Positions 1 through 64,000 of a stretch of 64,000 nt of DNA are shown here, piece after piece. Positions within the stretch are counted from its first letter, which is position 1. The number at the start of each line of letters is the position of its first letter. The notes beneath the pieces were generated by a model that was given only the letters and a program-made list of their open reading frames with translations, was not told the DNA's origin and did not search any database. Position numbers and translations under genes: made by a program. Source of the DNA: an uncultured Chloroflexia bacterium (GTDB taxonomy: Bacteria > Chloroflexota > Anaerolineae > B4-G1 > SLSP01); the NCBI GenBank assembly GCA_963751345.1, contig CAVVUS010000022.1, positions 64,001 to 128,000 of the forward strand, read 5' to 3'.

Positions 1-1527
1 TGGGAGGATACCTGTCGCGGCTTCGACTTCTCCAGAAAGCTGGCTAACGAGGAACTGGATGCCCGGCTGCGGCGCCTCGTCGCGATGATCGACACGCGCG
101 GTGAGGGTGTGGCACTCGTCGTCCTCAATACGCTGGGCTGGCAGCGCACCGACGTCGTCTATGCCACGGTCGGCTTCACCGAGGCAACTGCGGACGGCCT
201 GGACGTGCTTGGGCCGGACGGAAGGACGGTCCCCGTCCAGGTGCTGGAGGCTGAGCGCGCCGACAACGGGGCCCTCATACGCGCAAAGGTGGCCTTTGTC
301 GCGGAGGATGTGCCGGCCCTGGGGTATGCCGTGTATCGCGTGGTTCCGCGTCCGGGTGTGAGGAACGATCGCCCGGCACGCGGCGACAGCATTCTCGAAA
401 ACGAGGTCTGCCGCGTGGAGGTCGACCCTGCGGACGGGACCATTCTCAGCCTGGTCGACAGGCGCTCCGGGTGGGATGCGATCGACGGCAGGGCCAATGT
501 CGTGGCGATGGAGGAGGACCACGGCGACCTATGGGAGCCTTACCGCGGCCTCAACGGTGGTCAAGCCGTCACGATGAAGGAGCGCCATCCCGCGCCGCAG
601 GGGTCCGCAGCGCTTAGCGGAACCGCCGGCGTCATCACCCACGGGCCGGTGTTCTCTGAGTTCTGCGGTGAGGACGGCAACCTCAGCACGCGGATTCGCC
701 TCTTCGCCGGCCTGCCGCGGGTTGAGATCCATACCCGACTTCTCAACACCGACAGCCACGTCCGCTACCGGGCCTGCTTCCCGACCTCCATCCGCCACGG
801 GACGAGCTTTCACGAGATCCCATTCGGCGCCGTGCCCCATCCCGAGGGTGTCGAGTGCCCGGCGCAGAACTGGATTGATCACGGCGACGGCAGCAAGGGA
901 CTGGCACTGCTCAACCGTGGCCTTCCGGGCAACAACGTCGCCGATGACGTCGTGCTGCTGTCGCTCCTGCGCAGCGCCACCATCGGCGGGTACGGCTATG
1001 GCGGGGGCTACGAGCCGGGGATGGGATCCGACACAGGGCTGGAGCTCGGCAAGCACTTCGCATTCGACTACGCCCTGCTGCCCCACGCCGGTACATGGGC
1101 CGAGGCCGGGATACCCCGTGAAGGGATGGCCTTCAACCACCCCCTCATCGCCGTGACGGCTGCGTCCCGACCCGGTGTACTTCCGCGTCGCTGGGGTTTG
1201 CTGGAGTTGGATAGTCCGGGTATTCTGGTCTCGGCGCTCAAGCCTGGAGAGTCGGGCGACATCGTGCTGCGTCTGGCGGAGGCCGCGGGGCAATCGATCG
1301 AGGGGGTCAGCCTCCGGCTGGCGGTGGATGTGATCTCCGCCGAGGAGGTAAACCTGATGGAGGATCCCGGTCGAGCGCTCGTCCTTAGTGACGGGAGCGT
1401 GCGCCTGGACTTCGGGCCCTTCGAGATCAAGACCATCGTGCTGCGAATGGCCCACGGCGACGGGAGTGGCCCGAGGCTCCCAGATGCAGAGAGGCCGGAC
1501 CACGATTGCGGCGTCACCGGCCCGTGA
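1..1527 (+). CDS. Alpha-mannosidase (GH38), C-terminal part, truncated by the window start
   Basis: Frame is open from base 1. Contains the GH38 C-terminal motifs NTLGWQRTDVV, DVPALGY, HEIPFG, LSLLRS, LVSALKP, VLRLAE and FGPFEIKT. Confidence 0.85.
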   Translation, partial: WEDTCRGFDFSRKLANEELDARLRRLVAMIDTRGEGVALVVLNTLGWQRTDVVYATVGFTEATADGLDVLGPDGRTVPVQVLEAERADNGALIRAKVAFVAEDVPALGYAVYRVVPRPGVRNDRPARGDSILENEVCRVEVDPADGTILSLVDRRSGWDAIDGRANVVAMEEDHGDLWEPYRGLNGGQAVTMKERHPAPQGSAALSGTAGVITHGPVFSEFCGEDGNLSTRIRLFAGLPRVEIHTRLLNTDSHVRYRACFPTSIRHGTSFHEIPFGAVPHPEGVECPAQNWIDHGDGSKGLALLNRGLPGNNVADDVVLLSLLRSATIGGYGYGGGYEPGMGSDTGLELGKHFAFDYALLPHAGTWAEAGIPREGMAFNHPLIAVTAASRPGVLPRRWGLLELDSPGILVSALKPGESGDIVLRLAEAAGQSIEGVSLRLAVDVISAEEVNLMEDPGRALVLSDGSVRLDFGPFEIKTIVLRMAHGDGSGPRLPDAERPDHDCGVTGP

Positions 1528-1603
1528 TGGGGCCGAGGACAAGAATCCATGATCTCGGGCAGGCATCGACTATTGCGGCACACCACAGAGGAGCTGAGTG
1601 CAG

Positions 1604-4513
1604 ATGACGAACACGAGACAACTAGAGCGAATGGTACACGTGAGCGAGATGTGGCAGAAAGCGGCCTGGATGCGAATCCGCTCCCAGATAAGGTTCGCCG
1701 AGCACCTGGCGGCGACGGATGAAGAGCACGAGGCAGCGTGGCAGACCGTGGTCGGAGACGCCAAGGACGCAGCTGCGGAAGCCCTTGCGTCCGCAGGGGT
1801 CGACTGGCCCGCAGTGGTGAGCCGGATTGAGGCCATCCTGGCCCCGATGACGGAAGCTGCCAAGGCACGCACGCTTTACCTGGCGGGCCACGCGCACATC
1901 GATATGAACTGGATGTGGTCGTGGCCCGAGACGGTATCGGTGACCCTCGACACCTTCCGCACGATGTTCGACCTGCTCGAGGAGTTCCCCGAGTTTCACT
2001 TCTCGCAGAGCCAGGCCAGCGTCTACGCGATCGTCGAGACCTATGCACCGGAACTGATGCCTCGCATCGCCCACTACGTGAGAGAGGGGCGTTGGGAGGT
2101 GACGGCCAGTCACTGGGTGGAAAGCGACAAGAACATCGTATCAGGCGAGGCACTCGCCCGCCACATCCTCTACACCCGCGCCGCGATGGCACGCTTGTTT
2201 GGTCTGAGGCCTGAGGATGTGGCCATCGACTGGTCGCCTGACACCTTCGGTCACGCGGCCACCGTGCCCACCTATCTGCGTCAGGGCGGCGTGCGGTATC
2301 TCTATATGCATCGGCCGGGCATCGAGCAACAACCCGTTCCGGAGGCGTTCTGGTGGGAGGCTCGGGACGGCGCGCGCGTCCTGGTGCGCAACGACCAGAG
2401 ACGCGGTTACGGCGGCACCATCCAGCCCGAAAGCGTCATCGAGGCAATGGAGGCGATGCAGCAATCGGTGGGGCTCGACTTCGCCATGCTGGTGTACGGC
2501 GTGGGCGACCACGGCGGGGGTCCAACGCGGCGCGATCTGCTCGCCGCACGCGAGATGAGCAAGTGGCCAATCTTCCCCACCCTCAAGTTCGCGCCCACGC
2601 AGGCTTTTTTCCGCAAGCTGGAACAGGACGGCGGGGATCTGCCGGTCCTGCGAGGCGAGCTGAACACCGAATTCGCCGGGTGCTACACGACGCAGTCGCT
2701 GATCAAGCGCGCCAATCGCCTCGCCGAAGCGCGCCTCGCCGACACCGAATTTGCGGCGGTCGCTGACCGGCTCGCGACGGGCGCTGCCTACCCCGCCGAG
2801 ACCCTGGCCGAGGATTGGCGCCGGACGCTCTTCTCACACTTCCACGACATCATCCCCGGGTCTGGCGTGCGCGACACGCGCACGTACGCCCACGGCCACT
2901 TCCAGGAGACCGCGGCCAGCACGGCGGTGGTCACAACACGGGCACTGCGGCACGTCGCAGCGACCGTGAACACTGCCGCACTCAGCAGCGCCAGCGATAC
3001 CGGTGCGGCACTTCCGGCGTTGTTCACGTCCAGCGGGCAGGGCTCAGGCGCGGGAATCTATGCCGAGGAGGGGCGCATCAGTGTCGCGGACCGCCACGGG
3101 CTGTCGCCCGTTCGCCCCTTCGTGATCTTCAACTGCGACGGCGGTGGACCGGCACGAGGTGGTGCGATTGACCCTTTGGGACCGCGAGCCGGCCGGCACG
3201 CCGGTCCCGTTTCACAGCAAGGTCTTCGAAGCACGCGACGCCGCCGGCCAGCCGCTGGCAGCACAGGTCGTGGGCCAGAGCGCAGCGTGGGGGCACCAGA
3301 ACCAGACGTTGGCCGTGCCGGTGACCGTGCCCGCCTTGGGCTACACCACAGTCGTGCTCTCTGAGAGCATGGCGCCGCCTGCGGTCGTTCCGGGCGCCTG
3401 GCTCACCCGCCACAAGCACCACTGCGTCTACTCGAGCGTGGAGCGCGATGTGATCGGGCTGGAAAACGATCTGGTCGCTGTTGCCTTTGACAAGCAGACC
3501 GGGCGGATCGTCTCCTACTTCGACAAGGTGGCGAACGCGGAAAGGGTCGACGCCTCGACGGGTGGCATAGGCTTCGAGTTCAGCGTGGAGCGCCCGCATA
3601 CCATGACCGCGTGGGTGATCGAGAACAGCGGGCCAACCGAGTATCCGGCACTCCGGCAGGTCACCGAGGTCGCGGACGGCCCGTACGTTGCCGAACTGAC
3701 GTTGACCTATGGCATACGGGCCTCCACGATCAAGGCACGGTACGCCCTCCACGCGGGTGACGCCGCGTTACACATCGACCTGGAGATCGACTGGTTCGAG
3801 CGCGGCGATGCCGAGACCGGCGTGCCGAACCTGCGCCTGGCTGTGCCCACGGCGCTCGAGGACCCGACAGCGCGGTACGAGATACCTTTCGGGGCCCTAG
3901 ACCGGGCGACGGCCCGTGACCAGGAGGTGCCGGCTCTCCGTTGGGCCTGCCTCTCGGGCGCGTCGAGGACCGGGCCGCGTCCGTGGTTCTCTTCAACGAC
4001 TGCAAGCACGGCCACGCCGTGGATGGGGCGACGCTCCGGCTGAACCTGATCCGTTCGAGCTACGATCCTGATCCCTTGCCTGAGATCGACCGACACCTCG
4101 TGCGGCTGGCGCTTCTCGCGACCGAGGGCGTGCCGACCGATGCGACACTGATGGCTCGCGCTGCAGCACACAACCAGCCGCTGCTGGCTATCGGCACCGA
4201 CGTCCACGACGGACGGCTGCCGGTTTCGCAGAGCCTGCTGACCGTGAGTGGCGCCGATGCGGCGCTCTCCGGCCTCAAGTGGGCGGAGTCGGGCGAGGGA
4301 CTGGTTGTGCGGCTGACCAACTCAAGTGACGAGCCGGCTACCGCTCAAGTGGGATGTGCGGAGATCCTTGGAAGCTTGGAATCGGCGCAGGCGCTCGATC
4401 TGATGGAGCGTCCCCTCGGCGCTGCATCGCCCGCGCGGGCAGGCGCAGTATCGCTCACGGTCCCTGCCCACGGGCTCAGCACCTGGCTGATTCGGGTAAC
4501 CGATAACCCTTGA
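1604..4513 (+). CDS. Alpha-mannosidase (GH38), split by two frameshifts (~3140 and ~3960)
   Basis: N-terminal motifs HAHIDMNWMW, WSPDTFGH, GVGDHGGGPT and FHDIIPG. ORFs 3144..4043 (YEIPFG, QEVPALRW) and 3941..4513 (LRLNLIRSSYDPDPLPE, LKWAE) continue the same family. GAGGAG lies upstream. Confidence 0.85.
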
Positions 4514-4577
4514 CGGGCCGGATCAGATAGAGCCAATCCCGCAAGATCGGAACGACCTGCTAAGTCGCAGAATGCAG

Positions 4578-4611
4578 ACCGGGGGACAGCGCTGACGCGC
4601 CGTCCCCCGGT
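4578..4611. terminator. GC-rich hairpin between the convergent mannosidase and tRNA/hypothetical genes
   Basis: accgggggacagcgc-tgac-gcgccgtcccccggt forms a 15-bp stem with one mismatch. Confidence 0.6.
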
Positions 4612-4628
4612 TCAAGTTGTGCGCCGCT

Positions 4629-4705
4629 TGGTACCCCAGAGAGGACTTGAACCTCTAACCTTGTGCTTAGAAGGCACTTGCTCTATCCGATTGAGCTACT
4701 GGGGC
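4629..4705 (-). tRNA. tRNA-Arg(TCT)
   Basis: Reverse complement reads GCCCCAGTAGCTCAATCGGATAGAGCAAGTGCCTTCTAAGCACAAGGTTAGAGGTTCAAGTCCTCTCTGGGGTACCA: cloverleaf, anticodon loop CTTCTAA, T-loop GTTCAAG, encoded CCA. Confidence 0.97.
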
Positions 4706-4718
4706 GAAAAGTGCGCCG

Positions 4719-5174
4719 CTATCTTCCCTTGACAATCGGGCGCAGGCCCAGGCGCACAGTCCGGCCTGCCAACACCCGCAGGACCTGCTCGGGCCGGTGT
4801 CCCACGAGCGGCGCTAGTTTTCGCGACGTTAACGGCTGATTTGCGTTGCTCAAGAAAGCTCGAAAGACGGCCTCGATCAGGGTCGGAGCCTGCAGAACAT
4901 AGCCCGGCTGCTGGCTGCAGTGCGTGGTAATCACGTATTGCAGGCCATCGACGGGGCGCACCTCGCCGGTTTCCCAATCCACCCAATCGATCTCGTCACC
5001 CATGGGCTGCCCTTCAAAGGCTTCCCGGTGCTCCGGGCAGAGATGCGACACTAGCTTGATATTGACGTCCAGCCCCTCGTGCTCCCACCAATCGAAATCA
5101 ATGTGGAAAGGTGTGTCCAGCGTGGGTTTGATGAACTGAGTAAGTGCGGGGTCCGGTGGAAGCGCGACCATCAT
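4719..5174 (-). CDS. Hypothetical protein with possible Cys/His metal site and C-terminal winged helix
   Basis: 151-aa ORF whose start overlaps the upstream stop (ATGA). Motifs HLCPEH...HCS and TLIEAVFRAFLSNANQPLTSRKL. Confidence 0.75.
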   Translation of the reverse strand: MMVALPPDPALTQFIKPTLDTPFHIDFDWWEHEGLDVNIKLVSHLCPEHREAFEGQPMGDEIDWVDWETGEVRPVDGLQYVITTHCSQQPGYVLQAPTLIEAVFRAFLSNANQPLTSRKLAPLVGHRPEQVLRVLAGRTVRLGLRPIVKGR

Positions 5175-6736
5175 TCCTCCCCTCGATAGGCCCAGTAGTT
5201 GTCACCCAAAGACACGTAACGTGGCGAGGTCACCAGCGCGGCGAGCATCGGCGCCGGGGGCACCCGACGCATCAGGTTCAACACGCTGTACAGTGTCATC
5301 GCGTGCACCGCCCGCTGCAAACTGAGTCCCGCCAGACCGCTGAAAGCGCGCTCCAACAGGGATTCCAACGATGCCCGGTTGAACTGGTCACGCAAGGCAT
5401 CCACAGCCGACGGATCGTCCACTGCAATCGCTGCCAACTCGTCAAACTCGCACGCAGCCGGCACGCGGGTCACTTCAAAAACGAGATTGTCGCCTTCCAC
5501 GGTGACGGTGCGCAGCCACTCACGCCGTTGCGACTTGATCTGCCGCACGCTGACGCGAACGAGCCCGGGTTCCTCGCCCTGGGCCATGTCAACGTACGCC
5601 CCGACAAAGACCTGCTTGCTCTTGTACCACTCCGCCAACCCATAGACGTAGCGACCGCTTCGCACTACCCAGCCGGGGAACTCGCGGCCCGTCTGATCGT
5701 CCACGAACGTGAATCGGATGCGGTCGGTAACCCGCGCCGTCGGGAAGAAGTTCGCGACGTGTGAGGCCAGTGGCAGCGTGCCACTGCGCCAGTGGGGATA
5801 GTTGAGCACGATGGTGACCGGCTCACCGTCTGCCACCGCTACCGGCAGCTCCGACCACTCATCGGCGACCTGCTGCTCAAGCGAGAGCATCACGCTGTCC
5901 AGGACCTGCCGGTTATGAGGGATCGGGATATATTGTAGCTGCCGGGGCGTCTCCAGGACGCCCTTTGGCTCCAGGCTGCGCAGGTGCCACAGGGCATAGC
6001 CCGCCGGCCCCACCTCGTCGAAGCGGTGATCGCGCAGGAGCGTGTACTCCAACGAGAAACGCTGCAAAGGTTCGGAGATCTCATCAGGCAGGTCGATCTC
6101 GTTGAGCAGGTCATCGGTGCGCACCGGGCCGCCGCCCGCCATATCGAGCATCGCCTCGACAATATTGATCTGGCCGGGCGATATGTCGATGAGCAGGGCC
6201 CGCACGAACCACATAGGCCCGATACTCACGAACTGCGCGCTGGTCTCCAACGCCCGCTGCAGCTTGGAACGAATCTCGTCCCCATACGCTGCGTAGATCT
6301 CCTCGGCTGTGACCTCATCGTCGGGCAGATACGTCGCAGTATTGAGCGGATGCGGCTGCGCGAGATCGGCAGCAAACTCACGCTCCCCGTCATCCTCGAT
6401 CTTGAGACTGACCACCGAGAAAGGCTCGTACTCCGGGTTTCGTCCCGGGCGGACGCCCACGACCTCACCCTTGATGTTGCCCAAATGAGCCAGGATCACA
6501 TTGTCGCCGACTTCATAGCTCTCGCCCGGGCGATAGATGCGGCCCTGCGAGAGAGTGTCTTCCAGGAGGCTCGTGACCTGTTCGAACCGGTAACGGGTCA
6601 ACTCAGATGCGAGTTCGTCCAGCGTGTGGGGTCGCTCGCTTTCAACGAGGAAGTTGACGAGGTGCTCAAGGTCCTTTGCCAGAACGGTGAATTGCTCCCA
6701 ATACTGATCGTTGCTCAACGTGCTACTAGTGCTCAT
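5171..6736 (-). CDS. Hypothetical protein with repeated winged-helix-like segments
   Basis: 521-aa ORF with protein-like composition and a TATAAT-type promoter upstream; see findings. Confidence 0.8.
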   Translation of the reverse strand: MSTSSTLSNDQYWEQFTVLAKDLEHLVNFLVESERPHTLDELASELTRYRFEQVTSLLEDTLSQGRIYRPGESYEVGDNVILAHLGNIKGEVVGVRPGRNPEYEPFSVVSLKIEDDGEREFAADLAQPHPLNTATYLPDDEVTAEEIYAAYGDEIRSKLQRALETSAQFVSIGPMWFVRALLIDISPGQINIVEAMLDMAGGGPVRTDDLLNEIDLPDEISEPLQRFSLEYTLLRDHRFDEVGPAGYALWHLRSLEPKGVLETPRQLQYIPIPHNRQVLDSVMLSLEQQVADEWSELPVAVADGEPVTIVLNYPHWRSGTLPLASHVANFFPTARVTDRIRFTFVDDQTGREFPGWVVRSGRYVYGLAEWYKSKQVFVGAYVDMAQGEEPGLVRVSVRQIKSQRREWLRTVTVEGDNLVFEVTRVPAACEFDELAAIAVDDPSAVDALRDQFNRASLESLLERAFSGLAGLSLQRAVHAMTLYSVLNLMRRVPPAPMLAALVTSPRYVSLGDNYWAYRGEE

Positions 6737-6820
6737 AAGCCTCGCAATCTGGACCCGCCAACAATCAATGTAGGCTTGTTTTCATACCACCAGTGGGCAT
6801 TATACCAGGACTCAACCCTA

Positions 6821-6847
6821 TTGACAACTGTCACACTCTGTTACACT
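6821..6847 (+). promoter_or_regulatory. Sigma70-type promoter for the DUF2007-trmFO operon
   Basis: TTGACA (6821-6826) and extended -10 TGtTACACT (6839-6847); spacer is only 15 nt. Overlapping palindrome tgaca-ac-tgtca. Confidence 0.45.
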
Positions 6848-6899
6848 AAGGCCCCCGGCAAAGCGGGGCAACAGGAATCACGCGGAAAGGAATATCCGT

Positions 6900-7244
6900 A
6901 TGGGAAGTGATGATTGGGATGCAGGGCTCGTGACGGTCTACGTGACGCACGGTATGCTGCGCGCCAACGTGATCAAAGGTTTGTTTGAGAGCGCGGGAAT
7001 TCCGTCGATGTTGACGTATGAGGCGGCGGGTCCTGCCATCGGGCTGACCGTCGACGGCCTGGGGCGGGTCGAGATCAGGGTTCCTGCAAAGTGGGCGCAG
7101 GAGGCACGCGACCTGCTGGAGGCGGAGCCGGTCGATACGGCAGAAAGCGCTGCGGACGAAGACGACGATGGGTTCGATGACGATGAGTTCGACGAGGATG
7201 AGTCTGACGAGGATGCCAACACCTCCCGCCAAGGAGCATCGTGA
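6900..7244 (+). CDS. DUF2007-like putative signal-transducing protein with acidic tail
   Basis: Pattern [14 protein letters not shown]...VEIRVP...ARDLL followed by an Asp/Glu tail; GTGA overlap with trmFO. Confidence 0.75.
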
Positions 7245-8626
7245 GCGACACGGTCACCGTCATCGGAGGCGGGCTGGCCGGATGTGAGGCAGCGTGGCAG
7301 GCGGCGCGCTCTGGGGCCCGTGTGATCCTCTATGAAATGCGCCCGCACACCACGACGCCGGCACACACCACCGGCGAGTTGGCCGAACTGGTCTGCTCGA
7401 ACTCGCTTGGCTCCAACCTCGTCGGGCGTGCGCCAGGCCTGCTCAAGGAGGAATTGCGGAGGTTGGGATCGCTTGTCATCGACGTAGCCGATGCCACGTG
7501 CCTGCCGGCGGGGAGTGCACTGGCCGTGGATCGGGAGGGCTTTGCCGCCGCGGTAACCGCACGTATCGAGGCCAATCCGGCGATCACGTTGGTGCGGCGG
7601 GAAATCACAGACGTGCCAAATCCTGCCGGCACCGGCCCGGTGATCATCGCCAGCGGCCCCCTCACCTCACCGTCCCTGGCACAGTCGCTTCAAGAGCTGA
7701 TGGGCCGTGAAAACCTTTACTTCTTCGATGCCATTGCCCCCATCGTGGAGGCAGAGAGCATCGATATGTCGATCGCATTCCGCGCCTCACGGTACGACAG
7801 AGGCGAGTCGGAGGATGGGGACTACATCAACTGCCCCATGACCGAAGCGGAGTATGACGCGTTCTATGAAGCCCTCGTGGGCGCCGAGCGCATCCCACTG
7901 CCGGAGTTTGACACAGCCTCGCCGGGGCCGTCGTCTGAAGCCGAGACCGCCGATCATTGCTTCTTCGAGGGGTGTCTTCCGGTGGAGGTCCTGGCAGCCC
8001 GCGGAAAACGGGCCCTCGCTTTCGGACCGCTGCGCCCGGTGGGGCTCAGCGACCCGCGCACCGGCGGGCGCCCCTATGCCGTCGTGCAGTTGCGCCAGGA
8101 CGACGCGGCGGGCACCCTCTACAATCTCGTGGGGTTCCAGACGAACCTGAGATACGGCGAGCAGGACCGGGTTCTGCGGATGATCCCGGGATTGGGCGGG
8201 GCAGAGTTCGTGCGTTATGGCTCGATGCACCGGAACACGTACGTCAACGCACCGACGCTTCTCCAACCGACGCTCCAGCTTCGGCCCCGCCACGACCTGC
8301 CGAATGCCGAGCACTTGCTGCTGGCGGGCCAGGTCGCGGGCCTGGAGGGCTATGCGGGCAACGTCGCCGGAGGATGGCTCGCAGGTATCAACGCGGCCCG
8401 GTTGCTGACCGGCCTTCCTCCGGTGACGATGCCCGAGGAAACGATGATCGGTGCCCTGATGCACTACATCACGCACGCAGCGCCCAAGGGCTTCCAGCCG
8501 ATGAAGGCCAACTTCGGGCTGATGCCCCCGCTTGAGACGCGCGTGCGGGGCAAGCGCGCTCGGGGCGAGGCACACTCAGAACGCGCGCTCGCCGCGCTGG
8601 CCGACGTGGCTGGAGACCCATCCTGA
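7241..8626 (+). CDS. trmFO: FADH2/folate-dependent tRNA (uracil-54-C5)-methyltransferase TrmFO
   Basis: [63 protein letters not shown]. Confidence 0.96.
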
Positions 8627-8667
8627 ACTGAGCGCCTGACCCGCTCCCCCGGTGAGTCCGCAATCGC

Positions 8668-9891
8668 TTACGAGTTAGGCCGCACCCCCAGCACGACGGG
8701 CACGACCGACGTCTCACCGTCGCGCCAGTACGTCACCTGCACGGTATCTCCCGGCTGCTTGTAGGTCTCCAGGTAGGCAATCAGATCCTTCGCCGTCGTC
8801 ATCGGCGCGTCGTCGAGGGCGGTGATCACGTCTCCCCCCACAGGGATCTGCCCGTAACGCGTGCTGATCTGCTGCTGTGCACCCCGCAGTCCCGCTTGGG
8901 CTGCCCCCGAGTCGGGGTCGACCGTGATCAGCAGCAGCCCCTGATCGGGTACGTCATAGCCCTGATCGTGGAGAAGCTGAACGAGCTGCGGCGTCAGCAA
9001 GGCGTCACCCACTCCCATCCAAGGGTGCTGGTACGAGCCGGTCGAGATCAACTGCGGCACCACGCGCTTGACCAACCGGGCCGGGATGGCGAACCCGATG
9101 CCGGCGTTCGCCTGGCTCGGGCTGACGATCTGGGCATTGACGCCGATAACCCGCCCTTCTAGGTCCAGCAGTGGTCCGCCCGAGTTACCTGGGTTGATCG
9201 CGGCATCGGTTTGGATAGCCTCGCCGATATAGCGATTGTCCGGACTCTGGATGATCCGCCCAAGGCTGCTGATCACGCCGAAACTCACCGACTGCTCCAG
9301 GCCAAAGGGGTTGCCGATAGCGACGACGAACTGGCCGATCGTGAGGGCCTCGGAGTCTCCCAGGGTAACGGGGTGCAGCTCGTGCCCCGTTGGGTCAACC
9401 TTAACGATCGCGAGATCGGAGGTGGGATCCTGCCCCACAACATCCGCAACCAGCGTTGTTCCGTCCTTGAAGGTCACGTTGATCGTGTCGGCTCCCTCGA
9501 CCACGTGATAGTTCGTCACAATGTGGCCCTGATCGTCGTAGACGAAGCCGGAACCGGTGCCTTCCTGGGATACAGGATTGTAGAAAAAATCGTAACCAAT
9601 AACGGTGACACCAATATTGACAACCGAATCGCCGGCTGCGGCGTAGACAGCCTCCACCTGCGTCTGCAAGTTCGAAAGCGCATTATCAGGGGGGGCGACG
9701 ACCAGCGGCGCCACCGTCGCGGGCACTGCCGTAGGGGCACCTGTCACGGCAGGTGGCACAGTCGCGACCGGTACAGTCGGCACCGGCTGTTGGCTAACCA
9801 ACGTGGGCACGGATAGACAGCCAAGGGACAACACGACGAGCAGCGCCGCGATCGGCAGCAGGCGTAACCGCAAGTGAGACTGAGTCTTCAT
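8668..9891 (-). CDS. htrA: HtrA/DegP-family serine protease with PDZ domain, probable lipoprotein
   Basis: Catalytic triad TNYHV / DLA / GNSGG, IQTDAAINP, C-terminal PDZ, lipobox LSLGC. Confidence 0.92.
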   Translation of the reverse strand: MKTQSHLRLRLLPIAALLVVLSLGCLSVPTLVSQQPVPTVPVATVPPAVTGAPTAVPATVAPLVVAPPDNALSNLQTQVEAVYAAAGDSVVNIGVTVIGYDFFYNPVSQEGTGSGFVYDDQGHIVTNYHVVEGADTINVTFKDGTTLVADVVGQDPTSDLAIVKVDPTGHELHPVTLGDSEALTIGQFVVAIGNPFGLEQSVSFGVISSLGRIIQSPDNRYIGEAIQTDAAINPGNSGGPLLDLEGRVIGVNAQIVSPSQANAGIGFAIPARLVKRVVPQLISTGSYQHPWMGVGDALLTPQLVQLLHDQGYDVPDQGLLLITVDPDSGAAQAGLRGAQQQISTRYGQIPVGGDVITALDDAPMTTAKDLIAYLETYKQPGDTVQVTYWRDGETSVVPVVLGVRPNS

Positions 9892-9911
9892 TCTAGCTCC
9901 TGTAAGGTGGG

Positions 9912-10005
9912 AACCTTGCGAAGGTTAGCGCCATGCCCCCTTGAAAGGGTGCCCGGTACACGCAAATGCGTCGGCGAACAGGCACTCAGTAACCTTCGCA
10001 AGGCT
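9912..10005. repeat. Inverted pair of REP-like palindromes (consensus AACCTTCGCAAGGTT)
   Basis: aaccttgcgaaggtt at 9912-9926 and aaccttcgcaaggct at 9991-10005; the same motif recurs at 47694 and 53263. Confidence 0.7.
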
Positions 10006-10026
10006 TTGTATAGCCCGTATTATGCC

Positions 10027-10449
10027 TCAAGGAACCAGAAAAACAGGGCACGGCGCGTGGCGCAGCACCTCGGTGCTGACGTCGCCAAGCAGCAGGTCCG
10101 ATACCTGCGTGGGGCCTCGCGTGCCCAGGACGATCAGCGACACTTCCTCGTCCCGGGCCATCTCGACAATAACCCGCGCCGTCGACGAGCCCGCCGCGAC
10201 GGCTCCCACCGCCGAGACCCCTGCGTTTTGCAGGTACTCAACCGTGTCGCTCACCACCTCGTGAGCGACAGTCTCCAGTTGCTCGACCAGCTGTATATAC
10301 CCCGCCGTCGCCGAGTAGCGCTCCAACGACTGGTAGACGTGCAGGACGACGACCTCCGCCTCCTCCTGCCGCGCCAGGTGCTCCAGGTAGATCAGCGCGC
10401 GCTCTGCAGCGGGCGTAGCATTATGTGCAAACAGGATCTTCCGAAACAT
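10027..10449 (-). CDS. Universal stress protein (UspA family)
   Basis: MFRKILFAH...VLHV...LIVLGTRG...LLGDVSTEVLRHAPCPVFLVP. Confidence 0.92.
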   Translation of the reverse strand: MFRKILFAHNATPAAERALIYLEHLARQEEAEVVVLHVYQSLERYSATAGYIQLVEQLETVAHEVVSDTVEYLQNAGVSAVGAVAAGSSTARVIVEMARDEEVSLIVLGTRGPTQVSDLLLGDVSTEVLRHAPCPVFLVP

Positions 10450-10462
10450 GCAGGCCTCTCTC

Positions 10463-11452
10463 TCACTTACGCAGTTGGCGGAGTTCCTCGAAGAGCTCGC
10501 GCTCCTTGTCACTCAGCCCATCGGGCAAGACCACGTCCGCGATCGCAAACAGATCCCCTCTGGCATTCTGACGCCCAAGTACCGGCATCCCCTTGCCTCG
10601 CAGCCGAAACCTCGTCCCGTTCTGAGTCTCAGGCGGAACACGGAGCATCACCGAGTGTCCATCCGGCAACGGCACCTGTATTTCGCCACCCAATTCGGCA
10701 GTATAAAGATCCACCGGCACCTTAGTCTCAAGGTCGTCTTCATCGCGACCGAACTGGGGGTGTTCCGCGACGTTGATGACCAGAAACAGGTCCCCGGCGG
10801 GCCCGCCGCCGGCACCGCCGGCGCCCTTCCCGGCAACCCGCACCCGCGTGCCTGTCTTGGCGCCGGCCGGAATCGTCACCTCAATACGCTGGTCACCGAT
10901 CTGGAAGAGCCGCTTGGTGCCGTGGTAGGCCTCCTGCAGCGAGATCTCGACGGGCTGCTCGTAATCACGCCCTCGCCGAGTCTGCGGGGCGCCTCGTCCC
11001 CCCATCCCACCGAAGAGGTCACCAAAGCCACCCTCGTACTCTCCGCCGTAGCCCCGGCCCCCCCGCCCACCGAAAAGCTGCTGGAAGAAGTCGGAGAAGC
11101 CACCTTCTCCCCCCATCCCACCCGGTCCGGTGGTATAGGTGTAGCGCACGCCGCCGGGCCCTGTCCCCTGTGGCTGTCCGCCCCACTGCTGCCAGAAATC
11201 ATCCGGCGCGCCGCCTCGCTGCTCCCAAGTCTTCCACTCGCTGCCGAACTGATCGAAGAGCTTGCGCTTCTCAGGATCGGATAGTACCTCGTAAGCCTCG
11301 TTGACCTCTTTGAACTTCTCCTCGGCAGACTTGTCATCCGGGTTCATATCGGGGTGATACTTGCGTGCCAACTTGCGGTACGCCTGCTTGATCTCTTTCT
11401 CGGACGCTTCCCTCGATACTCCCAGCGCGCCATAGTAGTCCTTATAGTCCAT
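10463..11452 (-). CDS. dnaJ: DnaJ-class co-chaperone, type B / CbpA-like (no zinc finger)
   Basis: J-domain DYY...KYHPD...[10 protein letters not shown]-rich linker, C-terminal domain; no CxxCxGxG repeats. Confidence 0.92.
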
Positions 11453-11511
11453 AGTCACCCCCTACCCGTCGTCGAATGTATCAAACCCCACGTGGATCAA
11501 CGCGCCCGCGG

Positions 11512-12144
11512 TCATGCGCCGCGCTTGGCGACGACCACTTTCGCAGGGCGCAGCACGCGCCGACTTCCCGAGTTTGGCTCAACCAACAGATAGCCCGGTG
11601 CCATTACCTCAACGACGTGCATGTCACCGGTCTCGCCTGACTCGGCAGGCACCATGGCAACAGCCTCGTGCTTTGTAGGATCAAAGGGCCGGCCTTGAGC
11701 GAAGACGCGCTCGACACCCTCACGGAGCAGCAGTGCCAGCATACTGTCATATGCCATCTGGACCCCTTGATGCGCGGGATCCTGCGGATCAATGTGGTGC
11801 AATGCCTGCTCCAGGTTGTCGACAACCCCCAAAAACTCCCGCAAGAAACGCTCCTTCTCGCGCAAGGCCTCGTCCTCCGCCCAACGCTTCTGGCGCTTGC
11901 GGAAGTTGTCCATTTCAGCCTTGAGCCGGAGTGCAACGTCCCGCCAATCCACTACCTCGTCGCCGCCCATCGCTTTGCTCGGTTGGGCGGACGTCCGAGA
12001 GGCAGGTGAGGCCGTCGACGTTTCACGCGTCACGTCCGGCACACTCTCCCTTCCTTCCGGTTCCAGTCTACTCTCATCAGTCATCATTCGACTCTCCCCC
12101 TCTCGCCTGATGGGGATCCGAGTGGCTTTATCTGACATCACCAT
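11512..12144 (-). CDS. grpE: Nucleotide exchange factor GrpE
   Basis: RLKAEMDNFRKR, VDNLEQAL, FDPTKHEAV, GY...VLRPAKVVVAK. Confidence 0.93.
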   Translation of the reverse strand: MVMSDKATRIPIRREGESRMMTDESRLEPEGRESVPDVTRETSTASPASRTSAQPSKAMGGDEVVDWRDVALRLKAEMDNFRKRQKRWAEDEALREKERFLREFLGVVDNLEQALHHIDPQDPAHQGVQMAYDSMLALLLREGVERVFAQGRPFDPTKHEAVAMVPAESGETGDMHVVEVMAPGYLLVEPNSGSRRVLRPAKVVVAKRGA

Positions 12145-12177
12145 ATACTCACATCCTATGCTTTCCCTGTCCAGAGA

Positions 12178-12205
12178 ACAGGGGGTGGCCGAAGCCACCC
12201 CCTGT
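12178..12205 (-). terminator. Stable hairpin between dnaK and grpE
   Basis: acagggggtggc-cgaa-gccaccccctgt is a perfect 12-bp stem; the loop reads cUUCGg on the sense strand. Confidence 0.6.
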
Positions 12206-12269
12206 CAGTGCGGTCTACCGCAACTTCTAACGTCGGCGCAGCTTCATCGGCTGCACACGGGTCTGTCCC

Positions 12270-14208
12270 CTAGTTGACCTCGCGGTACTCACCTTCGACA
12301 ACGTCAGGGCCTTCCCCGCCGCTGCCGCTTTCCGGTGCGTGACCGTAGCCGGGGCCCACATTCGGGCCGGGCATCGGGCCGGTCTGAGCGCCGCCCTGGT
12401 CATAGGCCTGTTGGCCCATCTTCATCGACACGTCGCGGAGTTCATCCATCTTGCGGCGAATCGCTGCCGCATCCTCACTCGTATCCTTGAGCGTCCGCAG
12501 ATCGTTCATCAGACCTTCGAGCTGCGCACGGATATCGCCCGGGACTTTCTCACCGAGGTCCTCCATACTGCGCTCGATCTGGAAGATCATGCCGTCCGCC
12601 TCGTTCCGCGTATCCACCAACTCCTGGCGCTTGCGGTCCTCCTCCTGGTGCAACTCGGCCTCTTCAACCAGCCGATCCACCTCGGAGCCGCTCAGGTTCG
12701 TGCTTGCCGTAATCGTAATATGCTGCTCACGGCCCGTGGCCTTGTCCTTCGCCTGCACATTCAGGATACCATTGGCATCGATATCAAAGGTGACCTCGAC
12801 CTGCGGGACCCCACGTGGTGCCGGCGGGATACCGTCGAGCCGGAACTGGCCCAGCAGCATGTTGTTCGCCGCCATTGGGCGCTCTCCCTGGTAGACCTTG
12901 ATGTCAACCGCGGTCTGATTGCTCTCAGCCGTGGTGAAGGTCTCGCTCTTCTTGACGGGCACCGTCGTGTTGCGCGGGATTAGGTTGGTCATTCGACCGC
13001 CCAGCGTCTCCACACCCAGCGACAGAGGCGACACATCCAGCAACAGAATATCGGTCACGTCGCCGGCCAAGAACGCCAGCCTGAATCGCCGCGCCTACAG
13101 AAACTACCTCGTCAGGGTTGACACCCTTGTGAGGCTCTTTGCCGTTCGTCAGCGAGCGCACCAGCTCCTGGATCATCGGCATACGCGTGGCGCCACCTAC
13201 CAGGACGACCTCATTGAGATCTCCGGCAGCGATCTTCGCATCCGACAAAGCCCGCTCGAAGGGATGCCGGCACCGGTCGACCAGGTCAGCCGTCAGCTGC
13301 TCGAACTTCGAGCGCGTCAGCCGAATCTGAAGGTGCTTCGGACCGGTCGCATCCGCAGTAATGTACGGCAGATTGACCTCGGTCTCCATCATCGTGGAGA
13401 GCTCGATCTTCGCTTTCTCCGCGGCCTCACGCAGCCGCTGCATGGCCTGGCGATCCTTGGACAGATCCACGCCCTGCTGCTTTCGGAACTCCTCGAGCAT
13501 CCAGCGCACAACTCGCTCGTCCCAGTCATCGCCACCCAAGTGTGTATCGCCGTTGGTGGACTTCACCTCGATCAGCCCTTCGCTGACCTCGAGGATCGAT
13601 ACATCGAAGGTGCCCCCACCAAGATCGAAGACGAGGATGGTCTCATCCTTGGCCTTGTCCAGACCATAGGCCAGCGCAGAAGCCGTGGGCTCATTGATGA
13701 TTCGCATCACCTCGAGGCCTGCGATCTGCCCTGCATCCTTGGTCGCCTGGCGCTGGCTATCGTTGAAGTACGCAGGCACCGTGATGACGGCCTGTGTCAC
13801 CGGCTCACCAAGATAGGCCTCGGCATCCTTCTTTAGCTTCTGGAGGATCATCGCCGAGATCTCCTGCGGTGTGTAGACTTTATCCTGCACCGGCACACGC
13901 ACGCGCGCATCATTCTGAGGCCCCGCCACGATATCATACGAGACCATCTCACGGGTTACTTCGACCTCGGGCTCATCCGCGCGACGTCCCATCAGTCGCT
14001 TCACCGAGTAGATCGTGTTCTCGGCGTTGACCACAGCCTGACGTTTCGCAGGATCCCCGACCAAGCGATCACCATTCTTGGTGAACGCCACTACCGAAGG
14101 GAGTAAACGACGCCCCTCCGCCGTCGGAATAACGGTGACCTGCCCACCTTCCATCACTGAGACAACGGAATTCGTCGTCCCCAAGTCAATGCCTACAATT
14201 CTGGCCAT
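12270..14208 (-). CDS. dnaK: Chaperone DnaK (Hsp70), one +1 frameshift near 13070
   Basis: [38 protein letters not shown]; continues in ORF 12270..13070 with [11 protein letters not shown] and [14 protein letters not shown]. Confidence 0.96.
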
Positions 14209-14240
14209 GTTTTACCTCCGTCCTTAATCATTCCTGTCCC

Positions 14241-14284
14241 AGTATAAAGGGTAAGTATTGGAATGACATAAGAGGACGATAAGA
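14241..14284 (-). promoter_or_regulatory. dnaK promoter: -10 TATACT with a TCTTAT-N5-TCTTAT direct repeat near the -35 region
   Basis: Plus strand agtata at 14241-14246; ataaga at 14268-14273 and 14279-14284 (11-bp period). Confidence 0.5.
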
Positions 14285-14403
14285 ATCGCGTATAAGCGTG
14301 ACGAGTGAGTTTGACGGGTAGCGATAGATCAGGAGGAGACGAACCACGAGCAGCCTAACGATGGCAGGTAGTGGCGGTCACTCGTTGCTTTCAGGAGGTC
14401 CGA

Positions 14404-15867
14404 TCACCCGTCAATCGTCACCCGTGAGTCTACAATGAAGACCCGCGCGTCCAATGGCGGAACATCGAGGCGCAAGTAGCCTTCTTGCGCGGACATAGAG
14501 GTGCCTGTCCACGCTTCATGGACGACGCTCCCCTCGGGCATCAGGGGCGCCACGTGCAACTCAACACGCTCGGCGGCATCCCCCAAGTTGAGGGCCACGA
14601 TGACGGTCTCGACAGCATCGTGACGGGCAAAGGCATACAGCGTCTGGGTCGCTGCGAGTAGCGTATAGCGCCCCCCACGCAGCGCGGAGTGGGCCTGGCG
14701 CAGCGCGATGAAGCGTCTGAACTCCGCGTGGAGCTCGCGGTCCCAATGACGCTCGTCCCACGAGAAAGCACGCCGGCAATCCGGATCGCTTCCGCCCTCC
14801 ATCCCGATCTCGTCGCCGTAGTAGATCGAGGGGGCTCCGGGAAACGCCATCTGGAAGAGGGTCGCCAGCCGTAGCCGCCGCTTGTCGCCGCGCACCATCG
14901 TCAGGAAGCGGGGCTCATCGTGGCTGCTGATCAAATTGTACTGCGCCTGCGTGACCGCAGGAGCATACAGCCCAAGCAAGCGCTCGATCTCACCTGCAAA
15001 GGCGAGACCACCTAGGGGCGCGACCTGAAAGCCACCGGGCCGCTGCGAGGTATCCAGCCAAGCGCCTCCGAAGAAACCATAGCACGCTCGGTTGAAGCCG
15101 TAGTTCATCACAGCATCGAAGTGCTCTCCCTGCAGCCAGGGCTTGGCATCGTGCCAGATTTCCGCCACCAGGTAGGCATCTGGGTTGACCGATTTCACGC
15201 GCTCGCGAAACTCCTCCCAGAACCCCGGCGTCTGAATCTCCAGCGGTACGTCGAGTCGCCAGCCATCGATCCCCCGCCTGAGCCACGTCTCCGCCACGTC
15301 CATGATGAAAGCGCGAACCTGTGGGTTCTCAGTGTTGAGCTTTGGCAGCTCGCGGTTATTCCACCACGCGGCATAGTTGGGCGTACGATGGCTATCGAAG
15401 GCCCACAGTGGAAAGCCATAAACTGAGAACCAGTCGAGATAGGGCGATTGGTCCCCGTTCTCCATGATGTGGTTGAACTGATATAGTCCCCGCCCCGCGT
15501 GGTTGAAGACGCCGTCGAGGACGATGCGGATCCCGGCTTGATGCGCACCCGCCAGAAGCGCATCAAAGGCCTCGTTACCCCCAAGGAGAGGGTCAACCTG
15601 GTAGTAATCGTAGGTGTGATAGCGGTGGTTCGCCGCCGACTGGAAGATGGGGTTGAGGTAGATCGCATTGATCCCGAGGTCCACCAGATAGTCGAGGTGC
15701 TCCAACACACCAAGCAGATCCCCTCCCTTGAAGCCGCGTTGCGTTGGGGGAACGTCCCAGGGCTCCAGGTTGCCCGGCTTGGGCACGTGCCGGCTGGAGG
15801 CAAACCGGTCAGGGAAGATCTGGTAGAAAACAGCGTCCTTGACCCAATCAGGTGGGTGAGGGGTCAC
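14404..15867 (-). CDS. Neopullulanase / cyclomaltodextrinase (GH13)
   Basis: WVKDAVFYQIFPDRF, GGDLLG, DGVFNH, DGWRLDV, AEIW, SSHD, YYGDEIG; GTGA overlap with the upstream gene. Confidence 0.92.
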   Translation of the reverse strand: MTPHPPDWVKDAVFYQIFPDRFASSRHVPKPGNLEPWDVPPTQRGFKGGDLLGVLEHLDYLVDLGINAIYLNPIFQSAANHRYHTYDYYQVDPLLGGNEAFDALLAGAHQAGIRIVLDGVFNHAGRGLYQFNHIMENGDQSPYLDWFSVYGFPLWAFDSHRTPNYAAWWNNRELPKLNTENPQVRAFIMDVAETWLRRGIDGWRLDVPLEIQTPGFWEEFRERVKSVNPDAYLVAEIWHDAKPWLQGEHFDAVMNYGFNRACYGFFGGAWLDTSQRPGGFQVAPLGGLAFAGEIERLLGLYAPAVTQAQYNLISSHDEPRFLTMVRGDKRRLRLATLFQMAFPGAPSIYYGDEIGMEGGSDPDCRRAFSWDERHWDRELHAEFRRFIALRQAHSALRGGRYTLLAATQTLYAFARHDAVETVIVALNLGDAAERVELHVAPLMPEGSVVHEAWTGTSMSAQEGYLRLDVPPLDARVFIVDSRVTIDG

Positions 15868-16547
15868 TGCGTCACAGTCCTCCGCTGCTGCCGGCACCCG
15901 CGTCCCCGCCATATCCCGACTCCCAGGAGCAGCAGCGAGCACAGGCTCACGGCACCGGCAACGATCAGCCCCGCATCTTGCCAGAAGGGTAAGGGAAACA
16001 GGCGGATCAAGGTGTCGGAATACGAGAAGGTCCAGGTGCCGGGCTGGAAGAAGAGCCCGTGGAAGAACGTGAAGAATTGGTCGAAGCCGGTGAGCATCCA
16101 GACGCCCAGGGTCAGCAGCACAGCCAGCGTGAGGCCGCCGCCTTCTGCAATCGCATCCCAAATACCGCAACGGTCGCCGAGGCGCGCCAGGACAGCCGCA
16201 GCTATCACAGCCACCAGCAGCATTGCACCCGCCAGCAGTGTCAGCCGGCTGAACACCCGCTTGACGTCGACCATATGCGAGAACTCGCGTTCGTTGTAAG
16301 CCGGTTCGCCGTTAGGAAGCCGCAGGTCCGTCAGAAGCTCCGCATGACCCGGGACGTTGAGGAAGCGAATGGACGCCTGTGCGAGGCTCAGGCGCTCCTG
16401 CTGCGTCAGGCCGAACGAATCCTGCGGGAAGCCAGGGCGCGCGTACTCAAACGCCGGATACCAGGGCAGCGTCAAAGCACGCACCACGACCATCGTCAGG
16501 ACAATGGGAACAGCCAACACGATCAGTAGACGTAGAATCGCTCGCAT
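15864..16547 (-). CDS. TIGR01906/DUF1461 membrane protein, Lit-like lipoprotein intramolecular transacylase
   Basis: Four hydrophobic segments; conserved EFSHMVDVK and FFTFFHGLFF...W...DTLIRLFP..FW. Confidence 0.8.
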   Translation of the reverse strand: MRAILRLLIVLAVPIVLTMVVVRALTLPWYPAFEYARPGFPQDSFGLTQQERLSLAQASIRFLNVPGHAELLTDLRLPNGEPAYNEREFSHMVDVKRVFSRLTLLAGAMLLVAVIAAAVLARLGDRCGIWDAIAEGGGLTLAVLLTLGVWMLTGFDQFFTFFHGLFFQPGTWTFSYSDTLIRLFPLPFWQDAGLIVAGAVSLCSLLLLGVGIWRGRGCRQQRRTVTQ

Positions 16548-16689
16548 AGCCACCTCTCAGGCGTGGACTTGAGTTATACACCGGAATAGGTAGAATGAAA
16601 GTGCTATGTCATGGGTTGTTACAAGCCGGCACGATTTGACACGCACTCTCAACATTCACTTGCAGCAGCCGTGCTATAATGGAGACATT

Positions 16690-17364
16690 ATGGAAGAATC
16701 GCCGATCATGTTGAAGGGAACCGCAGATGGTATTCTCCTTCGGCCCAAATCCTTCGACTGGGCGACCGTGTTGGTGGCGCTCGAACAGGCACTCCAGGAA
16801 GCCGAAGCCTTCTTTCGAGGCGGGCGCCTGATCCTGGAACTGGGCACACGCGAGTTGACCCAACCACAACTCATATCCATGCGCACGTTGCTCACGCAGT
16901 ACGACATTGAGCTCTGGGCGGTTCTCAGTGAGAACGAGAAGACCGTCCATCTCGCGCGCTCCAACGGCGTGCTGACCCGCTTGCCCAAGGATAATGAACC
17001 CAGAAAGCCCACCGTCGAGATCCCTGCTGGACAGCAGGCGCTTTTCGTCCATCAAACCCTGAGATCAGGCCAAAGCATCCATCACCCGGGTCACGTTACC
17101 CTGTTGGGCGATGTGAACTCGGGCGCGGAGATTGTAGCAGGAGGTAACATCATCGTCTGGGGCGCCATTCGAGGCGTGGCCCACGCCGGAGCCTTTGGCG
17201 ATGACACGTCCGTCATCTGTGCGCTGGATCTACAGCCTGCACAGATACGGATCGCCGGGTATATCGGGCGGCCGCCGGAACAACAGCGGCAGGCGCCCGA
17301 GCCGGAGATCGCCTGCGTGGAAGGGGGGCATATTATCGCCGAAGCTTGGAGCAGAAAAGGATAG
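16690..17364 (+). CDS. minC: Septum site-determining protein MinC
   Basis: LKGTADG, TLRSGQ, GDVNSGAEIVAGGNIIVWG.IRGVAHAG; extended -10 TGCTATAAT at 16672-16680. Confidence 0.94.
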   Translation: MEESPIMLKGTADGILLRPKSFDWATVLVALEQALQEAEAFFRGGRLILELGTRELTQPQLISMRTLLTQYDIELWAVLSENEKTVHLARSNGVLTRLPKDNEPRKPTVEIPAGQQALFVHQTLRSGQSIHHPGHVTLLGDVNSGAEIVAGGNIIVWGAIRGVAHAGAFGDDTSVICALDLQPAQIRIAGYIGRPPEQQRQAPEPEIACVEGGHIIAEAWSRKG

Positions 17365-17366
17365 GT

Positions 17367-18152
17367 ATGGCCGGAAAGATCATCACGGTTTCCTCGGGAA
17401 AGGGCGGCGTGGGCAAGACCACGACAACCGCCAATCTGGGTATCAGCCTGGCTATGCTGGGACATCGGGTCACGTGCATCGATGCGGACATCGGTCTGCG
17501 TAACCTGGACGTTATGCTGGGACTGGAAAACCGCATCGTCTACGACATCATCAACTACATCGAGGGACGCTGCAGGCTGAGGCAGGCGCTCGTACGTGAC
17601 AAACGCTTTCCGGAACTCTTCCTCTTGCCCGCGGCGCAGACGCGAGACAAGGACGCGATTAGCGTCGATGACATGGCGAGGGTCGCCCGTGAGGCTGCCG
17701 AGTTGTCAGACTTCGTATTGATTGACTCCCCTGCCGGTATCGAGCATGGTTTCCGTTGCGCCGTTTCGGCAGCGGATCTCGTGCTGATCGTGACCAACCC
17801 CGAGGTCACCGCCGTCCGCGACGCCGATCGCGTGGTCGGATTGCTCGAAGCTGAGGGATGGGCATCCGCGAAGCTGGTGATCAACCGGTTCAAGGCGGAT
17901 CTGGTGCGCAGTAACCAGATGCTCGACTCGGACACCGTGGTGGATCTGCTCGCCATTGACCTGATCGGCATCGTGCCCGAAGACACCAAGATCCTGTCAG
18001 CCAGCAACCAGGGGCAGCCCGTGGCTCTGGATGACCGGGCCCCTGCCGGGCGAGCGTTTCGCAATATCGCGCGACGGCTGTCAGGCGAGGAAGTGCCCTT
18101 TGACGTTCTCCAGAAGCAAACGTTCTTCCAGAGGCTCTTCAGCTCTCGCTGA
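17367..18152 (+). CDS. minD: Septum site-determining ATPase MinD
   Basis: SGKGGVGKTTT, DIGLRNLD, IDSPAGIEHGF, VRDADRV, C-terminal amphipathic FFQRLF. Confidence 0.96.
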   Translation: MAGKIITVSSGKGGVGKTTTTANLGISLAMLGHRVTCIDADIGLRNLDVMLGLENRIVYDIINYIEGRCRLRQALVRDKRFPELFLLPAAQTRDKDAISVDDMARVAREAAELSDFVLIDSPAGIEHGFRCAVSAADLVLIVTNPEVTAVRDADRVVGLLEAEGWASAKLVINRFKADLVRSNQMLDSDTVVDLLAIDLIGIVPEDTKILSASNQGQPVALDDRAPAGRAFRNIARRLSGEEVPFDVLQKQTFFQRLFSSR

Positions 18153-18163
18153 AAGGAGCGCGT

Positions 18164-18463
18164 ATGAAACTACGTGATTTGTTCCGTCGCAGTTCCGCAT
18201 CGAGCCAGGACATCGCTGCGCAGCGATTGCGCCTGGTCCTGACTCACGATCGTGCTAATATCTCGCCCGGCATGCTAGAGGTGTTGAAGGACGAGATCAT
18301 CGCCGTGATCTCAAAGCACTTGGACATCGACACCGACAAAGTCGTCGTGAATTTCACCGAGGACAACCGGGAAACCCGGCTGATGGCAGATATTCCGGTC
18401 CACTCCGGGCGCGCACGCCGCACGGACGAGCGACCGGCTGAGCCGGCGAGACAAACGAGATAA
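18164..18463 (+). CDS. minE: Cell division topological specificity factor MinE
   Basis: IAAQRLRLVLTHDR...LKDEIIAVISKH...ADIPV. Confidence 0.93.
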   Translation: MKLRDLFRRSSASSQDIAAQRLRLVLTHDRANISPGMLEVLKDEIIAVISKHLDIDTDKVVVNFTEDNRETRLMADIPVHSGRARRTDERPAEPARQTR

Positions 18464-18523
18464 GGAGGGAGGAAGCAGTTACAACCGCGGCAGTGCACTT
18501 TTGGCCGCGGCTCTTCCAGACAT

Positions 18524-19618
18524 ATGCGCAGATCACCTTGGCAGTACTTTGACTGGGGTCTCCTGCTGATTGCCATTGCGCTGACCTTGATAGGCTTGGC
18601 GATGATCTTCAGCGCGACCCAGGGTTCGGATGACCTCGCCGACATATGGCGCCAGCAGGCAATCTATGCCGCGATTGGCGTCGGCCTGATGTTTTTCGTT
18701 GCCTCCGTCGACTACCGCCTTCTCGAGAGCCTCGAATGGCCTCTCTACTTTGTGGTTCTGGCTATCCTCGTCTTCACCCTCTTGTTTGGTTCCAGCGAAA
18801 TCGGCGAGGTGCGCCGCTTCATCTACATAGGCGGTAGATCGATTCAGCCCGCGTTCCCTGCCCTGATCCTGCTGATCGTCAGCCTGGCCAGCTTGCTGGC
18901 GCGCAATGCCCCCTCCCCTCCCGGTCTCGGCGAGTTCGCAGGGTCCATCGCGCTGACGGGAGCAGCGGCCTTCCTCGTCTTCAGCCAGCCCAACCTGAGC
19001 ACCGCGACCCTCTACATTGCGACCTGGGCGGTGATGATCTACACATCCGGACTCCGATTCATCTACCTCGCGGGCGCAGGTGCCCTGGGGTTGGCGGCGG
19101 TGCCCATCGTGTGGGCCAATATGGACACCTACATGCGCAGCCGCGTTGAGAACTTCCTCGACCCCACTCTCGACCCAGGCGCCTACTATAACGTTCAACA
19201 AGCGCTCATCAGCATTGGCTCGGGAGGACTATGGGGCAAGGGATTTGCCACCGGGACACAGAGCCAACTCCACTTCCTGCGTGTGCGCCACACCGACTTC
19301 ATCTTCTCGGTTATCTGTGAGGAGCTGGGGTTTGTGGGTGCGATTCTGATCTTGCTGGTCTTCGGCCTCCTTCTATGGCGTCTCTTGCGCATCGCCGGCA
19401 ACGCCGACGACATCACAGGCCGGCTGATCGTGGCCGGCGTCACGACCTATATCTTCTACCAACTGCTCATCAATCTTGGCATGAACCTCAACGTTATCCC
19501 CGTGGCGGGCCTGCCCATGCCGTTCATCAGCAGCGGCGGCAGTGCGTTGGTCGTGACGTTCCTCGGCCTCGGCCTTGTGCAAAGCGTGGTCATGCATCAG
19601 AGGAGATTGGAGTTCTAG
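18524..19618 (+). CDS. rodA: SEDS peptidoglycan polymerase RodA (FtsW/RodA family)
   Basis: About 10 TM helices; QALISIGSGGLWGKG, HTDFIFS..EELG, MPFISSGGS. Confidence 0.9.
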   Translation: MRRSPWQYFDWGLLLIAIALTLIGLAMIFSATQGSDDLADIWRQQAIYAAIGVGLMFFVASVDYRLLESLEWPLYFVVLAILVFTLLFGSSEIGEVRRFIYIGGRSIQPAFPALILLIVSLASLLARNAPSPPGLGEFAGSIALTGAAAFLVFSQPNLSTATLYIATWAVMIYTSGLRFIYLAGAGALGLAAVPIVWANMDTYMRSRVENFLDPTLDPGAYYNVQQALISIGSGGLWGKGFATGTQSQLHFLRVRHTDFIFSVICEELGFVGAILILLVFGLLLWRLLRIAGNADDITGRLIVAGVTTYIFYQLLINLGMNLNVIPVAGLPMPFISSGGSALVVTFLGLGLVQSVVMHQRRLEF

Positions 19619-19670
19619 CGAAATCACCTATAATGAGGGACCATCTCTACCAGGAGGAGGAGTAGCATCT

Positions 19671-21152
19671 ATGACCGTACGGGTTCGCTTCGCCCCCAGT
19701 CCCACTGGCTATCCTCACATCGGCAACATCCGGACCGTCGTCTTCAACTGGCTCTATGCCCGGCAGAAGAGCGGCAAGTTCATCCTGCGCATCGAGGACA
19801 CGGACCAAGGGCGGTTTGTCGAGGACGCGCTGCAGGTCATCGAGGACAGCCTGGAATGGCTCGGCATCGATTGGGATGAAGGCCCCGGTGTGGGAGGCGA
19901 TTACGGACCCTACGTCCAGTCGAAGCGGCTTTCGATCTATCGAGAGAAAGCCGAGGAGTTGGTCGCGACAGGAAAAGCCTATCGCTGCAACTGCTCGCAG
20001 GAGCGTCTCGACGCCGTCCGCGAGGAGATGCGGGCCAGGGGCGAGACCCCGATGTACGATGGCTTGTGTCGCGCCAAGCCCCCCGGTGCCGTCTCGCCGG
20101 ACGAGCCTCACGTGATCCGTCTCAAGGTGCCCCACGAGGGGACGACGACCTTCCACGATGCCCTCCGCGGTGACATCACCTTCGAGAACGCCCTGATCGA
20201 CGACCAGATACTGCTCAAGACCGACGGCTTTCCCACCTACCATCTCGCCGTCGTCGTGGATGATCACCTGATGAAGATCAGCCACGTGATGCGCGGTGAT
20301 GACTGGATTCCCAGTATGCCTAAGCGTATGCTCATCTACGAAGCTTTCGGATGGGACCTGCCGATCTTCATCCACGTGCCGCTGGTCCTGGGGCCGGACG
20401 GGAAGAAGCTCGGCAAGCGCCACGGGGCGACCTCGGTCGATGAGTTCCGCCGCCAGGGATACCTGCCTGAAGCACTCGTGAATTTCCTGGCCCTCCTGGG
20501 TTGGGCGCCTGGCGAAGGGGACGAGCAGGAGATCTTCACTCGCGAGGAGCTGATCGCGCGCTTCGACATCGACCGCCTCAACCTGTCACCGGCGATCTTC
20601 TCCTACGACAAGCTGGACTGGATGAACGGCCAGTATATCCGGCAGTTGAGCGAGGAAGAGCTGCTGGACCGGCTCATACCGTTCTGGGCAGACGCCGGCC
20701 TGATCTCCGACCCGGTATTGGTCGAAACGCTTCCCACGTTGCGGCTCCTGGTACCGCTGGTCCGGGAGCGGCTGAAGACGCTGCGCGACGTCGTCGACCT
20801 CACCGATTTCGTCTTCCTGGACATCGCCACACCGAACGTCGAGAGCCTCATCGGAAAGCGGATGACGGCAGAGGAGAGCATGGCCGCCCTGCGCGCCGTA
20901 CAGCACTTGCTGGGGAGCCTGGTCCAGTTCACGGCAGACGCTATGGAAGCCCCCATGCGCTCGCTGGCGACAGAACTGGGACTAAAGGCAGGCCAGCTCT
21001 TCAGCATCGTACGCAACGCCGTCACGGGCAAAGAGGTTTCCCCCCCGCTCTTCGGCAGCATTCAAGCCGTGGGCCGCGAGCGCACCTTGCGGCGGCTTGA
21101 GGCCGCTGAACAGGTGTTGTTCGCACATATCGAGGCAACGGAAACGGCCTAA
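19671..21152 (+). CDS. gltX: Glutamate--tRNA ligase
   Basis: RVRFAPSPTG.PHIGN, LRIEDTD, PTYHLAVVVDDH, KLGKR, AVTG..SPPLF; AGGAGG RBS. Confidence 0.96.
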   Translation: MTVRVRFAPSPTGYPHIGNIRTVVFNWLYARQKSGKFILRIEDTDQGRFVEDALQVIEDSLEWLGIDWDEGPGVGGDYGPYVQSKRLSIYREKAEELVATGKAYRCNCSQERLDAVREEMRARGETPMYDGLCRAKPPGAVSPDEPHVIRLKVPHEGTTTFHDALRGDITFENALIDDQILLKTDGFPTYHLAVVVDDHLMKISHVMRGDDWIPSMPKRMLIYEAFGWDLPIFIHVPLVLGPDGKKLGKRHGATSVDEFRRQGYLPEALVNFLALLGWAPGEGDEQEIFTREELIARFDIDRLNLSPAIFSYDKLDWMNGQYIRQLSEEELLDRLIPFWADAGLISDPVLVETLPTLRLLVPLVRERLKTLRDVVDLTDFVFLDIATPNVESLIGKRMTAEESMAALRAVQHLLGSLVQFTADAMEAPMRSLATELGLKAGQLFSIVRNAVTGKEVSPPLFGSIQAVGRERTLRRLEAAEQVLFAHIEATETA

Positions 21153-21170
21153 CCCTTCGTAGCAAGGTTT

Positions 21171-22070
21171 TCAGATCAGCGGCGACAGCCCGGCGTAGAC
21201 TTGGCCCCACTCCGCGATTGAGAGCGTCTCGGCCCGCCGGGTAGCATCGATGTCCTGCCGCAGAAGTGCATCCGCGACCATCTGCGGGTCAAGCGCCAGA
21301 TCCGACGAAAGCGAGTTTCGGAGTTGCTTCCGACGCTGCGCGAAGCCGGCTCGCACGACCCGGAAGAAGCGCTCTACGTCTGCAACGGGAAACGGTGGAT
21401 CGTCGTAGCTATCGATGCGCACGACCGCCGACTCCACTTTGGGCGGCGGATAGAAAGCCCCGCGCTTCAGTCTCAAACAGAGGCTGGGCACCCCGTAAAA
21501 CTGGACACTGACGGCCAGCAAACTCATGTCGCCGGGCTCCGCCACCATTCGCTGCGCTACCTCCCGCTGCACGGTCAACACCATATGGGAAGGGCGCACG
21601 CGTGCCTCGAGCAGATGGCGGACAACGGCGTTGGTGATGTAGTAGGGCAGGTTGGCCACGACATCATAGTGTGGGAGCCGTACGCCCCACAGCGGCTGCG
21701 ACGGGGATGTACCCGCGACCTCGCGGGTGGAGAGGAGTGCGGCGGGGTCCAGCTCCAGGATATCGCCCTGGACGATCGTCAGGTTGGGTGTCGCCCCCAT
21801 CTCGGCCGTCAGGACATCAACGAGCATTGCATCGGTCTCAACGGCAATCACGTGGCCCGCCCGCGCCACAAGCGCGGCCGTCAGTGTGCCCACGCCTGCC
21901 CCCACCTCCAGGACCGTGGCCTCACGGTCCAAGCCTGCACACTCGGCAATCCGGTCCGGCGCGGTCGGATCTACAAGGAAGTTCTGACCCAGGGATTTGC
22001 GGGGCCAGAGATTATAGCGGTGGAGAATGGCGCGCGGGTCCTCAGAATGTCGCCGTGGTGCATCCGTCAT
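21171..22070 (-). CDS. rsmA: 16S rRNA m6,2A1518/1519 dimethyltransferase RsmA (KsgA)
   Basis: KSLGQNFL, EVGAGVGTLT, ANLPYYIT, FYPPPKVES, FAQRRKQLRN, RAETLS. Confidence 0.95.
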   Translation of the reverse strand: MTDAPRRHSEDPRAILHRYNLWPRKSLGQNFLVDPTAPDRIAECAGLDREATVLEVGAGVGTLTAALVARAGHVIAVETDAMLVDVLTAEMGATPNLTIVQGDILELDPAALLSTREVAGTSPSQPLWGVRLPHYDVVANLPYYITNAVVRHLLEARVRPSHMVLTVQREVAQRMVAEPGDMSLLAVSVQFYGVPSLCLRLKRGAFYPPPKVESAVVRIDSYDDPPFPVADVERFFRVVRAGFAQRRKQLRNSLSSDLALDPQMVADALLRQDIDATRRAETLSIAEWGQVYAGLSPLI

Positions 22071-23443
22071 GGCCCGGTGCTGTAGGTGATATAGTCGGGA
22101 ACTGGGGTCAGCAAGTAAACGTCGACCCACCGGTACCAGAGCTGCAGATCGGCATCAGTGTAGCCGAGGTCAACGCGTTTGCCCTTGATCGCGCCACCGG
22201 TGTCCCCGGCCAGACCCACGCCGTAGCCCGGCACGTAGACGTGGCTTCCCAGTGAGATGACGTTCGGGTCTACCGCTACGATGCCATTGCCCATCGTGAG
22301 GCCGGTGGCCGTACGCCCGTAATGGGCTGAGCTGGAGGAGACGCCTGCCGTGCTGGCACTGTAGGAGGTCGCCAGCATACGCACGACGCGCCAATAGTCC
22401 ACGGGGCCGCTCTCGGTCTGCAGCGTGCGCACAATGATCTTGGTGCCGTAGCCCATCACGCGGTTCTTGGGTGCGAGGATCACACTCTCGCCTTCAACAC
22501 GACGGTCCACGACCTGGCCGTTCTCGTAACGCAGGCGGGTACGCCGCTCCAGAACGCCGGATTCACCCTCCTGCATCAGGCTGGTCGTATCGATCTCCGA
22601 GTCAGGATCGGCCTGCCAGACGGAGTCGAAGGGCACCGGGCTCTGCTCCACGATGACGCTCTCATTGACGCGGACAACCTGGATCTCCATCCCCTCACTC
22701 AGCGCAGCATCGAGCGCCGGGGAAGTGTAGTCTTGACCGTTGACCGTCACCCCCAAGTCGGCCAGCACCTCGCCGACACGACTTCTATGGGTGCGCGTGC
22801 GCAAGACGTGCCCATCCACGCGCACGTCGATGGGCACCGAACGTTCGAGGCTGATGTGCATCCCGTTCTCAAGCGGCGTCGCGGGATCTGGTGAGATGCG
22901 GTCGGCTCGATAGAGCTTGATCCCGGCACCCAGGACCGCCTCGCCGACGGTATCTGCGTGTGAATACAGGCTCGTCCGAACGCCGCCCTCCTCCAACTGC
23001 ACTTGCTTGGCTCGGTCGACAACCACCCGCAGCCGGGTATCGCGTGGATCTGTGACCGAGGGTGGCCGTACACTGACGCTGTCGTGCAAATCGAGCGAGA
23101 CGCCCGACTCTGCGAGCAAATCGGCGGGGGTCTCATCGTGTGCGTAGATAGTCCGTTCCCGTCCATCCACCACCATAACGACCGGATGAGCCCGATCAAT
23201 TCGGATCTCCATATGCGGAGACAGAGAGACAGCGGGGCCGGGCAGGAGCCGATCTTCCGGGCGAAGACTGATGCCAAGGTCTGCAAGCAACATCTCCACC
23301 GTGGGTTGGTGGGAGTTGACCAACGTCGCTTCCCCGTCGATGACCAGCACCACGGGTGTTAACGTCGCACGATATCCGGCAACCAGCACTACCATGGCAC
23401 ACAGCGATAGCGCTACAGCCGCAAGCCTTTGTCCCCAGCGCAT
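22067..23443 (-). CDS. YabE/Sps-like cell-wall protein (DUF348 repeats + G5 + 3D domain)
   Basis: N-terminal TM, repeated TV.E.L...G ubiquitin-like units, G5 region, 3D domain ATSY...VAVDPNVI...AGDTGGAIKG.RVDL; upstream of rsmA as in Firmicutes. Confidence 0.88.
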   Translation of the reverse strand: MRWGQRLAAVALSLCAMVVLVAGYRATLTPVVLVIDGEATLVNSHQPTVEMLLADLGISLRPEDRLLPGPAVSLSPHMEIRIDRAHPVVMVVDGRERTIYAHDETPADLLAESGVSLDLHDSVSVRPPSVTDPRDTRLRVVVDRAKQVQLEEGGVRTSLYSHADTVGEAVLGAGIKLYRADRISPDPATPLENGMHISLERSVPIDVRVDGHVLRTRTHRSRVGEVLADLGVTVNGQDYTSPALDAALSEGMEIQVVRVNESVIVEQSPVPFDSVWQADPDSEIDTTSLMQEGESGVLERRTRLRYENGQVVDRRVEGESVILAPKNRVMGYGTKIIVRTLQTESGPVDYWRVVRMLATSYSASTAGVSSSSAHYGRTATGLTMGNGIVAVDPNVISLGSHVYVPGYGVGLAGDTGGAIKGKRVDLGYTDADLQLWYRWVDVYLLTPVPDYITYSTGP

Positions 23444-23596
23444 TCCGGTGTGTTCGCGCTCCGGAAGGACGGCAAGGCCCAGAAGGCGTTCGCGTCCCAG
23501 ACTCTCCTCCTTAGAACCGAAAAGGGCGATAGTCGAACCCATCGCCCCAGTTGGTGATCTCCGGCACTATGGCGAGGCCGGCCTCCGACCATCGCC

Positions 23597-23860
23597 GTCG
23601 ACGGGGATGTCAGTCCACCCGATCGAGTGCCGCAGAAAGACACCGCGCCGAGGTCCCTTCACCGGGACGATGGCCGAGACGTACTGAGGATTAGGCACCC
23701 CTGCGGCACCCGGAGTGATCTCCTTACCGTTGCTTCCTTCCGGACCTGGCGGGATTCGAAGGTCTCCGCCGCGCAGGACCCAAGCCTCAGTACACGTCGA
23801 ACATCGTTCCAAGGGACGACGGACTTCGATGCTGCATTCCACCACCCACTGCCGTCGATG
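23597..23860 (-). ncRNA. ffs: Signal recognition particle RNA (ends approximate)
   Basis: Minus strand has the helix-8 consensus GAATCCCGCCAGGTCCGGAAGGAAGCAACGGTAAG inside a long hairpin (23653-23817), downstream of a TTGACA-N16-TACCAT promoter. Confidence 0.92.
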
Positions 23861-23866
23861 TTTCCA

Positions 23867-23894
23867 ATGGTACAGAAGACCGGGAGATTGTCAA
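23867..23894 (-). promoter_or_regulatory. Sigma70 promoter of the SRP RNA
   Basis: TTGACA (23894-23889), 16-nt spacer, TACCAT (23872-23867). Confidence 0.75.
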
Positions 23895-23979
23895 GGTTGC
23901 CGCCGACGTGCTTTGCGCCTACAATGACCTCACTTGGGAATCAGAGACCAAGGCCATCTCATCATCACGAAAGGCAGCT

Positions 23980-24981
23980 ATGGCCGAAGAGACCATCCTC
24001 CAGCAGGAGGCGTCTACACCCGGCGGTACCGTCAAGGCCTTCACCAACGACATTGTTGAGAACGTCGAGAAGGTGATCGTCGGGAAACACACACAGGTAG
24101 AGCTGCTTATGGTCGCCATGCTGTGTCAGGGGCACATCTTGATCGAGGACGTCCCGGGCACGGGCAAGACGATGCTCGCCCGAGCGGCCGCGACCAGCAT
24201 GGGGCTGGACTTCAAACGCCTCCAATGTACGCCGGATCTCCTGCCCAACGACATCACCGGCGTCGAGATCTTCAACCAGAAGGACAGTGTCTTCGAGTTT
24301 CAGCCGGGGCCGGTCTTCGTCAATATCCTCCTGGCCGACGAGATCAATCGCGCAACGCCGCGCACCCAGGCAGCGCTGCTGGAGGCAATGCAGGAGAACC
24401 AGGTCACAACGAGCGGCATCACGCGCAGACTCCCGGCGCCCTTCCTCGTCCTGGCCACCCAGAACCCAATTGAGTATGAGGGGACATTCCCACTGCCGGA
24501 GGCACAGCTCGACCGCTTCCTGATGCGCCTTTCGTTGGGATACCCGGACAAGCAGGATGAGATCGCCATCATCCGCGGCCAGCGCAAGCGACATCCTATC
24601 GAGGACATCGGCCAGGTGGTCGACGGGATCGATCTGTTAAGACACCACGAGGCTGTCACGGACATCCACGTGGACGAGACCATCGAGCAGTACATTCTTG
24701 ACATCGTTCGAGCCACCCGCACGCATGCAGACGTGACATTGGGCGCCAGCCCCAGGGGGTCGTTGGCCCTGTACAGAACCTCACAGGCCTGGGCGTTACT
24801 GCGCGGCAGGGACTACGTGATACCCGAGGATGTCAAGATGCTGGCGCCTCTGACCCTGCCCCACCGGCTCATCCTCAAACCGGAGAGCCAGCTTCGGGGA
24901 CGCAGTGCCCAGGGCATTGTCGCCGAAATCCTGGAGCGTGCCGAACTGAGTCTGGATGGAGGAGACGATGCTGAAGCTTGA
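23980..24981 (+). CDS. moxR: MoxR-family AAA+ ATPase
   Basis: EDVPGTGKT, QCTPDLLP.D, LADEINRATPRTQAALLEAM, ATQNPIEYEGTFPLPEAQLDRF, GASPRG. Confidence 0.94.
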   Translation: MAEETILQQEASTPGGTVKAFTNDIVENVEKVIVGKHTQVELLMVAMLCQGHILIEDVPGTGKTMLARAAATSMGLDFKRLQCTPDLLPNDITGVEIFNQKDSVFEFQPGPVFVNILLADEINRATPRTQAALLEAMQENQVTTSGITRRLPAPFLVLATQNPIEYEGTFPLPEAQLDRFLMRLSLGYPDKQDEIAIIRGQRKRHPIEDIGQVVDGIDLLRHHEAVTDIHVDETIEQYILDIVRATRTHADVTLGASPRGSLALYRTSQAWALLRGRDYVIPEDVKMLAPLTLPHRLILKPESQLRGRSAQGIVAEILERAELSLDGGDDAEA

Positions 24982-25880
24982 TCCCTGCCACTCTCAAGGT
25001 CGTACCTTTCGGACCGGCTCACCTTCCGGCCTTCACCGCTTGGTTCGCCGCCCTGCCGGGCAACGAAGCCTGGACGGAGCCGTGGGTGCGCTTCAAGACG
25101 CTGGAGGACGACACGTACGACCCCGAGCTCATGATCACCGCGGAGGCAGACGGCGAACCCGTTGGCTTTCTGATAGGTAACGTGGCGAACGACGTGGGCT
25201 GGATACGGAGTTTCATCGTCCACCCGGCCCTGCGTCGACAGGGCATCGGCACGCTGCTATTCGACGCCGTCGAGCAGCGGCTGCGGGAGCGCGGTATCAC
25301 CGACATCAACGTCGGGTGGGCACTTCCGCGATATCTACTCCCGGGAATCGACGTCACGTACACCCCGGCGATCATTTTCCTCGACCATCGCGGCTACCAG
25401 ACCAACCGAGAGACGCGGGTCAATATGGACGTCGTGCTGGCCGGGCGCGACTTCGGGACGGCAGAGGCCGAGGCTCGCCTCGAAGGGCTGGGCGTTGCGG
25501 TTCGCCGGGCCACACCGGAGGATCGGGACCAGATCGAGGCGCTATGCCACGCCGAGGGCTACAGCGGCTGGGCGGCTGAGACCGGCCTGGCGCTCGAGAT
25601 GACGCGCATACCTGTCTTCGTCGCCGTAGCATCGAACAAAGTCCGTGCCTTTGCCGCACACAGCCTCGGCGGACCTATCCATTTCGGCCCCATGCTCACG
25701 GCTGCCGACCTGCGCGGTCTGGGGATCGGCTCCGTGCTCCTGAAGCGATGCCTGCAGGATTGGCAGCGAGACGGCGTCGAGCGTTGTGAGATCTCCTGGG
25801 CGGGACCCCTTGCCTTCTACGCCCACTCCGTAGGGGCGACGATGGGGCGCGCGTTCTGGACCTTCCACCGCTCGCTATGA
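24978..25880 (+). CDS. Tandem GNAT N-acetyltransferase
   Basis: Two acetyl-CoA motifs, RRQGIGT and RGLGIGS; overlaps both neighbours. Confidence 0.85.
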   Translation: MIPATLKVVPFGPAHLPAFTAWFAALPGNEAWTEPWVRFKTLEDDTYDPELMITAEADGEPVGFLIGNVANDVGWIRSFIVHPALRRQGIGTLLFDAVEQRLRERGITDINVGWALPRYLLPGIDVTYTPAIIFLDHRGYQTNRETRVNMDVVLAGRDFGTAEAEARLEGLGVAVRRATPEDRDQIEALCHAEGYSGWAAETGLALEMTRIPVFVAVASNKVRAFAAHSLGGPIHFGPMLTAADLRGLGIGSVLLKRCLQDWQRDGVERCEISWAGPLAFYAHSVGATMGRAFWTFHRSL

Positions 25881-27178
25881 GTGCGCCTGCGTGGCCTGAC
25901 GATCGACACAGGATGCCGGCGGCGTCGGGGGCAGCGTGGCCGCACGCAGGCGGGCCGGTTGTGCGAAACCTGATTCCCGCTCTCATTGGGCTCTTTGTCA
26001 TTGCCGCGCTGCTGCGCATCGACACCTACTTCAGCCTGGTCTACCTGCTGGCAGCAACGTACGTCTTGGGACGGATCTGGTCTCGGCAGAGTATGAAGCA
26101 GCTCCAGACTCAGCGCAGGCTCGTAAGCCGCGCCTTCCCCGGCGAGACCATCTCAGTGGAGCTGCGGGTCCGCAATGACGGCTGGCTGCCCGTCCCGTGG
26201 GTGGAGATGCACGACTCGCTGCCCGTCGATATGGCCTCCCCGCCCTACTACCGCAGGGTGCTCACCATGATGCCGCATCAGGAGTGCCGCTTCGACTACC
26301 GGTTATCGGCGTCCAAACGCGGCTACTACTTGATTGGGCCGATGACCTGGCGCACGGGGGACCTGCTTGGCTTCGCGCCACAACAGACAGGGCATCACCA
26401 ACCGGAGACCATCATCGTCTATCCGCGTGTGGTATCGCTGGACAGCTTGGGGCTTCCGACACGGTCCCCCCTGGCATCCATCGCAGCACCTACGCCGCTC
26501 TTCGAAGATCCCACGCGTGTCGTTGGCGTGCGTGACTACCAGATCGGTGACTCGCCACGGCGCATCCACTGGACTGCCAGCGCAGGGGCTGACCGCTTGC
26601 TGGTCAAACGCTATCAGCCCGCCATTGCGCGCGAGACGCTCATCTGCCTCGATCTCGATCAGGACGCCTACTCCTTTCAGCGGCTGTACGCCGCCTCAGA
26701 GCTGGCGATCATCACCGCAGCCTCGCTCGCCAACCATATCATCGTCCACGAGGGCCTCGCCGCGGGGTTGACCACCCAGGGCGTCGATCCCCTGGAGGAC
26801 AGAATCGCGGCAATGTCAGTTCCCGCCCGTCGCGGGCGAGCGCACCTGATGTCCATTCTGGAGATTCTGGCCCGCGCCCAGACCTACCACGTGGAGGCCG
26901 GTGGCGACTTGCCCTCCGGCAACGCTCCGCTGCCGCTGGCAGATTTCCTCCGGCGAGCAGCCCTGAGGCTATCGTGGGGCGCTACCATCGTCCTCATCAC
27001 CGGTAAGGAGACCGACGCGATTCTCGGCGCCCTGCTCCACCTACGACAGCAGGGGTTTGCCGTCGCGCTCATCCTCGTGATGCCCGCACCACCAGATGAC
27101 GCGAGCAAATCCGGTGCCGCGGCGTTGAGGCTGCCCATCCACCACGTGTGGCGCGAGGAGGAGTTGGAGCGCATATGA
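25877..27178 (+). CDS. DUF58 (vWA-like) MoxR partner
   Basis: IVYP, GVRDYQIGDSPRRIHW.ASA...LLVK; N-terminal TM. Confidence 0.9.
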   Translation: MSAPAWPDDRHRMPAASGAAWPHAGGPVVRNLIPALIGLFVIAALLRIDTYFSLVYLLAATYVLGRIWSRQSMKQLQTQRRLVSRAFPGETISVELRVRNDGWLPVPWVEMHDSLPVDMASPPYYRRVLTMMPHQECRFDYRLSASKRGYYLIGPMTWRTGDLLGFAPQQTGHHQPETIIVYPRVVSLDSLGLPTRSPLASIAAPTPLFEDPTRVVGVRDYQIGDSPRRIHWTASAGADRLLVKRYQPAIARETLICLDLDQDAYSFQRLYAASELAIITAASLANHIIVHEGLAAGLTTQGVDPLEDRIAAMSVPARRGRAHLMSILEILARAQTYHVEAGGDLPSGNAPLPLADFLRRAALRLSWGATIVLITGKETDAILGALLHLRQQGFAVALILVMPAPPDDASKSGAAALRLPIHHVWREEELERI

Positions 27179-28788
27179 CCACGGGTGCCGAACGCCGGAC
27201 ACGGGAGCCGCGCATCGCGGTTCGAGAGACGGACGAATATGTGGAGCATCAGGAGGACGCCCCCCCACCCGATCCCCCTTCCCCCTGGGTGCGCAGCGTC
27301 TTCCAACCGGCCGCCGTGGGCGTGCTCGTTGCCTGTGTGGCGTGGTCTGTCGCGCGTGTCATCGATGTCTTCACGCAACTTTCCCACGTGACCTTGTTTT
27401 GGCTCGTGCCGGCAGCTATGGCGCTCGTGGGGTTCACCACTCAGCGAATCGTGCAGCGACGATTCCACAGCGGCTCTGACAGCCTGCGATTCCGTATCGT
27501 CGAACTGGGGGTGATGTTTCTCGCCGTCAAAGTGGCCGGCTTGCTCGGCGACACGGTGCCTGAGGTGTTGGCCGCCGCACGTGCGTGGAGTTTGAGCCCC
27601 CTGACGTTCTTCGACGCCACCACGATGATTGCGTTCCTGCTGGGTGCCATCGCGTGGCTGATGGCCGGCCTGACGGCGCGGGATCTGGATGCCCTGGTCG
27701 ACCCGATGATGTACCTGGGGGAGACGGAGCCGACCACGCGCCTGGTCAAGCGCTACTTTGCCGGCGGTGCCATCCTCCTCATCTGCACTGCCATCTCGCG
27801 CGTCGATCTTGGCACGCTCATCGAGATGGAGAACGCGCGCATTCGCACGCCAATCCTCAGCGTGCTGCTTTACTTCTTCCTGGGGGTGGTCATGCTCGGC
27901 CAGATCCAGTTCTCCCGCCTGTCCGGGCTCTGGCGTCGTGAGAAGGTCACGGTCGTCGAGAACCTGAGCGCGCACTGGATCCGCTATACGCTAGCCTTCA
28001 TTGCACTCGCGGCCCTCATCGCGTTTGTCCTGCCCACAGGCTATACGGTGAGCATCCTGGACCTGGTCGCTACGCTGATCTATGTGATCAGCTACGCCGC
28101 ATTGATCCTCTACACACTCGTCCTTTGGCCATTTGCCATGCTGCTGGCGCTCGTCTCGGGCAAGAAACCGACCGTCGAAACCCCGTCGGCATCCAACGTC
28201 CCCTTCGCGCCGCCCCCTCTATCCGCGTCGGATGCGTCAGGAGGGGCCTGGTGGGCCGTAGTGCGGTCGATCGTCTTCTGGGTCGTGCTCCTCTCCGTGG
28301 TCTTCTACCTGGTCCGGAGTTACCTTCGGGATCGCCCCGAGCTGGGACATTCCCTACGGCGGTTCGCGCCGTGGCGATGGCTCGCCGAGGCGTGGCGCAC
28401 CATCGGTCGCTGGTTTCTGGGCTGGGGACGCACCCTCGGCGAGGCAGTGCCCGCCTTGGTACGGCGGGTCCTACGTCCAAGGGCACGAACCCGCAATCTT
28501 CGGCGTGCGCGGGGACGGAGCCTGCGTGAGCAACTCCGCTACGCCTACCTGGTCACACTGGATCGTGCCGGCGAAGAGGGCGTGCCACGCCGGCAGACCG
28601 AGACGCCGTACGAATACAGCCACAAGCTCGACCGGCAGCTCGCAGAGGGCAGCGAAGCACTGGAAGCCCTGACCCAAGCCTTCGTCGAAGCCCGCTACAG
28701 CACACACCCCGTCACAGCAGAGGATGTGGCTACCCAGGAAGCCAACGCCGAGAAAGTCCGACGCGGACTGCGACCCGACAACGGCTAG
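27175..28788 (+). CDS. Multi-TM protein with C-terminal DUF4129
   Basis: About 9 TM helices, then Y...L...GVPRRQTETPYEY...LTQAFVEARYS. Confidence 0.85.
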   Translation: MTTGAERRTREPRIAVRETDEYVEHQEDAPPPDPPSPWVRSVFQPAAVGVLVACVAWSVARVIDVFTQLSHVTLFWLVPAAMALVGFTTQRIVQRRFHSGSDSLRFRIVELGVMFLAVKVAGLLGDTVPEVLAAARAWSLSPLTFFDATTMIAFLLGAIAWLMAGLTARDLDALVDPMMYLGETEPTTRLVKRYFAGGAILLICTAISRVDLGTLIEMENARIRTPILSVLLYFFLGVVMLGQIQFSRLSGLWRREKVTVVENLSAHWIRYTLAFIALAALIAFVLPTGYTVSILDLVATLIYVISYAALILYTLVLWPFAMLLALVSGKKPTVETPSASNVPFAPPPLSASDASGGAWWAVVRSIVFWVVLLSVVFYLVRSYLRDRPELGHSLRRFAPWRWLAEAWRTIGRWFLGWGRTLGEAVPALVRRVLRPRARTRNLRRARGRSLREQLRYAYLVTLDRAGEEGVPRRQTETPYEYSHKLDRQLAEGSEALEALTQAFVEARYSTHPVTAEDVATQEANAEKVRRGLRPDNG

Positions 28789-28809
28789 CCACCGATTCGC
28801 CCGGGCCTG

Positions 28810-30544
28810 CTAGGGCGTGGTGGCGCCTTGGCTCAAAGACCAGTCGGTCTCCCCTTGAACTACCACACCGTATTGCTCTGACACACTGTTGCCGTCGCAG
28901 TCCTTTGCCATCAGATCGTAGGTATCCGCAGCGGCAAAGAAGATACGCACGCCACCGGCCGACATCACCTCATACTCGCCCATCTGATCGTCTCCCCAGT
29001 TGTCGCTGGTCTCCGGCGAGATGTACATATAGCAGACGTCCTGGCTGAGATCATTGGTCACACGCACCGGCACGAGGCCCGGGGCCGAGATCTGGATATT
29101 CTGGCTTGTCGAGAACTTCCACGCTGTCGCCATGATTGCCTCATCACAGGCTCGGGCCTGGAAATCATAGCTTCCCGCTGGGACGTCGAACCGGCGGATG
29201 GCGCTCGAAGCGATCGTCTCGTCTGAGGCCAGCCAGTCTTCTCCCCACGAATCGGAATCCGCGGCGGAGATGAAGACATAGCAGACCGGGTAGGGCGACG
29301 AGTTCTGCACGGTGACCTGGATCTGTTCGCCACTCGGAACGAGCGTGGCGGTGGCGAGCTCCGAGCCAGGGGTCGCGGTCGGGGACGCAGGTCCGGCGGT
29401 GGGTGTCTGGGTGGCGGAGGCAGGTGCTGCCGTCGGGCGTGGAGTCTGTGTCGGGGTCTCCGTCGGAGAACGCATTCCCGCAAGTATCGGCCTGCCGATA
29501 AAGTAACCGCCACAGGACAAGCGCTATGCAGAGCAGCACCGCTCCGACGATCCCCAGCCAGAACCCCTTGGGCCGTTGACGCGCCACGGGCGGGCTCCCC
29601 CCGACAGGCTGCACGGGGACACCACCGCCGGTCGGGCGCATCCCCTGCCCCCCAAAGGTTTGCGGCGGAGCCTGGGCAACCTGCGTGCGTGGATATTCGG
29701 TCCGTACGGGCTCCGGCAGTGGACCGGAGACCAGCACGGCGAGCATCTCGCGGGCGGACTGCCACCGCTCACTCACCGAAAGCGCCAGTGCTTTCATCAC
29801 GAGATATTCTGCCTGATTGCTCACGCTGGGAACGAGCTGGCGAATCGGGACGAATTGCTCGGGCATGGCCATCCGCTCGGTGGCGGAGGGGGGCGACTGC
29901 CCCGTCAGGAGATGATAAAGCGTCGCTCCGAGGCTGTAGATATCACTCGGGGGCCCTGTATGGTCCTTGGTAGCGCCATACTGCTCCGGTGGTGCGTATT
30001 CGGGAGTGCCCATGCCGCGCATCACGGTCCGTGTCTGAGGATCGTTGGGATCCCAAAGCTTGACGAGGCCGAAGTCCACCAGCATCACGCCGCCGTCGGG
30101 CTTGAGGATGATGTTCTGTGGCTTGATGTCCCGGTGAACAACCCCGTGGGTGTGGCAATAGTCGAGCGCCTCCAGAAGCTGCCGCGCCCATCCCAGCACC
30201 CTGGTCTCCGACTGGGCTCCCTCCTGGACGACCAAGTCGGCCAGGCTGCGCCCCTCGACGAAATCCATCACCAGATACGATTTGCCGCCTTCGTCAAAGA
30301 AGTCAAAGACGCGCACGAGATTGGGATGGTTGAGGCGGGCAAGCACACCGGCCTCTTGCTCGAATTGGTCGCGCAGGCCGGCCAGGGTCTCCGTGTCAAG
30401 CCCGGGCTGGGGCAACAGTTCCTTCAGTGCAACGGGCACCTTCAGGCGCAGGTCCCAGGCTCGGTACACCGAGCCCATGCCCCCCTGCCCCAGCAGCTTT
30501 ACGATGCGATAGCGCTCTTGTACGACGGTCCCTGTCTCAAGCAT
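28810..30544 (-). CDS. Membrane Hanks-type Ser/Thr kinase, frameshift near 29520
   Basis: LGQGGMG, VALKE, HRDIKPQN, DFG, TM segment; ORF 28810..29520 supplies a T/P linker and two extracellular repeats. Confidence 0.88.
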
Positions 30545-30604
30545 TCCTTCTCCCCATTCTATGCTTCAGAACCCGGCCGCGGCCCATAGGTGACCGGACG
30601 CACC

Positions 30605-32699
30605 TCACACCCAGAGAAACACCGGCGCAGGTACGCTTTCCGCAATCCGGGCGCTTTGCGCCCGCCACGCGTCGTGACTCGCAGCGACCAGCAAAGACGG
30701 CGTAGAGGACATCCACCGAGCTTCCGGTGGTGGAGCCGCGGTCACCGACGCTCCCTGGGCCGAAGCGTGAATCTCATCAATGTACACGGTGCCCTGCGAA
30801 GGATTGTCGGCGGGCCTGTCAAGAACGATGGCGTAGAACCGTACCGGGTAGTCTACGACGCCGTTATCCGGACCGTAGACGTGACCCGATGGCCAGCCTA
30901 GGCCAGGAGCCAGCTTTCCTGACATCTGCTGCCACCCCGCGCCACCCACGGATCCCAGATGCACCGACCAGACCTCATCCTGCGCATCGGCAATCCACAG
31001 GTTGAGATACTGTCCCGACCCATCGCCATAGACCCAGGCGCTGAAGGTGTCCGGCTGCCCACCGACCGCGTGAGGTTGCACGAAAACGACGTAATCGTCC
31101 GCCACATCGGGAAAATCGTACGTCAGCTTCCCGGCATATTGGCCGCCATAGACTTGGTCCTGGGTTTGCACAAAGTCACCATACGGTTGATCCCCCCGTC
31201 GCCACGTCCCCCATTGCTCGAAGCCCACAAGCGCCCCCGTCGGGACCGCCTCCGGAGGAGAGGTCGGGGTGGGCGTTGGCGGATTCGAAGTGGCGGTGGG
31301 TGGAGCCGGCGTAGGCGTAGGTGGAACCGGCGTCTCGGATGCATAGGGCACCGGCGTCGCCGTGGGCGGCTCAACTGTAGACGTAGGCATCGGCGTCTCG
31401 GTCGCCTTCCCGCCGCCCGCCGCCGAACTTGCGTCGGACGTGATGGTAGGCGAGGGGACCGCAGGCTCGGTCGCCGTCGCCGAGGGACGCGGTGTCGAGG
31501 TCGCTACGGTGACGGGCGTCGGCTGAGCCGGAGTGGGCACGACTCTCGGTGCTGATCCCACCGGATACGTCGGGCGCCGCAAGCCACGGCGTCCAGCTCG
31601 ACGGGAGGCCAAAATCGACGATGCCGGTCAGTGCCAACACTGCCACCACTCCGACGCCGCCAAAAAGGACGACGGCCATGCCAATCGCCGGTATCCAGAG
31701 TGGGATTCGGCGGCGTGGCTCGCTTCTGGAGCCCGCCGACAAGGGGCCGTACGCTGTCGTCGCTATCGCCGGCCCTGTCGCCTGCGACGGCGGCATCATC
31801 GCGGTTCTCCCGTGGCCGGCAACGGCGGCTTCCTGGGGGGAAGGCGTGTAGTCTCCTCTCCCACCCCGCGCCCCGGGAACGTAGGCCAGCGCCTGCGCCA
31901 TCGCAGCAGCCGATTCCCAGCGCTTGGTTCGCGCAAGCTCCATCGCACGTTCAATTGCCGAGGCCGTCTGCGGAGAGACGCCAGGGGCTACGGACCTTAA
32001 CGGCGCAAACTCCTCCGGTGCGGCGATGCGCATCGTGGCCGACAGCGGTGCCTGACCGGTCAATGCGTGGTACATCGTGGCGCCCACGCTGTACAGATCG
32101 CTCCGGGGCTCCGTGTGGCCCGCCGAGACGTCGTATTGCTCGGGGGGCGCATACTGGGGTGTACCAACCCCCCGAACCGCCGTCCTCGTCCGGGGATCGT
32201 TCGGATTCCAAAGCTTGACCAACCCAAAATCGACCAGCACCGCATTCCTGTCGGGGCCGATGATGATGTTCTGCGGCTTGATATCACGGTGGATCACGCC
32301 CTGGCCATGGCAGTACGAAAGCGCCTCGAGCAATTGGCCGGACCAGGCGACAACCTGTGGCTCCGGGATCGGTCCCACCTGCTTGATCAGATCCGCCAGG
32401 CTCTGACCCTCGACATACTTCATCACCAGGTAGACAGTTCGGCCCTCGTGAAAATAGTCGGTCACGCCGACAAGATGTGGGTGGCTGAGGCGGGCAAGAA
32501 CCGTGGCCTCTTGCTGGAACTGCATCTGGAGATCGCGCAGGGCCTCCGTATCGAGATCTGGCTGAGCGACCATCTCCTTCAACGCCACGAGCACGTTGAG
32601 GCGCATATCCCAAGCACGGTAGACGGCGCCCATGCCTCCCCGACCCAATTGTGATACCACTCGATAGCGGTCTTGAAGTATGTCGCCCGGATTTAGCAT
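30605..32699 (-). CDS. Membrane Hanks-type Ser/Thr kinase with CBM11/FlaA-like ectodomain, frameshift near 31570
   Basis: LGRGGMG, VALKE, HRDIKPQN, DFG, TM segment; ORF 30605..31612 supplies a PT-rich stalk and a beta-sandwich (AWVYGDGSG...GWQQ...VYIDEI). Confidence 0.86.
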
Positions 32700-32780
32700 G
32701 GTGCCCCCAATCGTAAGAACTAACTGGCCCGTGTTGCCGTCAGCGACGGCCCCGCCCTGGATGACGCAGTGGCACGGGGC

Positions 32781-34769
32781 CTACTGTGCTTCCTGCGCAA
32801 TCTGCACGAGTACCACCGAGATATTGTCATACCCGCCGGCCTCTTTCGCCAAAGAGACCAACTGATCGCACGCAGCTTGAGGTGAGGCGGCTTCACGCCA
32901 CACCTGCCAGATCACGTTGTCCAGCACCATATCGCTGAGGCCATCCGAACAGAGCAGAATCGCCTCGCCGGGTGACAGGACGACGTCGAACAGATCCATC
33001 GCCAGATCCGGTGTATCCCCCATCACCCTGTAGATGACACTCTTTTGGGGGTGGTGCCGTGCCTCCTCCGGCGTAAGCTGCCCAATCTCTATCAGGCGCT
33101 GAACCAGCGAGTGGTCGGTCGTGATCTGCTGAATGGCCTGGGGCTTGAGCCAGTAGGCCCGGCTGTCGCCCACATTGAGAACCGTCGCCGCACGCCCCAC
33201 GATGAGCGCCATCACGAGGGTGGAGCCCATATCGTTGGATGCAGCCTGCCTTTCGTCGAAGACGGCCTGGTTAGCCGCCTTGGCGGCACGGGCCAGCCAC
33301 GCCTCGGCATCCAGCGCCTCGCCGGACGACGCTACACGGCGCAGGTCATCTGCATACTTGGCTATGGCCTCGACAGTAGTGTGGCTGGCGACGTCTCCCG
33401 CGGCGTGCCCGCCCACTCCATCGGCCACCACGAAAGCACCCACCGATAATTTCGGTGGTTCGCGTTGAGCGGCGCTCGTCTCCGTGAGGTCAATCACTAG
33501 GACACTGTCCTCGTTGAGCTTGCGGACGTGCCCCACATCCGTCCGCTGGCCGACGATGAACCGGGTGGGCTCGTGTTGCACCTGCTGTTCGCGTGCCTGT
33601 TCCAGCGCCACGGCAAAATCCCCGGCCCGGAGGAGGCCGTGCGACTGCAGGACCTGCGACAGCAGCCGCGCCACAGACTCCGGCAGCATCGCCTTGGTCT
33701 GAGACCGGGCGGCGGCGTCCTGCCCATCACTGCCGGTAGCCAGCATCGACAACATTTGCGCAAGCTCCCGCACATTTGCCGCAACTCGGGCTACACGTCC
33801 ACCGTTTCCCTCGGCAGGTATAAACGAGACCCCACCGAAACACAGCCAGCGAGCTTCATCGCCATCTACGATCGCGTCATCCAGCGAGATACGATCGAGA
33901 ATCACCTCATGATCGTGAAGGTACGCCAGGCCATGTGCCAGGGAGACGCCCCAGTCCAGCACCGCACCTATGGGTTGAGGTCGATCGATCTGTGAAGCCA
34001 GGGGATGCCGGATAATCGGCTCTATCTGAAAATACCTCGGCTGGCCAAAGGAAGTCTCGGTAAATACGGCCACGGGGGTGACCACGGCCCGGTGTGCCAG
34101 CTGCCCACTGAGCAGTTCTGCGGTAGCTGCAAACACCTGGGGGTCAAGCGCCTCGCGTGCCAGCAGGGTCGGGGGAGAAGACGTGGGCTCCGGCAGCTTT
34201 GCACCACATCGACTGCAGAATTGCTTCTCGCTCCCTTCAGCCGGCGCATAGCACCGCTCGCATAGGGTGAGCGACGATGTCGCCTTGACTTCGTAGACCG
34301 TACCACCGGCGGTGGAAGCTCGCATCTTGAGGATCACGAATCTTCCCTCATCCAGGACCGTACCTTTGGGGAGCGTGTCACTATCAGCAGCACGAGGGCT
34401 GCGACCGGCCTGGGGGCGTGGTGTCCGTTCGAGCCGGTTACGCCTGCGCTGGCGGCCCCGAATCAACAGAAAGACGCCGATACCCGTCACAACGAAAAGC
34501 AAGCCTCCTGTACCCGCCAACAGGATCGGCGTTATCTGGGTCGAGCTGAATGCCGCCAAACCACCATCGTTGCCGGGTAGAAGGATTCCTGCCGGGGTCG
34601 GACTACCCAGTGGAGACTGCATGGGCACGGGAGAGATCAGAGATGACTGCCCCGCACTGCCGGGCGGGCCCGGCAAATTGAGATCACAGGCCAGTAACAG
34701 CAGAAAGGCCCCCAGCCCTCCGAGCATGAGCGTCGAACGTCGCAGAAGCGTTGTGCGTCCAGGGAGCAT
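32781..34769 (-). CDS. PP2C/Stp1 phosphatase fused to lipobox/TM, zinc ribbon and degenerate kinase-like domain
   Basis: RKLNED, VADGVGGH..G..AS, MGSTL, NVGDSRAY, LCSDGL, GGYDNIS; N-terminal LLLAC, a TM helix and CERC...CSRC. Confidence 0.88.
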   Translation of the reverse strand: MLPGRTTLLRRSTLMLGGLGAFLLLLACDLNLPGPPGSAGQSSLISPVPMQSPLGSPTPAGILLPGNDGGLAAFSSTQITPILLAGTGGLLFVVTGIGVFLLIRGRQRRRNRLERTPRPQAGRSPRAADSDTLPKGTVLDEGRFVILKMRASTAGGTVYEVKATSSLTLCERCYAPAEGSEKQFCSRCGAKLPEPTSSPPTLLAREALDPQVFAATAELLSGQLAHRAVVTPVAVFTETSFGQPRYFQIEPIIRHPLASQIDRPQPIGAVLDWGVSLAHGLAYLHDHEVILDRISLDDAIVDGDEARWLCFGGVSFIPAEGNGGRVARVAANVRELAQMLSMLATGSDGQDAAARSQTKAMLPESVARLLSQVLQSHGLLRAGDFAVALEQAREQQVQHEPTRFIVGQRTDVGHVRKLNEDSVLVIDLTETSAAQREPPKLSVGAFVVADGVGGHAAGDVASHTTVEAIAKYADDLRRVASSGEALDAEAWLARAAKAANQAVFDERQAASNDMGSTLVMALIVGRAATVLNVGDSRAYWLKPQAIQQITTDHSLVQRLIEIGQLTPEEARHHPQKSVIYRVMGDTPDLAMDLFDVVLSPGEAILLCSDGLSDMVLDNVIWQVWREAASPQAACDQLVSLAKEAGGYDNISVVLVQIAQEAQ

Positions 34770-34864
34770 GCCTAACCCCTCATCCTGCGGCGTCCTGCCG
34801 CGGTTTTGTACCTATGATAGTCACGATCCGCGAAACAATCAATCAGACCATTCGATGACCCTTC

Positions 34865-35585
34865 TCAGCGCTCGTATAGGCCCATCAATGTCGCCTGCTC
34901 CAGCACGTGACCCTCCATCGCCGCCAGAAGCGCAGCCTTGTCGGTGACATCGGGCGCCAGGTCAAGAACGACGTCGAGCGCGTAGAGGTTGAAGAAATAC
35001 CGATGGGACCCGTTAGGAGGACACGGCCCACCATAGCCCGGCTTGGGCCAACTGTTCTGTCCTTGCTCTGTGCCGTCGGAGAGGACCGCTTCCACGGGGA
35101 TGCCTTCGGGAAGCGACTGAGCACTCGCCGGGATGTTGTAGATCACCCAGTGGACCCAGACACCCGATGGAGCATCGGGATCGTCGACGACCAGCGCAAA
35201 GCTCGCGGTTCCATCAGGGCTACCTACCCACGTCAGTGCGGGAGACGTGTCCTGTCCATCGCACGTATAAGCAGTGGGAATCGTCCCTCCATCCTCAAAG
35301 GCGGGACTGCTCAGAACCAAAGTGGACGAGATTACGTCATCCTCAACCGGTCCCGCAGGCGCCTGCAGGCGTCACGGTAACAGTCTCGGTTGGCAAGGCT
35401 ATCGTGGCGGGTGCCTGCGGCGCCTCCGAAGTTGCAGTTAGTGCAACTTCGGAGGCTGGCACCGGCGGGGCTGCGGCAGGTGTACCTGAAGCCGTGCATC
35501 CTACGACCAACACGCCAAGGATCAACACTGAGACCAGCGCAAGCACGGCTGGACGTGTTGTCCTCTCCGAAGTCAAGTCAACCAT
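34865..35585 (-). CDS. YbhB/YbcL family (PEBP / Raf-kinase-inhibitor-like) lipoprotein, +1 frameshift near 35360
   Basis: YTCDG.DTSP.LTW, DDPDAP, WVHWV, YGGPCPP, HRYFF.LYALD; the upstream frame gives a signal peptide with lipobox LVVGC. Confidence 0.88.
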
Positions 35586-35690
35586 CGACGACCCCTCGAC
35601 AAGCCGGCAGTAGGTCCCACCATGACCTGCGAATCTCATCCCTAGGGTGAAAAGGCGCCCTACCTCGTCCGTACGGCGCGCCCGGCGCTC

Positions 35691-36644
35691 CTACTGCTCC
35701 GTGATCTCGATCGTATGGATCAGCGTGCCGGGCGCCGTGGCCGTCTGGGGATCGCGCAAGCTGATCTGGTTCAGCACATCCATCCCCTCGACCACCTTAC
35801 CGAAGATGGTGTGCATGCCGTCCAACCAAGGCGTCGCCGCGTAGGTGATGAAGAATTGGCTGCCGTTGGTGTTGGGGCCTGCGTTGGCCATCGACACGAC
35901 GCCTGGGCCATCGTGCTTCAATGAGCTGACAAACTCATCGCTAAAGGAATAGCCGGGGCCACCCGTGCCTGTTCCCGTCGGGTCGCCGGCTTGCGCCATG
36001 AAGCCCGCGATCACCCGGTGGAACGTTGTGTTGTCATAGAATCCCTGACGTGCCAGAAATACGAAGTTGTTCACGGTGTTCGGTACCTGATCGGCATATA
36101 GCTGAATACGGATATCGCCCTTCTCAGTCTTAATGGTGGCGAAGTACTGCTTAGTGGGATCGATCGCCATAGCTGGAGGTGAACTATACATTCCGTTGCG
36201 TGCGGCTGGATCTGCTGGCATATTCTGGTTACTCCCTGTTGTAGTAGGCTGTGCGTTCGTATTTGCGGCAGCATCCGGGGCCGGGCCGGCGGATGCATTC
36301 CGATTCCGTCCAAGACCGATGACCACGAGGACCACGACGATGGCGACGACAACGAGCCCGCCAACAATGGCAAGCCAGGGCGTCCTGCGCCCGATCGCAC
36401 CCGCACCAGATCCTGACAGCGAAGAACGCATTTTGCTGCCCATCGAGAACCCGCCGCGCTTCTGCGGCGACTTACCGGCCTTGCCTGTGCGGGATCCGCC
36501 GGCAGGCGTCTTGCTACCGCCGGACCCGGGTGTCTTTCTGTACGTCTGACCAGCCTTGGCCGAGGATGAACGTGGCTTTCCTGTCGTCGTATTTGACTTG
36601 GGTCTTGAGGTCTTGCTGCTCCGGCTATTCTTGCTCTTGGACAT
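35691..36644 (-). CDS. Membrane-anchored cyclophilin-type peptidyl-prolyl isomerase
   Basis: NFVFLA..GFYD...[41 protein letters not shown]; preceded by a K/S/R-rich N-terminus and one TM. Confidence 0.92.
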
Positions 36645-36720
36645 ATCTCCTCCACGCCTGATGTGGGCCTGATTCTAACCGATTCCATTACAAAGGCCAG
36701 GCAACTCAACCTTGCAGAGA

Positions 36721-37903
36721 TCAGGGGATCTTGGCAAGGCTTCGCGGCAATCCTACCAGGAGCGCGACCGGCCCCAAGCAGAGCAGCCACATCGCTGCCT
36801 GCAGGTCCACGCGCTGGGCGATCACTCCCAATGCCCACGGCAACAGGGCTCCCACTAAGCCGAAGACATTGTACACCGCAAGCAGGGTGCCGCTTCGCCC
36901 GGGCATCGTCGCGTAGAGTCGCGCTTGGAGGATCGAGTACCATCCGGCATTGAAGAAACCAAGGAGGGCCAGCACCCCGAGCTTCGCCCCAAACGAACGC
37001 AGCCCGAGAAAGGCGACAAATAGGACAAGCTCAACTACGGCGCTCAACCGTAGATACCGGATGCCATCCACGTGGTCGAGCAGGCGGATCAACAGGAAAT
37101 CACCCAGAAGACCTACCCCGGTCCACACCGCAACAGCCATGGAAGCTTGCGCGGCAGAAGTCCCACCGACGTCCACGAAATAGAGCGCTAGAAATCCCAG
37201 AAGGACGTCCAGCATCAGGTCAGAAAACTGCAGCAGCACCAGCCAGCGCAGCACCTCGCCACGACGTAGCGCCGACGGCACCGCCTTCAGACTCTCGATC
37301 AAGCCTGGCTGCGCCTCAGCAGCTGCGGCAGGACCCTCAGGCCGGGACGTCACCGGGGGACGAGATCTCCAGGCCAGGCCCAGCATCACGACCGCTACCA
37401 CAGAAGTCGCTGCAAACATCGCGCGCCAGCCCAAGACTCAGCGCTGCCAGACCTCCCAGGGCGAGAGGGCCCAGGACTACACCAAGGGACCCCGCAAACG
37501 TCCAGCGGGCCATGTTCTTCTCCCGCTGTAGTGGGTCGGAATCCATCAAGGTTGCCTGGGAGAGGCTCACAAATGCACCCGAAGCAGGGCTGAGCATCGC
37601 GAAACTGACCAGCAGCCATCCATAGCTCCTGCTGGTGCTTACCAGGAGCAGGGCCAGTGCGAAGATCAGACCACCTCCGAGGATCAGGGCCCGACGCCGC
37701 CAAACATCCCCCAGGATACCGAAGATAGGTTCGGTGAGGCCCGACACGATGCGTGGAAGCCCCAACAGGACCCCGATCTGGGCATACGTCAGCAGAAGAT
37801 CCCTGCGCAGGAGAGGCCAGGCGGCCTCCCGCGACCCGTAGACAAACTCGTCGAGGAACTCAATGGCCAGGAGGACGATTAGGAACCGGGCACCCGTGCC
37901 CAT
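36721..37903 (-). CDS. MFS transporter, frameshift near 37430
   Basis: Two hydrophobic half-ORFs; motif A-like GILGDVWRRR. Confidence 0.82.
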
Positions 37904-37940
37904 GATGGCGAACCGGACCCTTCAGAGAAGTGCAATGAGA

Positions 37941-37967
37941 GCGCGAGACCCGAGTTAGGTCTCGCGC
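37941..37967 (-). terminator. Hairpin downstream of obgE
   Basis: gcgcgagacc-N7-ggtctcgcgc, a perfect 10-bp stem just after the obgE stop. Confidence 0.5.
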
Positions 37968-37979
37968 CGGATGCCAGAC

Positions 37980-39262
37980 CTACTCGTAGTCGGTATCGAC
38001 CCACTCGAATTCGTAGTCGGCGATCTTCACCGTATCGCCCTCTTGGACGCCCGCATCGCGCAAAGCAGAGATCACGCCCTGGTGATCGAGGTAGTTGTGA
38101 AAACGCATCAGCGCCTCGTAGTACTCGGTCCGGGCTCGGGCAGCCGCACGCTCGATCCTCCCACCCACGACACGCCACGTGTCCGTCACCCTCCTGGACA
38201 ATCCGAAAGCCCTCGTCATCGAGCGACGGGCGCACTACCACCGGCGTCGTTCGCTCCAAGACTGCCTCGGGGGCCTCCTGAACCATCTGGTAAGCCAGAC
38301 CCATCAACTGGCGTGTGTTCTCCCGCGTGAGACCCGAGATGGCAATCACCTGATCATACCCCAGCTCGAGCAGCACGGACTTGTAGGCGGGGACCATGTC
38401 CCGAACGCCCGGGATGTCGAGTTTGTTGATCGCCACGATCTGCGGCTTGCCTATGAGCCCGTGGCCGAAGTCCTTCAGTTCTTGGTTGATCGCTTCGAAG
38501 TCTTCGATCGGGTCGAGCGTGCTGCCATCCAGAACGTGAATCAGCACGCGCGTGCGCTCGATGTGTCGCAGGAACTCGTGGCCCAACCCCTTGCCCAAGC
38601 TGGCACCCTCGATAAGCCCGGGCAGATCTGCCATAACGAAGGTCTCGTTTGATCCCTAACGCGACAACCCCCAGGTTAGGCTGCAGGGTGGTGAAGGGAT
38701 ACGGCGCAATGTTGGGCGTGGCTGCCGTCGTCACAGAGAGCAACGTCGATTTCCCCGCGTTGGGCTTCCCGACAAGGCCGACGTCAGCAAGCAACTTGAG
38801 TTCCAGCCGGAGCGATCTCTCCTCGCCGGGATCGCCATTCTCGGCGATGCGCGGCGCTTGGTTGGTTGAGGTCGCGAAGCGCGCGTTGCCGCGCCCACCG
38901 CGCCCGCCAACGGCGACGACGGCCCGCTGGTCGGGTTCCGTCAGATCCGCTACCACCGCCTCGGTCGCCTCATCGATCACCAATGTGCCCGGAGGCACCG
39001 GCAGCAGCAAGTCCGCGCCGCCACCGCCGTGCATCGTCTTGATCAGACCCGGCTGCCCATCCTCAGCCGCGAACTCCTTCTGATGCGCGAAATGATAGAG
39101 CGTATTGAGATGCGGATTGACGAAGAAGACTACGTCCCCACCGCGACCACCATCGCCGCCTGAGGGACCGCCGAACGGAATATACTTCTCACGCCGGAAA
39201 GCGACGGCACCTTTGCCACCGTGTCCGGCCACGACATGAATCTTTACCTGATCATAGAACAT
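37980..39262 (-). CDS. obgE: GTPase ObgE/CgtA, two +1 frameshifts (~38650 and ~38190)
   Basis: [68 protein letters not shown]-terminal [16 protein letters not shown]. Confidence 0.95.
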
Positions 39263-39328
39263 AGTGAGTCCATGTTACTTGACAAACGCCCAAAGTCAAT
39301 CGTTGTGACGGACAGATAGGCCACACAG

Positions 39329-39365
39329 GCACCTGCCTGCCAGGCTAAGCCTGGCAGGCAGGTGC
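39329..39365. repeat. Perfect 18-bp-arm palindrome
   Basis: gcacctgcctgccaggct-a-agcctggcaggcaggtgc, located between the large hydrolase stop and the obgE promoter region. Confidence 0.75.
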
Positions 39366-39402
39366 GATCAAAGCCAAGCCGGGACCGCTTCAGCCGCTGG
39401 CG

Positions 39403-42400
39403 CTAACGCGACCCCAGTACGTTGTGCAAAGTCTCGCAGGCCGGGCACCCACCGCCCGGGCGGATGATGGCAAACCCATCCTGGGGATCGGTGCCGTACC
39501 GTACGAAGTCGATATTCCATACGATAATGGTCCGCACCATCCCTGTGTTCACGCTCAACTGTACAGCTTCGGCGAGCCACGCGGCCTGCTCGGAGTTATC
39601 CGTACCACGAGCCCAGGCGAACTGATCAGAGAACGTCGGCACACCCTCCTGGGAGGCATATCCCATCTCGGTATAGAAGATCTGGCGAGTCCCGTGGAAG
39701 ATATTGTAGTAGAGCCGGGTCTGCGGGAGGAAGAACCACGAGTGATGGGTATCCGTTGGATTCGCGGGGTGACCGATGGTCGCCGAAGGCGACGTGGCGC
39801 CCGCATTGTGGTGCGCGCCGATGAAGTCCATACAATTAGCCGCACCGGCGGCGTAGAGTCCCTCCATCCAGGGCTGGTCGTCACAACCGTTGGGGCCGCA
39901 TCCACCAAACCAACCGGTGGGGGCGGGAGCGGCACTGATGACCGCCGTGCCGCCGTTGGCACCCTTGATCGCGTTGTACGACTTGCAGAGGAGTTGAGTA
40001 TAGGCTTGCGGGCTGATCATCCCAATCTGCCATTCACGGTCGATATTGGGTTCGTTCCAGACCTCGACGGCGTCGGCACCCGCTGCAGCCAGACCGGCAG
40101 TCCACGCAGCGAACTTATCCTCAAAGCCTGCTTGCGCGCTCATCGCAGCTCCGCCGATGGCGCTCAACTGGATCTTGAAGCCGGCGGCGTGTGCGGCATT
40201 GATGATGCCCGCTGCGCCCTCGCCATAGTGAACCTGGATCTTCACCCAGGTCATGCCGGCATAGTGCATCTTGTCGCCGTAAGGCATCCCCAAGTCCCGG
40301 ATATGCCCACCCAACTCAAATGAGCCACTGGCGACAGGCTGTGGCGCGACGACGGGTTGCGCAGCCGCGGGTGGCGGCGTCGCAGGCGCCTCGCCGACCT
40401 GGATCAGCACGTATGCGGAGCCACCCTGGATGCTCTTGCTTGCCGCGCGCAGTTCCCAGACGCTCTTGTAACTGCCGTCCCCGTCCGGCGCCGTCATATC
40501 GACACTAATGTCGACCTCTTCGCCGCTCTTGACAGCCCCGACCTCGACCTCTGCCTCGGCGCTCAGCTCATCGCCGCTGGCGAACGCCAGCACGGTCCCC
40601 TCGGGCCAGTCGGCGCTTCCCGAGTTCCGCATGCGCCAGGTCTTTGTGAACGCCTCGCCCTTATCGAAGTGCGTGTTATCTGGAACCGATACATCGGAAA
40701 CGTAACTGGCCTTGAGCGTCGCGTCGACCTCGGTCGAGGTCTCAGTCCCAGCATCGACCGGCGTCTCGCTATCGGCGCCGATATCGCCCTCTGCCACCGT
40801 GTCCGTAATCACCGGTGCGGGCGCAGACACGAGGATCTGCAGCGAGCCCTTATCCAGTCCCCCCACGGTCGCGGCAATCTGGTATGTCCCCGTGACCTCG
40901 GGTGCCGTCCACAGATAGTCTGGTTGGCTGAGCGTGGTTGTGGCCTGAGTCGGCAGGCCTGTCGGCCCCGTCACCTGCCACGCGACCTCGGGCAAGACAG
41001 ACGCCGTGCCACTGCCGACAGTCTGGAGAGAGGAGAGTGCTGGAATCAGCCCCGCGACGTTCCCAGGATCAAGGAGGTTTCGCAACACCGCACCACCAAG
41101 TTGGTAGCGCGTCGACATCTCCATACGGGCGAGGAGCCATTGAGGTGTTCCCAGCCAGTAGTGCTGATTACCGATCGTCACGCTGTGTTGCCTGGGTCGT
41201 AGCATCGTTCTCGATTTCGGCGCCGTCCCCCAGGCTGAGGCTCACCTTCGTGCCCGGCAGCACGCTCTCCGTCAGCGTCTGCTGCGCCCTGAACCTCCCC
41301 AAGCGAGGCCAGCACGGCATCTACCGACAGAACCTGATCTCCGTCTGTAGAGAGTGTCGAGTAAACTGGCACGAACTTGTGCCGGTCAACCTGCGTAACG
41401 GCCCATGAGACCAAACTGTTCGACATCGCCACCCGGCGTATAGGCCGAGGGTGCCAGAGGCATCACGACGCGGAGTTGGTCGACGGCAGCCCCCAGGGCC
41501 GCCCAATCGTAGCCACCCGTATCCCACGTCCCGTCGGCTGCCTGCTCTGGCGCATCTACCACCACGGCCAGATCAAGCCCGGCCGCGCCAAACGCAGCAC
41601 CCAATTCACGGATGAACTCACTATAGGCCGCACGATCCTGAGGGGGTACCTGTTGGTAGTCCACGACCAGGCCCGGATAGCCTCCGTCCTGAACGAGCGA
41701 CAGCAGGTTGGCAACGTGGGCGGACCTATCCGTATCCAGCGCGACCATATCACTTACCAGTTCCCAATTGGCCTCACGTCCGGGCAACCAGTTGCGCACC
41801 ATCGGCACCACGAGCGTCTCACCGCCCGCCGAGGCAGCGGGAAGGTCGTCAAGCGTGCCCGTCGTGCCTCCCATCGTCCCAATGAGAACGCCCGGCACGT
41901 CGGCCTCCCCGATCGCGGGGTCCAGCCCATCGGCGGGCCACGTCTCTACCTCAGTCACGATATGCTGCACACTCGACGTGCTTTGCATCACGATCACCGA
42001 TGCTGGAAGCGCGATCGACCTGGGAGACCAACACCTCTCCAGCTCGGTCAAGTTGCGTAGGCAGCCACTGCCAGGTCGCACCATCCCACGCGTAGAGATC
42101 CAATGTGTCCCATGGCTCCGACTCGTTGGGGATCACCACCGTCATGATCCCGCCTACGGGATCCTTTGTCTTCACATCGATGGTGTAGTAAGGGCCCTTG
42201 GGTTCCAGGTAGTCCGGGACTGCCTCGACAGCGCTACTCAAGGCATCGGGCACAGAGCCGGCCACGAAATCGGCACGCGGGACCGAGCCAAGCTTGATCC
42301 GAAGCCGCCCCGTGGCATCGGCCGCGCGAGAGACGGTCAAGCCGTCGGGATGGGCCACGGAAGTTGTCGCATCGTCCAGTACCGTATAGCCACCCCCGCC

Positions 42401-42928
42401 CAACCGTGAGGCAAGCGAGACTGGGGGCAGGAATAGGAACACGACAACCAGAAGGGCGACGACACCCGCGATAGCCCACCATCGTTCCTGCAGGAAGGAT
42501 CTGACTCCTGACAAGCCGGCACCGTCAGTCTCTCGCTTGGGACGACGAGCCGTCTCCAGCTCCGCGATACTCACCAAGGTAGAGGCCGGCGCGGGATCCG
42601 GGGCAACCGCGACCGTGGGTTCTTTTGAAGGCGTGACGGCGAAGGCCACCTCGCGCAACGCCTCGGTCTTCCGCTTCTGCGACGGGAGACCCATCCTCCA
42701 TCTCGTCCGCCGACGGCACAGACACGGGTTGGGGGTGGCGGGGCAAGTTCCGCGTCCGCAGGTACTTCGGGTTCAGCTTCGAGTCGGGTCGTAGTCGAGT
42801 CGGCCCCGGCTTCAGTATCCGCGGACGTCCCGTCCGGCGACGGCTCGCCCGCGGTCGGTCTTGGCTGGCATCATCTCAGGTTCTGGCTGCGATTCGACGA
42901 CTTCGTTTGGTTGATATTCGTCGCTCAT
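39403..42928 (-). CDS. Large membrane-anchored multidomain glycoside hydrolase (GH18-like + NBR1-Ig-like + GH39/GH5-like), several frameshifts
   Basis: GGAGGT RBS with ATG at 42928. Joined ORFs 41951..42694 (TM), 41386..42084 (GYPGLVVDYQ...GYDWAALG), 41178..41432 and 39403..41205 (VSDVSVPD...FTKTWRMRNSG..W; EVWNEPN; YTEMGY). Confidence 0.72.
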
Positions 42929-43132
42929 TCATACCTCCGGTTCGGGATTGTCTGCTGAGGCGGGAACCATCCAAGCAGACTGAGCTGTCAGCGTCCCACG
43001 ATGCCACGCGGGAACATATCCCGCGATAAGCATAGGCTGGGGCAATGTGGGAGAGCCAAACATAAATCTGATGGCGCGAACAATCTGCATTCTATCATAG
43101 GACAGAATACTGACAAGCGACGGAGAACAGGG

Positions 43133-46100
43133 CTACTCCACTTCCCAGAGCCGGCCCGAGGGAAGTCGCATGAAAAGAACGGGACTCTCGACCCCCGGGA
43201 GATCGGCGCTGAGAAGCGCGTCGCGCGCCTGATTGAGGGCACGATCTGCCATGCCGTGGCGGGCGAGGCCGTCATAGAAGGCCTGGACGATGCGCTGGGC
43301 CGAGCGCATCTGGACGCGATTGCGCATCGCGACGACCGCCGGGACCCCTGCCTCGACCAAGTTGACGGCGAGCCCCGCCAATGCGTGACCATCTGGGCCG
43401 ACGGCGCTCTGGCAGACCGACAGGTAGACTAACTGGGGCTGTCCCCCCTGATGTGCCAACATGCGGCAGAGCAAATGGCCCGCAATGGCACGGGTGTTGC
43501 CGTGGGCATCCTCGAGGAGTAGATCCATCCGCTCCTGCCGGGCGTTGAACCGGCCGTGGCCGACAAGGTGGAGCCAGTGGTATCCCTCAATCATTGCGCG
43601 GCTGAGGGCCTCCAGCGTGATCGGTGGCGGCAGGAAGTCGAGCCGTATCTGATCGGGGTCTATACCCGAGAAGGCCCGGGCCAGCAGATACTTCTCCATC
43701 TTTACGTCAAGAGGCGGGAGATCATATCGCTCGGCGAGATCACCGGGATTCGCAATGGCACCGAGCACGCGGATAGGCCGGTCCACCGTGGGTGCTCCCA
43801 ATGGCTTCTCGACAGGCAGATAGCGCGAGAAAGGCGTCGCCTCGCACGCAGACAACATCACCTCGTCATCGTGAAGCAGCTCCCAGGGAAGACGTTGGAG
43901 CACCGAGACGTCATCATCGATGCGTAGCCGGATCCGCCGCAAAGCTCCCTGTTGTTGGGCCTGCCCACGCGCAACGTGCCACGCCTTACGCACCGCGCCA
44001 TTTCGGAAGAGGCTCTCGAACAGGTAATGGCCGTCCGCCACAAGATCACCTGTCGGAGACCAGTCAACGATGGCCCGCGACAGCTGACCGCCGGAGAAGA
44101 CCTGGCCGCCGTTTAGCGTCACCTCCACGCTGTAGTCGCGAGTTCCATGCCCGATCCGTATCTCCAGATCGACGGTGGGTATGGCCAAAGAGCTGCCGGC
44201 CCACTCCAGGGCTCCGCCGCTCTCCGAAAGGATCCGAAGGGTGCCCGGCACCCGCTTTGCCGTCTCTTTGGCCACCGGAAGATAGATCGTCTCCTCGCGA
44301 CGATGAGGCTCGCCATTGCGGTCGAGGTAGTCGATCTGGAACCGGAGGGGGACGGAGTCGCCGTGGGCCAGCGGCTTGACGTCGAGCACTTGCTCCTCGC
44401 TTTGCCCGACGGGAAGCGCGGCCAACGTCTGGGTCTCTGCAATCTGCCCCTCGAACTGCTCGCCTGCGACGCGGATGATCAGGTTGCGTGCCAGACCGTA
44501 CCCGCCGTTACGAATGACAAGCCGCAGGCGGGACCACGCATCGAAGACTAGGCCCGCGTGCTGCGCGTCCACCACAATCAGCGGCAGTCCGAAGACCTGT
44601 GCATAACGCCTGCGCGCCTCGGCGGCCCTCTCGATGGCGGACACCGAGTCAAAGAGATGTGCTGCCGTCGCCCAGGCCTGCGCTCGCACGTCGGCGCTCG
44701 ACTCATCATCGCCCAGCTGCTCGGCATGGCGACACCACGCTTCAGCCGCACGACGCGGGTTGTTCTGGGCCTCCCAGGTCCGGGCAGCTTTTGACCACCG
44801 CCCGGCGCTTTCGTGATCCTCGGCCGAAACGGGATAGGTCAGACAAGTCACCTCGCCGGTACAATCTGACCACGATAGCATAAGGTCCCTCAGCATCCCC
44901 CTCTGTCAGCGCTGGAGAGGTCTTTGTCTCCTGGGTCATCGTGTGCTGCCACAGGAGCTTGCCGGTATGCAGATCGATGCCGTAAAGGTGCCGGTCGTTG
45001 CCCGCGACACACAGGACGTTGTCGGCCACGACCGGTGCGGCGGTGACGTAGGCCCCGGTATGGAAGACCCACTGAGGTAGGCCATCCTCAGGGCGCAATG
45101 CGTAGACGCCATCTTGCGCGCCGACATAGAGCCATTGGCCATCGGTCACAGGTGTGGTTAGCCGCTTGCCGCGCGGCCCAACGGGCGATTCCCACATCAG
45201 ACGGCCATCCTGGCGCGCCAGCGCCAACACGATTCCGGAACTGAGAACTGCGACGACAGTCTCCCCAATCACAAGGGGCGTCTGGCTGATCTGCACGCCG
45301 GATAGAACCCCCTCGACCTCATAGCGCCACAGGATATCGCCATCCAAGGTCAGGGCCACCAATGAGGGAGCGCGACACGGGACGTAGATGGAGGTTGCAT
45401 CACACGCGGGGGCTGACAGCGCGACATCGACCGGCAGGGATACCGCTGAGAGCTGTTCGCCATCCCTCGCATCCAGGATGAGCACAGAACGGCTGTTCCC
45501 GGTTACCGCTGCCACGCTCCCCAACACGGCCGGCGCGGAAATCTGGTGCACCTCGAGTTCGGTGCTCCACAAGATTCGGCCGGAGCCGTCCACCGCGATC
45601 AGGGCACTCTCACCCGGCAGCCGCCCCAGGCTTGGGAGGCTGACCAACACACTATTCCCGTCGGTGCGCACCATCCCGCCGACGATTGCGTTAGGGAAGC
45701 GCTGCTCCCATATCACCGCACCCGAGGTCACGCTGAGTGCTCGCAGAACGCCGCCCGGCGATCCCCGCCCTGACTCTTGGGATGCGATGAGACATACATC
45801 GCCCAGAACTACCGGCGCCGCCATCGGCTGCCCCGGCAGCGCGTATGACCAGACGGGGTAGGGATCCTGAACAGGGAGAGATGCCGGAGACGCCTCTTTG
45901 GGCGTTGCCCACACCGTGGACGCAGTTTCGGTTTGGCGCCGGACGATAGGAGGTGGCATTGGCTTGAGTTGGAGATCGTCCCGGACCTGGGGAAGGTAGG
46001 CAACGAGCTCTGCGATTCGCTGCCGTCTCTCAAGGTAATCGACCATCCCCCTGACGAGATCGAGTTTGTTCGCAGTACCGGGCAGGGTTTCCGCGTCGAT

Positions 46101-46238
46101 TTCGAGGTCGAAACAAAGCGTTCGCAGCTCGCTGATGGTGAACCGTTGCACCAGGAGCCGACGCAGATAAGTTAGGTAGCCTCGATCGGTTCGTCCCGCA
46201 GTATCAGACATGGAAAGCTTCTCACCAGTAAATGTCAC
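43133..46238 (-). CDS. EAD7/death-like domain + PQQ-type beta-propeller + helical/Ig-like region + CHAT (caspase-like) protease, +1 frameshift near 44870
   Basis: N-terminal LRRLLVQRFTISELRTLCFDLEID.ETLPG...LERRQRIAEL; repeated LYAL...G..W blades; CHAT motifs LPWELL, LHLVGHG, YLSVCQS, GVPAVVAM. Confidence 0.8.
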
Positions 46239-46475
46239 TTAAAACGAGTATAGGCCCATTCAGGAATTGCGCAATGCCGGCGGTGAAACAGGTGTGTTTC
46301 AGAATCGGGACAAACATACCGGCTCAGATGCCGGGCACCAGACGCCGGTCGCCCCGGAAATGAAACACACCCGTCACATCCGGACGCATAATCCGGGCTA
46401 CGGACTGTGGTATACTATATGAGGTTTGGAAAAGGTTGTCCAGTCAACGGAACTAAGGTTGATATAGAGTTATAG

Positions 46476-47145
46476 ATGGCGCAGCGAACTGCAGGTCTGC
46501 CCGGGTATCGAACACGCTAGAGCGTACGCAATAGCACGCTTGGAGCAAGACCTGCCCGCCACCCTCTTCTACCACTCCCTCTGGCACACACGTGATGAGG
46601 TCGCCGAGCGCGCACAATGGCTCGCCGTGCACGAGGGGCTATCGCAGAGAGCAGAGATCCTCGTTGTGACGGCGGCATACTTCCACGACATTGGGTTCAT
46701 TCGACAGGCCCAAGGGCACGAGGAAGCCGGCGTAGAGATCGCATCCAAGGTCCTCCCCTACTTCGGCTACAGTCAAGCACAAGTTCTTACCATCGCCGAC
46801 ATCATCCTGGCGACGCGCATCCCTCAGTCGGCTGCGGGTCTGCTCCAGCAAGTCGTGGCGGATGCGGATCTGGATGTCCTTGGACGGGATGACTTCTTCG
46901 TCCGCAATGAGGCATTGCGGGCCGAACTGGCTGCTTTGGGCAGCGTCGTACCGGATGAGGTTTGGTACCCGGCCCAGGTAAAGTTCCTCGAACAACATCG
47001 CTATTTCACGGCGACAGCCCGACGACAGCGATGGGCCGGGAAACAGGAGAATCTCACGGAGATGCGCCGGCTTGCTGCCGATTGTTGTCCCCGTCACCAC
47101 GAGGCGGCTGTCGTCTCTCACGCACCAAACTTCGCGACACCATAG
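46476..47145 (+). CDS. HD-domain phosphohydrolase; 5' end uncertain (ATG 46476 needs a frameshift near 46505, otherwise TTG 46540)
   Basis: YHSLWHT, AAYFHDIG, HEE, ILATRIP, DADL..LG; extended -10 TGGTATACT near 46408-46416. Confidence 0.85.
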
Positions 47146-47253
47146 CTCCCTCACCGTAGCCACCGTCGGACGACCACGACGCTTTCACTCTGAACGAGGC
47201 TGATTCTCAGGTCTGTTGAGGGCAGCTTTCCCAGATCCACAGGAGGTCGAGCG

Positions 47254-47679
47254 ATGCAGTCGACAGAAGACGCGGGCCACAACGGCCTGGAACGGGTAGC
47301 ATGCGGGACGAGCTTCGCCCGCCGGATGATGGGGGCTATCGGCTTCACGTTGCTAGGGGTTGCCGTGGCCGTACCGGCCATATGTCTCTATCTCGGACGA
47401 AGAGAGCGCATCCGTGGTCGATCCTCGAAGTCCCAACCCTCAGACGATGCGGCTGCGCCCGCCGAGCCTATTTTGATCACGCTTGTCCCCGACTCCGCCG
47501 CAGACACGCCTGCCGCCGAGCCGATGCCACCCTATGTCGCCAGCTCCGAGCGCGACAGGTTCCACGTTCCCTCCTGCCGTTGGGCCAGGCGAATCCGGCA
47601 GGAGCATCGCTTGGTCTTCGAACACCGTGAGGACGCGATAGCAGAGGGGTATGTGCCCTGCGGCACCTGCAGCCCTTAG
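47254..47679 (+). CDS. Small membrane-anchored protein with C-terminal Ada-like metal-binding domain
   Basis: AGGAGG RBS, TM helix, YVAS...FH.PSCRWA..I...F..RE.A...GY.PCGTC.P. Confidence 0.8.
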   Translation: MQSTEDAGHNGLERVACGTSFARRMMGAIGFTLLGVAVAVPAICLYLGRRERIRGRSSKSQPSDDAAAPAEPILITLVPDSAADTPAAEPMPPYVASSERDRFHVPSCRWARRIRQEHRLVFEHREDAIAEGYVPCGTCSP

Positions 47680-47691
47680 GCCTCTGGGGCC

Positions 47692-47710
47692 CTAACCTTG
47701 CGAAGGTTAG
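47692..47710. repeat. REP-like palindrome between convergent genes
   Basis: ctaacctt-gcg-aaggttag; the 15-nt core is identical to 9912-9926. Confidence 0.7.
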
Positions 47711-47722
47711 CGAAGACAGCAG

Positions 47723-50700
47723 CTAGATCCGCGTCTCCGCAGCATCCTCAGGGGGCAACGGGAGTTGGATGGCGAAAACACTTCCCTTGTTGAGCACGCT
47801 CTCGACCCAAACACGGCCCCCGTGGCGTTCCACAATGGACTTCACGAGTGCCAGCCCCAGGCCGGTGCCCTGCACGTTGCCCGTCTCACGGCGCTTGATG
47901 CGATAGAACTTCTCGAATAGGCGCACTTGATCGCCGGGCGCAATGCCGATGCCCGTATCTGAAACGCGCACCGTGGCCGTGTCCTCAGTGATGTCCAACC
48001 CAACGTTGACCTCGCCACCCGAGGGAGTGTACTTGATGGCGTTGTCGACGAGGTTGCTGATCGATTGACGGAGCAGGGTGCGGTCGCCGATGACGGTCGG
48101 CGATCCCTCCGACGGTTCCAGTCGCAGGTCGACATCCTTGGCGCTGGCCCGTGCCCGCATGGCCTCGACAGCTTCGACCATGATCAACCCAAGCCGGCAC
48201 GGCTCCTGGCGAATGCCGATGTCCGACTCGACACGGCGCAGGTCAAGGAGGTCACCGACCAGGCCGTTCATCTGCTCGATTCCCTCCAGGATGCGCTGCA
48301 TGTAGTCGCGTTGGCGATCGTTGAGATCGCCGACCATGGAGAGCATCGTGGTATAGCCTCGCATAAACGTGAGCGGCGCCCGCAGGTCGTGGGAGACGGT
48401 CGCCACGAACTCGGACTTCATCTCGTTGAGTTCCTTGAAGTGCGTCACGTCTCGCATGATGACGACGACGCCCACCGTCACGCCCTCGTTGCTCTTGATC
48501 GACGCGACGCTGGCAGAGAAGGTACGCCCATCCTCCAGGGGAACCTCGACCGAAGGCACGGGTTCGTCATCGTCGTTGCCCCCCACCGACGAGCGCATGC
48601 TCCGCGGTAGTGCGAGCTGGTAGCGGCGCATCCGTCGAGCCGTGGTCGTCTGCTCGGCCAGGGCATCCATCAAGGGCTGGGGCAATCCCAGTTCTGACAT
48701 CGACCGCCCCACTGAGGCACGATCGACCCCGAGCAGGCGCTGCGCAGCAGGATTCGTGAGCAACAGCCGGCCCTCGGCATCCACGACGAGAATCGCGTCT
48801 CTGGTGCTGGCCAGGATGGCAGCCAGCCGCTGCCGCCCGCCCTCAGCCGTCTGGAACAACCGGGAGTTCTCGATCAAGACGGCGGCCTGGCTTGCCAGCG
48901 TCGAGAGAAAGTTCACCCGTGCCTCGTCAAAGACATCTAGCCGATCAACTCCCACCCAGAGCACGCCGGCCGTGTTGTCCTCGATGCGCACCGGGAAGGC
49001 AGCCACACTCTTGAGTTGCTCGACCTGGATGTGTTGTTGCGCCAGGTCCAGGTCCGGGATAATCAACGGCTCCCTGCGCCTGAGCAGTGCCGAGGTCAAC
49101 AACCGGTCCAGCCTGCTGAAGTCACCGGTGGCCTCACCCACGGTATAGATCTGCCCCTGCCTGCCGTTGTCGCGCAGCGCGATAAAGCGTGCGATGGATC
49201 CCTTCGTCTCAACGAGCGTACCCTCGAGGACCGGGACGATGCCACGCTCCAGATCGAGGCTGGCAGAGACTTTCTGCGCGATGTCCAGTAGCAGGGAGAG
49301 ATCGCCCAGGCGCTCCTGCAGACGCACCCGCATCCGGTCGAACGCGTCCCCCAACTCCGCCACCTCATCCTCGCCCGCAATGTCAACCTCTTCCCTGAGG
49401 TTGCCCCCGGCAATCTGGTTCGCGGCCTGGGACAGGGAGTTGAGCGGACGGGTGATCCGCGAGGAGAGCACGGGAATCGCCACACTGAGCAAGATCCCGA
49501 AGGTCAGCTGGACGATGAGAAGTGAGCCCGCGGTTTTCCGAGCCGTCTCCAGCACCGTAACATACGGGAGCTCGAGGACCACCTTCAGCGGGATCGTCGC
49601 CACCTGGTAGACGTAGACCAGTACGTGTTCTCCCTCGGGCGTAAGTGTCTCGAAAACCGTGCCGCCTTCATCACTTATCACGCCCTGCCCAGAGGCGCTA
49701 TCGATAGTGCGCACCGTATGTAGCTGACTCTCGTCCGGATGAGCGACGATCCAACCCGAATCGTCGACGATGAACCCGCTATACTCGTACGTCGTCGTGC
49801 CATCATCGGCCTCGTGCTGCTTCTGCAGAGCCGCGAGCGCCGCCTGAATCTCCGGGTGAACGTCGAAAAGCGCGCGCCCAATCAGGAACCACTCCGGGTT
49901 CACCGGCTCCGAGACATCTTCGGGATACACGGTGCCCAGCACGCTGTATCCGTTGGCGACGCCCATGCTCGTGGTGGAACGCTGGGTGATCTGCGTCTCC
50001 TCGATGCCCGCACCCAGGGTTCGCAGCACCTCCAGGGCAGACACCTCATCGTCCGTAAGCTCAGCATTGACGGTGCCCAATGAGGTAGCCGACACAACCA
50101 CGAAATCGCCACCGGTCTCGCGTACCAGCAGGAGTTCCTGGAAGAAAGGAACGACTCGCAGAGCGATGTTGAGCGTCTCCACCTGCTCCTGAGGATCCGT
50201 GCTCAGCAACTTGGGCTCCTCTGCGAAGGCCTCAATCAGGTTCCTTCCGGTAATGTAGAACTGCTGGATACTCTTGCCGGCCGTCGTGGCACTGCGACGC
50301 ATCTCTTGCAGCGACTGTTCGCGCGCCAACGTCACACTGCGGTTGGTCACCGCAAAGACCGAGAAGAGCATACTCAGGATCACCAGCGGGACGCTGAAGA
50401 CCATAAACTGGGCACTCAGCGACCGGCTATAAAAGGAAGGGGTATCTCCCTGCTGGGGCAATCGCCATCTGGGATTCAGCGAGATGGCTTGCATAACAAC
50501 GCCGAGGCCGGCGCCGGTGAAAAGCCACAGCGGCAGGTCATTGCGCCAGAGCACCACTACATAGTCGATGATCCGCAGTCCATCGGCCAGTCGGCTGGAT
50601 GCCAGACGGCTCACCGAGAGGAGCAGCACGGTCGTAAAGGATGCCAGGGTCACAGCCGCCAGCGGCTGGCGCAGGATATCGAAGACGTCACCCCGAAAAT

Positions 50701-51151
50701 GCTGGTGGAGCAGTGCTCCCACGATATAGCCCCACATCGACAGGGCCAGCACATCCGTGAGCACCATCGGCGTGTAACGTGCCCACGTCAGTCCCCCCAC
50801 GAGTCCCGCGAGGAGACCGGGGCCGGGTCCGAACACATAGGCTACCGCTGCGATCAGGGCGATCCCGGGTAACGAGATGGCGGAACTGAACGGCAGCACG
50901 CTCATCGGGCCTGGGGGGATGACCACCTGTTGAGTCCAGGTGACCGCCAGGAAGCGATGTATCGGGGGAATCAGGGCGAGAAGTACGCCGAAGATAACCC
51001 ACTCTCTGCGGGTCAACTTCCGGAAATCACCGCGACGGCGCCAGACGATAAGGCCAAACAACGAGAGGTAGGCCAGCAAGAGGACCAGGCTTGGAATCCA
51101 CCAGGGGAACTCCAGGGAAAAAGGGCCCGGTTTTCGCACGATCTCAATCAT
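47723..51151 (-). CDS. Multi-sensor membrane histidine kinase (multi-TM, Cache-like, HAMP, GAF, PAS, HisKA, HATPase)
   Basis: ITRPL...DEVAELG..FDRM (HAMP), FVATVSHDLRAPL, NLVDNAIKYT, DTGIGI, GTGLGL. Confidence 0.92.
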   Translation of the reverse strand: MIEIVRKPGPFSLEFPWWIPSLVLLLAYLSLFGLIVWRRRGDFRKLTRREWVIFGVLLALIPPIHRFLAVTWTQQVVIPPGPMSVLPFSSAISLPGIALIAAVAYVFGPGPGLLAGLVGGLTWARYTPMVLTDVLALSMWGYIVGALLHQHFRGDVFDILRQPLAAVTLASFTTVLLLSVSRLASSRLADGLRIIDYVVVLWRNDLPLWLFTGAGLGVVMQAISLNPRWRLPQQGDTPSFYSRSLSAQFMVFSVPLVILSMLFSVFAVTNRSVTLAREQSLQEMRRSATTAGKSIQQFYITGRNLIEAFAEEPKLLSTDPQEQVETLNIALRVVPFFQELLLVRETGGDFVVVSATSLGTVNAELTDDEVSALEVLRTLGAGIEETQITQRSTTSMGVANGYSVLGTVYPEDVSEPVNPEWFLIGRALFDVHPEIQAALAALQKQHEADDGTTTYEYSGFIVDDSGWIVAHPDESQLHTVRTIDSASGQGVISDEGGTVFETLTPEGEHVLVYVYQVATIPLKVVLELPYVTVLETARKTAGSLLIVQLTFGILLSVAIPVLSSRITRPLNSLSQAANQIAGGNLREEVDIAGEDEVAELGDAFDRMRVRLQERLGDLSLLLDIAQKVSASLDLERGIVPVLEGTLVETKGSIARFIALRDNGRQGQIYTVGEATGDFSRLDRLLTSALLRRREPLIIPDLDLAQQHIQVEQLKSVAAFPVRIEDNTAGVLWVGVDRLDVFDEARVNFLSTLASQAAVLIENSRLFQTAEGGRQRLAAILASTRDAILVVDAEGRLLLTNPAAQRLLGVDRASVGRSMSELGLPQPLMDALAEQTTTARRMRRYQLALPRSMRSSVGGNDDDEPVPSVEVPLEDGRTFSASVASIKSNEGVTVGVVVIMRDVTHFKELNEMKSEFVATVSHDLRAPLTFMRGYTTMLSMVGDLNDRQRDYMQRILEGIEQMNGLVGDLLDLRRVESDIGIRQEPCRLGLIMVEAVEAMRARASAKDVDLRLEPSEGSPTVIGDRTLLRQSISNLVDNAIKYTPSGGEVNVGLDITEDTATVRVSDTGIGIAPGDQVRLFEKFYRIKRRETGNVQGTGLGLALVKSIVERHGGRVWVESVLNKGSVFAIQLPLPPEDAAETRI

Positions 51152-51609
51152 AGCTTGGCAACTCTTTTGGGATCAGGTCATACACAGAAGTCACACGGTA
51201 CTGCGCTGTTGAGGGCGAGATACCAGAGCTGCAACCAGGACGCTATCCGCGCCGAGGCCCCGGAACCCACCGAAGCTTCCACCGACCGGATTGCACATCA
51301 TACTCTTCCTTCAATCATACTCAAAGCAGGTTGATTGACAAGTCCGTTGGCATCAAGATTACGTTTCAGATCAGGGGCAGACCCGTTACGGAATCGCCCA
51401 GGAATCTTTTGACAGGACATCCATCTTCGGGTAGAATAAGGTAGATACTTTTGAGGAAAATTCAGCGTTTACCGGCGTGAGAGGCAAAATACTATGACAA
51501 CGCAATTCGTAGCAGGAATGTCTGAGAGAGACCGTGCCCCGAATGTGGCGAGTGCTGCGGCGACTGCTCCTGCCTCCCCCCCGAGGAACAGACCGTTGCG
51601 CACCCAAAT

Positions 51610-52299
51610 GTGTGGCAACGCGCCCGCGAGGATATCAAAACCGTCTTTGATAAGGACCCAGCAGCCCGCAGTGTGATCGAGGTTCTGACGAGCTATCCAG
51701 GACTTCACGCTATCTGGGGCCATCGTATAGCCCATTGGTTGTGGATGCATGGCGCACTCTTCCCGGCCCGCTTGCTGTCGCACATGATGCGCTGGCTGAC
51801 CGGCATCGAGATCCATCCCGGTGCTACGATCGGGCGGAGGTTTTTCATCGATCACGGTATGGGCGTCGTGATCGGGGAAACGACCGAGATCGGCGACGAC
51901 GTCCTGATGTACAAGGGCGTGGTGCTCGGCGGCGTCTCGCTGGAGCACAAGAAACGCCACCCGACCCTGGGCAACGGGGTCATCGTCGGGTCCAACGCCG
52001 TCGTTCTGGGGCCAATAAAGATCGGGGACAACGCCAAGATCGGCTCGGGCGCGGTCGTGGTCAAGGAGGTGCCTCCGTTTGCCACGGTCGTCGGGGTCCC
52101 CGGCAAGGTGGTACGGATCAACGGCGTAGCGTGTCCGCGCAAGCCGGACCTTCATCATGAGGTACTGCCCGACCTCGTGGCCCAGCGACTGCAGCAGATG
52201 GCCGACCGCATTGAGGGACTGGAGGCTCAGGTCCGCGAACTGGAGGAGCGAACGGAGCGTGAGGCCATCATCGAGAAAGAGGTGACGACATGGGCCTGA
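51610..52299 (+). CDS. cysE: Serine O-acetyltransferase
   Basis: [49 protein letters not shown]. Confidence 0.95.
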
Positions 52300-53234
52300 A
52301 GCCCCAGGATTTTCATGGTGCCGTAGCAGACAGTGTTCTGGACCTCATCGGAAGGACACCGGTTGTCCGGTTGTCGAGGATCGTTTCACCGGATATGGCA
52401 ACGGTTTGGGCAAAGCTGGAGCGCCAGAATCCCGGTGGGTGTGTCAAAGAACGTATTGGCCTCTCCATGGTTGAGGCGGCAGAGCGTGACGGGAAGCTCA
52501 AACCCGGAGGCCTGCTCGTGGAGCCCACGAGCGGCAACACGGGGATCGGCCTGGCCATCGTCGCAGCCTATAAGGGCTATCGCCTGATCCTGGTGATGCC
52601 CGACTCGTTGAGCGTCGAGCGACGCAAGCTCTTCAAGGCCTATGGCGCCGACCTGGTCTTGACGCCGGGGGCAGGAGGGATGAAGGCCGCCATCGCAAAG
52701 GCGGAGGAAATCGTACGCGATCACACCGACGCCTTCATGCCGAACCAGTTCGAGAACCCTGCGAACCCCTGGATCCACTACGCGACGACCGGTGCGGAGA
52801 TTCTCGCGCAGGTGCCAAACCTCGATGCCTTCGTCGCCGGCGTGGGTACCGGCGGGACCATCACCGGGGTTGGCCGGCGGATGAGAGAGGAAGCGCCCCA
52901 CGTGAAGATGTATGCGGTTGAGCCCGCGGGCTCGCCCGTGCTCAGCGGTGGGGAGCCCGGGAGCCACAGCATCCAGGGCATCGGGGCCGGATTCAAGCCT
53001 GCGGTCCTCGACATGAGCGTCGTCGATGAGATACTTCAGGTCACAAGCAAGGACGCGATGGCGATGACCCGGCGGCTCGCGAGGGAGGAAGGGCTGCTGG
53101 TCGGCATCTCATCGGGCGCAGCGACGGTCGGGGCCTTAGAAGTGGCAGAACGCCTGGGATCCACGAAGACCGTGGTGGTCGTCCTGCCGGATACCGGCGA
53201 GCGCTACCTGAGCACTTCCGTGTTCGACGAGTAG
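52290..53234 (+). CDS. cysK: Cysteine synthase A
   Basis: IGRTP.V.L, NPGG.VK (PLP lysine), [38 protein letters not shown]. Confidence 0.95.
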
Positions 53235-53253
53235 CACTTCAGACAAACGCCGC

Positions 53254-53306
53254 AGACACACGAACCTTCGCTAGGCTTCGGAAGCCTAGCGAAGGTTCGT
53301 GTGTCT
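53254..53306. repeat. Perfect 26-bp-arm palindrome containing two REP-like units
   Basis: agacacacgaaccttcgctaggcttc-g-gaagcctagcgaaggttcgtgtgtct, between convergent cysK and the GH35-like gene. Confidence 0.85.
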
Positions 53307-55833
53307 ACACGCCGGCCATCTTCTCGGATAACCGCGCCAGCAGCGCACCGGCCTCCAGTCGTGCCACGCCTAGGCCGGGCTTCGCCCCCCGGGTCCACTG
53401 GGCAATAAGCAACTCGTTGGGTCCGGTGCGACGCAGCACGCCGTCGGGCAGCCAGAGCCTGCGCTGAGGCTCTTGGGGGTACGCCGCTCGCCCGATCAAC
53501 ATCCCGTTCAGGTATACGTAACACCTGGCGGGGGTCTGCTCCAGCACGAGATAGAGAGGCACCTCAATATCCCGCGGCAGGAAGAGATCGAAGCGACTGT
53601 GATGCCATGTGATGTCCGCGGCTCCCTCCTCGCTGATAAGGGCCCAATCGGCAAATCCGTAGAATCCCTGGACCCGGATCTCTCCTGACAGCCCCGCTCG
53701 CACACACCACCGCGTCACCGGCTCTCCATGGAGGTGACACGAGACGAGGCCATGGGGTTCGGAAGCGGCATCCCAGGGCGTCGCTCTCCCCTGGTTCTCG
53801 ACGAGAATCGACAGGACATTGTGGGGCAACAAGTGTCGCGAGGGCAGCGGCAGTGTCTTGGGTACCGCCGGTCCGAACTCGGGCGCAGAGTTGAGCGAAG
53901 CGATATGGGCACCGTTCAGGAAGAGATCACAGGCATGACGACACGCCAGCGTCACAGCCACGGGCGCGCCCCCGAAATGAGCCCGATACCATACGAAGCC
54001 ATAGTCAATGCCCTGGCGCTCCATAGCAGGCGCCTCACCAGGTACCATCGTTCGCCAGTCCTGATCGTCATAGTCGGGCAGGGCCTCCGGCGCTCCGGGT
54101 CGTGAAGCCCAGGTGAGCACGGGCACGGTGACCGGCTCAGGCGCTGGCCACGTAATGGGTGCCAGCCAAGTATGTGGGTCGCTACCACGCCAGGGCCCCC
54201 AGCGGTACCCGAACCCTCTGCGCGCTGCAAGGAACCGATACGAGCCATCCCGCTGGGGCAACACGAAGTCGGGGCCGATGACGACGCCACGCGCCGGCTC
54301 ATCGGCCGTCGTAGCCCAGGATGCCGGGTAGGCCGGCGTCTTGCGCCACGTGTCATCCATCGGCCATGTACGTGCCGAAAGATGCGGATCGAGGGCCAGC
54401 AACTGCAGGGTAGCCTGCTCACCGTCCAGCACGACCGACCCAAGCCTGCCTGGATCGAAGTGGACCAGAAGCCCGCCCTCCAGCCGCTCGACGTAAGCAC
54501 CTCCTCGGCGGTGTCGCGGGCGGAAGTCCGGCGGCAGGAGTACCTCGCCGCCTTCGTCGTTTTGGAGCACGAGCAACTCCCGTCCGGCCACGATAGTGTG
54601 CAGTATGGGCTCGAGGCTCGTGCCGATCAGGCGGCTGTCAGCAGCCGGCGGCTACGGCAACCGCCAGTTAAGAGGTATGACCACGGCCGAGCCCGCGCCG
54701 ACGGCAATATCCTCCACGACGACCGCGTCATCACCGGCGCCCAGCGACACAGCGACAAACGCCCCACCGTGACCACCCGCGAGGAACACGACCGCCCCGT
54801 CAGGGCCGCTGCGCGCGCCAATCAGATGTTCCGCAGGTGTAGCGTGCACATCGTAGGCAGGGCCGGAGTCGGCGAGGACGTCGCCCATCGTCTCAAGGGA
54901 CAGCGCGACACGGCGGGCGCCGTAGTAGGCCTCCCCCAGCGCCCCGCCCTCCCCGACGAGGGTGCCGGCAACCGGAGTCGCAAGCGGGCCGGCGGTGCCC
55001 CACCATCCCCACCGGGTACCGGTGTGCGCTGGCGTAAGCGCGGAGGCCGCCATTCCGTGGGCGAACGGCGTCGTGATCGACAGCCGTAGGTCCGCTTTGC
55101 GGGTGCCGTCAGGGGTCTGTGTCTGTTGGACGCTTGCCCCGAGTGAATCGCCGGTCACGTCCACCAGCGCGAGCCCGCGGACGTCGAGAATGGCGTCACC
55201 AGCCGGATCTACCACCAGCGGTAGCAGGTCTTCGCCCCAGGCCAGGTCGGCCGCTTCGGGCACGACACAGGGCACGCCTATGCCTCTCTCACGAAGAAGG
55301 CCCAGGAGCGGCCCCATCCAGGGAGTTAATGATCGTCCGTTGGTGCAGATGCCAGGATCCACGATCGTAGCGATGAGATTCGGGCGATTCCGCAGGAGCG
55401 GGAGTAGCCGGTCCCACCAATCACTGAGATGTCGTACAAGCGCCGGCGGAAGCTCGTCGGATAGACGAGTCCCGCACACCCCCTGCATGCTCGGTAAACG
55501 ATGGATCCAGGCCGGAATCCCCCCGCCATCGAGAGCCGCTCCAATCCAGGGACCGACGTGCGGTATGAGCCAAAGCCCGGCCTCCTCGACCTCGTCGAAG
55601 AGATGCGGGAGGTCGCGTGGGCCGGTGAAGTCATGGAAACCCACGTCCGGGCTGTGGTAGGCCCAGGGGATGGGGATCACGATGGCGTTGAACCCCGCCA
55701 TACGGACGCGATCCAACATGGGACGCCACAGATCGGGATGGGGAAGACGGAAGTAGTCGAGGACGCCCGCCTGAATCAGCGCGGGCTTACCGTCGATGCT
55801 GATGGCCTCAGGCGTGACGATGACGTTTGGCAA
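53305..55833 (-). pseudogene. GH35 beta-galactosidase-like gene interrupted by an in-frame TAG (54652-54654), catalytic motifs degenerate
   Basis: DYFRLPHPDLW, GFNAI..IPW.YH, DFTG.RDL, GG.P.W; C-terminal jelly rolls (GFVWYR, LFLNG, VENQG, YLNG.LIGR). ORFs 54652..55833 and 53305..54591 are in the same frame. Confidence 0.7.
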
Positions 55834-55846
55834 GGGCCACAGCCGA

Positions 55847-56759
55847 TCAAGCTTCAGAGAGCGCTACCGCGATCTTTGCGGCAACCCGCGCATTCTGCAC
55901 CAGGAGGCTCTCGTTCGCCCGTTTGGTACGCGCTTCGCTGAGCTCAACCATCCGGGCGAGGATGAAGGGGGTCAGCGCCTTTCCCGTCACACCCGTGGCC
56001 TCTGCCTCAGCCACAGCCCGCTCAATCATGGGCTCCACAACATCCGCAGGCACCTCATCTTCAGCCGGGACCGGAACTGCGACGAGCAAAGCCTGCGGCA
56101 GGCCGAGTGATCTCTGTGACCGGAAGATCTCGGCCACATCCCCCGGGCCGCCCACCATCAGATCCACGGCAAGGCCCGACCTGCGGCTGTAGAACGCCGG
56201 AAACTCCTCGGTCCGCCACCCGATCACGGGCACGCCCCACGTCTCCAGGGTCTCCAGCGTGCGTGGCAGGTCCAGGATCGACTTGGCCCCGGCGCATACC
56301 ACCACGATAGGAGTTGACGCGAGGACCGGCAGATCCGCGGAGACATCCTCGGGATGGCCACGGTGTACCCCACCGATACCCCCGGTGGCAAAAACACGGA
56401 TTCCGGCCATCCGGGCCAGATGGGCAGTTGCCGCCACCGTCGTCCCTCCGTGAATGCCGCGCAGTTTGGCCAGGGGCAGATCGCGAATGCTCACCTTGAC
56501 GGCCGCGTGGCCGCCGGCCAATGCATCGATCTGGCATATCGTTCAGCCCAATGTGAGGAGCTCCCTCCCAGATACCAATCGTCGCCGGGCAGGCATTCTG
56601 GGCTCGGATCGCCCCTGTCATAGCCTGGGTGACGGCTACGTTAGCCGGGTAGGCAAACCCGTGGGTGATGAGAGCAGATTCGAGGGCGACCACCGGTCGG
56701 CCCTGCGCAATCGCGTTACTCACCTCTCGGCTGAACGTCAAGACATCGCTCTTGACCAC
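55847..56759 (-). CDS. psuG: Pseudouridine-5'-phosphate glycosidase, +1 frameshift near 56535
   Basis: VVALESALITHG, KVS.RDL, TTVAAT, FATGGIGGVHRG, DVSADL, AGAKSILD, GKALTPF.L. Confidence 0.92.
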
Positions 56760-57948
56760 TCAGGTCACCAGCAGCGATTCGGCAAGCGCCGCGTATGACT
56801 GGGCGGCTGCATAGACTTGTTTGAGATCTACGTATTCGTTGCCGCAGTGGGCAATGGAGGGATCGCCGGGGCCAAAGCCCACGGTCGGGATGCCGGCCAC
56901 GGCTGCCGTGTAGGCTCCCTCGGTGGCAAAGGACCACCGTGTGATGCCGGGCCGCAGGCCTGCATTGCGGGCGGCCTGCAGCATTGCCTGCACGAGCGGA
57001 TGGCGCTCGTCCAGCGCCCAAGGCAGCGATACACGACGTGCCCAGAGCACCTGCCCGGTATGGGTCGTGACCTCGTGCTCGATCACGTGCACCTCGGCAT
57101 CGATCCCCTCACGGGCGATCACGCGCTGAATCTCCAGCAGAGCCATTTCCTCCGTCTCACCAACGGTCAGTCTCCGGTCCAGGAACATATCACAGCGATC
57201 CGGAATCGCATTCCGGCTGGCGCTGTGTGACGTGATCTCCGTCACCGCAAGCACGCCGGGGCCCAGAAAAGGATCATTCATAAGCTGACCGGCCAGCATC
57301 TCGAGGCCAAAGAGGACCCGCGCCCCGGCATATATGGCGTTCACGCCCAACTCCGGCGTCGACGAGTGTGCGGACTTGCCCTTGACGGTCAACATCATCT
57401 CCAGATGTCCCCGTTGTGCCCGGACGACCTGTAGATTCGAGGGTTCCGCGATGATCACCCAATCAGGGCAGAGCCCATTGCCCTCCAGCAGGGCCCGCGT
57501 GCACGTGCCCTCCGAGGGCTCCTCAAGCCCAACACACGCGACCAGGACGGAACCCGAGAGCAGGTCCCGTCGCCCGGCAAGCTGAGCAGCGCCGTAGACG
57601 GTCGCCGCCAATCCGCCTTTCATATCACACGCACCCAACCCGTACAGCCGATCGCCTTCTACCACCGCCCCGTAGGGATCGACCTTCCATGTACTGGGGG
57701 TCCGCGACCTCTACCGTGTCCATGTGGCTGTCAAACATCAGCGCCGGCCCTCGCGCCGGGCCGATGCGGCCCACCACATTGCCCGCCTCGTCGACGTGCA
57801 CTTCGTCGTAGCCGAGCCGACGCATCTCGTCGACGATCAGTGCGGCTACGGAGCCTTCGCGTCCCGAAGGGCTGGAGGTTCGCACCAAAGCCTGTAAGAA
57901 TCTGAGGAGCGATTGACGGCCCTCACTTGATAACTCCCACCGAGGCAT
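56760..57948 (-). CDS. M20 metallohydrolase (YgeY/ArgE/DapE-like), +1 frameshift in the C-run near 57697
   Basis: DSHMDTV, GLGACDMKGG, LEE, AEPS, GKSAHSS.PELG.NA, FATEG, GFGPG...AH...E. Confidence 0.88.
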
Positions 57949-57996
57949 AGATCTCTCCGGAATCGTACACTAGAGGCCCAATGGAGCGGCGCCGCG

Positions 57997-59418
57997 TCAA
58001 TAGGCGCCGTCGCGGGCCAGAACCTGGGGTATAGTTCGCACCAAGATGCTCAAGTCCAACCATGGGGACCAATGCTCAATGTAGTATAGGTCCAGCAGCA
58101 CCATCTCGTCAAACGACAGTTCGCTGCGACCACTCACCTGCCATAGTCCGGTCATACCGGGAGGCACGGTCAAGCGCTGCTCGTGCCATGGCTGGTATTG
58201 CGCCACTTCATCGGGAATAGGTGGACGTGGCCCGACCAGACTCATTTCACCCCGCAGAACATTGATTACCTGGGGCAACTCATCTATGCTGGTCTGGCGC
58301 AAGAACCGCCCCACCCTGGTGACCCTTGGATCGTCGCGCATCTTGAAAAGAGGGCCATCCGCCTCATTGTGCTCCAGCAACTCTCCCAACTGCAACTCGG
58401 CCCCTACCCGCATCGTGCGGAACTTGTAAATGCCGAAATGCTCGCCGTTCTCGCCGACGCGCTCCTGTATGAACAATACGGGGCCGGACGAATCCAGCTT
58501 GATGGCGATAGAGATGAACAAGAATAGAGGCCACCCGACGATCAGCAGGAGAATGGCTCCGACCAAGTCGAGGACCCGCTTGAACGCTAATTCCACGTGA
58601 CTGAATGCGATTTCCTTTATTTCGATCAGGGGTAGACCTCCGAGATCCCCCACTTCTACGCGGCTCAGGCTCAGTTGGAAGAGGTCCGGCACAAGGCGAG
58701 CCTTGACGTCACGCCGAGCACACGTTCGAAGAACGCTGAGGATTCTGCGATGATAGTTCCACGGAAGCGTGATAATCACCTCATCGACCTCGTGCTCGTC
58801 GATAAGGTGCGAGAGATTGTCGACCGAGCCAAACCCACAGAAACGCCCAATCTTGCCCTCACCTTTGTCGGGGTTATCATCGACGTAACCCACGATATCG
58901 TAACCCAGGTCGCGTCGCGCCACGACCGTGCGCATAACGCGTCGCCCGACCTCACCTGCACCGACAATGACCACACGTTTGACGCCAATGCCTCGTCTGC
59001 GTAGATGAGCCTGGATCGCCATCGCGATCGAGCGATCCAGCGATATGAGCATAACCATGAACACGCCGCTCTCGAAGAGCAGAAGTCGTGAGTATACCAG
59101 GGGCCGAACTACAAACGACCAGGCAAGAGCGGCAACCAGCGTGATGACGACAGCGTTGATGATCTCGAAGACGTGCTCGAGCCATACCTGCCCACGCCAG
59201 TTCTTATATGACTTACTGACCCACAGCACCAAGGGCACCCCAAACGAGAAGAGCAGGTTGAAGGGCAAATATGCGCGATAGGGCGCGTCAAAAGCGACAT
59301 CAAGAAACCACTGTAGGCGATAGCGCAACAGATAGGCCAATGGCATGGCCAGGTTGATCATGGCCACATCCAGAAGGATGACCCACCAGGGAGCATAGTC
59401 ACGCCGGTTGGGGGTCAC
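57997..59418 (-). CDS. Polyprenyl-phosphate sugar phosphotransferase (WcaJ/CpsE-like priming glycosyltransferase)
   Basis: Four N-terminal TMs, IVGAG Rossmann-like domain, KRVLD, KFRTM, DPRVT.VG.FLR.TSIDELPQ, PGMTGLWQVSGR. Confidence 0.92.
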   Translation of the reverse strand: MTPNRRDYAPWWVILLDVAMINLAMPLAYLLRYRLQWFLDVAFDAPYRAYLPFNLLFSFGVPLVLWVSKSYKNWRGQVWLEHVFEIINAVVITLVAALAWSFVVRPLVYSRLLLFESGVFMVMLISLDRSIAMAIQAHLRRRGIGVKRVVIVGAGEVGRRVMRTVVARRDLGYDIVGYVDDNPDKGEGKIGRFCGFGSVDNLSHLIDEHEVDEVIITLPWNYHRRILSVLRTCARRDVKARLVPDLFQLSLSRVEVGDLGGLPLIEIKEIAFSHVELAFKRVLDLVGAILLLIVGWPLFLFISIAIKLDSSGPVLFIQERVGENGEHFGIYKFRTMRVGAELQLGELLEHNEADGPLFKMRDDPRVTRVGRFLRQTSIDELPQVINVLRGEMSLVGPRPPIPDEVAQYQPWHEQRLTVPPGMTGLWQVSGRSELSFDEMVLLDLYYIEHWSPWLDLSILVRTIPQVLARDGAY

Positions 59419-60560
59419 GCCGACCGTCCCCTATGGATGGCCCACCGGTAGACATCCAGCGTCTTGCGTGCCGCGGCGTCCCAGGAGAAACCTGCCGCCC
59501 GTGCGAGCCCGCGCGCGCGCAACTCGTGTCGCAGGCCCTCGTCGGTGAGGAGCGATTGCAGCGCCTCTGCAATCGCCGCCTCGTCCTCGGCAGGTGCGGT
59601 CACAACCGCATCCCCTCCCACTTCAGGGAGTGAGGTTGAGGCTGACGTGATCGTAGGAGTGCCGCAGGCCAACGCCTCCAGCACCGGCATGCCGAATCCC
59701 TCGTAGATAGACACATAGGCAAAAACGCGGGCGGCATTATACCAGAGGACTTGCTCGTCGGCAGAAACGAATCCGGGAAAGTGAACACGATCGGAGAGCC
59801 CAAGACGTTCCACCTCAGCCAATATCTCTTCGTAGAACCATCCCTGTCCACCCGCGAGGACCAGATGGAGCTCCGGGTCGTTCTGCCGGCCAAAGGCACG
59901 GATCAAGCGGATCAGGTTCTTGCGGGGTTCCAGCGTCCCGAGGAAGAGCACAAAGCGGTCGGGCAGACTGCGCCGGCTGCGGAACTCCGCGACCTGCGCC
60001 TCCGGTAGAGGGCGGAAACGCGCGGCCACGCCGTGATAGACGCGAAACACACGTTCTTCGGGAACCTTCAGCAACTTGACCACCTCTCGTGCCGTGAAGT
60101 CTGAGACGGCGATCACCGCCCCGGCGCGGCGACAGGCGGGACCGGTCAACGAACTCAGGTAGAGTCGGTTGCCGGCCCTGAAGAACTCTGGATAGCGCAG
60201 GAAACTGAGGTCATGGATTGTGATGACCTGTGGGCAAGGGGCAAGGAGCGGCCCCACAAAAGCCGGGGCATGCAGCAAGGACGCCCCCAACCTACGCGCT
60301 AAGATGGGAAGCACAGTCTGCTCCCAGGCGATCCGTCGCCAGGGCGAGGAGGTGGACGGCCCCGTATGCGTCACCGGCAGCTCCACACCTTCCGGTGCAA
60401 CCCCATGCCCCAGGAAGACCTGAAAACGCAGCTCGCGATCGTCCGGTGCATAACGCTGCAGCAGATTGAGTATATAGACGGATATCCCTGCACTTCGGTA
60501 GGAAGCGTCGCCTGAAAGCAGGTGAGCGTTGAATGCGACCAGAGGGTTCTGTGAGCTCAT
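59415..60560 (-). CDS. Glycosyltransferase family 4
   Basis: TIHDL, AVSDFT, GTLEPRKN, YEGFGMPVLEALACG.P, SLPEV. Confidence 0.92.
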   Translation of the reverse strand: MSSQNPLVAFNAHLLSGDASYRSAGISVYILNLLQRYAPDDRELRFQVFLGHGVAPEGVELPVTHTGPSTSSPWRRIAWEQTVLPILARRLGASLLHAPAFVGPLLAPCPQVITIHDLSFLRYPEFFRAGNRLYLSSLTGPACRRAGAVIAVSDFTAREVVKLLKVPEERVFRVYHGVAARFRPLPEAQVAEFRSRRSLPDRFVLFLGTLEPRKNLIRLIRAFGRQNDPELHLVLAGGQGWFYEEILAEVERLGLSDRVHFPGFVSADEQVLWYNAARVFAYVSIYEGFGMPVLEALACGTPTITSASTSLPEVGGDAVVTAPAEDEAAIAEALQSLLTDEGLRHELRARGLARAAGFSWDAAARKTLDVYRWAIHRGRSA

Positions 60561-60680
60561 TCCTTATGCATTATAGCGAGCTTCCTTGGCCTGACAAAAA
60601 CCTTCCAATAACGATAGCTTGTCTGCCGACCAGAGTCAGCTAGAATAAAACGATCGAATGAGACAATCGTTGGAAAGCGG

Positions 60681-60983
60681 ATGCAGGGATCAACTTCTCC
60701 GAGCACACATCATAAGGCCGTCCACCTGATTGTGGAGGGGCTTGTTCAGGGCGTAGGATTCAGGTACTTCGCTCAGGCGAGTGCCCGACGCACGGGTGTT
60801 GCCGGCTGGGTACGCAACCGAGAGGACGGCACCGTCGAGATCAGTGCAGAAGGTACCGAAGACCGGCTCAAGCAGTTTATTCAGGCCATCCGCCGCGGTC
60901 CATCCCACAGCATGGTCACAAAAGTCGATGTGACCTGGGAAACGGCGACTGGCGCCTCCCGTAGTTTCCATATACGATACTGA
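60681..60983 (+). CDS. acyP: Acylphosphatase
   Basis: VEGLVQGVGFR, GWVRNREDGTVE..AEG, GP...V. Confidence 0.94.
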   Translation: MQGSTSPSTHHKAVHLIVEGLVQGVGFRYFAQASARRTGVAGWVRNREDGTVEISAEGTEDRLKQFIQAIRRGPSHSMVTKVDVTWETATGASRSFHIRY

Positions 60984-60986
60984 TCA

Positions 60987-62240
60987 ATGCTGAAGAAAAC
61001 GGAGAGCCTTGCCTGGCTCGTCCTCGTCCTTTCCTTTTTTATGTGCGTTACTCTGGCGCTTGGCGTGCCGCTGGCGACGCGGCGTTACGTGCTTACCGGC
61101 GTCCGCCCCCTCGAGATCGTGCTCCAACGACGCCAGGGAACCGTCACGCTTCAGGATCCGGGCAGCAGCTCCAGCCTCGTGGTAGAATCGTCCGTGGAAG
61201 TCACGCCACGGAGCCGAATCCAGGGCGACAGCGACGCAGACGCGCTCTTGCTCTTCTATCACCCAGACCAACTTGACTCGCCGGTCGCCACGATACAGTT
61301 GTACGGCAAGACGGATCTCACCGTGAGCAGCGCCCGAACCCCACGCTTTGCGGCAAGTTCGCTGCCCCACCGGATCCACATCCTGGTCACACAAGCGCTC
61401 AACATGCACCCCTCGGTCTTCGGTAACGGTCGGGACACGGAGTTGATTGTCGAGACGCCCCAGGGGTCCGTGCGCCTGGAAGAGGGTGCGTTCCGCCTCG
61501 AGGTCGAGCAGCGGCAGACGGCGCTCATCGTGAATGCGGGACGGGCCGCCGTAACAGATCCCTCAACGGGGGAGACGCTGGTCCTGGTCCCCCTCCAACG
61601 TACGGAGATCACAGCAGATGGCGTGGGCGATATCTACGTCGGGGCCCGCGACCTACTCAGCAACCGGAACGGCAACTTTGAGGCACCATTGGCGGATACC
61701 TGGACGGTCTATCGCGATTGGTTCGACGCGAACGAGGACGGTGGCTCCGTACTCCAAGCGCAGTTGGGCGACGAGGAGCGCATCGTCACCTTCGAGCGCG
61801 CCGGGGTGAGCCACGCTGAGACAGGGATCCGGCAGGAGATCAATCAGGATATCCGCGAGGCCAAATCTTTGCGAATTCGGGCGCGCGTTCGGATCAGTAC
61901 CCAGACGCTACCCGTGTGCGGCTCGGTAGGCACGGAGTGTCCCATTATGATCCGCATCTACTACGTGGATCAGGAGAGCGGAAGTGTCCGCGAATGGCTG
62001 CAGGGCTTCTACTTCATGGAGGGCGACAACGAGCCGTTCTGCCAGATCTGCCGCGACTGGAAGCCTGAACAGATCCAGGTCCCGCAGGACGTGTGGTACG
62101 ACTACGAGTCCCCCGATCTGCTGCCTCTACTGCGGGCCCAACAGACGGTTCCTGCCGCGATCCAGTCCATCGAGATCTATGCCTCAGGCTGGACGTACGG
62201 TTCGTCGATCGACGACATCGCGATCCTGGTTGGCGATTGA
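60987..62240 (+). CDS. Membrane-anchored hypothetical protein (FecR-like beta region + CBM-like C-terminal domain)
   Basis: N-terminal TM; VETPQG..GAFRLEV..T.L.V..G.A; NGNFE...CGSVGTECP...IDDI. Confidence 0.65.
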   Translation: MLKKTESLAWLVLVLSFFMCVTLALGVPLATRRYVLTGVRPLEIVLQRRQGTVTLQDPGSSSSLVVESSVEVTPRSRIQGDSDADALLLFYHPDQLDSPVATIQLYGKTDLTVSSARTPRFAASSLPHRIHILVTQALNMHPSVFGNGRDTELIVETPQGSVRLEEGAFRLEVEQRQTALIVNAGRAAVTDPSTGETLVLVPLQRTEITADGVGDIYVGARDLLSNRNGNFEAPLADTWTVYRDWFDANEDGGSVLQAQLGDEERIVTFERAGVSHAETGIRQEINQDIREAKSLRIRARVRISTQTLPVCGSVGTECPIMIRIYYVDQESGSVREWLQGFYFMEGDNEPFCQICRDWKPEQIQVPQDVWYDYESPDLLPLLRAQQTVPAAIQSIEIYASGWTYGSSIDDIAILVGD

Positions 62241-62268
62241 GCACCTCACCCATTGGAGGCATCCGCCG

Positions 62269-63348
62269 ATGAGCAGGCCACACCTTCCACCCCTCTACCC
62301 GATCGGCAAGCTGCCGCAGGCAGACCTGGTCCGGCTTCTGGATCGCGCGCTTCCTCGCCCCGACCCACGCGTCGTCTTTGGGCCTGGACTCGGCAGGGAC
62401 GCAGCCGTGATCGACTTCGGGGACCGCTATCTGGTCACGAAGACAGATCCGATCACCTTTGCGACAGACGAGATCGGCTGGTACGTCGTTCACATCAACG
62501 CTAACGACATTGCGTGCCTCGGCGCGCGGCCCCGCTGGTTTATCGTGACCCTGCTCCTGCCCGAGGGCCAGACCGACCGAGCTCTGGTCGAGACGCTATT
62601 TGACCAGATAACGAAGGCAAGCGAGGCCTTGGACATCAGCGTTGTCGGCGGCCACACCGAGATCACCCACGGTATCGATCGCCCCATCGCCGTGGGTGCG
62701 ATGTTTGGGGAGGTGGCCCCGGACGATCTTGTGCGATCTAACGGCGCTCGGGTAGGCGACGCGCTGATCTTGACCAAGGGCATCGCGGTGGAGGGAACGG
62801 CGATTCTGGCGCGCGAGCTGGGGAACGATCTCAGTGACCGACTCGCCCCGGAGACAATCGTCAAAGCCGCTGCGTTCCTGCACACGCCGGGTCTAAGTGT
62901 GGTAAAGGATGCGATGACGGCCACCTCCGCAGGTGAAGTGCACGCGATGCATGATCCGACGGAGGGCGGCGTCGCTACCGGCATTCACGAACTGACCGCT
63001 GCGGCAGGCCTCGGCGCCATCATCGACGAGCAAGCGCTGCCCTACTTTCCCGAGACCCTGTCCATCTGCGGGGCCCTCGAGCTGGACCCGCTGGGCATCA
63101 TTGCGTCGGGTGCCCTGTTGATGTCCGTGGCAAGCGATACAGCGTCTGCCATCATCGATGCACTCGCAGGGGCCGGCATCGCGGGATACGTCATTGGTGA
63201 AGTGACGAAAGAGCCCGGCGTGACCCTGAGCAACGGGGCGACCAGCCGTCCACTCCCCCAGTTTGCACGGGATGAGATCGCGCGCCTCTTCGAAAGGCGC
63301 GCATATCGAGGGACGAAAGCCTCTCGAACAGGTAACGCCATCACGTGA
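62269..63348 (+). CDS. AIR synthase (PurM/HypE-like) family protein
   Basis: GKL, G.DAAV, KTDPITFA, NANDIA..GA.P, GGHTE, MHDPTEGG; GGAGG RBS. Confidence 0.88.
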   Translation: MSRPHLPPLYPIGKLPQADLVRLLDRALPRPDPRVVFGPGLGRDAAVIDFGDRYLVTKTDPITFATDEIGWYVVHINANDIACLGARPRWFIVTLLLPEGQTDRALVETLFDQITKASEALDISVVGGHTEITHGIDRPIAVGAMFGEVAPDDLVRSNGARVGDALILTKGIAVEGTAILARELGNDLSDRLAPETIVKAAAFLHTPGLSVVKDAMTATSAGEVHAMHDPTEGGVATGIHELTAAAGLGAIIDEQALPYFPETLSICGALELDPLGIIASGALLMSVASDTASAIIDALAGAGIAGYVIGEVTKEPGVTLSNGATSRPLPQFARDEIARLFERRAYRGTKASRTGNAIT

Positions 63349-64000
63349 AACCGTCAGAGCCGCGCTTCGACTTCGACGAGGTGCTCCCGGACCGTGAGGA
63401 TGGCAGCAGCTCGTTGGTCCATCGCGTGTTGGTAGCCACGGGCAGGCTGGGTAGGATTCCCTCCGTAGCCTTGTTGCCCGTGTGGATCGCACTTGTCATC
63501 GCCGCGGGTTGGCCCTGGGCGTCCCTTCGCGTGGCTGCAAGCGCTGCAATTTCGCTGTTGTTGGCGGTGGATTGGGTCATGCTGGCCAATCTGCCCCGAA
63601 CGTCACGGTCCTGGGGGCCTGTCACGCCCTCCTTGCTGGGTCTTGCCCTCGTTCACGGCCTGCTTTTCTGGCTTTCAGGCATGCTGGCAGCCAACCGGCT
63701 CTGCCTGGGCGTCACTATCGGCGTGAATGTCCTCGTGGCGGGCGCAGCCATCTACGCGACCTGGGTCGAACCCTTTCGCCTCCGGCTGACGCGCCAGACC
63801 TACAGCGTAGCGCACTGGACCGGCGGCCGACCGATTCGCGTACTACACCTATCTGATCTTCATTTTGAGGGATGGTCTCTGCGCGAGCAGAAGCTCCTCA
63901 CATTGCTCGCGGATCTGGAGCCTGACCTGCTTCTGCTGACCGGCGACTATCTGAACCTCTCTTCGGTGCACGATCCCCGAGCTCAGCAGGGCGTGCGAGA
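63345..64000 (+). CDS. Membrane metallophosphoesterase (YkuE-like), truncated by the window end
   Basis: Not in the ORF track because it has no stop in the window. My translation from GTG 63345 gives TM helices then YATWVEPFRL...IRVLHLSDLH...EPDLLLLTGDYLN. Confidence 0.85.
   Translation, partial: MKPSEPRFDFDEVLPDREDGSSSLVHRVLVATGRLGRIPSVALLPVWIALVIAAGWPWASLRVAASAAISLLLAVDWVMLANLPRTSRSWGPVTPSLLGLALVHGLLFWLSGMLAANRLCLGVTIGVNVLVAGAAIYATWVEPFRLRLTRQTYSVAHWTGGRPIRVLHLSDLHFEGWSLREQKLLTLLADLEPDLLLLTGDYLNLSSVHDPRAQQGVR

Follow-up and report, generated by a model that had tools for sequence, protein, structure and literature searches.

The delta subunit of RNA polymerase (RNAP) carries a long poly-acidic C-terminal region after its winged helix, and delta and HARE proteins have in common an acidic winged helix with a wing consensus of the type RF..G...W. 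HARE-HTH-type winged helices have been proposed to discriminate modified DNA (available portions of PMC10853773 and PMC11037411), and an extra helix is said to mark the HARE-HTH (available portion of PMC11037411). The B3-type pseudobarrel, as described in the available portion of PMC3973309, is a barrel-shaped sheet of seven strands capped by helices; it is documented on duplex DNA, which it contacts through an N-arm and a C-arm, and its bacterial examples are known from the restriction enzymes EcoRII, BfiI and NgoAVII. The window analyzed here, a 64,000-nucleotide stretch of DNA from an uncultured Chloroflexia bacterium, encodes a pair of proteins for which winged helices and a B3-like barrel are predicted. 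An earlier note made from the letters of this DNA placed the two genes correctly, and every peptide that it quoted is found in the proteins.

5171..6736, minus strand: large subunit gene, open reading frame of 521 aa
4719..5174, minus strand: small subunit gene, open reading frame of 151 aa

The family has no assignment in Pfam, NCBIfam or PADLOC, and neither window protein has a significant match in these or among PDB sequences. Literature searches found no description of the protein family among the papers listed, and those relatives of the 521-aa protein that bear a name are all called 'hypothetical protein'. A word-indexed search returned 427 relatives of the 521-aa protein, a full HMM scan identified 823 cluster representatives at E≤1e-3, and species-representative genomes contain at least 571 candidate stretches with the operon; judged from these sequence searches, the pair is present in hundreds of Anaerolineae-type Chloroflexota. 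Members of the Anaerolineae abound in sediments, bioreactors and hot springs but are, to our knowledge, almost untouched genetically; the cultured species Anaerolinea thermophila is among those with a homologue. Mean column identity in the family alignments is 67% for the large protein and 69% for the small protein. In the ESM Atlas the large protein returned only the family's own Chloroflexota clusters, and the small protein had no named match. The genes were proposed to occupy a core-genome position, and this is borne out by the neighbours (TrmFO, HtrA, DnaJ/GrpE/DnaK and MinCDE) and by the absence of plasmid or phage relatives (tblastn, 0 matches in 72,556 plasmid and 50,697 phage records). 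Domain-model searches found no nuclease or other catalytic domain in the pair, in agreement with its description as nuclease-free.

The AlphaFold2 (AF2) model of the large protein (pLDDT 87.4, pTM 0.74) predicts a seven-stranded barrel and three winged helices, of which the first is interrupted by a beta insert. With one further winged helix predicted in the small protein, the earlier proposal of multiple winged helices is matched by the models.

6551..6709, minus strand: winged helix 1, N-terminal half (residues 10-62; AF2 secondary structure)
6332..6550, minus strand: beta insert in winged helix 1 (residues 63-135; AF2)
6182..6331, minus strand: winged helix 1, C-terminal half (residues 136-185; AF2, conservation)
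5963..6181, minus strand: winged helix 2 (residues 186-258; AF2, charge, conservation)
5180..5383, minus strand: winged helix 3 (residues 452-519; AF2)

Three similar segments of the large protein had been singled out from its sequence, ALETSAQFVSIGPMWFV (residues 162-178), TLLRDHRFDEVGPAGYALWHLRSL (residues 232-255) and ALVTSPRYVSLGDNYWAY (residues 500-517), together with helix starts such as FLVESERPHTLDEL (residues 29-42) and AMLDMAGGGPVRTDDL (residues 195-210). The threefold repeat exceeds chance, the pattern [RQ][FY]..[IVL]G.{2,7}W occurring three times in the 521 aa and nowhere in the 17,156 aa of the 42 other open reading frames of the window. In the AF2 secondary structure the three segments are the beta-hairpin wings of predicted helix-strand-helix-helix-strand-strand units, and the wing residues W176, F177, R238, F239, V242, G243, W250, L510, G511 and W515 are present in all 63 family members, with F169 present in 62. 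The N-terminal half of winged helix 1 consists of helix 20-33, a short strand and helix 39-63, and the C-terminal half of helix 144-165 and wing strands 169-172 and 175-178, with QFVSIGPMWF. Winged helix 2 is acidic (net -8) and has helices 187-199, 207-211 and 222-235 and wing strands 239-242 and 249-252, with an invariant R238-F-D-x-V-G...W250. Winged helix 3 has helix 457-469, strand 476-478, helices 479-489 and 494-503, and wing strands 507-511 and 514-517. The core order of a HARE-HTH (helix, strand, helix, helix, beta hairpin) fits the prediction for residues 20-178 (with the insert), 187-252 and 457-517; all winged helices have this order. When the winged helices were compared as mutual repeats, profile-profile probabilities were 0.3-40% and none was significant; several of the alignments are in register. 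A weak match to DUF3135 in 29 of 63 members (residues 430-462; best E 4e-4) is below the cut-off and was judged uninformative.

The insert lies between helices 2 and 3 of winged helix 1 and includes the YEVGDNV stretch (residues 74-80). It has four strands of at least three residues (79-82, 88-97, 107-113 and 117-123), one fewer than the five of the SH3/Tudor-like small barrel with which it was compared, and in the model it looks like a small barrel of SH3/Tudor type. The sole fold lead for it is the PWWP domain 4ld6 (E 0.21, prob 0.66), whose assignment to the insert is inferred, as Foldseek gives no query ranges.

The more specific label of RNAP-delta/HARE-HTH for these winged helices is not supported as it stands: the curated models matched only below threshold. 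The delta model TIGR04567 has a cut-off of 42 bits and reaches 12.7 with the large protein of the window (E 0.11), over residues 500-518 only, and Pfam HARE-HTH (PF05066) matches at E≤1 in 0 of 63 large members and 1 of 61 small members (E 0.23). Whole-protein sequence searches against PDB chains returned nothing for either protein, profiles of winged helix 2, winged helix 3 and the small C-terminal domain found no delta or HARE chain in the PDB, and no delta structure is among the 49 Foldseek matches listed. In DSSP assignments, no extra helix of the kind attributed to HARE-HTH in the available portion of PMC11037411 is seen in winged helices 2 and 3; winged helix 1 has its beta-domain insert at this position, and winged helix 2 a 10-residue loop. 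Four residues of the large protein remain beyond the wing of winged helix 3, and the last part of the small protein is a basic winged helix.

We hold it unlikely that the pair is a delta-like RNAP accessory factor, whose acidic HARE-HTH-type winged helices would dock on RNAP and modulate promoter selectivity or recycling. Several features are nonetheless as such a factor would have them: the wing motif RF..(V/L)G...W is threefold and invariant, winged helices 1 and 2 are acidic (and therefore unlikely to be DNA binders themselves), TIGR04567 is the most recurrent weak NCBIfam match (9 of 63 large members, best E 0.037, falling on the wing of winged helix 3), tandem-winged-helix RNAP subunits are among the fold matches (Pol III pre-initiation complex 8iue_P, E 0.025, and 9fso_F), and the genes have a strong, conserved promoter (see below), as expected of an abundant factor. 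The large protein shares acidic winged helices and the type of wing motif with delta and HARE-HTH, whereas three winged-helix copies and a barrel in one 521-aa chain, the absence of a poly-acidic C-terminal tail, and a host phylum of Chloroflexota rather than Firmicutes set it apart from delta. Multiple winged helices in one acidic chain are also a feature of the Pol III RPC34-type subunit, ScpB and TFIIE-beta, in which they serve protein contacts, although all of the matches to these are weak (8iue_P as above, and 3w6j_C, E 0.12, by Foldseek; Pfam TFIIE_beta, E 0.23, residues 23-47), there is no linked SMC or kleisin gene, and those proteins have no counterpart to the barrel or the beta insert.

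Between the second and third winged helices lie a predicted barrel and a hairpin.

5537..5821, minus strand: predicted B3-like DNA-binding pseudobarrel (residues 306-400; AF2, Foldseek)
5417..5536, minus strand: long beta hairpin 3' of the barrel (residues 401-440, strands 405-414 and 417-426; AF2)

The middle pattern, which includes LNYPHWRSGTLPL (residues 311-323), had been said to recall B3 and EcoRII-N domains, and the fold comparison concurs, the top PDB matches of the large model being B3, EcoRII-N, NgoAVII and BfiI. The best Foldseek match is to VAL1 (5yzy_C; E 7e-3, prob 1.00, target TM 0.66 over 109 columns), and the other B3 matches are FUS3, NGA1, TEM1, ARF1/2, LEC2, VRN1 and At1g16640 (prob ~1.0, target TM 0.58-0.69 and E 7e-3 to 0.2 for the B3 matches together), with EcoRII (1na6/3hqf), NgoAVII (4rd5/4rct) and BfiI (2c1l) ranked after them. 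The Foldseek output has no query ranges, and the B3 match is therefore placed on residues 306-400 by inference from secondary structure. The B3 likeness is of fold only: neither model reaches E≤1e-3 in Foldseek against the PDB, of 79 barrel segments, 0 have a match to the B3 or EcoRII-N models of Pfam, and the barrel profile found no B3-type chain among PDB sequences. Foldseek comparison of the large-protein model with viral structures gave no coherent matches. The predicted barrel has seven strands (307-310, 320-322, 339-346, 352-358, 363-365, 380-386 and 392-397) and three short helices (313-318, 325-328 and 368-374), and so conforms to the description of strands and capping helices in the available portion of PMC3973309.

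Within the large protein the barrel alone is basic (pI 9.6), the other parts being acidic. There are 19 columns that are at least 90% K/R, and these include R317, R359, R362 and R398 in the barrel and the conserved K401, R404, R409 and R424 in the hairpin that follows. The basic pI and the conserved R317, R359 and R362 of the modelled barrel offer only indirect support for the putative binding of duplex DNA by its arms. We note that the large protein overall is acidic, with a computed pI of 4.7 and a net charge of -32, which is unusual for a DNA binder and speaks against a DNA-binding reading. In the model, the seven strands, helix caps and basic conserved surface are like those of B3, EcoRII-N and the BfiI C-terminal domain, but the Chloroflexota barrel has neither a nuclease nor the architecture of a plant-type transcription factor, and it sits between winged helices in an acidic core-genome protein. 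A B3/EcoRII-type barrel in a nuclease-free housekeeping protein bears on how DNA-reading modules are recruited to cellular roles, and on the origin of plant B3 domains.

The small protein (AF2 model pLDDT 84.4, pTM 0.78) is divided into two parts of opposite charge.

4890..5174, minus strand: N-terminal domain of the small subunit (residues 1-95; AF2, charge, conservation)
4719..4889, minus strand: C-terminal winged helix of the small subunit, with stop codon (residues 96-151; AF2)

The N-terminal domain is acidic (net -13) and the C-terminal winged helix strongly basic (pI 12, net +8). The latter has helices 99-109, 117-124 and 128-135 and strand 144-146, and the order of elements over residues 99-146 fits the winged-helix core; weak HTH matches to it are of the WH_GDS1 (23 of 61 members) and CRP/CAP types. 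A Cys/His cluster noticed earlier is present in the N-terminal domain, with H44 and C86 invariant in 61 of 61 members, whereas C46, H49 and H85 are jointly present in 51 and jointly lost in 10. A zinc-binding Cys/His site would have four conserved ligands; the domain has a probable but dispensable metal site involving C46, H49, H85, C86 and H44. When the small model was compared with the PDB by Foldseek, there were 0 matches at E≤1e-3 and no coherent theme, and the N-terminal domain has no fold match.

The two genes appear to be part of an operon with a strong promoter and a tRNA gene.

6900..7244, plus strand: divergent neighbour, DUF2007 protein of 114 aa with an acidic tail (PF09413, E 8e-7)
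6799..6827, minus strand: near-consensus sigma-70-type promoter, TTGTCA, 17 nt, TATAAT, with extended -10 TG (11 of 12 hexamer matches)
4629..4705, minus strand: tRNA-Arg(TCT), 13 nt after the stop codon of the small gene; no other tRNA is present in the window
4579..4610, minus strand: strong GC-rich hairpin just 3' of the tRNA

The promoter is ~62 nt upstream of the ATG of the large gene, and a TTG[TA]CA-N15-19-T[AG]TAAT sequence is present upstream of the large gene in 59 of the 76 related loci with at least 200 nt of upstream DNA. The ATGA overlap of the two genes is as described in the earlier note (junction GGAGGAATGATGG), with the TGA of the large gene overlapping the small gene by 4 nt if the first ATG is used, or by 1 nt with the second. 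Rfam found only the tRNA over positions 4300-7300. The 64-nt stretch that holds the hairpin (4565-4628) has a minimum free energy of -40.3 kcal/mol (z -4.55), and 0 of 200 shuffles are as stable; the hairpin, which has a U-poor tail and was not called by a consensus terminator scan, is likely to be the operon end. Co-transcription of the pair with tRNA-Arg(TCT), also suggested earlier, is likely from the sequence arrangement, given the 13-nt spacer, the lack of any terminator-like site called on the gene strand between small gene and tRNA, the hairpin after the tRNA, and the fact that 61 of 77 related loci have the tRNA downstream in the same orientation. The operon is apparently highly expressed. 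The end of the DUF2007 gene overlaps the start of trmFO (7241).

Synteny was compared at 80 related loci, each from its own assembly. In 76 of these the small gene follows the large gene immediately and in the same orientation, so that the pairing of the two genes, for which co-occurrence in relatives had been suggested as a check, holds widely; of the four loci with no adjacent small gene, three are contig ends and one (L077) is a true absence. Among loci with room downstream, adjacency is 76 of 77, down to ~40% identity, and the genes are spaced by 20 nt or less in 51 of 59 loci (heuristic start calls). In 52 of 80 loci a DUF2007 gene lies upstream and runs in the opposite direction, and trmFO and htrA are nearby in only 20 of 80. 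We consider it quite improbable that the two proteins form no complex and are independent small-genome neighbours held together only by a shared strong promoter: adjacency far exceeds that of trmFO and htrA, and many loci have stop and start codons that overlap or nearly touch. The large gene standing alone in L077 is as independent neighbours would predict and counts against a two-subunit reading, and the sole longer form of the small protein (299 aa, on a 1,054-nt contig) is joined to a photolyase-type domain and not to the large protein, and was judged uninformative.

The reading we favour, tentatively and at somewhat less than an even chance, is that the two proteins form a conserved nucleic-acid-binding complex without enzymatic activity, whose ligand is most likely DNA and which is characteristic of Anaerolineae-type Chloroflexota. 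The folds, charge pattern, conservation, synteny, promoter and fusion (see below) are read from sequences or AF2 models; complex formation, DNA as the ligand, protein partners and biological role we infer. A heterodimer is suggested only by the gene arrangement. The large subunit would be an acidic scaffold in which winged helix 1, interrupted by a small beta barrel, is followed in order by winged helix 2, the basic pseudobarrel together with its basic hairpin, and winged helix 3. The small subunit would add a strongly basic winged helix and a novel acidic N-terminal domain whose probable metal site is dispensable. Duplex DNA would be held by the conserved arms of the barrel and the basic winged helix of the small subunit, whose acidic N-terminal domain may dock onto the large subunit. 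Protein contacts may be the task of the acidic winged helices 1 and 2, with RNA polymerase one candidate partner. The near-consensus promoter would drive an operon ending with tRNA-Arg(UCU), and we propose that dosage of the complex consequently follows stable-RNA transcription.

Some relatives lie on a separate, long branch of the family tree. Two of these, P0332 and P0334 (the latter from a cluster of five members), match the 521-aa module over its full length (profile positions 8-517, E ~1e-79) but differ from the window protein in having a C-terminal extension of 430-560 residues that includes an N6_Mtase domain (E 4e-24 and 2e-26); the best matches of the fused domain are type I DNA methyltransferase and MAD2 models (E ~1e-30). 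The methyltransferase domain is present only in these two of the four aligned outgroup proteins (P0332, P0334, P0335 and P0396). All four retain 45 of the 79 invariant family residues, including all three wing motifs (among them that of winged helix 2) and the barrel core. R317 of the barrel arm is not retained in the outgroup branch, which counts against a DNA-binding reading, and the methyltransferase fusion in P0332 and P0334 argues for a link to DNA. The module may share ancestry with the non-catalytic part of the Chloroflexota N6-adenine DNA methyltransferase fusion.

The fusion raises the possibility that the pair is a domesticated reading module of restriction-modification origin, sensing DNA methylation or another base modification and acting as an epigenetic reader in the control of replication, repair or transcription. 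The restriction-enzyme provenance of bacterial B3-like barrels and the proposed discrimination of modified DNA by HARE-HTH-type winged helices (PMC10853773 and PMC11037411, portions available) fit with this, but the HARE-HTH matches are only below threshold, and neither a restriction-modification nor an anti-phage defence system is indicated, with PADLOC assigning 0 families to the two window proteins and no nuclease or methyltransferase among the conserved neighbours in the window or the 80 loci; we regard such a role as improbable. Very doubtful in our view is a lineage-wide epigenetic reader, exapted from an N6-adenine methyltransferase reading module, that would couple DNA adenine methylation to Anaerolineae transcription or replication, with a restriction-type B3 barrel, delta-like winged helices contacting RNAP, and dosing with tRNA-Arg(UCU). 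Functionally such a reader would be comparable to GcrA or SeqA. If either RNAP binding or DNA-methylation reading were true, the pair would represent a new lineage-specific layer of gene control.

The steady link to the tRNA gene could instead point to RNA, and so speaks against a DNA-binding reading. The pair might bind, chaperone or process the co-transcribed tRNA-Arg(UCU), or recruit a modification enzyme to it. The same-strand linkage is found in all main clades of the family tree, including the deepest branches, the tRNA begins within 50 nt of the stop of the small gene in 21 of 46 loci (heuristic stop calls), the nearby trmFO of 20 of 80 loci is a tRNA methyltransferase gene, and winged helices can bind RNA, with weak fold matches to Egalitarian-RNA and SelB complexes. 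However, a catalytic domain is absent, the pseudobarrel fold is documented on duplex DNA (available portion of PMC3973309), the enzyme fused in the distant branch is a DNA-type methyltransferase, and 16 of 77 loci have no tRNA-Arg(tct) in the available DNA, although some of these contigs stop shortly past the small gene. The linkage may also merely reflect use of a strong stable-RNA promoter, and a role directed at RNA seems to us unlikely. The tie to tRNA-Arg(UCU) is constant, so far unexplained, and open to test. Two kinds of gene that occur between the small gene and the tRNA are further points in favour of an RNA-directed role, one being nucleoside-deoxyribosyltransferase-like (11 of 80 loci) and the other a ThiS/Ub-Mut7C/TGS-like beta-grasp gene (5 of 80 loci), with a ThiS score of 35 bits against a cut-off of 22.5.

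The large and small genes overlap on the minus strand, with a putative promoter upstream and a tRNA gene downstream, as follows:

6827..6799, minus strand: near-consensus promoter (TTGTCA, 17 nt, TATAAT, with an extended -10 TG)
5171..6736, minus strand: large gene, open reading frame of 521 aa
4719..5174, minus strand: small gene, open reading frame of 151 aa
4629..4705, minus strand: tRNA-Arg(tct), starting 13 nt past the stop of the small gene

At the junction, GGAGGAATGATGG, the TGA of the large gene overlaps either the first ATG of the small gene (4 bases) or its second ATG (1 base). Each gene is single-copy in the window, and the tRNA is the only one in the 64 kb. The peptides quoted in the earlier note are all present where it placed them, and its three-fold wing motif is non-random; [RQ][FY]..[IVL]G.{2,7}W is found three times in the 521-aa large protein and never in the 17,156 aa of the 42 other window ORFs, and 63 relatives show little or no variation at the key residues of the motif. 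Both genes are intact, unlike several in the window that appear to be split into overlapping ORFs, namely the GH38 alpha-mannosidase (three pieces) and the DnaK, MFS transporter and GH35 galactosidase genes (two each); these stretches are at 1598-4513, 12270-14208, 36721-37903 and 53305-55833, and suggest either assembly indel errors or pseudogenes.

In a word-indexed search the large protein has 427 relatives and the small one 1,101, and nearly all of those listed match the query in length. Every named relative is annotated 'hypothetical protein' and comes from an Anaerolineae or Chloroflexi MAG; in nine of these MAGs the two genes have consecutive locus tags. When 1.84 billion cluster representatives were scanned in full with an HMM, 823 matched at E≤1e-3, of which 221 reached E≤1e-30, and mean column identity is 67% among 63 large-subunit sequences and 69% among 61 small-subunit sequences. 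A relative is encoded in at least 571 of the 599 candidate stretches listed from species-representative genomes, and for synteny we used the best 80 loci of those listed, from 80 different assemblies. These are labelled Anaerolineae, Anaerolineales, Thermoflexales/Thermoflexia or Chloroflexota, with one Chloroflexia, and include Anaerolinea thermophila and Thermoflexus MAGs. The neighbours of the pair are housekeeping genes (GH38, TrmFO, HtrA, Usp, DnaJ, GrpE, DnaK, MinCDE, RodA, GltX and KsgA), and tblastn against 72,556 plasmid and 50,697 phage records found no relatives; the pair is neither mobile nor part of a defence island. Elsewhere in the window (43133-46238, minus strand) a CHAT-domain protein adjoins a protein with EAD7 (Effector-associated domain 7) and a PQQ-like beta propeller, a conflict-system-like arrangement unrelated to the pair.

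The two genes do travel together, as had been predicted, with the small gene immediately 3' of the large one and co-oriented with it in 76 of the 80 loci; three of the four misses are contigs that stop at the large gene. The only miss with room (1.8 kb downstream) is L077 (192-1766, plus strand), a locus with the large gene alone, where a different gene, a secreted protease-like ORF, comes next and there is no tRNA. Heuristic start calls could be made for 59 of the 76 pairs, with two evident mis-calls; at most 20 nt separate the genes in 51 of the 59, and 22 overlap. With 76 loci on one side and L077 on the other, we think it very unlikely that the two proteins form no complex at all.

The tRNA-Arg(tct) gene follows on the same strand in 61 of the 77 loci scanned (51/60 plus 10/17), the scan leaving out three whose contig ends inside the large gene. 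This link is seen in every main clade, the deepest included, of a FastTree tree of 78 large-subunit sequences (the window sequence and 77 loci, three of the 80 with short matches being left out). In 52 of the 80 loci a divergent DUF2007 gene is found upstream, and trmFO and htrA are retained in only 20. In the window, the DUF2007 protein (6900-7244, plus strand) has a strongly acidic tail at its end, and the stop codon of its gene overlaps the start of trmFO (7241).

In some distant loci extra genes, of two types, separate the small gene from the tRNA. First, 11 of the 80 loci have a gene of ~145 aa 3' of the small gene that resembles nucleoside 2-deoxyribosyltransferase or SLOG proteins (Pfam E 2e-4 to 5e-3, under the cut-off; L038, L041, L045, L046, L053, L056, L058, L064, L065, L066 and L071), and wherever the tRNA was found (L045, L046, L053, L056, L058, L065 and L071) the gene sits between it and the small gene. 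Second, five loci (L056, L065, L068, L073 and L079) have a ThiS/Ub-Mut7C/TGS-like beta-grasp gene after the small gene (35 bits against a cut-off of 22.5), whose product ends in GG. In L056 the beta-grasp gene and the deoxyribosyltransferase-like domain share one open frame with no stop between them.

The same promoter pattern is present 5' of the large gene in 59 of the 76 loci with enough upstream DNA, often as ATTTGTCAA-N14-TGGTATAAT, and is conserved almost to the base even though the proteins are only ~40-45% identical. Such conservation is unusual for a protein gene and is in keeping with a promoter of the stable-RNA type that serves the tRNA. To judge from the sequence, a single transcript of both genes and the tRNA is likely, because a consensus terminator scan called no terminator-like site on the gene strand between the genes and a strong hairpin lies directly after the tRNA (4579-4610, minus strand; the 64-nt stretch 4565-4628 has -40.3 kcal/mol, z -4.55). 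The scan did not call this hairpin either, since its tail is U-poor. A tRNA- or RNA-directed role for the pair is the alternative to which this linkage points; we consider it unlikely, and the structural matches of the barrel (see below) are to DNA-binding domains. A TA(T/G)AGT(G/T)TGC element ~20 nt 5' of the -35 (~6850 in the window, and in many loci), between the ribosome-binding site of the DUF2007 gene and the -35 of the large-gene promoter, could be an operator, or part of a divergent promoter or leader. A 10-nt direct repeat, AGCGGCGCAC, flanks the tRNA on both sides (4706-4719 and 4619-4628, minus strand), and may have arisen by chance in such GC-rich DNA, or may be a trace of processing or duplication.

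The AF2 model of the large subunit (pLDDT 87.4, pTM 0.74, 63-row alignment) contains the three winged helices anticipated in the earlier note, together with a barrel:

winged helix 1: helices 20-33 and 39-63, four-strand beta insert 79-123, helix 144-165, wing 169-178
winged helix 2: residues 187-252
barrel: residues 307-397, seven strands and three helices
long hairpin: residues 405-426, after the barrel
winged helix 3: residues 457-517

Foldseek found nothing in the PDB at E≤1e-3 for this model. The top rows are almost all B3 DNA-binding domains, led by VAL1 5yzy_C (E 7e-3, prob 1.00, target TM 0.66, 109 columns) and including 6j9a, 6fas, FUS3 6j9b, NGA1 5os9, TEM1 7et6, At1g16640 1yel, ARF 4ldv/8oj1, LEC2 6j9c and VRN1 4i1k, and are followed by EcoRII 1na6/3hqf, NgoAVII 4rd5/4rct and BfiI 2c1l. 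The Foldseek rows carry no query ranges, and from the secondary structure we infer that these matches fall on residues 306-400. The modelled B3 likeness fits the pseudobarrel of seven strands capped by helices that passages of PMC3973309 describe as common to B3, EcoRII-N and BfiI-C. The proposed B3/EcoRII-N resemblance holds for the predicted fold but not for the sequence, with 0 of 79 barrel segments matching the Pfam B3/EcoRII-N models and nothing found in the PDB by a barrel profile. Winged-helix matches are weak (Pol III complex 8iue_P, E 0.025; ScpB, 0.12; ArsR, 0.29). In the small-subunit model (pLDDT 84.4) the N-domain has no Foldseek match in the PDB, and the C-terminal unit is helix-helix-helix-strand, a predicted winged helix supported by weak HTH matches (WH_GDS1 in 23 of 61 members, plus CRP/CAP-type HTH).

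Neither protein has a significant match in Pfam or NCBIfam, the only matches to the pair being DUF3135 (E 0.0055, under the cut-off), TFIIE_beta (Pfam, E 0.23, weak) and the RNAP-delta model TIGR04567, which scores 12.7 bits where the cut-off is 42 (E 0.11). PADLOC gave nothing for the pair and the PDB chain sequences nothing for either protein; in the ESM Atlas the large protein finds only own-family Chloroflexota clusters and the small one nothing named, and the literature listings gave no published description of the family. The RNAP-delta/HARE-HTH label initially given to the winged helices is a lead and not a membership, since the Pfam HARE-HTH model matches none of the 63 large proteins and one of the 61 small ones, PDB searches with profiles of the small C-domain and of winged helices 2 and 3 yield no delta chain, no delta structure is among the Foldseek PDB rows shown for the large-protein model, and by DSSP winged helices 2 and 3 of that model lack the extra helix within the HTH that HARE-HTH carries according to part of PMC11037411. 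Profile-profile comparison of the four winged helices with each other is non-significant (probabilities 0.3-40%), with several alignments in register. That the pair is a delta-like RNAP factor is an idea we doubt; TIGR04567 is the most recurrent weak NCBIfam match (9 of 63 large proteins, best E 0.037), all far under the cut-off.

Two distant relatives, P0332 (979 aa) and P0334 (1,105 aa), align with the 521-aa profile over its full length (positions 8-517, E ~1e-79) and carry an N6_Mtase domain at the C terminus (E 4e-24 and 2e-26, respectively), which is matched best by models of type I DNA methyltransferase and MAD2 (E ~1e-30). The P0334 cluster has five members, one of them on 13 contigs. 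P0335 (671 aa), whose cluster has a member labelled Chloroflexi, groups with the two fusions, and the three form a separate long branch of the tree; no family model matched P0335 or its cluster mate P0396 (984 aa), and the stretch of P0334 that links the 521-aa module to the methyltransferase (residues ~550-870) and the C-terminal extensions of P0335 and P0396 have no Pfam, NCBIfam or PADLOC match. All four outgroup proteins keep 45 of the 79 invariant family residues, the three wing motifs and the barrel core among them, and lack barrel residue R317. These fusions bear on the alternative that the pair is a domesticated modification reader, to which we give little credence; the pair itself sits among housekeeping genes.

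The large protein is strongly acidic (pI 4.7, net -32; family mean pI 4.8), with winged helices 1 and 2 at net -8 or below each, and the barrel is its sole basic part (pI 9.6). In the small protein the N-domain is net -13, and the C-terminal winged helix has a pI of 12 and net +8. Columns that are at least 90% K/R include R317, R359, R362 and R398 in the barrel and K401, R404, R409 and R424 in its hairpin. The best-supported reading, which we hold tentatively, is that the pair is a nuclease-free two-subunit complex binding nucleic acid, most likely duplex DNA. The basic barrel of the large subunit and the basic winged helix of the small one would bind the nucleic acid, the acidic winged helices would contact proteins, and the whole operon would be expressed from the strong promoter along with tRNA-Arg(UCU). 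Sequence comparison and the AF2 models show synteny, conservation, the promoter, the methyltransferase fusion, the distribution of charge and the predicted folds, whereas the complex, its ligand, its partners and its role are inferred. The folds are of known kinds; what is new is the architecture, together with the finding of a B3-like barrel in a housekeeping setting and the constancy of the tRNA link. Residues H44 and C86 of the small protein are fully conserved, and C46, H49 and H85 are jointly present in 51 of 61 sequences and jointly lost in 10, a pattern that suggests a metal site with which one subclade has dispensed.

Follow-up and report, generated by a model that had tools for sequence, protein, structure and literature searches.

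The DNA analysed, referred to below as the window, is a single stretch of 64 kb. Its minus strand carries two open reading frames, 44742..46238 (498 aa) and 43133..44896 (587 aa), which overlap by 155 nt, the second being one base out of frame with respect to the first. A set of 18 full-length homologues of 1011-1096 aa, displaying an identical set of Pfam domains, was compared to this region using tblastn. Each of them gives two abutting matches, the first ending at nt 44868 and the second starting at nt 44866, and the query residues are consecutive across the break in 13 of the 18 and within a few residues of each other in the other 5. Exactly one extra base is therefore present, at about 44867. 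The initial annotation had joined the two frames into one polypeptide, which is borne out by the homologues, all of which span the break, and had placed an extra G near 44870. Removal of such a base does restore the frame; the position proved slightly off, since the GTGG at 44870-44873 yields ...IVSDC..., whereas skipping 44867 or 44868 yields ...IVVDC.... Among the 18 homologues, the D is preceded by V in 14, by A in 3, by I in 1 and never by S, and the earlier position is thus right to within about 5 nt. In the alignment to homologues, the junction reads ...GPYAIVV on one side and DCTG... on the other. The starts of the homologues align with the ATG at 46211 and not with the GTG at 46238, and the read-through product is 1025 aa long (448 + 577). 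The features of the gene are as follows.

46414..46442, minus strand: promoter-like site some 200 nt before the start codon (10/12 consensus matches; weak evidence)
43133..46211, minus strand: whole gene, read through the break (1025 codons and stop; ATG 46209-46211, stop 43133-43135; 18/18 homologues align end to end)
45981..46166, minus strand: EAD7, residues 16-77 (PF19960, E 2.5e-16, 59.6 bits, cutoff 32)
45861..45980, minus strand: variable, probably disordered linker, residues 78-117 (pLDDT <50 at 88-112 in the homologue model; 13% mean identity)
44837..45860, minus strand: eight-bladed PQQ/BamB-type beta-propeller, spanning the frameshift (PQQ_2, 1.1e-30, 107.5 bits; 33 strands)
44866..44868, minus strand: frameshift site, one extra base (about 44867), inside the last propeller blade (tblastn)
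44591..44824, minus strand: helical repeat of five helices, SNAP/TPR-like (models; sub-threshold SNAP)
44270..44578, minus strand: Ig-like beta-sandwich (seven to eight strands in both models)
44177..44269, minus strand: second variable linker (29% mean identity; low pLDDT)
44081..44176, minus strand: small three-to-four-strand beta unit before CHAT (both models)
43202..43960, minus strand: CHAT protease domain, Pfam limits (PF12770, 1.4e-28, 100.6 bits, cutoff 24; the model extends to about 43166-44077)
43556..43558, minus strand: putative catalytic His885, motif HLVGHG (invariant in 11/11 aligned sequences)
43412..43414, minus strand: putative catalytic Cys933, motif LSVCQSA (invariant in 11/11 aligned sequences)

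Aside from the extra base, the two halves align over their full length with homologues (64% and 73% identity) and display zero further stops. Judged from these alignments, the two ORFs form a single gene, interrupted by one extra base. That they are two real genes, one for EAD7 with the propeller and the other for CHAT, or that the break is a site of programmed frameshifting, is hardly credible. The second frame does begin with an ATG, at 44896, and a 524-aa EAD7-propeller protein (P0041) exists in the protein collection, but the break cuts the last propeller blade, where the model strands 445-449 and 454-459 flank it; the overlap of the ORFs, the 18 long homologues and seven full-length genomic loci, each a single ORF, also stand against two genes, and a slippery motif is not evident at ...GTGGTCAGATTG....

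The split is almost certainly a sequencing or assembly error, and most likely one of assembly because at least 8 other genes of the window, DnaK and Obg among them, are similarly broken. DnaK lies in two frames, split between positions 376 and 377 of its Pfam model, Obg is scattered across three frames, and frame shifts likewise affect MFS, the large neighbouring gene and an indigoidine-A-like gene; where the minus-strand shifts of the window are well resolved, they too are insertions of one base. With the essential DnaK and Obg broken in this manner, an error-prone assembly is a better fit than gene decay. A genuine pseudogene, in which the frameshift would be real and the gene decaying, is accordingly very improbable: the gene call of the source also ends in the shifted frame, as the protein collection holds a 489-aa protein identical to the N-terminal reading, but both halves have remained full-length and uninterrupted. 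An alternative genetic code was also considered for the in-frame stops of neighbouring genes and rejected, the pattern being inconsistent: the apparent in-frame TGAs at 41244-41388 belong to a segment lying between two shifts and hence read out of frame, and the beta-galactosidase gene has a single in-frame TAG. A scan for promoter-like sites gives two in this region, whereas shuffles lead one to expect 0.8.

The structure of the whole chain was modelled on a full-length homologue (P0002) used as a stand-in, with a pTM of 0.52, and a second model of moderate confidence (pLDDT 68.6) was obtained for the C-terminal half encoded by the window itself. The order of domains is EAD7, linker, eight-bladed PQQ/BamB-type propeller, SNAP/TPR-like helices, Ig-like sandwich, small beta unit and CHAT. 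The order given by the initial annotation, EAD-propeller-helical-Ig-CHAT, is matched by Pfam, the structure model and the fold search, the helical repeat at sub-threshold level only. The small beta unit between the Ig-like sandwich and CHAT was absent from that list. It is common to paralogous CHAT proteins, whose matches begin at about query residue 684. The component parts belong to catalogued families. An N-terminal hydrophobic segment is absent according to a Kyte-Doolittle scan, in agreement with the earlier statement that the protein has no signal peptide, and we infer that it is cytoplasmic.

The PF19960 match covers positions 1-61 of the 62 of the model and scores well above the Pfam cutoff, so that the N-terminal domain is indeed EAD7-like as first proposed. 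It is predicted to be a small, all-helical, non-enzymatic module located at the protein terminus and followed by a disordered linker. Its helices span residues 10-23, 26-35, 49-62 and 66-76 (pLDDT about 76-90 in the homologue model). The 'death-like' fold also attributed to it did not hold, as four helices are modelled, not six, and no bDLD family is matched; the term is an analogy for EAD7, not a membership. In the text of Kaur et al. (2020, PMC7159879), EAD7 is grouped with EAD1 and EAD6, and 'Death-like' is kept for bDLD1/EAD3. Prediction of a complex between two copies of residues 1-85 of the window protein (alignment A3) gave 0.00 and 0.02 against a mark of 0.42, a result that is neutral either way. 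EAD7 is absent from a syntenic orthologue (L004) and a zinc ribbon stands in its place in another locus (L029), which suggests that the core of the protein can work without it; from this comparison of sequences, EAD7 appears to be dispensable within the family.

The homologue model displays 33 propeller strands between residues 119 and 459, which fits eight blades, and the best fold matches are eight-bladed BamB structures (E 1e-22 to 1e-17, TM to target 0.57-0.79), in line with the count of about eight PQQ/BamB-type blades made originally; the designed eight-blade Cake8 reaches 0.84. Membership of the BamB family is not found with TIGR03300 (125 bits against a cutoff of 285), a hydrophobic leader or lipoprotein signal is lacking, and only the eight-bladed fold is shared with BamB. 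The family model of the PQQ-dependent dehydrogenases (TIGR03075) gives 47 bits, with its cutoff at 480, and region 498-785 of the AfsK kinase model is matched by the propeller with 50 bits, where the cutoff is 1300. The globular domains share 55-66% mean identity with homologues and evolve at similar rates, so that there is no sign of an arms-race sensor: the propeller (59%) is no more variable than the other domains, CHAT included (66%), and its designation as a 'sensor' by the initial annotation is a supposition. The SNAP match of the helical repeat is sub-threshold (E 0.0059, 16.5 bits against a cutoff of 25), and an Atlas lead (score 0.85) points to a cluster with SNAP in 25% of its members. 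The Ig-like unit has no Pfam match; its fold is matched by TRAP-beta (8b5l_v, TM to target 0.51 over 121 columns) and further by Fsx1, STAT and accessory domains of glycosidases, with TRAP_beta and CARDB as leads.

The C-terminal CHAT domain with its His (LVGHG) and Cys (LSVCQS), as initially described, is clearly recovered by PF12770, over positions 17-270 of the 289 of the model. The two residues, H437 and C485 in the numbering of the C-terminal piece, are also kept in at least 90% of 20 rows; the second His of HLVGHG is the one that we take to be catalytic, according to caspase/CHAT motifs. In the model of the C-terminal half, the His lies in strand 431-441 and the Cys ends strand 479-485. 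The best match of this half in the fold search is SAVED-CHAT (8tl0) with E 7e-6 and a probability of 1.0, but with a low TM of 0.21-0.25. By sequence, a single-sequence search against PDB chains returned only a chance match (E 0.83) and a profile of 11 sequences returned no match at E<=1, so that CHAT structures were reached by the fold search only. HetF, a CHAT protease of cyanobacteria, acts in heterocyst development and in cell division. Its NCBIfam model is matched at 4e-18, yet with 65 bits against a cutoff of 1200, and the match therefore reflects the shared domain only. A Pfam scan and the model reveal no P-loop NTPase module (NACHT, NB-ARC or nSTAND) in the chain. Paralogous CHAT loci number 62, with 42-49% identity in CHAT; among the 29 that were scanned, 15 are CHAT-SIR2_2 fusions, 4 are fusions of CHAT to a STAND NTPase (L011, L026, L045, L048) and 2 are CHAT-FGE-sulfatase fusions, one of which (L033) also has EAD7.

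The gene resides in a syntenic block comprising a histidine kinase, an HD protein, a large membrane protein, Obg, MFS, cyclophilin and PP2C. Six loci of the family retain the histidine kinase and five the HD protein, the large downstream protein is found in 8 of the 10 loci having downstream sequence, and Obg, MFS and cyclophilin also persist. All family loci belong to MAGs of Anaerolineae or Thermoflexales, a filamentous group. This is a conserved, vertically inherited, housekeeping-type Anaerolineae block and not a defence island. PADLOC called no system, with only a marginal SAVED_CHAT match (E 1e-3). As previously reported for the adjacent genes, the window contains no STAND/NACHT-type NTPase, gasdermin, other known death effector or second EAD among the 56 ORFs scanned, only an ordinary MoxR AAA+ ATPase operon (23908-28788) about 15 kb away; gasdermin, type III CRISPR genes and a fused SAVED are lacking from window and protein alike. 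A profile of EAD7 built from the family was used in a six-frame scan of the window and matched only the EAD7 of the target itself, and it detected no second EAD7 in the flanks of 12 family loci. Those flanks are equally devoid of STAND/NACHT-type NTPases and of known death effectors.

The stable position is compatible with a domesticated ('institutionalised') regulatory protease with a lineage-specific housekeeping or developmental role in filamentous Anaerolineae, for instance in cell division, filament or envelope biology, instead of a role against invaders; such a protease may act on or with the large membrane-anchored downstream protein. Synteny with the window persists down to 37-47% target identity, conservation is uniform across the domains, no defence system is called by PADLOC, the CHAT domain matches the HetF model, and L004 lost EAD7 and kept the remainder. 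This reading is nevertheless possible rather than probable. The HetF match stays at the level of the shared domain, the closest relatives of its CHAT domain occur as fusions with SIR2, STAND NTPase and FGE-sulfatase domains, and EAD7 otherwise accompanies conflict-type modules. Since the synteny spans tens of kb, adjacency alone is no sign of functional coupling, and the target is separated from the downstream gene by a promoter-like site (weak evidence). Proteins P0042 and P0043, which carry EAD7 arrays and N_BRCA1_IG, were examined as a fusion link to the downstream neighbour and rejected as evidence of coupling: only the Ig domain is common, with 28-32% identity over about 85-110 residues.

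The company kept by EAD7 was examined in sequence collections, where the family profile retrieves 8797 cluster representatives at E<=1e-3. Among the best 147 non-query representatives, nSTAND1 is present on 22, other STAND/AAA-type NTPases on 10, Roc-COR on 4 and CHAT outside the target family on 7, and many carry 2-7 tandem copies of EAD7. The nearest non-family EAD7 domains among the 147 (57-63 bits) occur on small single-EAD7 proteins, an EAD7-WD40 protein and receiver-domain proteins, which give no clue to the class of the partner; P0093 (183 aa, 124 bits) probably represents a piece of a protein of the target's own family. Word-based searches with EAD7 residues 10-100 returned only the 489-aa product of the window and one 524-aa relative among proteins of near length, and only the two closest orthologues among longer proteins, so that a lineage-specific EAD7 partner could not be named. 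One MAG has two EAD7-bearing CHAT proteins, L033 and L047, located on different contigs.

The database copies of EAD7, being overwhelmingly on NTPase hubs or in arrays, point to recruitment in trans. The interpretation that we favour, and to which we grant about an even chance, is that of an intact cytoplasmic Anaerolineae gene, broken by an insertion in the assembly, whose product is an EAD7-docked CHAT protease acting in trans with EAD7 hubs as their effector arm. EAD7 would be the docking module, and EAD7-EAD7 contacts would tie the protease to hub proteins encoded elsewhere in the genome, which in public sequence data are mostly STAND NTPases with tandem EAD7 arrays. The propeller, helical and Ig-like units would bind a protein or ligand, which could be a substrate or else a signal for activation or inhibition. 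After bringing together or release, the His/Cys dyad would cut target proteins. The protein would thus serve, from a stable chromosomal position, as the effector arm in a network like those described for multicellular bacteria, which are NTP-dependent and act in conflict or programmed death.

A strong form of the initial annotation would be a self-contained sensor-protease in which the propeller senses directly, EAD7 self-assembles and activation proceeds without an NTPase, in the manner of an initiator caspase. We consider this quite unlikely. No NTPase partner lies near any family locus, and L004 and L029 have kept the propeller-helical-Ig-CHAT core in the absence of EAD7, which suggests a functionally autonomous core; cytoplasmic PQQ-type propellers are, moreover, known as a non-catalytic part of some signalling proteins, as illustrated by the AfsK match. 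Ligand binding and self-association are purely assumed in this scheme, however, the propeller is not diversified, EAD7 in databases is mostly on NTPase hubs or in arrays, and a model with a pTM of 0.52 is no reliable guide to autoinhibitory packing.

The text of Kaur, Burroughs, Iyer and Aravind (eLife 2020, PMC7159879) places EAD7 among the EADs that 'primarily recruit other effectors', allows EAD copies to sit away from the core conflict system, and describes such systems in filamentous or multicellular lineages, Chloroflexi included. Like the EAD-coupled caspase-like effectors described there, the target has a terminal EAD fused to a caspase-superfamily peptidase; unlike them, it has a PQQ-type propeller, a helical repeat and an Ig-like unit between the two, and unlike the systems described it occupies a stable syntenic position with no VMAP, iSTAND, GAP1 or NTPase core component nearby. 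The terms 'PQQ' and 'BamB' are absent from the main text of that paper, and 'EAD7' and 'PQQ' from two of its supplementary files; others, such as source-data architecture lists, may include the architecture. Closer in composition are the simple EAD7-CHAT proteins P0141 (577 aa), P0098 (474 aa) and L047 (496 aa) and the CHAT-FGE-sulfatase-EAD7 protein (L033/P0182), which also unite EAD7 and CHAT in one chain, but lack the propeller/helical/Ig insert and may have EAD7 at the C-terminus. SAVED-CHAT (PDB 8tl0) and the TPR-CHAT/Craspase of type III-E CRISPR (7zoq), the best fold matches of the C-terminal half, are CHAT proteases under control of a fused sensor or helical-repeat domain; the target differs from them in having neither SAVED nor a CRISPR context, the TM being only 0.15-0.25 and the sequence similarity marginal. 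HetF, BamB and AfsK share domain likeness only, all three scores being far under the family cutoffs.

The protease of the bacterial CARD/gasdermin defence system is reportedly trypsin-like and of a different family from CHAT. In this system, a small helical adaptor (CARD-like) is needed for protease-mediated activation of the death effector, according to the text of Wein et al. (PMC10312443), which provides an experimental precedent for adaptor-driven protease activation in bacteria. The target differs in that no gasdermin or NLR-like gene adjoins it and EAD7, with four modelled helices, is not a CARD. A parallel may also be drawn with animals. The Apaf-1/caspase-9 apoptosome works by the same logic, bringing together a homotypic adaptor, a sensor formed by a beta-propeller and a protease of the caspase fold. 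All three elements are in one chain in the target, which has no NB-ARC/STAND NTPase, a propeller that is PQQ-type and not WD40, and an adaptor that is not a death fold. An NTPase-free, single-chain 'mini-apoptosome' could be imagined as a core gene of filamentous Anaerolineae, in which the propeller, with the helical and Ig-like units, would itself sense a conserved signal of cellular or invader origin, EAD7 would polymerise or dock on multi-EAD7 scaffolds and thereby gather the protease domains, and the CHAT dyad would carry out programmed cell death or sever the filament. This proposal is speculative and improbable; if true, a bacterial lineage would possess a caspase-type death switch passed on vertically, as opposed to a mobile defence gene.

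The public annotation of these proteins as 'PQQ-binding-like beta-propeller repeat protein' or 'BamB' overlooks the protease and adaptor parts. The presence of an adaptor, a binding platform and a protease in one chain is rare among predicted conflict genes, and so is vertical inheritance at a fixed place in a filamentous lineage. Should the favoured reading of an EAD7-docked protease be true, the family would provide a compact test of the still unproven effector-associated domain idea, which holds that caspase-like proteases of bacteria are linked in trans to NTPase hubs by small helical adaptors, a part that CARD and death domains play in animals. The natural EAD7-less variants L004 and L029, themselves a rare feature, could then serve as built-in controls.

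Two overlapping reading frames, sharing 155 nt, make up the target, which is a single gene.

44742..46238, minus strand: target ORF 1, 498 aa
43133..44896, minus strand: target ORF 2, 587 aa, one base out of frame with respect to ORF 1

The homologue search retrieved 18 longer relatives of ORF 1 (1011-1096 aa, 40-65% identity), each carrying the EAD7, PQQ-type and CHAT families in a single chain; where a name is given, which is so for few of them, it is 'PQQ-binding-like beta-propeller repeat protein' or 'BamB'. When these homologues were compared to the window using TBLASTN, two abutting matches were obtained for all 18. In 13 homologues the first match stops at 44868 and the second begins at 44866; in the remaining 5 the ends deviate from these positions by a few residues. 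The query residues run on consecutively, or nearly so, over the break. At the junction, GPYAIVV is followed by DCTG, the residue preceding D in the homologues being V (14 of 18), A (3) or I (1). The abutting matches and the junction alignment place one extra base at about 44867, so that the initial annotation, which had removed a base near 44870, was right about its place and its effect. The start codon indicated by the homologues (ATG, 46211) yields a read-through of 448 + 577 = 1025 residues, in agreement with the single polypeptide of about 1,030 aa then proposed. That the two frames are separate real genes is extremely improbable, as the break separates two strands of the final propeller blade in the AlphaFold2 model of P0002, the closest full-length homologue, and not where a natural gene boundary would be expected. 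A real pseudogene is very unlikely as well: the extra base aside, both halves align end to end with the homologues without further stops, and essential genes of the window carry similar breaks. Beyond the target, a frameshift or an in-frame stop interrupts at least eight genes, including the following.

Broken genes of the window
1598-4513: GH38 mannosidase, in three pieces
12270-14208: DnaK, split into two frames at Pfam model positions 376/377
36721-37903: MFS transporter, one shift relative to intact orthologues
37986-39262: Obg, spread across three frames relative to intact orthologues
39403-42952, minus strand: large membrane protein just downstream of the target, three shifts relative to intact orthologues
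53305-55833: GH35 beta-galactosidase, in-frame TAG at 54652-54654, relative to intact orthologues
55850-56759: indigoidine-A-like gene, one shift relative to intact orthologues

Every well-resolved shift on the minus strand is a one-base insertion, as in the target. Since essential genes are broken alike, the assembly of the window looks unpolished and error-prone, a caveat that applies to any ORF-level finding made in it, and we strongly infer that the target split is an assembly error rather than gene decay.

The domain order was established with Pfam and structure prediction. EAD7 (59.6 bits, cutoff 32) and PQQ_2 (107.5 bits) are found in ORF 1 and CHAT (100.6 bits, cutoff 24) in ORF 2, as expected from the EAD7-like N-terminus and C-terminal CHAT domain of the initial annotation. 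P0002 (1030 aa) was modelled from a 20-row alignment including both window pieces (mean pLDDT 80.1, pTM 0.52).

Segments of the P0002 AlphaFold2 model
Residues 10-76: four helices
Residues 88-112: disordered linker
Residues 119-459: 33 strands
Residues 464-544: five helices
Residues 550-652: beta-sandwich, followed by a variable loop
Residues 684-715: small beta unit
Residues 717-1020: alpha/beta domain

In the fold search, this model aligned best with BamB structures, which are propellers of eight blades (E 1e-22 to 1e-17; TM to target 0.57-0.79), and a designed 8-blade propeller gave a TM to target of 0.84, in line with the predicted PQQ/BamB-type propeller of about eight blades. In the C-terminal model described below, the sandwich resembles Ig-like accessory domains, TRAP-beta among them (TM to target 0.51), which suits the Ig-like segment noted earlier. 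As to the proposed TPR/SNAP-like stretch, five helices are indeed predicted, the SNAP match being sub-threshold only (E 0.006); SNAP, TRAP-beta and CARDB are also the protein atlas leads, all scoring below 0.9. The 577 C-terminal residues of the window itself were modelled from an 11-row alignment, giving a weaker model (pLDDT 68.6) with the same secondary structure. Its top fold match is the solved structure 8tl0, a filament of the SAVED-CHAT protease (E 7e-6, probability 1.0), aligned over about 290 columns at 18% identity with a TM of only 0.21-0.25; a Craspase chain and the anti-sigma factor DdvA rank lower, and no PDB chain was detectable by sequence search with this half. The His/Cys dyad recognized in the initial annotation is invariant in 11 of 11 orthologues: the His of HLVGHG is read-through residue 885 (nt 43556-43558) and the Cys of LSVCQSA is residue 933 (nt 43412-43414). 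In the C-terminal model, Cys933 lies at a strand end and His885 inside the preceding core strand. A hydropathy scan revealed no N-terminal leader, consistent with the absence of a signal peptide. The target combines EAD7, CHAT and a predicted 8-bladed PQQ/BamB-type fold, and does not belong to BamB proper, the PQQ dehydrogenases, HetF, the STAND proteins or the gasdermin-, CRISPR- and SAVED-linked CHAT systems. Nor does it belong to the death fold, so that the death-like adaptor of the initial annotation stands as an analogy: EAD7 is modelled as four helices, and the Death-like members are bDLD1/EAD3 in Kaur et al. 2020, where EAD1, EAD6 and EAD7 seem distantly related.

The genomic position of the target is orphan but stable. 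The genome scan returned 74 loci, 12 of which hold the family (L001-L008, L010, L029, L034, L043); the MAGs concerned are all assigned to Anaerolineae, Anaerolineales or Thermoflexales. The highest identity to the target is 67%, so the species of the window is absent among the scanned representatives. The family neighbourhood is syntenic with the window, in the order beta-galactosidase, cysteine synthase, serine acetyltransferase-like gene, histidine kinase (1142 aa, kept in 6 loci), small protein, divergent HD-domain gene (kept in 5 loci), target, large N_BRCA1_IG protein, Obg, MFS, cyclophilin and PP2C. The block is chromosomal and vertically inherited rather than a defence island, and PADLOC yielded no more than a marginal match, to SAVED_CHAT. 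In line with the earlier remark that no such gene is adjacent, neither an NTPase of the STAND or NACHT type nor a gasdermin or further EAD was found among the 56 ORFs of the window, and when an EAD7 profile made from family sequences was run against all six frames, the target was the sole match.

Mean identity to the 18 homologues is similar across the globular parts (EAD7 62%, propeller 59%, helices 55%, sandwich 64%, CHAT 66%) and amounts to 13% and 29% in the two linkers. The N-terminus varies within the family: orthologue L004 (L004:1370-4204, syntenic downstream, upstream gene different) has about 35 residues in place of EAD7, and a zinc ribbon replaces it at L029:58-2949, in a different neighbourhood. 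The synteny, the even conservation across domains and the loss of EAD7 in L004 support the main rival explanation, in which the target has been domesticated in a filamentous lineage and serves there as a housekeeping or developmental protease; this is possible, if on the unlikely side, and is weakened by a likeness to HetF that stays at the domain level (65 bits, cutoff 1200).

Several neighbouring genes were also inspected. Directly downstream and in the same direction lies a membrane-anchored protein of about 1170 aa (39403-42952, minus strand; L001:7976-11497), which adjoins the target in 8 of the 10 family loci whose downstream sequence is available. Besides an N-terminal tail, this protein has a single hydrophobic segment, a region weakly resembling GH18 and an Ig-like domain, N_BRCA1_IG. 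The EAD7-array proteins P0042 and P0043 also bear N_BRCA1_IG but otherwise have nothing in common with the downstream protein. A 141-aa protein (47254-47679, plus strand), kept beside the histidine kinase in L007 and L010, has one hydrophobic segment, no Pfam match and a Cys-rich C-terminus (...FHVPSCRW...PCGTCSP) that presumably resembles Ada-type zinc-binding domains. The operon at 23908-28788 (plus strand; AAA_3 ATPase, GNAT, DUF58, DUF4129), about 15 kb from the target, is probably an ordinary MoxR operon: AAA_3 scores 210 bits and bpMoxR, the MoxR of MoxR-vWA-beta-propeller ternary systems, cross-matches at 38 bits (cutoff 27), with no vWA or propeller partner seen. At 29165-34769 (minus strand), two Ser/Thr protein kinases, one probably frameshifted, adjoin the 662-aa PP2C phosphatase of the syntenic block. 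The sugar transferase (Bac_transf) and GT1/GT4 glycosyltransferase at 57997-60560 (minus strand) probably form an ordinary polysaccharide locus; the latter cross-matches 'GT4-conflict' (31 bits, cutoff 26), generic glycosyltransferase models scoring much higher.

Both terminal domains of the target are akin to conflict-system modules. The 62 non-family loci match only its last ~345 residues (31-49% identity), and 29 with complete ORFs were scanned. CHAT-SIR2_2 fusions of ~680 aa, whose CHAT is the closest paralogue (42-49% identity), occupy 15 of these (L009, L013, L014, L017-L023, L028, L030, L031, L040, L046); they are common in Anaerolineae and also occur in Bryobacter and Latescibacterota MAGs. 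The others comprise CHAT-STAND NTPases with TPR or HEAT repeats (4), CHAT-FGE-sulfatase (2, one of which, L033, has EAD7 too), CHASE2-CHAT (1), CHAT-PASTA (2), and CHAT with HEAT repeats or without another clear domain. In the fetched loci, the six-frame EAD7 profile matched family members, L033 and L047 only; the latter two come from different contigs of one Chloroflexota MAG and encode CHAT-FGE-sulfatase-EAD7 (L033:4731-6923) and EAD7-CHAT (L047:9656-11146).

Among 1.84 billion cluster representatives, a profile of the family EAD7 matched 8797 proteins at E<=1e-3, of which 2629 also passed E<=1e-10, and the top-scoring ones bear 2-7 copies in tandem. Across P0042-P0107, EAD7 often forms arrays of 3-7 copies, which either stand by themselves or terminate nSTAND1 NTPases, a few of these having SIR2_2 at the N-terminus; such arrays are weakly cross-matched by the EAD1 model, in line with the reported EAD1-EAD7 relationship. 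A Pfam scan of the 147 new representatives among the best 150 of the 8797 found nSTAND1 on 22, other STAND or AAA-type NTPases on 10, CHAT on 7 non-family proteins, Roc-COR on 4 and WD40 on 2, with smaller numbers of TIR, SIR2, PNP, SAVED, bDLD1 and receiver domains; EAD7 was the sole domain in many. Among these, the combination of EAD7 with PQQ_2 and CHAT is confined to the target family, to which 4 of the best 150 belong (P0040, which is the window's own product, P0018, P0009 and P0124).

The family is present in public records and unrecognised there. No description of an EAD7-propeller-CHAT chain was found among the literature matches listed; supplementary files may include one. Where checked, the words 'PQQ' and 'BamB' do not appear in the body text of either Kaur et al. 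2020 or Kaur et al. 2021, and two other papers refer to EAD7 just in passing. According to Kaur et al. 2020, EADs are adaptors of small size and mostly helical structure: a core component bears one copy and effectors bear further copies, as a rule encoded next to it and sometimes elsewhere in the genome. EAD7 is counted there with the EADs that 'primarily recruit other effectors'; Kaur et al. 2021 lists it among the N-terminal modules of STAND-FGS and TRADD-N proteins.

In its mode of action the target may resemble the caspase-like effectors coupled through EADs that Kaur et al. describe, and could by analogy be likened to the adaptor-driven protease activation of the apoptosome and of the bacterial CARD-gasdermin systems (the latter in Wein et al., PMC10312443). 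The self-contained sensor-protease of the initial annotation, a stronger picture, is improbable. Under the mechanism proposed here, to which we give an even chance as a whole, EAD7 would dock the protease in trans onto EAD7-bearing hubs encoded elsewhere, most plausibly STAND NTPases with EAD7 arrays, the propeller, helical and Ig-like units would bind substrate or signal, and proximity or release would activate the His/Cys dyad. The L033 and L047 proteins provide a natural candidate pair for such EAD7-EAD7 coupling in trans.
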